Positions 1-32,000 of a stretch of 32,000 nucleotides of DNA are shown one piece after another. Within the stretch, counting starts at the first letter, position 1; each line of letters opens with the position of its first letter. The notes beneath the pieces are model-generated. The model made no database searches, had not been told where the DNA came from, and saw nothing but the letters and a program-made list of their open reading frames with translations. Source of the DNA: Delftia acidovorans NBRC 14950 (GTDB taxonomy: Bacteria > Pseudomonadota > Gammaproteobacteria > Burkholderiales > Burkholderiaceae_C); NCBI RefSeq assembly GCF_001598795.1, contig NZ_BCZP01000009.1:90001-122000 (forward strand), given 5' to 3'. The position numbers and the translations under genes were made by a program.

Positions 1-1
1 C

Positions 2-616
2 GACAACGATGGACAGCTGCAGGGCGATGCCACGGGCGAGATCAACTATGCCTCGGGCGCGCTGCTGCTGCGCCCCAAGTTCATGATCGATGCTGGCGGC
101 CAGTTCGCCATCGAATACGACTACGCGAACATCATCGAAAAGAACGTGGTCGTGACCCCCGATGCGGGCGGCTTCGCCACGGTCAACTTCGACACCGAAC
201 CTGCGGCCGGGTCGGTGTCCATCGGCTGGATCACGGTGCGCAATCTGTCGGCCAGCTCGGGCGCGTCATCGGCGGGGACGGCGGCCGGCAAGAACACCGG
301 CAACACCAGCAAGGTGAGCTACATGCCCCAGGTGCCGCCCGTGGCGCCGCCGGCAACGACCAGCCGCGTGCCGCTGCCAGGCAACGACATCTATGCCAAG
401 TACATGGCCCCAGGCGGCACGCGAGTGCTGACGCAGGAGGCCGTCTACATCGAAGTGACCGCTGCATATGCGCCGGACGGCTACCACTACCCCGTGCCCG
501 ATGCCACGGGCGTCACCTGGTCCGAGGGGGACTATGCGCAAGGGCAGATCAGCATCGGGGGCACCACCTACAGGCGCTGGGGTTCATCCATCACCAATGG
601 GAGTAACGGATCATGA
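2..616 (+). CDS. phage structural (tail-region) protein, 5' truncated by window edge
   Basis: The frame is open from nt 2 (DNDGQLQGDATGEINY...) through the listed ORF 83..616. Its stop overlaps the next start (ATGA). It has a Ser/Gly/Thr-rich linker. No family recognised. Confidence 0.55.
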   Translation, partial: DNDGQLQGDATGEINYASGALLLRPKFMIDAGGQFAIEYDYANIIEKNVVVTPDAGGFATVNFDTEPAAGSVSIGWITVRNLSASSGASSAGTAAGKNTGNTSKVSYMPQVPPVAPPATTSRVPLPGNDIYAKYMAPGGTRVLTQEAVYIEVTAAYAPDGYHYPVPDATGVTWSEGDYAQGQISIGGTTYRRWGSSITNGSNGS

Positions 617-2532
617 CCGGGATGGCCGCAGCCGTCGTCACGACGACAACCAATACCAACTCGACAGCCACGTCGACCTCCAGCCATAGCAGGACCAGCT
701 ACCAGACCAGCAAGACGCAGGACACAGTGCGCCATCTGCTGACCGACGATGGCCATGGCTCGTTCGGCCCGGATGGGACGATCAGCTACGCGGGCAAGTT
801 CGCCAACGTGCGCTTCGTGCAGCTGGACAGCAAGACCGAAGGCTACAACAGCGATTTTGAGGACGCCAAGACCTTCGAGTCCACTTCGATGTCCGGCGGC
901 GGAGGCGACCCTGGTTCGAGCAGCTCGTCGTCCAAGGGCGGCGAGCGCAGCGACACCTCGGTCAGCGAAGAGATCCTGGCGGCCAGCACCGTCACACTGA
1001 CGTATGCCGAGGGCTTTGCTTCCCCGCAACACCACGTGATGAGCTACACGCCCGAGCCGCTCACGCTGGACTTGTGCCCCTACACCACCGACTACATCGT
1101 GCCCAACAGCGTGCGATTCCGGTGGATGGGCCAGGTGTATGAGGACTACGACGGAGTGCTTGTGCGGGGCCGCACTGCAATCAGCCCGGGCATCGTCGCG
1201 GGCGCCCTGGACTATTCCAGTGGAGTCGCGCGCATCACGGACTATGTCGTGGGCGGCTCGCCCACCGATTTCGCCGTCGAGAGCCTGTGGACCGTGCGCC
1301 AGAACTGGACCACGGCCAGCATCTTCATGCGTACCGCAGCTTCGCCGGTCAAGCCTTCGGGTTTCGTCATGAACCTGTCCGATGCCACCGGCGCCCAGAT
1401 CACGGCCATCGCCGGTATCGACGGGCTGATCACGGGCGATCACCTGCGCGGGCGCATCGACTACCAGACCGGCGTGGTGGAGCTGCAGTTTGGTGACTAC
1501 GTCCTCGACACCTCGCTGACGGCCGCGCAGAAGGCCGAGTGGTGGTACTCGGCCGACGACGTGGGCGCCGTGCAGCCGGACAAGATCTGGCGCCCCTGGC
1601 CCGTGGACCCGACCACGCTGCGCTACAACAGCGTCAGCTATTTCTACTTGCCGCTGGACGAGACCGTCATCGGCCTGGACCCGGTGCGCCTGCCGCAAGA
1701 TGGCCGCGTGCCTATCTACCGGGTGGGCGGCTACCTGGTGATCGGCCACACGGGCAAGATCGGCCCCGCCCAGCTCACCAACGGCCAGACCCTCAACTGC
1801 GGTCGCACCCGGCTCTCGCGCGTGTACTTGGTGGGCGCTGACAGCAAGCTGATCCACCAGGGCTGGACCGTGGACCTCGACGCCGGCCTGGTCAGCGTGC
1901 AGGATACGACGGGCTGGGTGCAGCCCGTGCGCGTGTTCCACCGAATCGAAGAGATGGCCAGGGCGTCGGACGTGCAGATCAGCGGAGCCATCACCCTTAC
2001 CAAGTCGCTGAGCCACGAATTCCCCGTGGGCTCCATCGTCAGCAATGCCCTCATGTCGGGCACGCTGCGCGCCCGGGTGAGCCATCTGTTTGACCAGAAC
2101 ACCTGGACCGGCCGCTGGCAGGACACAGTCGACGGCGCCGAGGCCCTGGCCAGCTACAACGACACCGTGGCGCCTATCCAAGTGACCAATGCCGGGGCCA
2201 TCCCGCAGCGCTGGATGCTGCGCTTCAAAGACACGACCAACTTCGAGTGCATCGGCCAGGACGTGGGCAACATCGGCTCGGGCTCGATCAATACCGACTT
2301 CGCGCCCATCAACCCCATCAGCGCCGCGCCGTACTTCACTGTGCGCGCCATCGGCTGGGGCCAGGGCTGGGCCGCCGGCAACGTGTTGCGCATCAACACC
2401 GTGGGTGCCATGCAGCCCTTTGCGGCCATCCGCACCGTGCAGCCCAGCGAGGCGGCGGGCACCGACCACGCCTTCGAGCTGCTCACGCGCGGCGACGTCG
2501 ACCGCCCACCCACCAATCCCCAGACCATCTGA
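613..2532 (+). CDS. phage tail-region structural protein (639 aa), family not recognised
   Basis: Long ORF coupled to the upstream gene by an ATGA overlap. It has Thr/Ser-rich and Gly/Ser-rich low-complexity segments near the N-terminus. Its position is immediately upstream of fibre-like genes. Confidence 0.6.
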   Translation: MTGMAAAVVTTTTNTNSTATSTSSHSRTSYQTSKTQDTVRHLLTDDGHGSFGPDGTISYAGKFANVRFVQLDSKTEGYNSDFEDAKTFESTSMSGGGGDPGSSSSSSKGGERSDTSVSEEILAASTVTLTYAEGFASPQHHVMSYTPEPLTLDLCPYTTDYIVPNSVRFRWMGQVYEDYDGVLVRGRTAISPGIVAGALDYSSGVARITDYVVGGSPTDFAVESLWTVRQNWTTASIFMRTAASPVKPSGFVMNLSDATGAQITAIAGIDGLITGDHLRGRIDYQTGVVELQFGDYVLDTSLTAAQKAEWWYSADDVGAVQPDKIWRPWPVDPTTLRYNSVSYFYLPLDETVIGLDPVRLPQDGRVPIYRVGGYLVIGHTGKIGPAQLTNGQTLNCGRTRLSRVYLVGADSKLIHQGWTVDLDAGLVSVQDTTGWVQPVRVFHRIEEMARASDVQISGAITLTKSLSHEFPVGSIVSNALMSGTLRARVSHLFDQNTWTGRWQDTVDGAEALASYNDTVAPIQVTNAGAIPQRWMLRFKDTTNFECIGQDVGNIGSGSINTDFAPINPISAAPYFTVRAIGWGQGWAAGNVLRINTVGAMQPFAAIRTVQPSEAAGTDHAFELLTRGDVDRPPTNPQTI

Positions 2533-2546
2533 TCCCGAGGTAGCCC

Positions 2547-3716
2547 ATGATCTACACGTTTGATTCCACCCAGGCCGGCGCCCCGGTGCTGTCCGGCACG
2601 GCCGGCGCGCTGGCGACGGTCCTCAAAGCCTGCCTGGTCGATGGCTTCGGCGCAGGCGTTGTCGTGTCGCTGGTGGTCACCGCCGGCGTCGCCAAGGCCA
2701 CGTATTCGGCCTCCCATCCTTTCCGGGCGGGAACCGTCGCGCGCATCGCTGGCGCGACGCCCGCAGGACTGAACGGCGACAAGCTGATCCTGGCGACCAC
2801 GGCCAACAGCGTCACCTATACCGCAGCGGACGTGGCGGACGGGGCGGCCACAGGCACCATCACCAGCCGCATGGCGCCTGCCGGATGGCAGGAGCTGTTC
2901 GCAGGCACGGTAGCCAATGTGCTGGTGGTCAAGCCCTCGGCTGTGGAGGCAACCGGTTGCGTGCTGCGAATCGATGATGCCGGCACGACCAATGCGCGCC
3001 TGCGCGGCTATGAGTCCATGACCGATGCGGTGACCGGCCATGGGCCGATCCCACTCGACAGCCATGTGTCAGGCGGCGTGTACTGGTCCAAGGCCTATGG
3101 CGCCGACGGCACGCCGATCCCCTGGCGCGTCTGGGCCGACAGCAGGGGTTTCTACTTCGCCGTGTCCCCTCGCGGCAATGCGGATCGGTACACGCTCTTC
3201 TATGCCGGAGACCTTGCAAGCTTCAAGTCCGGCGATGCCTGGGGCTGGTTGCTCACGGGCAATGCATCGGACCAGGTCGGCGTGACCTGGCGGCCAGATG
3301 GTTGCTGTGGCTGGTCCAGCCGTAATGCGCGCGCCGGCATGTATCTCGCGCGCTCGCATACCGGCGTGGGCCAGTCCATTGCGGCGGCCCGATATGGCGC
3401 CCACCACAACGGCCCCGCCACGGAAACCTATGCCGGCACCAGCGGCTACGCATGGGGCTCCTACCCCAACAGTCCCAACAACGGGCTGATGACCGGCGAG
3501 CTTGAGGTGTTCGCCCTGGGCATGCGGGGCACATTGCCTGGCCTGCTGCATCCCATACAGGATTGCGGCGACGCATTCACCAGCGGGACCACGCTGGACG
3601 GCACGGACGAATTCCTGGGGCGCAAGCTCATGGCTTGGCGCGTGGGTCCACCCGCGCTGGGCGGCGAGGGCGGCGGTACTGTGTTCATCGATGCGACAGG
3701 CCCCTGGAGCCGCTGA
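2547..3716 (+). CDS. phage tail-region protein (389 aa), family not recognised
   Basis: The ATG is preceded by GAGG (gaggtagcccATG). It is a 389-aa ORF starting MIYTFDSTQAGAPVLSGTAG..., and its stop overlaps the next start. Confidence 0.6.
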   Translation: MIYTFDSTQAGAPVLSGTAGALATVLKACLVDGFGAGVVVSLVVTAGVAKATYSASHPFRAGTVARIAGATPAGLNGDKLILATTANSVTYTAADVADGAATGTITSRMAPAGWQELFAGTVANVLVVKPSAVEATGCVLRIDDAGTTNARLRGYESMTDAVTGHGPIPLDSHVSGGVYWSKAYGADGTPIPWRVWADSRGFYFAVSPRGNADRYTLFYAGDLASFKSGDAWGWLLTGNASDQVGVTWRPDGCCGWSSRNARAGMYLARSHTGVGQSIAAARYGAHHNGPATETYAGTSGYAWGSYPNSPNNGLMTGELEVFALGMRGTLPGLLHPIQDCGDAFTSGTTLDGTDEFLGRKLMAWRVGPPALGGEGGGTVFIDATGPWSR

Positions 3717-5116
3717 TGCCGCACGCTGCTCAATGGGTGCTGTCCGGCGTCGCCGGCTACAACGCGCCGGGCCTTGCCCTGGCCGAGCTACGTATGTTGA
3801 CGGGCGACCCGCAGTGGTCCAGCACGTCCCTGCTGGTCCATGCCATGGACGGCGCGCTTGTGGACGCCACGGGCAAGGCCCTGGCGCCCACCGCTGTGAC
3901 GGTGGACCCTGCCAATCCCTACGACGGCTATCCCACGCTGGCGTGTGTCACAGGCACGGCGATCACGACACCAGCGCACGCATCTCTGGCCTTCGGCAGC
4001 GGGGACTTTTCGGTGGAGGCCATCGTGCGCATCGATGCGATCCCAGCAGCCGGTGACGGCTATGCGTTGTTCGCCAACGCAACCTCCTCCGCGCTTCCCT
4101 CCACGTTCTTCATCAGCGACCTCGGCACGCTGCAGGCCTGGAACAACGGCATCGTGGTCCCGGTGGCCTCCAGCGGCGCGCCGTTGCCCCTGGGGCGTTT
4201 TGCGCATGTCGAATGGCGGCGTGTCGCCGGCGTGCTGTATGCGTTGCTGGACGGCGTGCTGCAGTGGTCGGTGCCGCACACGGCCAACTATGCGTCCACC
4301 GGCCCCGCGACGCTGCTGGCCAACCCCGGCGGCGGCTCGGGCTGGTTGCGCGGCTGGCTCGCAGCGCTGCGCATCACCAAGGGCCAGCGCTACCAGGGAA
4401 CGACAGCGTGGCCGGGCCGGCAATTTGCGCGAGGCCCGGTGTCCGTGCTCGCTCCGACCTACTCGGCGACCATCGATCCCACCGAAGGCGCGGTCAGCGA
4501 TTTGTCCGATGTGGGGGCAGCTGGTGCGGCATGGGTCGATGTGTCGCCCGGGGGCTTTCGGATCGTTGCCGATTTTGCGGCGCCGGTCTCTGTCGATGCG
4601 CTGCAGTTTCAGTCCGCCGGCAATGGCATCGAGTTCGCGCAGCTCATGTGCCGCGATGGTGCCGGCCGGTGGCAGATAACAGGGGAGATTGCCAGCCCTT
4701 ACGTGGCGGATCAGTCTTGGTCGGCCGTCCTCAACGGTGCTATGTCGGCGGCACGCGCTCGGCCTCGGTCGCGCGCAGCCCGTACCTCGGTGGTCGTGTC
4801 GGCTCCGCTCAGTGCGTTCTCCGCCCGCGTCTCGCGCGTGCGGGCCGTCGACACGCAGTTCGGCGGGCCCGGCCGGATTTTCGGAACCACCAAGACTAAG
4901 GCCACGCCCAGCAATCTGCCCACGAAGGCGCGCGTGGTGCTGCTGCACCAGCGCAGCAAGCTGCTGGTCCGCGAGACGTGGAGCGACCCCGACACCGGCG
5001 ATTACTCGTTCGATGGGCTCGATGTGCGGCAGGAATTCCTCGCGCTGGCCGAGGACGCGGCGGGCAATTTCCGGGCCGTGGCGGCGCAGCGACTGCTGCC
5101 AGGGGCCACGCCATGA
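3716..5116 (+). CDS. phage tail fibre / receptor-binding-like protein with LamG (concanavalin-A-like lectin) fold
   Basis: The ATG at 3716 overlaps the upstream TGA (gcTGATGcc), so the listed ORF 3563.. is an N-terminal over-extension. The segment FSVEAIVRIDAIP...FAHVEWRRVAGVLYALLDGVLQW...LAALRITKGQRY has the typical Laminin_G_3 pattern. The C-terminus has a DPDTGDYSFDGLD motif. Confidence 0.55.
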   Translation: MPHAAQWVLSGVAGYNAPGLALAELRMLTGDPQWSSTSLLVHAMDGALVDATGKALAPTAVTVDPANPYDGYPTLACVTGTAITTPAHASLAFGSGDFSVEAIVRIDAIPAAGDGYALFANATSSALPSTFFISDLGTLQAWNNGIVVPVASSGAPLPLGRFAHVEWRRVAGVLYALLDGVLQWSVPHTANYASTGPATLLANPGGGSGWLRGWLAALRITKGQRYQGTTAWPGRQFARGPVSVLAPTYSATIDPTEGAVSDLSDVGAAGAAWVDVSPGGFRIVADFAAPVSVDALQFQSAGNGIEFAQLMCRDGAGRWQITGEIASPYVADQSWSAVLNGAMSAARARPRSRAARTSVVVSAPLSAFSARVSRVRAVDTQFGGPGRIFGTTKTKATPSNLPTKARVVLLHQRSKLLVRETWSDPDTGDYSFDGLDVRQEFLALAEDAAGNFRAVAAQRLLPGATP

Positions 5117-5544
5117 CCGCCGGCATCTGGGAGATCGGCCCCGCCATGGCACTGGCGCAGCTGCAGGCCACGGCCACGCGCTCGGACGTGGGCACTGGCA
5201 ACGCCCGCGTGCGCATCTACCTCGAGGTGCCGGCCGACTTCCTCGGCAGCCGAGGGGTTCAACAGGCCGAGGTCGTGCTGGCCAGGCCCAGCGCCACGGT
5301 GGTCAACGGCACCCTGGTGCTGCACGTCCGCGATGCGGCCGGCGCCATGGTCATGGCCACAGGCATCCCGCGTTGGGCAGACTGGCATGCAGCCGATGGC
5401 ACGCTGCTCGCCGGCGGCGAGGTGTCGGACGCTGATCACGCTGGCCCCTGGCGCCTTTTCGGCGGCCAGACCCCTGAGGGCGAGACCAGCCCGCTGCTGT
5501 ACGCCGGCAGCCTGGTGCAGCTCGGCGAAACCAGCCTGACGTAG
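5113..5544 (+). CDS. small phage tail-region protein (143 aa)
   Basis: The ATG at 5113 overlaps the upstream stop (ccATGAcc). It lies in frame within listed ORF 4978..5544. It is followed 2 nt later by the next gene. Confidence 0.5.
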   Translation: MTAGIWEIGPAMALAQLQATATRSDVGTGNARVRIYLEVPADFLGSRGVQQAEVVLARPSATVVNGTLVLHVRDAAGAMVMATGIPRWADWHAADGTLLAGGEVSDADHAGPWRLFGGQTPEGETSPLLYAGSLVQLGETSLT

Positions 5545-5546
5545 CC

Positions 5547-7433
5547 ATGGCCACCGAGACGGATCTGCTCTTTAACGCGCCCCTGGGCGACGGGCACTCG
5601 CCCGTCGACCTGGTCTTCGCCGATGACGAGCCCGCCGAGCAGGTCGTGGTGCTGCGCGCCGCCGGCCGCATCACGGGCCTGCGCGGTGCTGTTGCCCTGC
5701 GTACCCTGGTGCTGGCCTCGGCGCAAGGCCGGATCACCGGGCTGCGTGGCGCGGCGCGCGGGCAGATCAACATCAACGTGGCCCGGCCCACCGTGGGGCA
5801 GGTGCCCAGCGCCTGGCAGGAGGCGACAGCGGCGCGGGCTGTTCTGCGCAGCGTCTACGAGCAGGCCGCGCCCGTTCTGGCCGCCGTGCAGGAGCGGGGC
5901 GAGGCCGCCGTGGCCATATCGACCCTGCTGCTGCAGACGTGGCAGCAGGCCCAGCGCCTGGCGCACGCCACGCAAGCGGCCTGGCAGGACGGCCAGTATG
6001 TGGCCCGCACGCTTCGCCAGGCCTACGAAGAGGCCGCGCGCACGCGCGCTGCATCCCGCCAGGCCTGGCAGGAGGCCGAGCGCGTCTGCATGGTGTCGCA
6101 GCAGCAGTTCGAGGAGGCACTGCGGCGCCGGCATTCGGTCGCGCAGTCCTTCGGTGTGGGCGTGCTCCGTGGTGCGGCTGTCCGCACGGACATGCAGGAC
6201 GGCAGGGCAGTGCGTATCGCAGTGCTGGGCCGGTACGAAGAGGCGTGGAACCCGCGCCCAGGTATCACGCCGCCCGGCCCGAAGCCGCCGATAGAGCCGC
6301 CGTGCTACGTGCCTGTCGTCGGCGGGCCGGCAGATCTGGTGTTTGTGGACCCCTGGTCCAGCAGCACGCACCTGGTTTTTGTGTGCTGCAAGCCCGGCCC
6401 CGATCCAGAGCCTCCGCGCTACCAAATCCCACTTCTAAAGGTCTACATGACAGTTCATTCAATGGAGGCGGTGCTGCTGCCGAACATGGAGCCCGTGGCG
6501 TTGACGGATGTCTCTATCGCCAGCGATGACGATGGCTTCGCATGGAGCCTGTCCGCCAACGGCCCGGGTCACCTGCTGGAGCAACTAGCACCAATCGGTG
6601 GCATTCCCGTGCGAATCCGCGTGGTTGTCGACGGGGTGGACTTTGTGTTCGTGGTGCAAAGCCTGGCACGCACGAGGCGATTCGGTGAGCATAGGGTGGC
6701 GTTGCAGGGAGTCAGTACCAGTGCGCTGCTGGGCAGTCCCTATATGCCTGAGCAAACGTGGTTGGGGAATTCGCCCGCTACTGCACAGCAGCTTCTGATC
6801 CAGGCGCTTGAGTTCACTGGCGTGGACCTTGATTGGACAATTCCGGACTGGTTGGTGCCTGCTGGTGTGTGGAGCCATCGTGGCACACCGTTGTCTGCGG
6901 TCATGCGGGTGGCAGAGGCCGTGGGTGCTGTGGTCCGTAGCCATCGAACCCAGGACCGGCTTATCGTTGCCCCCCGGTTTCCCGTCCTGCCCTGGAATTG
7001 GCCGGCGGCCGTGCCTGATGTGTCAATGCCAGCCGCTGTCATCGCAACTGATGACCTGCGGCCCGAACCCCGGGCCCCCTACAACGCTGTCTACGTCAGC
7101 GGTCAAGCCGGCGGCATCTTGGGGCATGTATTGCGTGCGGGCTCGGCAGGTGAGCAGCTCGCGCCGCAGGTGACGGATGCACTCATCACCGATGAGACTG
7201 CGGCACGCCAGCGCGGTGCAGTGGTTCTGGCCGGGGCGGGCAACAAGCTGATCCAGAGCATCACCATGCCGCTGGTGACGGGCGGGAGCGCGCCAGGATT
7301 GATCCAGCCGGGCCAGTTGATCGAGGTCGCCGATGTGGGCCAGACCTGGCGGGGCCTGGTCCGTGCCACTCGCCTCAGTGCATCAATGCCCGTGGTCCGG
7401 CAACAAATCACGGTGGAGCGGACCGCTACATGA
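5547..7433 (+). CDS. phage tail-region protein (628 aa) with internal repeats
   Basis: Long ORF. The N-terminus carries a duplicated GRITGLRGA motif (nt 5664-5690 and 5727-5753). It is followed by a run of xxAWQ(E/D/Q)xx heptad-like repeats and then a globular C-terminal half. No family recognised. Confidence 0.6.
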   Translation: MATETDLLFNAPLGDGHSPVDLVFADDEPAEQVVVLRAAGRITGLRGAVALRTLVLASAQGRITGLRGAARGQININVARPTVGQVPSAWQEATAARAVLRSVYEQAAPVLAAVQERGEAAVAISTLLLQTWQQAQRLAHATQAAWQDGQYVARTLRQAYEEAARTRAASRQAWQEAERVCMVSQQQFEEALRRRHSVAQSFGVGVLRGAAVRTDMQDGRAVRIAVLGRYEEAWNPRPGITPPGPKPPIEPPCYVPVVGGPADLVFVDPWSSSTHLVFVCCKPGPDPEPPRYQIPLLKVYMTVHSMEAVLLPNMEPVALTDVSIASDDDGFAWSLSANGPGHLLEQLAPIGGIPVRIRVVVDGVDFVFVVQSLARTRRFGEHRVALQGVSTSALLGSPYMPEQTWLGNSPATAQQLLIQALEFTGVDLDWTIPDWLVPAGVWSHRGTPLSAVMRVAEAVGAVVRSHRTQDRLIVAPRFPVLPWNWPAAVPDVSMPAAVIATDDLRPEPRAPYNAVYVSGQAGGILGHVLRAGSAGEQLAPQVTDALITDETAARQRGAVVLAGAGNKLIQSITMPLVTGGSAPGLIQPGQLIEVADVGQTWRGLVRATRLSASMPVVRQQITVERTAT

Positions 7434-7666
7434 CCACAACCAACCTTTTCAAGCGTTTGCAGCAGTTGCTGCCGGCCGATCCTGTGCTCACGGGCACCGT
7501 GTCAGCGGTCGATGGCGATGGGATGGCCACTGTGGACTTGCCTGGCGGCGGGAATTTGCGTGTGCGCAATCCGCTGGGCAGCGCGCTGGGCGACAGCGTC
7601 TACATCCAGGGGCAGGCGATCACAGGGGATGCTCCGCAGCTCCCCTTTGTGCGTATCGAAATCTAG
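7430..7666 (+). CDS. small phage protein (78 aa)
   Basis: ATGA overlap with the upstream gene. It is the last gene before the lysis cassette. Confidence 0.5.
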   Translation: MTTTNLFKRLQQLLPADPVLTGTVSAVDGDGMATVDLPGGGNLRVRNPLGSALGDSVYIQGQAITGDAPQLPFVRIEI

Positions 7667-7687
7667 AAACAACACAGGAGGAAATCA

Positions 7688-7990
7688 ATGCAGGACGACT
7701 ACGGCAACGCCCTGGCCCCCCATACCGCGAAGTCCATCACCTCGCGGCTGGATGAGGGCGACAAGCGCATGACCCGCATAGAGCAAGAGTTGCAGGCCAA
7801 CACCGTTGCCACGCAACAGGTGAAGGCGAACACCGAGGAAATGGTGGAGTACTTCGCGGCAATGAAGGGAGCGTTTCGGGTGCTCAACTGGATCGGCAAG
7901 GTTGCCAAGCCCATCACCTACATCGTGATGCTGGGCACGGCGGGGATTGCGTTCTGGAAAGCCTTGATGGTAGGGGGAGGTGGCCGATGA
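7688..7990 (+). CDS. putative holin (single C-terminal TMD, N-terminal coiled coil)
   Basis: Strong RBS (acacAGGAGGaaatcaATG). It is 100 aa with one hydrophobic helix (PITYIVMLGTAGIAFWKALMV) near the C-terminus. Its stop overlaps the endolysin start. The holin call rests on position only. Confidence 0.5.
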   Translation: MQDDYGNALAPHTAKSITSRLDEGDKRMTRIEQELQANTVATQQVKANTEEMVEYFAAMKGAFRVLNWIGKVAKPITYIVMLGTAGIAFWKALMVGGGGR

Positions 7991-8595
7991 ACGAGACACT
8001 CCGCAATCGTCTGCTCGCCACGGCTGCCGGCCTGGCTGCCACTGCAGCTGGAGGCTACGTCGCTACGAAGGAGGCCGGGCCCAGCCCCGCCGTGGCGCTG
8101 GCCCGCGAGATTGGGCTGCACTACGAAAGCAGCGGCCGGCACATCGGCACGCCCTACATCGACCGCCTGGGCAAGGGGCAGCCGCTGACCGTCTGCGCGG
8201 GCGTCACAGGCCCCGAAGTTGTGGCGGGGCGCTACTACAGTCCCGAGGACTGCGAGCGCCTGGAGCGACCCAAATACCGCGAGGCCGAGCGCTTGGCGCG
8301 TCGGGCGCTGCGGCACTGGGACAGCTACAACCTCTGGGTGCAGGCCAGCTTTATAGACATGGCCTACAACGTGCCCTCGGCGCTCGCACCAGATACCACC
8401 GTCCTGCGGCTGGCCAACGCCGGGCAGCTGGATGCGGCATGCCAGCAGATGCCGCGTTGGGTCTACGGCACCGTGAACGGCGTGCCCACGCGGCTGCCTG
8501 GTCTTGTTGATCGCCGCGATACCACGCGCGAGCTGTGCGCGCAGTGGGGCAGGGACGGGCATTTCAGTGTCGGGCTGCTGGCACGGGGGTCATGA
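7987..8595 (+). CDS. SAR-type endolysin, glycoside hydrolase family 24 (phage lysozyme)
   Basis: The N-terminal Gly/Ala-rich weakly hydrophobic segment LLATAAGLAATAAGGYVA looks like a signal-anchor-release domain. The GH24 catalytic pattern E-x9-Y-I-D-x8-T-V-C-A-G-V-T-G is present (HYESSGRHIGTPYIDRLGKGQPLTVCAGVTG). Confidence 0.85.
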   Translation: MNETLRNRLLATAAGLAATAAGGYVATKEAGPSPAVALAREIGLHYESSGRHIGTPYIDRLGKGQPLTVCAGVTGPEVVAGRYYSPEDCERLERPKYREAERLARRALRHWDSYNLWVQASFIDMAYNVPSALAPDTTVLRLANAGQLDAACQQMPRWVYGTVNGVPTRLPGLVDRRDTTRELCAQWGRDGHFSVGLLARGS

Positions 8596-8849
8596 TGAAG
8601 TCAATGATTGGAGTCGCTGTCGTCGTCGCCTCACTTTCGGGCTGCACGATAGTTTCGGTGGGCTCTGTCCATCAGGCCTGCCGCGTGGTTGAGGTCGCTG
8701 CGGCCGAGGCTGACATGGCGCCGGCCTGGTACATCAGCGCCGGGCAAGTGCTGGAGCGCTGCGGCGTGCCTGAGGCCCGCGAGCGCGCCGAGCAATCCGC
8801 CTGTGCGGCCCAGCGTCGCGCCGGCTACAGCTGCGAGGCCAGCCCATGA
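8592..8849 (+). CDS. phage lipoprotein (85 aa) inside lysis cassette
   Basis: MMKSMIGVAVVVASLSGC is a signal peptide with lipobox LSGC. The mature part has four more Cys. The ATG overlaps the endolysin stop and its own stop overlaps the i-spanin start. Confidence 0.6.
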   Translation: MMKSMIGVAVVVASLSGCTIVSVGSVHQACRVVEVAAAEADMAPAWYISAGQVLERCGVPEARERAEQSACAAQRRAGYSCEASP

Positions 8850-9415
8850 TGGCCCGCCTGCAAGCCCATGCCTGGCAGCTGCTGGCTTTGCTGCTGGCGG
8901 CCCTGCTGGCCTGGCAGGCCCTGGCCCGCCTTGGCGCCGAGCGCGATGCCGCGCAGGCACGCACCAATCTGGCGGCTGATCGAGAAGCCGCGGCCCTGGC
9001 TGCCCTGCAGGCAGCCGAGCGATACCGAAAACTTGAGGAGCAACACCGTGATGACCTGCGCAACATCGACACCCAGGCCAAGCAGGATCTGGCGCGTTAT
9101 GCAGCTGACGCTGATGCTGCCCGCGCTGCTGCTGGCCGGCTGCGCGGCGACCTCGCCGATTACATCGCCACCCACCGTGCCGCCGCCGAGGCTCGCGCCG
9201 CTGCCGGACAGTGCGCGCCAGACACCGGCGCCCTCGATCTGCTCGCCGAGCTGCAGCGCCGCGCTGACGAGCGAGCGGGAGAGTTGGCGCGCATTGCTGA
9301 CGACGCCCGAGGCCGGGGCAGCGCCTGCGAGCGCGCCTACGATGCCGGTAGCGCGATGATCGAGGCGGCGCGCCAGGTCGGCGCTACTGTCAATCCTCCG
9401 GGCAGCGCTCCATAG
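8846..9415 (+). CDS. i-spanin (Rz-like, DUF2514-type lysis protein)
   Basis: It has an N-terminal TMD (WQLLALLLAALLAWQAL) followed by a long Ala/Arg/Glu-rich coiled coil. The C-terminal ...LLAELQRRADERAGELARIADDARGRGSACERAYDA resembles DUF2514 spanins. It contains an embedded lipoprotein ORF in the +1 frame. Confidence 0.75.
   Translation: MMARLQAHAWQLLALLLAALLAWQALARLGAERDAAQARTNLAADREAAALAALQAAERYRKLEEQHRDDLRNIDTQAKQDLARYAADADAARAAAGRLRGDLADYIATHRAAAEARAAAGQCAPDTGALDLLAELQRRADERAGELARIADDARGRGSACERAYDAGSAMIEAARQVGATVNPPGSAP
9099..9359 (+). CDS. o-spanin (Rz1-like), embedded in the i-spanin gene
   Basis: This is the internal ATG of listed ORF 8868..9359. MQLTLMLPALLLAGC carries lipobox LAGC, followed by a Pro-rich mature region (SPPTVPPPRLAPLPDSARQTPAPS). 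It lies wholly inside 8846..9415 in another frame, which is the lambda Rz/Rz1 architecture. Confidence 0.7.
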   Translation: MQLTLMLPALLLAGCAATSPITSPPTVPPPRLAPLPDSARQTPAPSICSPSCSAALTSERESWRALLTTPEAGAAPASAPTMPVAR

Positions 9416-9599
9416 CCCAGTCCAGCGCCTCGGCGGCAGTGGTGTGCGGCCCGTCGAAGGCCCTGATGCCGCGCTCGTCATCCCAGAGGGCGCCGGTCCA
9501 ACGACGGGCAGCAGGGAAGGGCAGGCGTCCGTAGTCCACGACGCAGGCGTACCAGCCCGGCGCCGTTGGCTGGCCACCCCAGATCAGGCTGTCAGCCAT
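9390..9599 (-). CDS. small hypothetical protein (69 aa), second gene of a two-gene minus-strand pair
   Basis: This uses the internal Met (MADSLIWGGQPTAPGWY...) of listed ORF 9390..9731. That start overlaps the stop of the upstream small gene by 8 nt. The 3' end overlaps the convergent i-spanin 3' end. Confidence 0.4.
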   Translation of the reverse strand: MADSLIWGGQPTAPGWYACVVDYGRLPFPAARRWTGALWDDERGIRAFDGPHTTAAEALDWAMERCPED

Positions 9600-9801
9600 G
9601 GCGCGTCGGAAGGATCTGCACCGGCCCGAGGCCGCTGTACACCAGGGCTCCGCCCGGCCCACGCACTTCAAACCATCCAGGCTGCGCCTCCACGATCCGG
9701 TAGGCCTCTGGTGGTGCTGGAAGCGGCTCAATCTCAGGCACGCCGAACCATTCCGGCATGCGAAGCAGGGCGAATTTCGGGGATGGCTGCGGGGTGATCA
9801 T
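9592..9801 (-). CDS. small hypothetical protein (69 aa), first gene of a two-gene minus-strand pair
   Basis: The Met at 9801 (MITPQPSPKF...) is preceded on the minus strand by GGAGG (cacGGAGGtccagATG). A sigma70-like promoter with an embedded LexA box lies upstream. Confidence 0.45.
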   Translation of the reverse strand: MITPQPSPKFALLRMPEWFGVPEIEPLPAPPEAYRIVEAQPGWFEVRGPGGALVYSGLGPVQILPTRHG

Positions 9802-9834
9802 CTGGACCTCCGTGAGATCGGGTTTGCATAATAA

Positions 9835-9850
9835 CTGTACATCCATACAG
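9835..9850. promoter_or_regulatory. LexA (SOS) box in a divergent promoter region
   Basis: aaCTGTacatccatACAGtg is a perfect CTGT-N8-ACAG. On the minus strand it fills the 17-nt spacer between TTTTCA (-35-like) and TATTAT (-10-like), upstream of the 9801 gene. On the plus strand it lies 10 nt upstream of the ATG at 9861. Confidence 0.7.
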
Positions 9851-9860
9851 TGAAAATGTC

Positions 9861-10361
9861 ATGCCCCACGATCAATCAGGGTTGCCCGACCTGCCGGGAC
9901 GGTACAAGCGCGACGGCTGTTCGCCGGGCAGCGTGCGCGAGCGCGAGGGGCATTTGGTCGCAGGCTGGCCGGTGACGATGCTCCGCCTCCGCTTTTGCGG
10001 CGTCTACATGCCGATCCACAAGCTCCACAAGGTGCACAGAGTGACCGGCCTGCTGCTGACGACAAACGAATGTGGCGACGACAGGGTGGACATCATCGAT
10101 CCGGGCGGATCAGGCAATGAACTCACGCGAGGCATGATCCACGTGGAGATGCTGAAGGCCCGTCCTGATGGCTCGATGCTGCTGCAGGGGCAAGAGTGGG
10201 ATGAGGGCGATCTGAGACAGTGGCCGCAGACGTGGCTGTGCTGCCCTGACCGCGCTGGCATAGATCCGGCGCTTCAGCTTATGCAGAGCTGGCTCAATCG
10301 GCAGTACGCTGCGGCCAAGGCGGCGATCGAGCGGCCTGGAAAGAGGTGGCCCTATGTGTAA
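9861..10361 (+). CDS. hypothetical protein (166 aa) translationally coupled to the SRAP gene
   Basis: The ORF starts 10 nt after the LexA box and its 3' end overlaps the SRAP start by 8 nt. No recognisable domain. The true start could be an internal Met (MLRLRF... or MPIHKL...). Confidence 0.45.
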   Translation: MPHDQSGLPDLPGRYKRDGCSPGSVREREGHLVAGWPVTMLRLRFCGVYMPIHKLHKVHRVTGLLLTTNECGDDRVDIIDPGGSGNELTRGMIHVEMLKARPDGSMLLQGQEWDEGDLRQWPQTWLCCPDRAGIDPALQLMQSWLNRQYAAAKAAIERPGKRWPYV

Positions 10362-11016
10362 TAGATACCAGTCCCCACGCGAGACCGAGATTGAGCGCAT
10401 GTGGCACGTTGGCCGGCACAACCCCGGGCGCTGGTGGGACGAAGATGTTTTCCCGCGCGGCACCGGCGCGTTCGTGCGCCGCGCCCAGGACGACACGGGC
10501 TACAGCCGAGAGCTTGTCGCCGGAACCTGGGGCCTGATTCCCTGGTTTGCGAAAGAGCCGCGCTTGAAATTTCCTACGAACAACGCGCGCAGTGAAGAAC
10601 TGAGCCAGAAGGCCAGCTACAAGCACCCGTGGGCCAGGAGTCAGCGCTGCATCATCCCCGCGACGACGTTCGATGAACCCAACTGGGAGACAGGGAAGAA
10701 TGTGTGGTGGCGGTTCGCGCGCGCCGACGGCGACCCGTGGGGCCTGGCGGGCTTGTGGAATGTGTGGACCGACCCTGCCACGGGGCAGATCCATGAAAGC
10801 TACACGATGCTCACGATCAACGCGGATGCGCACCCGCTGATGAGCCGCATGCACAAGCCGGACCCGAAGCTGCCAGCGGATCGGCAGGACAAGCGCAGTG
10901 TGATCCCCATCGAACTTGCCGACGTGGACCAGTGGCTTGCGGGCACCTTGGCCGAGGCCTCGCAGCTGCTGCGCGTGGCACCTGTCGAAGTGTTCCAGGC
11001 CGGCCCAGTCGCCTGA
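10354..11016 (+). CDS. SOS-response-associated peptidase (SRAP; YedK/HMCES family, DUF159)
   Basis: The N-terminal MCNRY has the invariant Cys2. The length (220 aa) and motifs fit the SRAP family (GLIPWFAKEP...FPTNNARSEE, CIIPATTFDEPNWE, ESYTMLTINA). Confidence 0.8.
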   Translation: MCNRYQSPRETEIERMWHVGRHNPGRWWDEDVFPRGTGAFVRRAQDDTGYSRELVAGTWGLIPWFAKEPRLKFPTNNARSEELSQKASYKHPWARSQRCIIPATTFDEPNWETGKNVWWRFARADGDPWGLAGLWNVWTDPATGQIHESYTMLTINADAHPLMSRMHKPDPKLPADRQDKRSVIPIELADVDQWLAGTLAEASQLLRVAPVEVFQAGPVA

Positions 11017-11030
11017 ACCCAAACGAAAAA

Positions 11031-11076
11031 AAGCCCCCTCGGCAGCCATCACGGCGTCGAGGGGGCTTTTGTCGTT
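11031..11076. terminator. bidirectional rho-independent terminator shared by the SRAP gene and gloA
   Basis: aaaaaaAGCCCCCTCGgcagccatcacggcgtCGAGGGGGCTtttgtcgttt. It has a GC-rich 10-11 bp stem, an A-run on the left and a T-run on the right. Confidence 0.8.
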
Positions 11077-11531
11077 TAAGCGCTGCGCAATGGATCTGTA
11101 TTCTCTCCATTGGCTTCTGATTGGCGGCTGTCTTTGTAAGTCCTTGATTTTTCTTGTATGAGTTCGATCTTGTAGCCGTCCGGATCCGTCACAAAGGCAA
11201 TCACCGTGGTGCCGCCCTTGACGGGGCCTGCCTCGCGCGTCACGTTGCCGCCGGACGCCTTGATCTTCTCGCAGGCGGCATACGCGTCCGGTACGCCAAT
11301 GGCGATGTGACCATAGGCCGAGCCCATCTCATAGGCCTCGGTGCCCCAGTTGTAGGTCAGCTCGATCTCGGCTTGGGCCGGGTTGCCGCCCTCGAAGCCC
11401 AGGAAGGCCAGGGAGTATTTGTACTCAGGGTTCTCGGAAGTTCGCAGCAGCTGCATGCCAAGAACCTGTGTGTAGAAATCGATGGAGCGCTGGAAGTTGC
11501 CAACGCGCAGCATGGTGTGGAGGATTCGCAT
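11076..11531 (-). CDS. gloA: lactoylglutathione lyase (glyoxalase I)
   Basis: [46 protein letters not shown]...[34 protein letters not shown] is near-colinear with E. coli GloA. The start is taken at the MRILH Met rather than the listed upstream Met. It has an unusual ~24-aa C-terminal tail. Confidence 0.9.
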
Positions 11532-11746
11532 CCCTCGATTGTGCCGGGATTCCGCCATCTCTTCAGCCGCCCGCCAAGCGCCGCAGTGATCTCATCGCGC
11601 ACAAGTCTGGCGCCTTCCCGCAGATCGGGCACGTCAGGGCCTGACGGCATCTGGCCCGAATCCATTCAACCATTGGTTCAACTGTCTGTTGAATTCTAGG
11701 AGTGGGACCTAGGACTGGTACCCGATTTTTCGGCAATAAATCTTGC

Positions 11747-11792
11747 AAATCAGACAAATCTTAGATTTTTGGATTGAAAAATCAGACAAATC
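11747..11792 (+). promoter_or_regulatory. direct repeat AAATCAGACAAATC x2 upstream of the first response-regulator gene
   Basis: An identical 14-mer occurs at 11747-11760 and 11779-11792 (32-nt, about three helical turns, start-to-start). It lies in the AT-rich leader ~75-120 nt upstream of the ATG at 11865. It is a candidate regulator binding site. Confidence 0.4.
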
Positions 11793-11864
11793 CAATTAAA
11801 TCCTAGTAGCCGGCTGCCTAGAATAGGAATGTTCTTCGTGCGAATTATTTTAATTTTTTGAGTC

Positions 11865-12521
11865 ATGAAAAATTTCGTCTTGCGGATACTAATTGCCGAT
11901 GACCATCCGGCAGTTCTGGCAGGCATAGAAAGTGTTTTGGAGGACAAGCATGAAATAGAGATTGTAGGTCGAGCGAAAAACTCCACGGAAATCATAAGCT
12001 TTCTGAAGAAAAACGAATGTGATGTTCTGGTAACTGATTATTCCATGCCCGGTGGAACCTACGGTGATGGTCTGGTGATGCTGAATGTCATTCGGAAAAG
12101 ATTTCCAAGTGTCAAGATCGTCATGCTGACAATGATCGAGAATATTGGAATCATCAAATCTCTTACCAACCAAGGAATCTACAGAATTGTCCATAAAACG
12201 GATTCCTTGGGAAGTCTGCTGCCCGCCATCTACGCTGCATACACGGATGGTCAATTCATATCTCCCAGTGCAAGCAAGCTGCTGGGAGGAGAATGGCTGG
12301 GTGCGGTGCGGACATCGATAGAACTCTCAAAACGGGAAGAAGAGGTTCTGCTTCTTTTCATCTCTGGCATGACGGTGTCCGAGATAGCAAAAAAACTCTA
12401 TCGCAGTATCAAGACGGTCAGCACGCACAAGGTGGCTGTCATGAACAAGCTGGGTATACGCAAGGACATTGATCTCATTCGCTATGGGATTGAGATGGGC
12501 TGGATTGACGTAAGGAAATAG
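11865..12521 (+). CDS. RcsB-like response regulator (REC + LuxR/FixJ-type HTH)
   Basis: Receiver features are ILIADDHP and DVLVTDYSMPGGTYGDGLVMLNVIRKRFP, with the phospho-acceptor at D58. The DxSMPGxxYGDG...FP signature matches RcsB. The C-terminal LSKREEEVLLLFISGMTVSEIAKKLYRSIKTVSTHKVAVMNKLG is a LuxR-type HTH. Confidence 0.85.
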   Translation: MKNFVLRILIADDHPAVLAGIESVLEDKHEIEIVGRAKNSTEIISFLKKNECDVLVTDYSMPGGTYGDGLVMLNVIRKRFPSVKIVMLTMIENIGIIKSLTNQGIYRIVHKTDSLGSLLPAIYAAYTDGQFISPSASKLLGGEWLGAVRTSIELSKREEEVLLLFISGMTVSEIAKKLYRSIKTVSTHKVAVMNKLGIRKDIDLIRYGIEMGWIDVRK

Positions 12522-12635
12522 GGAAAGAAATGCATCGTCATTGCCGCAGACGATCCGACCAAGTTACATGCCATCCGCAGCTTTCTTGCAAAGATTTCTT
12601 TTATTACATGAGGAGATCCACAGCCTGATCGATGG

Positions 12636-15584
12636 TTGTATCTTGATGCCCAGATGGAAATATATAAAAAAGAGGCTGGAGAAAAGGAAGAGCTCCACCT
12701 TCTGACCAAATACAACAAGACACTGCTTTTTGGCGGTGGCCTGGTTTTCTCTCTTCTTATCATTGTTTTGGCAATGCTTGCGGCCCTGTTCGAGCTCAAT
12801 GATTTCATGGAGGAAAGAAGAGCAGTATTCCAGAGCAAGAGAACCCGGGTTCTGGTAGAGATAGAAACAAAGCAAGTCATTATGATGCGAGGAATCATTG
12901 CATCAGAGTTGCTTTGGGGGCAGACGCACACATCTCATCCCGGCGTCTTTGCCGGGGCAGATGCTGTGATGGCAGGGGTGAGTCCTGTAGTATTGCTTGA
13001 GAATAAGATCAACAAGAATGTACACAAGCACTACAGAGATATGTTGGGAGAGCTGGCATATTTGGCAAATTCCAGCTTTCTTCAAAATGGAAGAGCAATA
13101 TCTGCCTATGTCTTCAGTCCGGACAGATCGTTCATAGGCGTCCTTGTACCGCAGGTACCAAACGGGCATGAGCGAAAAGACATGCTCTTGAAACTCAGGG
13201 AACAGATTTCGACTTTGCCTGAGGATAACGGCACCATCATTCCGTCCGTCCAGCTGCGTCATCCCATATGGCTGCCTCCGAGTAAAAGCATTCTGACTGG
13301 GGAGATGTCATTTCAGATTGTTGTTTCGGCTTTCCAAGATGGAAAGCCATTTCTCACGGTGGTGAGCGACATGCCGACTCAATATATCGAGAGCCTTATG
13401 CAGCAGGGTGAAGGCAGGAACTCCTTATTTATTATTGATTCTCAAGGCAACGTTGCGTTGGGTGGGGAGGGGATCGGCGATGCAATAGGGGATTTTTTTG
13501 ATATCGAGGCGTCGAAATTTCACGGAGGACTGATAAGTAGATATATTTTGAGCAAGTATGGCGCCGTCTATAGGAATGGATATTTTTATTACTATTCGAG
13601 GATATCAAATACGAACATGATACTTCTCCAGGTTTTTTCCTGGAAAGATGCTGTGTATTTAAATGGGAAGTCCCTTGTATATTTGCTGTTTTCATTGATA
13701 TTCATCATTTTTTTCTGGTGTTTTTTGATATATTTTTATGATAGGGTTTTTATTCCAATATATGGGAAAGCCAAAAATGTTTTTGACACGGAACATCTAA
13801 GCCGCACCATCATTGCCATGGCGCCTTATGGACTTGGTCTTCTTGATTTCAAGGAAAAGAAGATGCTGTTGGAAAACAGCATGATGTACAAGTACAAAGA
13901 AAGCATGGTGTTGGATGATAAGTCTGCTGGTGAGCGGTTGATTGAATATTTTCTCAGATTCTACGGTGAGAAATATCTGAGTGGAAAAAAGACTGAATAT
14001 TTGCCGGTAGTCAGCGAAGTCGTGGTCTCTTACAACGGAACGGTTGCAGAGCTTTCAGTGATCATGGTGAAGGCCAAATATCAGGGGAGGCATGTCCTGC
14101 TGTGTGGATTTGCCGATATCACTGTACACAAGCAGGTGCAAAGAAATCTGGAAGATGCCAAAAAGGCGGCAGAAGAGGCAAACCAGGAAAAATCTTCTTT
14201 TCTTGCTGCCATGAGCCACGAGATACGCACGCCACTGAATGCAATATTGGGAAATCTGGAAATACTGGGAAGAAGCTCCATGTCAGAAGAGCAGCAAACC
14301 AGGCTCACCACCATATCATCTTCATCCCATTCTCTTTTGACGCTGCTGAATGATGTTCTCGACTTCTCGAAGATCGAGTCTGGTCAGATGAGTGTGGAAT
14401 TTGCCAGCTTTGATCTCAAGTCTGTGATTCAGCAGGTGGCTGCCATTTACAAACCGCTGGCTGCGGAATTAGGTATAGGATTTTCCTTGATCATTGACCA
14501 TTCGCTGAGGGAGGGATATATAGGAGATGGCGAGAGAATAAAGCAAATCCTCAACAATCTTCTCAGCAACTCCTTGAAATTCACCAAGGCTGGCAAGATT
14601 GACGTATTTGCATCAGACAGGGCCGGTGAGCTCAAGATCAAAGTGTCAGATACCGGGATAGGCATTCATCCCTCACAGCACCCCTTCATCTTTGACGCAT
14701 TCAAGCAGGCAGGCTCGGATATAGCGGCGGAATTTGGTGGTACGGGGCTGGGCCTGACGCTGTGTCAGCGTATGGCACATCTCATGGGCGGGGAAATCCG
14801 GTTCTTCAGCGTGCCGGGAAAGGGCAGCATTTTCGAATTGACCTTGCCCGCATGCCACGCCCAGCCTGTTCCTGCTTGCTTGGGTTGGGACCATGGCGAT
14901 GTCATGCTTGCAAACGATGAAAGCGCAGGTTATGGCGCAAGGATTCTCATCGTCGATGATCACCCGGTCAATAGGCTGCTGCTTCTGGATCAGCTGAAAA
15001 TCCTCGGCTTCGAGGCGGAATCTGCAGAAGGCGGGGAATCCGCTTTGCGAATGATGTCGCGGAATATCTATGATCTGGTTCTTACGGACCTGCAAATGCC
15101 CGGAATGAGCGGTTATGTACTTGCTCAGCGCATCAAGCAGAATTATCCGGCAATTCCTGTGGGAGCAATAACGGCACATGCAGGCAAGCAGGAAAAATTC
15201 AAATGTGCAAAATTTGGCATCGCAGATATTCTTGTCAAGCCGGCCTCCTTGAAAAACCTCAAGGAATTCATTGGAAAAAATATAGGAAAGTCTGGCAAGG
15301 GTGTCGCTGAAGCTGCGGAAGTTCCGGGCAGCAGATTGCCTTATCGTGATGTATTGATTTCAGCAACCGAAAACTCATTGGCTGCGTTGAGAAAGCATTT
15401 GCTGCAAGGTGATCTGATGGCTGTGCACCGTGAAATTCATGCCATGAAAGGGTCATTTGCGGTGGCTGGGCTGAAGGATAGAGTGGAAGATATGGACCGA
15501 TTGTCATCTCTTGTCAATATGCGGCACTTCCGTGCAGTGGATGATGCCCTGACTGACCTGCTGGAGAACCTGAGAGATATCTGA
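12636..15584 (+). CDS. RcsC-like unorthodox hybrid sensor histidine kinase (2 TM, periplasmic sensor, HisKA, HATPase_c, REC, C-terminal HPt)
   Basis: TM1 is LLFGGGLVFSLLIIVLAMLAALF, followed by a ~300-aa periplasmic domain and TM2 LVYLLFSLIFIIFFWCFLIYF. The post-TM2 YDRVFIPIYG...EHLSRTIIAMAPYGLGLLD resembles the RcsC juxtamembrane region. The H-box is AAMSHEIRTPLNAILG (His ~528) and the G-box is GGTGLGLTLCQRMAHLMGG. The REC is ILIVDDHPVNR...DLVLTDLQMPGMSGY (Asp ~818). The HPt is HREIHAMKGSFAVAGL (His ~935). The listed start is TTG 12636; ATG 12654 is an alternative. Confidence 0.85.
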   Translation: MYLDAQMEIYKKEAGEKEELHLLTKYNKTLLFGGGLVFSLLIIVLAMLAALFELNDFMEERRAVFQSKRTRVLVEIETKQVIMMRGIIASELLWGQTHTSHPGVFAGADAVMAGVSPVVLLENKINKNVHKHYRDMLGELAYLANSSFLQNGRAISAYVFSPDRSFIGVLVPQVPNGHERKDMLLKLREQISTLPEDNGTIIPSVQLRHPIWLPPSKSILTGEMSFQIVVSAFQDGKPFLTVVSDMPTQYIESLMQQGEGRNSLFIIDSQGNVALGGEGIGDAIGDFFDIEASKFHGGLISRYILSKYGAVYRNGYFYYYSRISNTNMILLQVFSWKDAVYLNGKSLVYLLFSLIFIIFFWCFLIYFYDRVFIPIYGKAKNVFDTEHLSRTIIAMAPYGLGLLDFKEKKMLLENSMMYKYKESMVLDDKSAGERLIEYFLRFYGEKYLSGKKTEYLPVVSEVVVSYNGTVAELSVIMVKAKYQGRHVLLCGFADITVHKQVQRNLEDAKKAAEEANQEKSSFLAAMSHEIRTPLNAILGNLEILGRSSMSEEQQTRLTTISSSSHSLLTLLNDVLDFSKIESGQMSVEFASFDLKSVIQQVAAIYKPLAAELGIGFSLIIDHSLREGYIGDGERIKQILNNLLSNSLKFTKAGKIDVFASDRAGELKIKVSDTGIGIHPSQHPFIFDAFKQAGSDIAAEFGGTGLGLTLCQRMAHLMGGEIRFFSVPGKGSIFELTLPACHAQPVPACLGWDHGDVMLANDESAGYGARILIVDDHPVNRLLLLDQLKILGFEAESAEGGESALRMMSRNIYDLVLTDLQMPGMSGYVLAQRIKQNYPAIPVGAITAHAGKQEKFKCAKFGIADILVKPASLKNLKEFIGKNIGKSGKGVAEAAEVPGSRLPYRDVLISATENSLAALRKHLLQGDLMAVHREIHAMKGSFAVAGLKDRVEDMDRLSSLVNMRHFRAVDDALTDLLENLRDI

Positions 15585-15647
15585 TGAGCCGTGGTGCAAT
15601 GATGCTGCACTGAACGATTGTGTTTATTCCGTTGATGGTGCCAAATC

Positions 15648-16343
15648 ATGTTTTCCAATACAAATCACAGAAAAGATTTGAATATATCCGTACTGCTGGC
15701 CGATGATCATCCTGGAATCATCTCAGGCATCCGGCATGAGTTGTCTTCCGAGCTGGAAATCCTGTTGAAAGCCAGTGTTTCAAATTCAACCGATCTGGTG
15801 AAAAAGTTGGATGAGGGTGGCTTTGACGTGCTTGTTTCGGATTACTCCATGCCTACGGGTCAATACGGAGATGGCTTGAATCTGTTTGGCTATATATCCA
15901 GAAGATTTCCGAACCTGGGTTTGGTGGTCCTGACCATGCTGGACAATTCGGCCATTCTCCAGGCACTGGGCAAGGTGTCGAACATCAGCATCGTGAGCAA
16001 GGCGGACCCGGTGCTGCATCTGGTTCCAGCCATTCATGCTGCCTATACAGGAGGGACATACTTCTCTCCAGCCATTTCCGAGCGACTGGAAAAAATGAAT
16101 GCGGGTGTCATGGGCGGCGAAGGAAAATCACCGGGGGTGCTCAGTCCCAAGGAATCGGAGGTGGTAAGGCTTTATGCGGCCGGTTTGCGTATCGACGAGA
16201 TCGCGGCCAAGCTGAACAGAAGCAAGAAAACCATCAGCACCCAGAAAGTCAAGGCCATGCACAAGCTTGGAATTGAACGAGACATTGATCTGATGAAGTA
16301 TGCCCTTGAGTGCGGATGGGTGACCTCATCGAGATCTCAATGA
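15648..16343 (+). CDS. second RcsB-like response regulator (REC + LuxR/FixJ-type HTH)
   Basis: Receiver features are VLLADDHP and DVLVSDYSMPTGQYGDGLNLFGYISRRFP (D65). The C-terminal LSPKESEVVRLYAAGLRIDEIAAKLNRSKKTISTQKVKAMHKLG closely parallels RcsB (LSPKESEVLRLFAEGFLVTEIAKKLNRSIKTISSQKKSAMMKLG). Confidence 0.85.
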   Translation: MFSNTNHRKDLNISVLLADDHPGIISGIRHELSSELEILLKASVSNSTDLVKKLDEGGFDVLVSDYSMPTGQYGDGLNLFGYISRRFPNLGLVVLTMLDNSAILQALGKVSNISIVSKADPVLHLVPAIHAAYTGGTYFSPAISERLEKMNAGVMGGEGKSPGVLSPKESEVVRLYAAGLRIDEIAAKLNRSKKTISTQKVKAMHKLGIERDIDLMKYALECGWVTSSRSQ

Positions 16344-16354
16344 TGACCGGTTCT

Positions 16355-17236
16355 TTATCTGCCGTTCAAGGTCCGGATTTCTTCCAGGAGCTGGTCAAGC
16401 TGCAATTCCAGCGCCAGCAGCGAGTGCGCATGGTGCATCAGCCCATCATGGTTGATGCCGTTTTCCAGGCCGGCACAGCGTATTGACAGCTCAGTCAGGT
16501 CAAAAAATCGCAGTGAACCGGAAAGATTGTGCAGCTCTCTTTGCACATCCTTGCGATTCTTGCTGGATTTGATGATCGCCAGCGACGAACGTGCAGACTC
16601 CAGAAAGGCCGTTCTGATGGGGGCCGGGATCTGTTGAAAATGGGCGACGTCATCGGTCGACGAAATGCGGCCGCTGTTGGCAGGCCGGGGCTGAACGGCC
16701 AGTTGCAGTGCATCAAAGAGGCCCTGCAGCGAACGCCAGGAGACTTCGATGATGCGGGCGTTGATCACCTTGGGTTGCAGCGGGTGATCAGCCTCGCATT
16801 CGATGATGCTTGCAGCTCCTGCCACCAGGCGGTTTTCATCCTTGGGATTCCAGGACGTTTTCGATCCGCAAAGCACAACAACCTGGAACTTCTGAAGGCG
16901 ATCCTGGCGAATGGCCGTGGGATGGTGGCAGGCCGTGGTCGCCAGGCCCCAACTTTTGAGGTGCGGGAGCAGATGGGCGTGTAGTTCATCGGATGACGAG
17001 ATGAACAAAACCTGCTCGCCTGAAAATGACAAAGCGGAGGATGAGGGCTCTTCTGTGGTGGTTATCGATTCGGCGGCAGTCGAGAACTTTTCAGAACGGT
17101 ATGGTGTGGGTGCACTGTCCAAGGTGGATGTCTGTTTTTTCATGGGTGGCCGAGCATCTGGCGCCGGCATCTGCAGCCAGTCACTCGCTGGAGGCTTCAG
17201 ATCCGGCTGGAAGATTGGACCACGGCATCCATCCAT
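16355..17236 (-). CDS. soluble pseudo-receiver + HPt-like phosphotransfer protein (RcsD C-terminal-half-like); start uncertain
   Basis: The C-terminal helical domain has an HPt-like motif, RELHNLSGSLRFFDL (H-x-L-x-G-S). The central part (EQVLFISSSDELHAHLLPHLKSWGLATTA...FQVVVLCG) looks like an alpha/beta receiver-type fold lacking the acidic pocket. No TM segment. Alternative starts are at 17170 and 17143 (MKKQTST...). The domain calls are inferred from motifs only. Confidence 0.5.
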   Translation of the reverse strand: MDGCRGPIFQPDLKPPASDWLQMPAPDARPPMKKQTSTLDSAPTPYRSEKFSTAAESITTTEEPSSSALSFSGEQVLFISSSDELHAHLLPHLKSWGLATTACHHPTAIRQDRLQKFQVVVLCGSKTSWNPKDENRLVAGAASIIECEADHPLQPKVINARIIEVSWRSLQGLFDALQLAVQPRPANSGRISSTDDVAHFQQIPAPIRTAFLESARSSLAIIKSSKNRKDVQRELHNLSGSLRFFDLTELSIRCAGLENGINHDGLMHHAHSLLALELQLDQLLEEIRTLNGR

Positions 17237-17346
17237 GGTGCATGTTTAAGGACATGTCCATAGAGCATCCTTGTTTCACCTGCGTGGCGTCTGGCCTTGG
17301 AAGCCCAAGCCCGGGCATTCAGGTGTGTCAGCAAGTGCCGCAGGAA

Positions 17347-17380
17347 TGAAAAAAGCCTGCAGAGAACTGCAGGCTGTTTT
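17347..17380. terminator. bidirectional rho-independent terminator downstream of the H-NS-family gene
   Basis: gaaaaaAGCCTGCAGagaaCTGCAGGCTgtttt. It has a 9-bp perfect stem and a 4-nt loop. The A6 run on the left gives a U-run for the minus-strand transcript. Confidence 0.75.
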
Positions 17381-17402
17381 CATGGAGGCGTTTATCCAGG
17401 CT

Positions 17403-17678
17403 TCAGATGGCGAACTGGGCGCGATCCTTGTCCTTGATCCAGGCGGGGGGCTTGCCACGGCCGGTCCAGGTGTCACCGGTTTCGGGATTGCGGAACTTGG
17501 GGGCCACGGTGGAGGGGGCGCGGCGTGCCGTGAAGATGTCGTCGGCAGTCAGGCCGTAATCCTGAACCAGACCGCGAATCTTGGCGATCACATCACTGAC
17601 TTCTTGCTTGCGTGCTGTCTGGATCTGGGCCTCGAGTGCCTCGCGCTGTGCCAGAAGTTCTTTGTATGTGGTGTTCAC
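17403..17678 (-). CDS. H-NS family nucleoid-associated protein (xenogeneic silencer type)
   Basis: It is 91 aa with an N-terminal coiled coil (YKELLAQREALEAQIQTARKQE). The C-terminal DNA-binding motif TWTGRGKPPAWI matches the H-NS core TWTGQGRTPAVI. Confidence 0.85.
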   Translation of the reverse strand: MNTTYKELLAQREALEAQIQTARKQEVSDVIAKIRGLVQDYGLTADDIFTARRAPSTVAPKFRNPETGDTWTGRGKPPAWIKDKDRAQFAI

Positions 17679-18154
17679 GGTAGTTTGCCTTTCATGGATT
17701 GAAGCGCGAATATTAACGGTTTTTTAAGAACAAGTTTGCATGCTTTCGATCATTTTCTCCTATGACTGCCATTGGCAGTCCTGACCGTGTTCAAAATGAT
17801 CGGTCAACGCCAGGTAAAGGCCATGTAAAGAGCCGGCAGTTATGGGGCGCTGTATGTTCCGGAGCCCTTCAAAATCCTGTATGCCCTCGCTTTCAGGTTT
17901 GAAGCGCCGTGGTTCACAGGGGTGAGTGATCGGCTGCGAAGGAGTTTGGGCTTATTGAAGGGGATGTGAAAGGCGATGCCGTGATCAAACTGCACCGCAC
18001 ATTGGAAATTCTTGAAGTCCAGTCTGTACGCTGCTTGCCAACGGCTTTTTGCGTGGGGTTGGGGGAGGGTGGCGAGCGGGCTGCAAGCGAAAGATGAGGG
18101 TGTTGGTGGTCCCGCGACATCCTTCGCAAAAGACACGCGTTTTTGCCCACAAAA

Positions 18155-18170
18155 CTGTTTATTCATACAG
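18155..18170 (+). promoter_or_regulatory. second LexA (SOS) box
   Basis: aaCTGTttattcatACAGtATGAT is a perfect CTGT-N8-ACAG. It is immediately followed by the -10-like TATGAT (18171-18176). The ATG of the downstream small gene is only 6 nt after that hexamer. Confidence 0.65.
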
Positions 18171-18182
18171 TATGATGCGGCC

Positions 18183-18470
18183 ATGAGCATCGATCAGATC
18201 GCCTTCGCACTCCCCGCAGTCCTTGCCGTCTGGCTGTCGCAGTCCCGTTCCGTTGCCCTGCGGCGGTGGGCCTGCCTTCTCGGCCTGGGATGCATGCCTT
18301 ACTGGATATATGTGGCCCTGTTGGCCGGGCAATGGGGCATGTTGGCCTTGGTAGGCGCCTTTGCGCTGGGCTGGCTCAAGGGGCTTTGGGTGCACTGGCT
18401 GGCACCTCGTCGGCGTGAGGCCGTGGGCTCGGGCCTTGGCACCATCCAGATCACGCCGGGCACCCGTTGA
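18183..18470 (+). CDS. small integral membrane protein (95 aa, ~3 TM), putatively LexA-regulated
   Basis: This uses the internal Met of listed ORF 18012..18470. MSIDQIAFALPAVLAVWLSQS...WACLLGLGCMPYWIYVALLAGQWGMLALVGAFALGWLKGLWV gives three hydrophobic segments followed by a basic tail. The LexA box is directly upstream. Confidence 0.5.
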   Translation: MSIDQIAFALPAVLAVWLSQSRSVALRRWACLLGLGCMPYWIYVALLAGQWGMLALVGAFALGWLKGLWVHWLAPRRREAVGSGLGTIQITPGTR

Positions 18471-18978
18471 CGGCTGGCCGCTGGTCCGCGCCTTGTGTTC
18501 ATCGATGCTGCAGGCGGGCGCGTGTTTTACGGGCGCTGTGCATGGCGTGCTCGGGAATTTCAAGCGTTCTCACTGGAATTTGATGCAGATAAAAGCCGAG
18601 TGTTTTGCTTGGTTGGTGTGATGGCCGTGCCGATGCACCGGCTGCCAGGGTGCCCTGCTGTCTTTATGCCCAGCCGTGCATGGCTGCAAGACTGGGCCGG
18701 GGCTGTGATGCAAGGATTTCTGCCCTTTGTGCACTGTGGTGGTGCGCGTCTTTCGGTTCTTGGTGCAGGTTTCCGGATCGGCTGGTAGCGCTGTGTTTTT
18801 GTGGATATTTCCGATTTGTATGGTGAGTTATGTGAGCAAAAAGCCACGGAGTTTGCGGGTCTGTGCAGGTCCTTGTATGGACGCCAGCTGGCAGTGATGG
18901 GCAAGTCCGAGGCATAGAATCGTTTGCATACAACAGGCAGTCATCTATCAGAGTTGCCTCTAAAAACCACGTGAAAAC

Positions 18979-19010
18979 AGCCCACCCCGTTGGCGGTGGG
19001 CTTTCTTTTT
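18979..19010 (+). terminator. orphan rho-independent terminator
   Basis: AGCCCACCccgttggcGGTGGGCTttcttttt is a GC-rich stem followed by a T-run. No convincing CDS ends just upstream. Confidence 0.6.
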
Positions 19011-19060
19011 CGGGCTTGGCCGCGGCGAGCCCGTCGCCTGATTTTTCAGTGCGCACCTAT

Positions 19061-19094
19061 GGTTTGCACCTGTTGTCAACCACAAGGTTTGCAC
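19061..19094 (+). promoter_or_regulatory. tandem GGTTTGCAC motifs upstream of the aldehyde-oxidoreductase operon
   Basis: GGTTTGCAC occurs at 19061-19069 and 19086-19094, 25-nt start-to-start. The second copy ends 3 nt before the ATG at 19098. It is a possible operator or promoter element; the function is inferred. Confidence 0.3.
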
Positions 19095-19097
19095 ACG

Positions 19098-19685
19098 ATG
19101 AAATTCACTCTCAACCAACAAGAGGTCGAGATCCAGGGCGTGAGCCCTGAGACGCCGCTGCTTTATGTGCTGCGCAACGACATGCAGCTCAACGGTCCCA
19201 AGTTCGGCTGCGGCCTGGGCGAATGCGGCGCATGCGCCGTGCTGATCGACGGCAAGGTGGCCCGCTCCTGCTCCGTTCCCGTGAGCGTGGTCCAGGGCAT
19301 GAAGGTCACGACGCTGGAAGGCCTGTCCCAGGACGCGACCCAGGCCGAGCACGCCCGCGTGGCGCGTGACTGGGAAGCAGCCCATCCGGCCGCCGTGCCG
19401 GGCATGCCTGCCGGCAAGCCGACAGCCGATGCACAGGGCAAGGCTGTCTACCGACTGCACCCTGTGCAGCAGGCTTTCATTGACGAGCAGGCTGCCCAGT
19501 GCGGCTACTGCACCAACGGCATGGTCATGGCCCTCGTGGCCTTGTTCGACCACAAGCCCACGGCCACCGACGAGGAAGTCATCCAGACCCTGTCCGGCCA
19601 CCTGTGCCGCTGCGGCACGCATGTGGAAATCATGCGTGCGGCTGCTCGCGCCCGCGTGCTGATCGCCCAGGGAGGTGCAGCATGA
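19098..19685 (+). CDS. (2Fe-2S)-binding small subunit of a molybdenum aldehyde/isoquinoline oxidoreductase
   Basis: MKFTLNQQEVEI...PLLYVLRNDMQLNGPKFGCGLGECGACAV is the plant-type 2Fe-2S site. QCGYCTNGMVMA...GHLCRCGTHVEI is the second cluster. The start is at the internal Met of listed ORF 18990... An unusual ~40-aa insert lies between the two cluster domains. Confidence 0.85.
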   Translation: MKFTLNQQEVEIQGVSPETPLLYVLRNDMQLNGPKFGCGLGECGACAVLIDGKVARSCSVPVSVVQGMKVTTLEGLSQDATQAEHARVARDWEAAHPAAVPGMPAGKPTADAQGKAVYRLHPVQQAFIDEQAAQCGYCTNGMVMALVALFDHKPTATDEEVIQTLSGHLCRCGTHVEIMRAAARARVLIAQGGAA

Positions 19686-21982
19686 GTGCATCCAACCCCC
19701 TTCAACTGACGCGCCGCAACCTGCTCAAGCTGGGCGGCATGGTCATGGTCAGCTCGGTGGCGGCCGCTGGCCTGGTGGCTGAAAGCACGGGTACGGCGCC
19801 CGCCGTGGCCGGCGCCTTCCCCATTCCCCCCATCGACCGGGTGAGCAGCTTCATCGCCATTGGCGCGGACGGCAGCGTCACGGCCTACCACGGCCACGTG
19901 GACCTGGGCACGGGCATCCGTACCTCGCTGGCGCAGTTGGTGGCCGATGAGCTCGATGTGGAGTTCGAACGCATCACCATGGTTCTGGGCCACACAGGCC
20001 GCACGCCCAACCAGGGCCCGACCATTGCCAGCAACACCATCCAGGTGGATGCCATCCCCATGCGCAAGGCCGCCGCGCAGGTGCGCCAGCTGCTGCTGGG
20101 CCTGGCTGCCGAGAAGCTGCAGCAGCCCGTGTCCGCACTGACCACGTCCAAGGGCGCGGTGGTGGCCAAGGGCGGCCGGCGCATCGGCTACGGCGAACTG
20201 GCCCAGGGCCAGGACCTGAACATTGCGCTGGACAAGGAAGTGCCGCTGCGCACCGGCGGTTTCAACTACATCGGCAAGTCCGTGCAGCGCGTGGACATTC
20301 CGGCCAAGGTGCTGGGCGCGCTGGCCTATGTGCACGATGTGCGCGTGCCCGGCATGCTGCACGGCCGCGTGGTGCGCCCGCCCTATGGCGGTGCCGATGC
20401 GTCGGCGCCTCTGGGCAGCAGCCTGATCTCTGTGAACGAACAGTCGGTCGCCCATCTGCCGGGCATCGTCAAGTTGGTGGTGCAGGGCGATTTCGTGGGC
20501 ATCGTGGCCGAGCGCGAAGAGCAGGCCATTGCCGCCATGCGCCAGCTGGAGGTGAAGTGGAAGGACTGGGCCGGCGTGCCCGACCTGTCGCTGAACGCCA
20601 TGCACGACACCCTGGTCCAGCACGAGAAGACCGACCGCATGCTGCGCGAGGACGCGGGCATTGACGAGGCCTTCTCGGGCGCCAAGAAGGTGATCGAGGC
20701 CGACTACGTCTGGCCCTACCACCTGCATGCCTCCATCGGCCCGTCCTGCGCCGTGGCCGAGGTGTCCGCCAGCCAGATCCAGGTCTGGACCGGATCGCAG
20801 AACCCGCACGACGTGCGCAAGGACATCGCCACGCTGACCGGCATGGCGGCCGACCAGATCAATGTGACGCGCCTGGAAGCCTCGGGCTGCTACGGCCGCA
20901 ATTGCGCGGACGACGTGGCATCCGACGCCGTGCTGCTGTCGCAGGCCGTGGGCCGCCCGGTGCGCGTGCAGCTGATGCGCGAGCAGGAAGCCGCCTGGGA
21001 GCCCAAGGGCACGGGCCAGCTGATCCGCGTGCGCGGCGGCCTGGACGAGAACCATGCCGTGCTGGGCTATGAGCTCAAGACCTGCTACCCGTCCAACGAC
21101 GCGGCGGCCCTGGCCCTGATCCTGACGGGCAAGGTGCCCAACAAGCCCAAGGTGCTGCAGATGGGCGACCGTACGGCCATCCCGCAGTACGAGTACCCCA
21201 AGATGCGCGTGGTCTCGCAGGATGCGGCGCCCATCGTGCGTGCGTCGTGGATGCGCGGCGTCTCGGCCCTGCCCAACGTCTTTGCCCATGAATGCTGGAT
21301 CGACGAATGCGCCTACCTGGCCGGTGAAGACCCGCTGGCCTACCGCCTGCGCTACCTGAAGGACCCGCGCGCCGTGGCGCTGACGCACGCTGCGCACAAG
21401 CAGGCCGGCTGGCAGGATGGCCCGGCCCACCGCAACCCCGCGCCGGCCGACCAGCGCCTGGTCAAGGGCCGCGGCTTTGCCTATGCCCGCTACTACCACA
21501 GCAAGTTCCCTGGCTACGGCGCGGCCTGGGCCACCTGGATCTGCGACGTGACCGTGGACCGCGAGACCGGCGTGATCAAGGTGGACAAGGTCTTCGTGGC
21601 CCATGACTGCGGCGAGATGGTCAACCCGGCCGGCGTGCGCCACCAGGTGCACGGCAACATCATCCAGTCCACCAGCCGCGTGCTCAAGGAGTACGTGACC
21701 TTCGACAGCAAGGGCGTGACCTCGCTGGACTGGGGCGGCTACCCCATCCTGCGCTTTGACGAGCTGCCCGAGATCGACGTGCAACTGGTCGAGCGCCCTG
21801 GCGAAGACCCCATGGGCGCGGGCGAATCTGCCTCCGTGCCCAGCGCCGCCGCTGTCTCCAACGCCGTGTTCGACGCCACCGGCGTGCGCCTGCGCGAAGT
21901 GCCGTTCACCCCGGCACGCGTGCTGGCCGCACTCAAGGCAAAGGCTGCCGATGCAGCCCCGGCCGACAAGGCACAGAACTGA
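19682..21982 (+). CDS. molybdopterin-binding large subunit (xanthine dehydrogenase family / IorB-like), Tat-exported
   Basis: The ATG at 19682 overlaps the upstream stop (ATGA). It has a Tat-like signal, LTRRNLLKLGGMVMVSSVAAA. The ~766-aa body has aldehyde-oxidase/xanthine-dehydrogenase-type segments. The listed ORF 19499.. is over-extended. Confidence 0.85.
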   Translation: MSASNPLQLTRRNLLKLGGMVMVSSVAAAGLVAESTGTAPAVAGAFPIPPIDRVSSFIAIGADGSVTAYHGHVDLGTGIRTSLAQLVADELDVEFERITMVLGHTGRTPNQGPTIASNTIQVDAIPMRKAAAQVRQLLLGLAAEKLQQPVSALTTSKGAVVAKGGRRIGYGELAQGQDLNIALDKEVPLRTGGFNYIGKSVQRVDIPAKVLGALAYVHDVRVPGMLHGRVVRPPYGGADASAPLGSSLISVNEQSVAHLPGIVKLVVQGDFVGIVAEREEQAIAAMRQLEVKWKDWAGVPDLSLNAMHDTLVQHEKTDRMLREDAGIDEAFSGAKKVIEADYVWPYHLHASIGPSCAVAEVSASQIQVWTGSQNPHDVRKDIATLTGMAADQINVTRLEASGCYGRNCADDVASDAVLLSQAVGRPVRVQLMREQEAAWEPKGTGQLIRVRGGLDENHAVLGYELKTCYPSNDAAALALILTGKVPNKPKVLQMGDRTAIPQYEYPKMRVVSQDAAPIVRASWMRGVSALPNVFAHECWIDECAYLAGEDPLAYRLRYLKDPRAVALTHAAHKQAGWQDGPAHRNPAPADQRLVKGRGFAYARYYHSKFPGYGAAWATWICDVTVDRETGVIKVDKVFVAHDCGEMVNPAGVRHQVHGNIIQSTSRVLKEYVTFDSKGVTSLDWGGYPILRFDELPEIDVQLVERPGEDPMGAGESASVPSAAAVSNAVFDATGVRLREVPFTPARVLAALKAKAADAAPADKAQN

Positions 21983-21999
21983 GAGCGGAGGACCGGAAC

Positions 22000-23331
22000 A
22001 TGCACACACTCAAGAAAATCACCCTCGGCGTGGTCGGCCTGGCCGCCGTGGCCGGCGCCGCCTTCTGGCTGGCCACGGGCCGCAGCGAGATCGCTCCTCT
22101 GCAGCAGATCCCGGTGCAGGAATTCAGCCAGCAGCAGATCGACCAGGGGCGCCGCCTGGCGCACATGGGCGACTGCGCTGTCTGCCACACGGCACCGGGC
22201 GGCCAGCGCAACGCAGGCGGCCTGGCCATGCCCAGCCCTTTCGGCACCATCTACTCGACCAACATCACGCCCGATGCCGAAACCGGCATCGGCCGCTGGT
22301 CGTACGAGGCCTTCGAGCGCGCCATGCGCCATGGCGTGGACCGCGAGGGCAACTACCTGTACCCCGCCTTCCCGTACACCGCGTTCACCCGCGTGACCGA
22401 TGAGGACATGAAGGCGCTGTACGCCTTCCTGATGACCGAGCCGGCTGTCTCCAACGAGGCACCCAAGACCGCGCTGAACTTCCCGTTCAACGTGCGCCGT
22501 GGGCTGGCCCTGTGGAATGCGCTGTACCTGGAGCCGGGCGAGCAGCCCGCGCCCGCCAACCAGTCGGGCGAGTGGATTCGCGGCGCCTACCTGGTGGAAG
22601 GCCTGGGCCACTGCGCCGCCTGCCACTCGCCGCGCAACCAGTTCGGCGCCGAGAAAAAGGGTGCCTACCACCTGGCCGGCGCCTTCATCGACGGCTGGGA
22701 TGCGCCCGCGCTCAACGACAAGGCCGTGGCTCCGCTGCCCTGGACGCGAGAAGACCTGGTCCGCTACATGCAGACCGGTTTCTCGGAGCGCCACGGCGTG
22801 GCCGCCGGCCCCATGGCGCCCGTGATCGAAGGCCTGTCTCACCAGTCGGCCGAGGACATCAACGCCATGGCCACCTACCTGATGTCGTACCGCAAGCCTG
22901 TGGCAGACGCCGCTGGCGCAGGGGACGCCCAGGCCCTGGTGAAGGAAAAGACCGAGGTTGCCAAGCTGCCGGTCGACGCCCAGGGCTACCGCCTGTACCA
23001 GGGCGCCTGCATGGCCTGCCACCGCGCCGATCCCAGCGGCGTGCTGGCCGGCAGCAGCTTCGGCGTGCGTCCCCAGCTGTCGCTGAACACCAACCTGTAC
23101 AGCGACTCGCCGACCAACGCCATCCATGTGGTGCTCAACGGCATTACGCAACCGGCGCGCCCGCAGCTGGGCACCATGCCCGCCTTCCGCCACAACCTCA
23201 GCGACGATCAGATCGCCACGTTGCTCAACACCATGCGCAGCCAGTACGGCCTGCAGCCATGGCCCGGCCTGAGCGACAAGGTCAAGGCCCTGCGCGAGGA
23301 AACACGCCCCGGCAAGGTGGCGGCGCACTGA
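22000..23331 (+). CDS. tri-haem cytochrome c subunit of membrane-bound aldehyde dehydrogenase
   Basis: It has an N-terminal TM/signal anchor and three CxxCH motifs (CAVCH, CAACH, CMACH). The 443-aa length is typical of the third subunit of these dehydrogenases. Confidence 0.85.
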   Translation: MHTLKKITLGVVGLAAVAGAAFWLATGRSEIAPLQQIPVQEFSQQQIDQGRRLAHMGDCAVCHTAPGGQRNAGGLAMPSPFGTIYSTNITPDAETGIGRWSYEAFERAMRHGVDREGNYLYPAFPYTAFTRVTDEDMKALYAFLMTEPAVSNEAPKTALNFPFNVRRGLALWNALYLEPGEQPAPANQSGEWIRGAYLVEGLGHCAACHSPRNQFGAEKKGAYHLAGAFIDGWDAPALNDKAVAPLPWTREDLVRYMQTGFSERHGVAAGPMAPVIEGLSHQSAEDINAMATYLMSYRKPVADAAGAGDAQALVKEKTEVAKLPVDAQGYRLYQGACMACHRADPSGVLAGSSFGVRPQLSLNTNLYSDSPTNAIHVVLNGITQPARPQLGTMPAFRHNLSDDQIATLLNTMRSQYGLQPWPGLSDKVKALREETRPGKVAAH

Positions 23332-23380
23332 GCCTGCGCTGCGTCATCTGCGCAGCCTGTGCGCTGCGCTAGGATGGCAA

Positions 23381-23413
23381 GGGACCGCTGTGCCCACAGC
23401 GGTCCCTTTTTTT
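23381..23413 (+). terminator. rho-independent terminator of the aldehyde-oxidoreductase operon
   Basis: GGGACCGCTGtgcccaCAGCGGTCCCttttttt has a 10-bp perfect stem and a T7 run. Confidence 0.85.
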
Positions 23414-23428
23414 ATGGTGACCCGCAAG

Positions 23429-24532
23429 ATGACAAGCCACATACCCGATTTCCCCCTGCTGACCGGCGCCAACCGCCAATGGCTGGATGCACGTGCCCAG
23501 GCGCTGGATGCCGGCAACGGCGAGGCCACGGCCGCCGTCGTGCCCTATCTGGCCGAAGCCGGGCTGCTGGGCCACGGCTTGGCTGACGCGTTGGGCGGGC
23601 AGGGCGGACGCGCCGGCGATGCCATCGAGGCGATTGCCCAGGTGGCCACGCACTCCATGTCCGCCGCCTTTGCCTTCTGGGGCCAGCGCGTGCTGATCGA
23701 GATGCTGGCGAACACCGGCAATGCGGCCCTGCGCGAGCGCTGGCTGCCCGCGCTGCTGGCGGGCGAGGCGGCCGGTGCCTCAGGGCTGTCCAACATCATG
23801 AAATTCCTCAGCGGGCTGGAGGCACTCAACATCCGCGCCACGGCCCGGGAAGGCGGCGGCGGCTGGCTGCTCAACGGCAGCGTGCCCTGGTGCACCAACC
23901 TGCGCGGGCCGCGCTTTCTGGCCGCCATTGCCGTGGCGCGTGACGACGGCGCGCCGCCCATGATCGTGGCCTTGCCGTCCGATCGCCCCGGCCTGGAGCG
24001 CTCGCCGGATCTGGAGCTGATTGCCCTGCGCGGCACCAACACCGCCGCCTTGCAACTCAAGGACGTGGCCATCACCGAAGACGATCTGCTGGCAGAGCGC
24101 GCCGGCGGATTCCTGCCGCGTGTGCGGCCGGCCTTTCTGGGCATGCAATGCGGCCTGTCCATCGGGCTGGCGCGCGCGGCCTGTGCGCAGGCCGCCTCGC
24201 GCATGGGGCAGGGCGGGCATGTGCTGCAGCAGCCGCTGGACGATACCCGCAGCCATCTGGAGCAGGCGGTGGCCGCGCTCAAGGCCGGGGTAGAGGCCGG
24301 CGATTTCGTGGAGGCGCCCGAGCGGCTTTTCGCGCTGCGCCTGGCCCTGCACGACTGCGTGCAGCAGGCCATGCAGCTGGAGCTGCAGACGGCCGGTGGC
24401 CGTGCCTACAGCCTGGATGCGGACGATGGCTTTGCCCGCCGCTGGCGTGAATCGGCCTTCATCCCCATCGTCACGCCCAGCGTGATCCAGTTGCGCGCCG
24501 AGCTGCAAAAACTGCAAAAGCTCGGTGCCTGA
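23429..24532 (+). CDS. acyl-CoA dehydrogenase family protein (start uncertain: 23414 or 23429)
   Basis: About 367 aa with ACAD-like segments (SMSAAFAFWGQRVLIEML..., GWLLNGSVPWCTNL, C-terminal helical domain). The listed start 23390 lies inside the upstream terminator hairpin, so a downstream Met was chosen. Confidence 0.55.
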   Translation: MTSHIPDFPLLTGANRQWLDARAQALDAGNGEATAAVVPYLAEAGLLGHGLADALGGQGGRAGDAIEAIAQVATHSMSAAFAFWGQRVLIEMLANTGNAALRERWLPALLAGEAAGASGLSNIMKFLSGLEALNIRATAREGGGGWLLNGSVPWCTNLRGPRFLAAIAVARDDGAPPMIVALPSDRPGLERSPDLELIALRGTNTAALQLKDVAITEDDLLAERAGGFLPRVRPAFLGMQCGLSIGLARAACAQAASRMGQGGHVLQQPLDDTRSHLEQAVAALKAGVEAGDFVEAPERLFALRLALHDCVQQAMQLELQTAGGRAYSLDADDGFARRWRESAFIPIVTPSVIQLRAELQKLQKLGA

Positions 24533-24536
24533 CGGC

Positions 24537-25151
24537 TCAGTCCGCCTTGGCTGCCGGCTCCAGCGCCGTGTCCAGCAGCAGCAAGGCGGTCTCCACCGCC
24601 GCCAGCAGCCGCTGGCGCGGTACGCCATCGCGGGCCTGCACCGAGATGCCGTGCAGTTGCGTGGCATAGAAATCCCCCAGCGCCTGCACATCGGTGCCGG
24701 CGCGCAACTCGCCTTCATCCAGCGCGCGCTGAAGGCGGTCGATCAGGGACTGCGTACGCTGGCGGCGGTGTTCGGCCAGCCAGGCGGCGACTGCCTCGTT
24801 TTCCTCGGCGCAATTGGTGGCGGCGGTGACCACCATGCAGCCCAGCGGATGGGCATCGTCCGTATAGGTGGCCACGGCATCGCGCAGCACGCGCGCCAGG
24901 GCGTCGCGCACGCGCGGCTCCTGGGCCATGGCGCGGTCGGCAAAGCCGCCATCACCGGCCTCGTAGCGCTGCACGGCCTCGCGGAACAGGTCCTGCTTGC
25001 TGCCGAAGGCCGCATAGATGCGCGCTGACGCAATGCCCAGCGCCTGCACCAGGTCGGCCATGGACGTGCCCTCGTAGCCGCGCTGCCAGAACGCCAGCAT
25101 GGCGCGCTCCAGCGCCTGGTCTCGGTCAAATTCCCTGGGTCTTCCGGCCAT
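24537..25151 (-). CDS. TetR family transcriptional regulator
   Basis: MAGRPREFDRDQALERAMLAFWQRGYEGTSMADLVQALGIASARIYAAFGSKQDLF is a canonical TetR N-terminal HTH. The Met at 25151 is preceded by GAGGAAG on the minus strand. Confidence 0.85.
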   Translation of the reverse strand: MAGRPREFDRDQALERAMLAFWQRGYEGTSMADLVQALGIASARIYAAFGSKQDLFREAVQRYEAGDGGFADRAMAQEPRVRDALARVLRDAVATYTDDAHPLGCMVVTAATNCAEENEAVAAWLAEHRRQRTQSLIDRLQRALDEGELRAGTDVQALGDFYATQLHGISVQARDGVPRQRLLAAVETALLLLDTALEPAAKAD

Positions 25152-25246
25152 CTTCCTCATCCTTCTCAACAGTCAGGGCGGCATCTTAGCGGCGCCGTGA
25201 TGCTGTCTTGCATCGGCTTCGCAAAAGCAGCCGCATTGGCGTGATA

Positions 25247-25274
25247 CTATTCTTTGTCGATCAACAAACAATAG
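25247..25274. promoter_or_regulatory. imperfect 28-bp palindrome, candidate TetR operator
   Basis: CTATTCTTTGTCGATCAACAAACAATAG has 24 of 28 positions self-complementary and is centred on GATC. It lies in the divergent intergenic region between the TetR gene and the isomerase gene. Confidence 0.45.
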
Positions 25275-25293
25275 CTCAACGCAAGGAAATCAC

Positions 25294-26349
25294 ATGCAGA
25301 CCATCAAGGGCCCCAGCCTTCATCTGGCGCAGTTCGCCGACAACAAGGCACCGTTCAATTCCCTGGAAGACATCGCACGCTGGGCGGCCGGCGTAGGCTT
25401 CAAGGGCCTGCAGATTCCCGCCTGGGACCAGCGCCTGTTCGACGTGGCCACGGCCGCCAGCAGCCAGACCTATTGCGATGATGTCAACGGCATGCTGGCC
25501 TCGCACGGCCTGGTGGCCAGCGAGCTGACCACGCACATCTTTGGCCAGCTCGTGGCCGTGCACCCGGCCTATGACGCCATGTGCGACAGCTTTGCGCCCG
25601 AGGCGCTGCGCGGCAATCCGGCCGCACGCACGGCCTGGGCGCTGGAGCAGCTCAAGCTGTCGGCCGTCGCATCGCGCCGCATGGGGTTGAGCGACATGGG
25701 CACGTTCTCGGGCTCGTTCGCCTGGCCCTATCTGTTCCCGTTTCCGCAGCGCCCGGCCGGCCTGATCGAAGCCGCCTTCGAGGAGCTGGCGCGCCGCTGG
25801 CGCCCCATCCTCGACGCCTGCGACGAGCAGGGCGTGAACCTGTGCTACGAAATCCACCCCAGCGAAGACCTGCATGACGGCACCAGCTTCGAGCGCTTCC
25901 ATGAGCTGGTGGGCCAGCACGCGCGCTGCAAGATCCTTTTCGATCCCAGCCACTTCGTGCTGCAGCAGCTCAACTACCTCGACTACATCGACATCTTCCG
26001 CGAGCACATCCGCATGTTCCATGTGAAGGATGCGGAGTTCCTGCCCAGCGGGCGCCAGGGCATCTACGGCGGCTATTCCTCGTGGCTGGAGCGGGCAGGG
26101 CGCTTCCGTTCGCTGGGCGACGGGCAGGTGGACTTCAAGGCCATCTTCTCCAAGTTCGCCCAGTACGACTACCAGGGCTGGGCCTCGCTGGAATGGGAGT
26201 GCTGCCTCAAGGACCAGGAAGACGGTGCGCGCGAAGGCGTGGACTTCATCAACCGCCACATCATCCGCGTGACCGACAAGATCTTTGACGACTTCGCCGG
26301 CGCCCCCGTGGACCAGCGCCAGATCAACGCCATGCTCGGCATCGCCTGA
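25294..26349 (+). CDS. sugar phosphate isomerase/epimerase (xylose-isomerase-like TIM barrel) family protein
   Basis: MQTIKGPSLHLAQFADNKAPFNSLEDIARWAAGVGFKGLQIPAWDQRLFDV... matches my recollection of the ~350-aa family commonly annotated this way. Confidence 0.7.
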   Translation: MQTIKGPSLHLAQFADNKAPFNSLEDIARWAAGVGFKGLQIPAWDQRLFDVATAASSQTYCDDVNGMLASHGLVASELTTHIFGQLVAVHPAYDAMCDSFAPEALRGNPAARTAWALEQLKLSAVASRRMGLSDMGTFSGSFAWPYLFPFPQRPAGLIEAAFEELARRWRPILDACDEQGVNLCYEIHPSEDLHDGTSFERFHELVGQHARCKILFDPSHFVLQQLNYLDYIDIFREHIRMFHVKDAEFLPSGRQGIYGGYSSWLERAGRFRSLGDGQVDFKAIFSKFAQYDYQGWASLEWECCLKDQEDGAREGVDFINRHIIRVTDKIFDDFAGAPVDQRQINAMLGIA

Positions 26350-26388
26350 GCACGCCCGCAGCCAAAGAACCTCAAAAAGAATCCAACA

Positions 26389-27285
26389 ATGAACGCTTTC
26401 ACATCGAACGCCCTGCGCAAGCAGGAAGACCAGGCCTGCGAGTTCTCGCACGACTACGTGCGCATCGACGGCCGCCGCATCCACTGCATTACGGCCGGGC
26501 AGGGCGCGCCCGTGCTGCTGATCCCGGGCTGGCCCCAGACCTGGTATGCCTGGCGCCATGTCATGCAGGCACTGGCGGCGCAGGGCTTCCAGGCCATTGC
26601 CGTCGATCCACCGGGCACGGGCTTTTCCGACCGGCCCGACACCGGCTACGACACGGGCTCCATCGCGCTGACCCTGCACCGCACCATGCTGGCGCTGGGC
26701 CATGAGCGCTACCAGGTCGCCGGCCACGATGTGGGCATGTGGGTGGCCTATGCGCTGGCCAGCGACCAGCCGCAGGCCGTGCAGTCCCTGGCGCTGACCG
26801 AGGCCGTGATCCCCGGCCTGGCGCCCGAGCCCAGCATCTTTGCGCCGCCAGAGCAGAACATCTTCCTGTGGCACTTCATGTTCAACCAGCTGGCCGACCT
26901 GCCCGAGACCCTGATCGCGGGGCGCGAGCGTGCCTACCTGGAGTTCATGTTCAACCGCTGGTCGCTGCGGCGCGACCGCGTGGCCGTCGACGTCTATGTC
27001 GATGCCTATGCGGCGCCCGGTGGCCTGCGCGGCGGCTTTGCCTACTACCGCGCCATTCCCGAAACCATTCGCCAGAACCGCGAGCGTGCGCTGCGCCCGC
27101 TGGCCATGCCCGTGCTGGCCATTGGCGCCGAGCACGCCACGGCCGATGCGCCGCTGGCCACGCTGCGCGGCCATGCCGATGACCTGTCGGGCGTGATCGT
27201 GCCGGGCTGCGGCCACTTCATCATGGAGGAGGCTGCCGAGCCCTTCATCGCCGAGCTGCTGCCCTTCCTGCAAAGGACGCTGTGA
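26389..27285 (+). CDS. alpha/beta hydrolase (epoxide hydrolase / dehalogenase-like, Asp nucleophile)
   Basis: It contains APVLLIPGWPQTWYAWRHV (HGWP-like oxyanion region), the nucleophile elbow VAGHDVGMWVAYALA, and a C-terminal GCGHFIMEE histidine. Confidence 0.75.
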   Translation: MNAFTSNALRKQEDQACEFSHDYVRIDGRRIHCITAGQGAPVLLIPGWPQTWYAWRHVMQALAAQGFQAIAVDPPGTGFSDRPDTGYDTGSIALTLHRTMLALGHERYQVAGHDVGMWVAYALASDQPQAVQSLALTEAVIPGLAPEPSIFAPPEQNIFLWHFMFNQLADLPETLIAGRERAYLEFMFNRWSLRRDRVAVDVYVDAYAAPGGLRGGFAYYRAIPETIRQNRERALRPLAMPVLAIGAEHATADAPLATLRGHADDLSGVIVPGCGHFIMEEAAEPFIAELLPFLQRTL

Positions 27286-28259
27286 CCATGGGCCTGGACG
27301 CTGACATTGCGCGCTATCTCGCCGAGCTGGCGCAGGCGACCCAGGCCGTGGCCCCGCCCACGCTGGCGGCGCTGCGCGAGGCCACCGACGCCGGGCTGCG
27401 CGCCCTGCACGGCCCGGCCGAGGCCATGGCCCGCACCGAAGACTTCACGCTGCCCGCGCGCGACGGTGCGCCGCTGCGCGTGCGCATCTACCGGCCGCTG
27501 GCCTCGGACACACCCACGCTCCAGCCCGCCCTGGTCTTCGCCCACGGCGGCGGCTGGTGCCTGGGTTCGCTGGAGGTCTACGACAACCCCTGCCGCGCAT
27601 TGGCCGCGGCAACAGGCGCCGTCGTGGTCTCGGTGGACTACCGGCTGGCGCCCGAGCACCGCTTTCCCGTGCCGTTGCATGACTTCTGCGATGCCATTGC
27701 CTGGACCTTTGAGCAGGCCGATGCGCTGGGCCTGGATCGCAGGCGCATCGGCGTGGCCGGAGACAGCGCGGGCGGCAACCTCGCGGCCGCCGCCTGCCTG
27801 CTGGCGCGGCAGCAAGAAGGCTGGGGAGCGGCGGGCGCACCGGCCATCGCCCACCAGCTGCTGCTGTACCCGGCACTGGACGCGGCCATGGATTCGCAGT
27901 CGTTCCAGCAGTTCGGCGAGGGCCACTACCTCACGCGTGCGGCCATGGAGTACTGCTATGGCGCGTACCTGGGCGATGCGGCACCGGGGCGGCACGAACT
28001 TGTCTCTCCGCTGCGCGCGGAACACCTGGCAGGCCTGCCCCAAGCCACAGTGATCAGCTGCGAATACGACCCGCTGCGCGACGAGGCCGAAGCCTATGCG
28101 CAGCGGCTGGCGCAGGCCGGTGTGGCGGTGCAGGCCGTGCGCCTGCCCGGCATGGTGCACGCCTGCATGCACATGCTGGGGCTGGCGCCGGCATCACGCC
28201 GCCTGTTTGACGAAGCAGGTGCCGCCGTGCGCCAGGCTTTCGGCACGGCCATCGGCTGA
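27282..28259 (+). CDS. alpha/beta hydrolase fold-3 esterase/lipase (hormone-sensitive-lipase family)
   Basis: It has the HGGGW oxyanion motif (VFAHGGGWCLGS) and the GDSAGG nucleophile elbow (VAGDSAGGNLAAA). GTG 27282 overlaps the upstream stop; ATG 27288 is an alternative start. Confidence 0.8.
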   Translation: MTMGLDADIARYLAELAQATQAVAPPTLAALREATDAGLRALHGPAEAMARTEDFTLPARDGAPLRVRIYRPLASDTPTLQPALVFAHGGGWCLGSLEVYDNPCRALAAATGAVVVSVDYRLAPEHRFPVPLHDFCDAIAWTFEQADALGLDRRRIGVAGDSAGGNLAAAACLLARQQEGWGAAGAPAIAHQLLLYPALDAAMDSQSFQQFGEGHYLTRAAMEYCYGAYLGDAAPGRHELVSPLRAEHLAGLPQATVISCEYDPLRDEAEAYAQRLAQAGVAVQAVRLPGMVHACMHMLGLAPASRRLFDEAGAAVRQAFGTAIG

Positions 28260-28276
28260 GGGTTGCTGGCTGCAGG

Positions 28277-28486
28277 TCAGGCCTGTGCCAGGAACACGGC
28301 CACCAGCGCATTCGCATGGCCGTGCCCCATCTGGTGCTGGGCCTTGAGCCAGCCCACCAGTTCCATGTGCTTGCGGGTGTCCTGCTGTTGCAGCAGATCC
28401 ATCCAGTGCGCAATCGGCTGGCCGTAGGTCTTCTCGATGGAAGGGAAATACGAGGCCGGTCCCTTGACCTTGCTTGTCTCCGTCAT
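28277..28486 (-). CDS. DUF4287 domain protein (69 aa)
   Basis: SYFPSIEKTYGQPIAHWMDLL... is a pattern I recall as typical of DUF4287 small proteins. Confidence 0.6.
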   Translation of the reverse strand: MTETSKVKGPASYFPSIEKTYGQPIAHWMDLLQQQDTRKHMELVGWLKAQHQMGHGHANALVAVFLAQA

Positions 28487-28558
28487 GGCGCTTGTCCTTT
28501 TTCTGTGATGCGGGTGGGCAGATTGTGCCGCTGGCGCTTTCCGGGCCGGCAGGCAGGG

Positions 28559-29470
28559 TCAGGTCAGGAACAGCACATCCTTGTGCTGCGGCGCAGGAGG
28601 CAGCACCTCGCCGGTCAGCTCGCGCAGCGTGGCCTCGATCATCTGCGACATGGCGTCCAGCGCCAGGTCGTTGGGTGCCGTGCCGAAGGGCTCCTCCAGC
28701 TCGGCGCCCAGTGCCTCCAGCGCGAAGAAGGTGTAGGCGATGAAGGCCACGATCACCGGCGTCATGAAGCCGATGGAATCCACCAGGCCGAAGGGCAGCA
28801 GAAGGCAGTACAGGTAGATGGTGCGGTGGATGATCACCGCGTAGGTGAAGGGGATGGGCGTGCCCGCAATGCGCTCGCAGCCGCCCAGTGCCTCGCCCAG
28901 CTTGCACAGGGGCGCCTCCATGGCGGGCACCAGCACCGGCTGCAGGCTGCCGTCGTGGCGGCGCGCCTGCAGCCATTCGCCGGCCATGAGCAGCAGCACG
29001 GCAGGCTTGAAGCGCGCCGTGGCCAGGCGCTCGCAGTCGGCGGCGGGCAGCAGGCGGCGCATGTCGGCACCGGCATCGGTGCCGCGCAACTGGTGGCGCA
29101 GCGCGTGCACGAAGGCTGCCAGCACCATGGCCAGGGCCGGGGCGTGCTGCGGTGCATCGGTCAAGGTCCGGGCCTGGCGCACCAGGGAGCGCGTCTCGTT
29201 GAGCAGGGTGCCCCACAGCGTGCGCGCCTCCCAATAGCGCGCATAGCTGGTGCTGTTGCGAAAGCCCAGGAAGATGGCCAGCGTCAGCCCGATCAGCGAG
29301 AACGGCACGAAGTTCAGCGGCACCTTCCAGGCGAACAACTGGCCGTGCAGCGCCGTGACCAGCACGGCGAACAAGGTGGCGGCCATCAGCTGGGGCAGGA
29401 TGTCGGGCAGCACCGAGCCGCGCAGCACGAAGAGCATGCGCAGCCAGTGGGGGCGGGGCCGGATGATCAT
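28559..29470 (-). CDS. bestrophin-family (UPF0187/YneE-like) anion channel
   Basis: MIIRPRPHWLRMLFVLRGSVLPDILPQL...FLGFRNSTSYARYWEARTLWG is the characteristic bestrophin N-terminal region with TM helices. The start is at the internal Met (29470) of listed ORF 28559..29656. Confidence 0.75.
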   Translation of the reverse strand: MIIRPRPHWLRMLFVLRGSVLPDILPQLMAATLFAVLVTALHGQLFAWKVPLNFVPFSLIGLTLAIFLGFRNSTSYARYWEARTLWGTLLNETRSLVRQARTLTDAPQHAPALAMVLAAFVHALRHQLRGTDAGADMRRLLPAADCERLATARFKPAVLLLMAGEWLQARRHDGSLQPVLVPAMEAPLCKLGEALGGCERIAGTPIPFTYAVIIHRTIYLYCLLLPFGLVDSIGFMTPVIVAFIAYTFFALEALGAELEEPFGTAPNDLALDAMSQMIEATLRELTGEVLPPAPQHKDVLFLT

Positions 29471-29568
29471 GAAAGCTTGTTCCGTGATGGAAAAGAGGGC
29501 GCAGCAGCCCCGCAACTCTAACCGCCCCGCGCAGTCAGTGCGCCACCCTGCACGCGCCGGCTGCGGCT

Positions 29569-30471
29569 TCAAAGATCGCTGCCGTGGCTGTCGTGGTTGC
29601 CGTCGGGCTGGAGAAGGGCCTGTGACGTGACCGCTGCTGCCTGCTCCGCCTGCCATGCCGTGCGCATGGAAGAGGGCGCCACCGTTGCACGCGGGGACGG
29701 CTGGCTGGTGATGGTGCCCAGGCTGATGAAGCCGGCCAGGTGCTCGCCCTCGCGCAAACCCAGCGCTGAATGCAGGGCCGGGTCAAAACAGCGCTCGCCA
29801 CTGAGCGCGATGGCACCAAAGCCCAAATGGTGGGTGGCATTGAGGAAGTTGCCCAGGGCCGCGCCCGCAGCCAGCCATTGCTCACGCACCGGCACCCGCG
29901 AGCGCGGCCGGGGCGAGATGATGAAGGCGATCAGCGCCGGAGCGCGCGTTGCATGCTCGCGCGCACGGCGGATATCGTCGGCCGGGGCCAGCGGGTCACG
30001 GCGCAGTTTTTCCTGCTCGAACAGGCTGGCCAAGGCCTCGCGCTGGTGGGCGGGAAACTCCAGAACCCGCCAGGGGTGCAAGGCACCGTGGTCCGGAGCG
30101 CATAGCGCCGCCTCGATCATCAGCTCCATGTCGCCATTGTCCGGACCCGGCATGGCCAGCCGCCTGGGCGAGACGGAGCGCCGCGCCAGCAGGGGCGCCA
30201 GGCCCGCCCGCTTGCGCGTGTCGGCAAAGCAGTGCTTGAGTGCATCCACCGCCTGGGCGAACTGCCGGGCCCAGGCCAGCACCTGTTCACCCTCCAGCGT
30301 GAACCCCTGGAAGGGCCGGCCCGCGCGCACCAGCGCGTGGCCGAACTCCGCCTCGGCCGAGCGTATGGCCTGGGCCAGCGCGTTGTCGGAGATGCCGCAG
30401 GCCTGCGCTGCGCGCGCCCAGTCACGCTCGCGGTCCAGGGCCAGCAGATGGGGGATGTATTTTTGCGTCAA
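29569..30471 (-). CDS. LysR-type HTH domain fused to a nitroreductase-fold domain
   Basis: Residues ~8-85 (LLALDRERDWARAAQACGISDNALAQAIRSAEAEFGHALVRAGRPFQGFTLEGEQVLAWARQF) follow the LysR HTH_1 pattern. Residues ~95-260 (RRSVSPRRLA...MIEAALCAPDHGALHPWRV...ALIAFII...WLAAGAALGNFLNATHHLGFGAIALSG) follow the nitroreductase pattern. No LysR substrate-binding domain is present. Confidence 0.65.
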   Translation of the reverse strand: MTQKYIPHLLALDRERDWARAAQACGISDNALAQAIRSAEAEFGHALVRAGRPFQGFTLEGEQVLAWARQFAQAVDALKHCFADTRKRAGLAPLLARRSVSPRRLAMPGPDNGDMELMIEAALCAPDHGALHPWRVLEFPAHQREALASLFEQEKLRRDPLAPADDIRRAREHATRAPALIAFIISPRPRSRVPVREQWLAAGAALGNFLNATHHLGFGAIALSGERCFDPALHSALGLREGEHLAGFISLGTITSQPSPRATVAPSSMRTAWQAEQAAAVTSQALLQPDGNHDSHGSDL

Positions 30472-30679
30472 GTCGGTTCTCCAGCGCGGGCCTGTGCTCC
30501 GTGTATGGCATCGTTATATCTGAAAGAATACAATGAAATACGTCATGCCAGCTTGAACCGGCGGCGGGCTGCGGTGGGCTGGCCGGGGGCGGGCGCACGC
30601 GTGTGACAGGTGCATGGTGCCCTTGCCGAACTGCGGGATTGAACCGATTGCGCAGGCACCGGCACTACAATCCCCGGCC

Positions 30680-31123
30680 ATGTTGCATGCCATCCGGAGC
30701 CTATCCATGCGGAGCGCCTTGCTGCTGCTCATCATGGTGGCGCAGCTGCTGATACCGCTGCTGCACAGCCATTTCGGCACTCCGAACCAGGCCGGCTTGC
30801 ACATCCACGCGGCGCCGTCGCGGGTGGCCGACTCGCATTTCCACCTGTTCGTGGTCCACGGCTCCTTCACCGATGTGGATGAAGACCATGTCGAGCCTTT
30901 CGAGGTCGATGTGCAGGACGCCATACAGCCGCTGGACCTGCTGCCCATGCCTTTGCTGGCCGTGGTCGGCCTGGTCTTGCTCACCCTGGGCCTGCGTGCC
31001 GCGCGCATGCGCTGCATTGCGCCCCGGCCCGCCCTGCCGCTGCAGCCCATGCGCCTGAGTCCGCGCTGGCGCGGGCGCGTGATACGGCCTTCTCCCGCCC
31101 AGGCACCGCCCCTGGCTTCCTGA
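30680..31123 (+). CDS. His-rich small membrane protein upstream of efflux adaptor (start uncertain: 30614/30680/30707)
   Basis: It has a signal/TM segment (SALLLLIMVAQLLIPLL), a His cluster (HSHFG..LHIHAA..SHFHLFVVH), an acidic stretch and a second TM (LLPMPLLAVVGLVLLTLGL). It sits directly upstream of an RND adaptor gene. No family assigned. Confidence 0.4.
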   Translation: MLHAIRSLSMRSALLLLIMVAQLLIPLLHSHFGTPNQAGLHIHAAPSRVADSHFHLFVVHGSFTDVDEDHVEPFEVDVQDAIQPLDLLPMPLLAVVGLVLLTLGLRAARMRCIAPRPALPLQPMRLSPRWRGRVIRPSPAQAPPLAS

Positions 31124-31225
31124 CCTCCCCGGCCTGGTCCACAGGCCCGCCTCAGTCCTTCTTCGCCCGCGCGCCGCGAACCGCCTGCGCGTGGACGGCG
31201 TTCGTCTTTTTTCCCGGAGTCAGGA

Positions 31226-32000
31226 ATGATGTTTTCCCCATGGCTGCTGGCCGGCGCACTTGCGCTGCCAGCCGTCGGCATGGCCGCCCAGGCCCAGGCC
31301 GCACCCGCAAGCCCGTCCAATCCCCCGTCCGCACCCACATCCGGATCTGCATCCACGCCCACATCCGTTGCCTTGTCCGCCGAACAGGCACAGGCGCTGG
31401 GCGTGCGTTTCGAACCCATTCAGGCGGCACAGCGCATCGAGGTCTCGGCCCACGCGCGCGTCGTGCTGCGGCCCGATGCCCAGGCCGTGGTGGCCGCCCC
31501 CTATGCAGGCGCGGTGCCGCGCGTGCTCGTGGCCCTGGGCCAGACGGTGCGCACCGGCCAGCCGGTGGCGGTGTTCACCAGTCCGCAGCTGTATGAGGCG
31601 CGGCGCGCGCTGCTGGAGGCCGAGTCCCAGTCGCGCCTGGCACGCCAGGCCCTGGCGCGCGACCAGGCGCTGCATGAGGACGGCATCATCGCCGCCAGCC
31701 GCTGGCAGGCCACCCAGGCCCGCGCCGCCGAGGCCGCGGCCATGGCCCAGGCGCGGCGCGCCGAACTGGCCGCCAGCGGCCTGCAGTTCGTGGGCAACGA
31801 GGTGCACCTGGTGGCGCCCCGCGCAGGCCTGGTGACCGAGGTGCTGGCGGTGCCGGGCGCGCGCGTGGAGGCCTCGGCGCCGCTGCTGCGCGTGGCCGAC
31901 CCCAAGGCGCTGGAACTGGACCTGCTGCTGGGCCGCGAGGTGCCGCTGCCCGGCGTGGGCGACCGCGTTCAGGTGGCGGCGCGCGGTGCGCAGGGCAAGG
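31226..32000 (+). CDS. efflux RND transporter periplasmic adaptor subunit (HlyD/CzcB-like), 3' truncated by window edge
   Basis: This ORF is not in the supplied track because it has no stop inside the window. My own translation from ATG 31226 gives MMFSPWLLAGALALPAVGMAAQAQA (signal peptide) ...LSAEQAQALGVRFEPI...VVAAPYAGAVPRVLVALGQTVRTGQPVAVFTSPQ...coiled-coil...LVAPRAGLVTEVLAVPGARVEASAPLLRVAD. That is the typical biotinyl-lipoyl/hairpin layout of membrane fusion proteins. Confidence 0.75.
   Translation, partial: MMFSPWLLAGALALPAVGMAAQAQAAPASPSNPPSAPTSGSASTPTSVALSAEQAQALGVRFEPIQAAQRIEVSAHARVVLRPDAQAVVAAPYAGAVPRVLVALGQTVRTGQPVAVFTSPQLYEARRALLEAESQSRLARQALARDQALHEDGIIAASRWQATQARAAEAAAMAQARRAELAASGLQFVGNEVHLVAPRAGLVTEVLAVPGARVEASAPLLRVADPKALELDLLLGREVPLPGVGDRVQVAARGAQGK

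Follow-up and report, generated by a model that had tools for sequence, protein, structure and literature searches.

The window that we analyzed, a 32-kb stretch of Delftia DNA, contains an AT-rich block that probably encodes a chromosomal multistep phosphorelay of the Rcs/Roc type, carried in a fixed, allelically hypervariable slot of the Delftia genome. A sequence-only reading of this DNA had described an AT-rich island between gloA and an hns-family gene that carries a response regulator, a hybrid kinase, a second response regulator and a convergent HPt protein. Open reading frames and Pfam searches bear out this gene content, and the comparisons described below indicate that the locus has long been present in Delftia in highly variable form and is not a fresh insertion.

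Extent and Gene Content of the Block

The low GC content was confirmed, but the block is larger than had been described. GC is 0.36–0.53 over positions 11501–16000 and 0.53–0.62 from there to ~19000, while the rest of the window lies at 0.63–0.73 (a background of ~68% vs 36–53% between 11.56 and 16 kb). The GC and nucleotide identity profiles together place the compositional and divergent block at ~11.0–19.05 kb. The left flank gene gloA (lactoylglutathione lyase, 11076..11558, minus strand; Pfam Glyoxalase, NCBIfam lactoylglutathione lyase 223 bits) nevertheless falls inside the hypervariable block, as dS against the sister strain carrying allele L001 reaches 0.48 here but 0.04 in the right flank, and nucleotide identity over gloA is 80–89%. 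Near the right end of the block is a gene for a predicted membrane protein of 95 aa with no assigned function (18183..18470, plus strand). All alleles have a gene call at this position, with 60–78% identity; the protein has a predicted hydrophobic segment and gave no Pfam match. The right border lies at 19050..19060, just upstream of the Fer2/MoCoBD aldehyde-oxidase operon, where identity to L001 rises from 56–80% to 98–100% between profile intervals 18806–19055 and 19056–19305.

The island had also been described as free of cargo genes. ORF and Pfam analysis indeed showed no fimbrial or adhesin genes in the block or in the rest of the 32-kb window, but a remnant of a PvrR-like REC-EAL gene had been overlooked. 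This remnant (12530..12628, plus strand, 33 codons including the stop) was recognized by alignment to L001. It is 99 nt long and in frame, its 5′ end matches the first part and its 3′ end the last part of a 390-aa EAL gene, and ∼1.06 kb has been lost internally. The L001 gene matches the NCBIfam PvrR model over its full length at 199 bits (cut-off 580). An intact REC-EAL regulator of the PvrR/RocR kind is absent from the window, and the alignment indicates that the PvrR-like EAL gene was lost from this allele by an in-frame internal deletion. Neither RcsF, IgaA nor RcsA is encoded in the block, as judged by ORFs and Pfam searches of the block alone.

An Unorthodox RcsC-like Sensor Kinase

The central gene encodes an unorthodox RcsC-like sensor kinase of 976 aa with HisKA, HATPase_c, Response_reg and Hpt domains (12654..15584, plus strand). 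Its start is most likely the ATG at 12654, judging by the database orthologue, which has 976 aa, with an upstream TTG at 12636 as the alternative. The layout proposed earlier, in which a periplasmic domain between two transmembrane segments is followed by HisKA, HATPase, REC and the kinase's own HPt domain, holds. The predicted transmembrane segments span residues ∼24–47 and ∼340–362 and enclose a periplasmic domain of ∼290 aa; after the second of them comes an RcsC-like linker or PAS-like segment that leads into HisKA. The phosphorylation sites are H522 in HisKA, D812 in REC and H929 in the HAMKGS motif of HPt, and all catalytic and phospho-acceptor residues are intact. The HPt domain scores 24.7 bits against a Pfam cut-off of 24.6, and its histidine varies hardly at all in an alignment of the kinase family.

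Of the NCBIfam models RcsC scores highest for the kinase; its 359 bits, compared with 331 for TorS, 297 for BarA and 219 for EvgS, are far below the RcsC equivalog cut-off of 920 bits (NF008099). Among PDB entries the RcsC receiver is the best-scoring receiver-domain structure (90 bits). In BLAST alignments, kinase residues 364–737 are 33% identical to RcsC residues 340–694 and the REC domain is 46% identical, with the RcsC match running through the juxtamembrane/PAS-like segment. These scores and alignments identify RcsC as the best characterized relative of the kinase. The periplasmic parts of RocS1 and BvgS consist of solute-binding-protein (SBP_bac_3-type) domains. The periplasmic domain of the Delftia kinase, in contrast, has no Pfam match and is instead collinear with that of RcsC in a weak alignment (E 0.019). 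The Pfam RcsC model PF09456 found no ABL domain in the kinase, where the HATPase domain ends at residue 739 and REC starts at 770 (numbering of the 982-aa ORF), a linker of only ∼30 aa.

Two RcsB-family Response Regulators

The kinase gene is flanked by genes for two response regulators with Response_reg and GerE domains, RR1 (218 aa, 11865..12521, plus strand) and RR2 (231 aa, 15648..16343, plus strand). The RcsB receiver signature that had been ascribed to both is present in alignments. RR1 reads DYSMPGGTYGDG...KRFP, RR2 reads DYSMPTGQYGDG...RRFP, and RcsB aligned with them reads DLSMPGDKYGDG...KRHFP. Phospho-acceptor and switch residues are kept in both regulators.

The claim of a specific affinity to RcsB, as opposed to a generic NarL-type relationship, is upheld by NCBIfam, by PDB scores and by a tree. 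RcsB is the top NCBIfam match for both regulators by 50–90 bits, with 163 bits for RR1 and 168 for RR2 compared with 113 and 75 for the next family; neither reaches the RcsB equivalog cut-off of 235 bits (NF008098). In the PDB search RcsB led with 144 and 150 bits, ahead of the next chain at 64 and 46. A neighbor-joining tree unites RcsB and the RcsB-like proteins with 100% bootstrap and leaves EvgA and NarL outside; within this group RR1 and RR2 belong to a sister clade of enterobacterial RcsB, each clade again with 100% bootstrap. Identity to E. coli RcsB is 40% for RR1 and 41% for RR2, and the two regulators are 43% identical to each other. RR2 groups with regulators of Burkholderia, Achromobacter and Herbaspirillum (92% bootstrap), and a P. 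aeruginosa regulator at the end of the cupB fimbrial cluster is 47% identical to it. The RR1 and RR2 trees have the same allele topology, and RR1 is the most constrained gene of the block (dN/dS 0.02 at dS 0.93 against L001). Collectively the scores and the tree place RR1 and RR2 in the RcsB family.

A Separate Protein with ABL-like and HPt Domains

Convergent to RR2 is the gene of a 262-aa protein composed of an ABL-like pseudo-receiver and an HPt domain (16355..17143, minus strand; Pfam Hpt 32 bits and structure models). Its ORF is open to 17236, which would give 293 aa; the NCBI annotation has 271 aa and other allelic forms have 262 aa. No transmembrane segment is predicted in it. In a Foldseek search with a model of both domains, matches to KaiA and to full-length response regulators prevailed, and for this reason we modeled the ABL-like domain alone, which gave a pLDDT of 95. 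With the domain-only model the RcsD-ABL structure 2KX7 ranked 8th of 1811, with a TM-score of 0.63/0.66 over 114 columns. True receiver domains score as high, so fold alone cannot separate ABL from REC. The best-scoring hhalign match, though weak, begins at the ABL start in both RcsD and RcsC (E values of 0.015 and 0.067, respectively). The Pfam RcsC-ABL (PF09456) and RcsD-ABL models matched none of the proteins scanned, an HMM of the ABL-like domain returned nothing relevant from PDB sequences, and the Pfam and NCBIfam RcsD models did not match the HPt protein (RcsD equivalog cut-off 634).

Kinases of ∼1100 aa from Burkholderia, Paraburkholderia and Bordetella carry this same domain between HATPase and REC, and homologous domains also occur in RcsD-like proteins. 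In allele L006 the counterpart of the 262-aa protein is a 631-aa form with transmembrane, pseudokinase, ABL and HPt parts that is collinear with the ∼1100-aa kinases and is without the REC domain and the H-box histidine. From the domain homologues, Foldseek, hhalign and the L006 form we conclude that the separate HPt protein is probably RcsD-like. As modeled, it is a soluble ABL-type pseudo-receiver joined to HPt and would amount to a truncated RcsD-like protein; its alignments indicate descent from an RcsD-like pseudokinase, of which L006 retains the full-length form.

If the Rcs likeness were superficial, the locus would be a generic NarL/BvgS-type two-component cluster and the HPt protein an unrelated stand-alone phosphotransferase. 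Such a reading draws on the fact that all scores stay under the equivalog cut-offs, that TorS and BarA come near RcsC for the kinase and that Pfam finds no ABL domain. We regard it as improbable, given the 50–90 bit preference of the regulators for RcsB and their fully supported grouping with it, an RcsC match that spans the juxtamembrane/PAS-like segment, and a first domain of the HPt protein that RcsC-like kinases carry at the ABL position and that matches RcsD-ABL in fold and register.

The Block Is a Variable Fixture of Delftia

Earlier the block had been read as a recent horizontal acquisition. In our comparison, which covered Delftia lineages only, the same slot between gloA and the Fer2/MoCoBD aldehyde-oxidase operon is occupied at the same low GC in all lineages retrieved. 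The block is not a recent insertion. The sequence-only reading had named a four-gene block conserved at the same GC across related Comamonadaceae as evidence against itself, and within the genus Delftia this is what we found. The composition is atypical, but signatures of mobility are lacking in a block that is present in every Delftia context retrieved: tRNA genes, flanking direct repeats and terminators were sought as island borders and none was convincing, and no integrase was found in the block.

Against the sister strain L001 the flanks are 98–100% identical (dS 0.04) whereas the 8-kb block is 56–90% identical (dS 0.8–2). The block thus appears to have been swapped wholesale between near-identical strains and to move horizontally within the genus. 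All block genes are under purifying selection (dN/dS 0.02–0.26). Positive selection was considered as the cause of the divergence and rejected because dN/dS is 0.02–0.37 wherever it was computable, for all genes and kinase domains alike, with dS saturated in several of the comparisons. Non-equilibrium composition may account for some of the excess in dS, as GC3 is 0.52–0.65 vs 0.90.

Next to the relay lies a gene for a 91-aa H-NS family protein (17403..17678, minus strand; Pfam Histone_HNS PF00816, 41.3 bits against a cut-off of 25.6). The gene is present in allele A, that of the window, and in allele B (L001–L003, 96% amino acid identity) and absent from L004–L006, which are two of the four allele contexts examined. 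This distribution bears on the view that the block is a recently acquired, H-NS-silenced island carrying a previously unknown Rcs architecture, ancestral or alternative, that plugs into host promoters. The sharp AT-richness, the adjoining hns-family gene, the Rcs affinity of the proteins and the wholesale replacement between near-identical strains would all fit. We nevertheless think this unlikely, as the slot and GC are shared by all retrieved Delftia lineages, tRNA, integrase and border repeats are lacking, the hns gene is missing from half of the allele contexts, and the architecture is known from PA14 (PMC2696094) and widespread in Burkholderiales.

A locus that is decaying and non-functional in this strain, its AT-rich DNA silenced, appears more improbable still. 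The in-frame deletion in pvrR, the shortening of the partner from 631 aa in L006 to 262 aa here and the missing cargo genes could be taken as decay, but the four remaining ORFs are intact with their catalytic residues kept, dN/dS is 0.02–0.26 at saturated dS, and the 262-aa form is conserved across several alleles with a confident fold prediction.

A more novel history, which we hold only tentatively, is that the locus records a second, independent RcsC/RcsD split. In it, a kinase with ABL, REC and HPt would have been duplicated; one copy would have retained kinase activity, REC and HPt while dropping ABL, and its twin, deprived of the phospho-histidine and of REC, would have given the 631-aa RcsD-like form and later, by further shortening, a soluble ABL-HPt adaptor. 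The cassette as a whole would persist as old AT-rich alleles that recombine and are maintained by balancing or diversifying selection. The putative ancestor type, an unorthodox kinase with ABL, REC and HPt, is still common in Burkholderiales. If this history is true, the locus would resemble a surface-antigen locus but encode a signaling pathway.

Relation to Known Systems

The Rcs/Roc-type phosphorelay that we favor is not a new architecture. The RcsC of P. aeruginosa PA14 is an unorthodox sensor with transmitter, receiver and Hpt that works with RcsB (PMC2696094, PMC3842833). In the RcsCB/PvrSR system RcsC has phosphorelay and phosphatase functions, RcsB activates cupD and pvrR, PvrR is an EAL protein, and the regulator acts on core-genome promoters besides local cargo (PMC2696094, PMC3842833). 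Reviews describe the Rcs system as confined to Enterobacteriaceae (PMC5651002). According to our protein searches, from which the taxonomic distribution is drawn, Burkholderiales and Xanthomonadales are rich in RcsB-like regulators and in unorthodox kinases of the RcsC-like kind, both often near fimbrial or adhesin genes. The relatives adjoin YadA-type adhesins or chaperone-usher fimbriae, and in Achromobacter two kinases of the unorthodox kind occur with two RcsB-like regulators and one REC-EAL protein. A contig scan with the kinase alignment returned 80 loci that we discarded as unrelated hybrid kinases, because the motifs used were generic kinase ones (MSHEIRTP, NLLSNAxKFT). A literature search on RcsB in Delftia gave nothing relevant.

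Compared with the enterobacterial Rcs system, RcsB is the closest characterized relative of RR1 and RR2 (in identity, signature and HTH), and RcsC is the closest characterized kinase in linker, HisKA, HATPase and REC. The Delftia partner has a probable ABL-type domain directly upstream of HPt, like the RcsD C-terminus, and one Delftia allele retains a membrane-anchored, histidine-less pseudokinase partner. Unlike Rcs, the Delftia kinase has its own HPt and no ABL, the partner is soluble with only 262–293 aa and no pseudokinase part, there are two regulators instead of one, and genes for RcsF, IgaA and RcsA are missing from the locus. Delftia scores also lie far under the equivalog cut-offs, and in the tree the regulators from outside the enterobacteria group apart in a clade of their own (100% support).

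By description, the PA14 RcsCB/PvrSR system resembles the locus. Its sensor is likewise unorthodox, with kinase, REC and HPt parts; its NarL-type regulator bears the RcsB name; it has a REC-EAL partner, PvrR, whose counterpart is intact in L001 and a remnant in the window; and, like the locus, it is tied to horizontally exchanged DNA (PAPI-1). It differs in having a second hybrid kinase (PvrS) and an adjacent cupD fimbrial operon, while the second RcsB-like regulator and the separate ABL-HPt protein of Delftia are not described for PA14. According to PMC2696094, Roc (RocS1/RocA1/RocR) and BvgS/BvgA likewise signal from one unorthodox sensor to a NarL-type activator that controls adhesins or fimbriae, and Roc has an EAL antagonist. 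Of the features that mark the Roc and PA14 Rcs-Pvr type, the locus has HisKA, HATPase, REC and HPt in one membrane protein and a GerE-HTH activator of the RcsB-like subfamily; an intact REC-EAL regulator and adjacent fimbrial or adhesin cargo are lacking in the window. EvgS, which represents the BvgS type, scores 219 bits for the Delftia kinase vs 359 for RcsC, and EvgA falls outside the RcsB clade. CblRST of Burkholderia cenocepacia, as summarized in PMC3842833, is a multi-component Burkholderiales relay that controls cable pili, in which the HPt of one sensor passes phosphate from two kinases to one regulator. Likened by description only, it differs from the Delftia locus in having two active kinases rather than one.

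The locus overturns nothing in current understanding; a relay of this kind is known in Pseudomonas and common in Burkholderiales. Each core Rcs module has a clear counterpart in Burkholderiales: the RcsB-type regulator, the RcsC-type sensor, the ABL-type domain and an RcsD-like histidine-less pseudokinase with HPt. Intermediate forms exist among the relatives, so that phylogenies and phosphotransfer assays can put the origin of the RcsC/RcsD split to the test. The locus further provides a clean case in which a regulatory cassette, not a surface structure, is held as deeply divergent alleles in a fixed chromosomal slot, and the fact that it is still AT-rich in a 68% GC genome bears on the persistence of xenogeneic-silencer targets.

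Proposed Phosphate Flow and Control Elements

We propose that a periplasmic signal would toggle the kinase between kinase and phosphatase modes and that phosphate would pass from H522 to D812 to H929 within the kinase and then to RR1, RR2 or both. By analogy with the docking of RcsB by RcsD-ABL, the ABL domain of the ABL-HPt protein may dock the RcsB-like regulators, in which case this protein would serve either as a further hub of phosphotransfer or as a sink for back-transfer. RR1 and RR2 would act on promoters elsewhere in the genome, most likely those of adhesin, fimbrial and biofilm genes if the relatives are a guide, and probably on their own promoter via the conserved CCTAGAATAGGA element. 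A c-di-GMP phosphodiesterase branch (PvrR-like) would have been lost in this allele, and homologous recombination in the conserved flanks would carry the divergent alleles from one Delftia strain to another.

The putative control region upstream of RR1 (11738..11828, plus strand) is composed of repeats and a conserved 12-mer. The repeats are AAATC pentamers phased at ∼9–10 bp and include two exact copies of the 14-mer AAATCAGACAAATC, which has 6 matches at ≤3 mismatches where 0.9 are expected. The 12-nt element CCTAGAATAGGA (11817–11828) lies ∼37 bp upstream of the RR1 ATG and is invariant in four alleles, while the RR1 upstream region is elsewhere ∼62% identical. We take the 12-mer as a candidate –10 box (TAGAAT) or RcsB-type operator. 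A search for further copies in the window gave one site with 2 mismatches, inside the kinase gene, which is chance level. Between the hns-family and HPt genes lies a bidirectional terminator-like hairpin (17354..17375), identified by consensus match only, with a 9-bp stem, 6 GC pairs and T tracts on both strands.

Gene content of the AT-rich block

GC content in the block is 0.36–0.53 over 11.5–16 kb of the window and 0.53–0.62 from there on to ~19 kb, as compared with 0.63–0.73 in the rest of the window. By Pfam and NCBIfam matches it carries gloA (11076–11558, minus strand; Glyoxalase), the response regulator RR1 (11865–12521, plus strand; REC and GerE), a hybrid kinase (12654–15584, plus strand; HisKA, HATPase_c, REC and Hpt), a second response regulator RR2 (15648–16343, plus strand; REC and GerE), a convergent HPt protein (16355 to 17143 or 17236, minus strand; Hpt) and an H-NS family protein (17403–17678, minus strand; Histone_HNS). 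The GC profile, open reading frames and Pfam/NCBIfam matches thus confirm the sequence-only reading of an AT-rich block with two regulators, a hybrid kinase, a convergent HPt protein and an hns-family gene. Two further features it had described were recovered as well, namely the RcsB-type receiver motif, found in both RR1 and RR2 in alignments to PDB sequences, and a kinase that ends in its own HPt, as seen in the Pfam Hpt domain and the phospho-site H929. We also note that GC is lowest (0.36) at 13501–14000, which is not intergenic but falls within the kinase gene, over the last part of the periplasmic domain and TM2. All alleles also encode, at the right-hand end of the block, a hydrophobic 95-aa protein without a family match (18183–18470; 60–78% amino acid identity).

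The four alleles share only ~62% identity in the region before RR1, yet the 12-mer CCTAGAATAGGA (11817–11828) is invariant in all four; it is an imperfect palindrome and includes TAGAAT. AAATC pentamers phased at ~9–10 bp occupy 11738–11802, including two exact copies of the 14-mer AAATCAGACAAATC 32 bp apart; the spacing is reminiscent of curved DNA with phased A-tracts, here upstream of the RR1 promoter. From their sequence, these motifs could serve as a −10 element or as an RcsB-type operator, alongside curved A-tract DNA. A bidirectional terminator-like hairpin follows the hns gene (17354–17375), so that the HPt gene probably has its own promoter.

The kinase and both regulators resemble RcsC and RcsB

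The kinase, for which a TTG at 12636 is an alternative start, has hydrophobic segments at residues 24–47 and 340–362 that flank a ~290-aa periplasmic domain. Its phospho-sites H522, D812 and H929 make up a complete His-Asp-His chain, with the Hpt domain scoring 24.7 bits, barely over the cut-off. The best NCBIfam model is RcsC (359 bits against a cut-off of 920), followed by TorS (331), BarA (297) and EvgS (219), and the top-scoring receiver-domain structure in the PDB is the RcsC receiver (90 bits). In BLAST comparisons residues 364–737 are 33% identical to residues 340–694 of genuine E. coli RcsC, a stretch that begins directly after TM2 and spans the PAS-like linker, HisKA and HATPase, while the two REC domains are 46% identical. 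A profile of the N-terminal 362 residues is collinear with the RcsC periplasmic domain (105–338 vs 98–314), a weak match at E 0.019. Unlike RcsC, the kinase has only ~30 residues between HATPase and REC and therefore no ABL domain (PF09456, the RcsC ABL model, gives no match in a Pfam scan), and it adds a C-terminal HPt with a histidine that is nearly invariant in the family alignment. Full-length relatives are few. The nearest database kinase, 98% identical, is from Delftia acidovorans; the Delftia relatives are 98, 89, 88, 72, 66 and 59% identical, and the others comprise proteins at ~48%, one from Glaciimonas soli (35%) and a pair of Achromobacter pestifer kinases (~33–36%).

RcsB is the top NCBIfam model for RR1 (163 bits; next family 113) and for RR2 (168 bits; next family 75), and neither regulator reaches the RcsB equivalog cut-off of 235. 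A PDB sequence search likewise gave RcsB at 144 and 150 bits as compared with 36–64 bits for the next chains (VraR, ChrA, EvgA and NarL). We built a neighbour-joining tree from genuine RcsB sequences (E. coli, Klebsiella, Serratia), NarL and EvgA of E. coli, and a selection of the database matches. RcsB and all RcsB-like proteins formed one clade (100% bootstrap), inside which the non-enterobacterial proteins formed a clade of their own (100% bootstrap). RR1 and RR2 are only 43% identical and are thus not recent duplicates; RR2 clusters with Burkholderia, Achromobacter and Herbaspirillum proteins (92% bootstrap) and RR1 is a separate deep lineage. At E ≤ 1e-25 RR2 is matched by 678 protein clusters, from Burkholderia, Paraburkholderia, Achromobacter, Stenotrophomonas, Dyella, Herbaspirillum and Acidovorax, many of them auto-annotated "RcsB". 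As judged from sequence, RR1 and RR2 are two phosphorylatable RcsB-type regulators.

The HPt protein as a probable truncated relative of RcsD

An exhaustive HMMER search returned 65 relatives of the HPt protein, most of which are kinases of ~1100–1160 aa that match query residues 65–190 at positions ~740–870. In these kinases, found in Burkholderia, Paraburkholderia and Bordetella avium, the matched segment lies between HATPase_c and Response_reg, exactly the gap that ABL occupies in RcsC, and the same kinases end in Hpt (Pfam). AlphaFold models of the HPt protein (pLDDT 78 for the full protein, 95 for the first domain alone) predict a receiver-like alpha/beta domain with a loop instead of helix 4 and without an acidic phospho-acceptor after strand 3, followed by a four-helix HPt bundle. 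Foldseek matched the domain model to receiver domains and, at rank 8 of 1811, to E. coli RcsD-ABL (2KX7; E 9e-4, TM-score 0.63/0.66, 114/116 columns). In profile comparisons with genuine RcsD and RcsC the top match fell at the very start of each ABL domain (RcsD 687–720, with a common W-G motif, and RcsC 704–755), at weak E values of 0.015 and 0.067. Neither the Pfam ABL models nor an HMM search of the PDB matched the domain. Position, fold and register together suggest, with modest statistical support, that the first domain is of the ABL type. A second HPt, with a conserved histidine, is carried on a predicted soluble ABL-type adaptor.

A divergent Delftia allele (L006) encodes a 631-aa partner protein that comprises an N-terminal TM segment, a HisKA-like region, a degenerate HATPase, an ABL-like domain and an HPt. 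Its H-box histidine is replaced (SHEIRTPLN to ESIQKPLN). Over HisKA-HATPase-ABL and HPt this protein is collinear with a kinase from Paraburkholderia, with REC skipped, and it shows a weak match to the pseudokinase portion of E. coli RcsD. Its predicted domain order is that of RcsD, and the HPt protein of the window is probably a cut-down RcsD-like protein. RcsD-like intermediate forms occur outside Enterobacterales.

Relationship to the PA14 Rcs-Pvr network

In P. aeruginosa PA14, rcsC, rcsB, pvrS and pvrR adjoin cupD on PAPI-1, and RcsC is explicitly described as an unorthodox sensor that combines a transmitter, a receiver and an Hpt (PMC2696094). PA14 RcsC acts in phosphorelay and as a phosphatase, PvrS is a kinase upstream of RcsC, and RcsB turns on cupD, pvrR and several core-genome regulators (PMC3842833). 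Because this system was already described, the "unsplit Rcs" architecture of the sequence-only reading is not new; what had been observed stands, and the interpretation is supported in part. The locus encodes a relay of the Roc / PA14-Rcs type, which combines an HPt in cis with an ABL-HPt adaptor in trans and has two regulators.

A direct tie to the PA14 network comes from three Delftia contexts (L001–L003), in which RR1 and the kinase are separated by a 390-aa gene that gives a full-length match to NCBIfam PvrR (199 bits). At 12530–12628 the window retains a 33-codon in-frame remnant of such a PvrR-like REC-EAL gene, which would encode MHRHCRRRSDQVTCHPQLSCKDFFYYMRRSTA; its two ends match the beginning and the end of the gene in the sister strain L001. 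An in-frame internal deletion has cleanly removed ~1.06 kb between RR1 and the kinase.

By analogy with work in PA14 and E. coli, the kinase would act as both kinase and phosphatase, the HPt domains would feed the regulators and the ABL domain would dock them. Likely outputs are adhesin or biofilm promoters elsewhere, as relatives adjoin YadA-type adhesins (Glaciimonas, Burkholderia) or chaperone-usher fimbriae (the P. aeruginosa cupB cluster, Bordetella avium), in addition to the locus's own promoter. Loss of PvrR would strip the c-di-GMP dispersal branch from the window allele. In B. avium (L098, 8001–19290) a 1142-aa unorthodox kinase with an ABL-like domain lies ~2 kb upstream of a chaperone-usher fimbrial operon, with no response regulator called between them. 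Among the loci examined, the most complete non-enterobacterial counterpart appears to be that of A. pestifer (L010, 3907–14036), a compact module at normal host GC with two unorthodox kinases, two RcsB-like regulators and a REC-EAL regulator.

A polymorphic slot rather than a recent insertion

The block lies between gloA and the same Fer2/MoCoBD/cytochrome c operon in every Delftia context retrieved, with a GC of 45–55% vs ~69% in the flanks. Homologous systems of Achromobacter and Glaciimonas have the GC of their own hosts. The same low-GC block in the same slot, with no tRNA, integrase or border repeat, argues against a recent insertion; within Delftia, the one Comamonadaceae genus compared, it is a conserved locus at the same GC, an outcome that the sequence-only reading had named as counting against its claim.

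Amino acid identity of the flanking MoCoBD protein to the window is 99% in L001, 93% in L004 and 93% in L006. The corresponding values are 72, 59 and 48% for the kinase, 95, 82 and 74% for RR1, 84, 78 and 71% for RR2, and 68, 47 and 30% for the HPt protein. Relative to L001, dS is 0.039 for MoCoBD, 0.17 for Fer2 (19098–19685) and 0.48 for gloA, and reaches 0.8–2.0 (saturated) in the block genes, where dN/dS is 0.02–0.26. No kinase domain for which dN/dS was computable approached 1, and purifying selection on the kinase, both regulators and the ABL-HPt protein is evident at the sequence level. Nucleotide identity to L001 is 56–90% from 11076 to ~19055 and 98–100% rightward, and allele topology is the same in the RR1 and RR2 trees. 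Most simply, long-standing alleles under functional constraint would be swapped among Delftia lineages by homologous recombination through the flanks. The locus behaves as an AT-rich, recombining and deeply polymorphic regulatory cassette. Selection for H-NS-type control is a plausible idea for the persistent AT-richness of all alleles; of the four allele contexts, only two carry the hns-family gene.

The intermediate dS of gloA and Fer2 is as expected if recombination end-points scatter in the flanks, and GC3 of gloA is 0.73 against a background of 0.90. In L004 and L005 a stand-alone 264-aa EAL gene (12526–13320) takes the place of hns. Upstream of gloA, L006 encodes a 2017-aa AAA_16/AAA_22-type protein (363–6416), and L002 has an IS (DDE_Tnp_1; 4455–5263) between ompA and gloA. 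The part of the window left of gloA (1–11016) has the look of a terminal piece of a prophage or integrated element, with a Laminin_G_3-type tail-fibre-like ORF (3563–5116), a phage lysozyme (7987–8595), an SRAP (SOS-response-associated peptidase) gene (10354–11016) and large ORFs without a Pfam match. In other Delftia strains this position is taken by OmpA, ChaC and Cu-Zn SOD genes, and homology between those strains and the window starts only at about 11018–11145.
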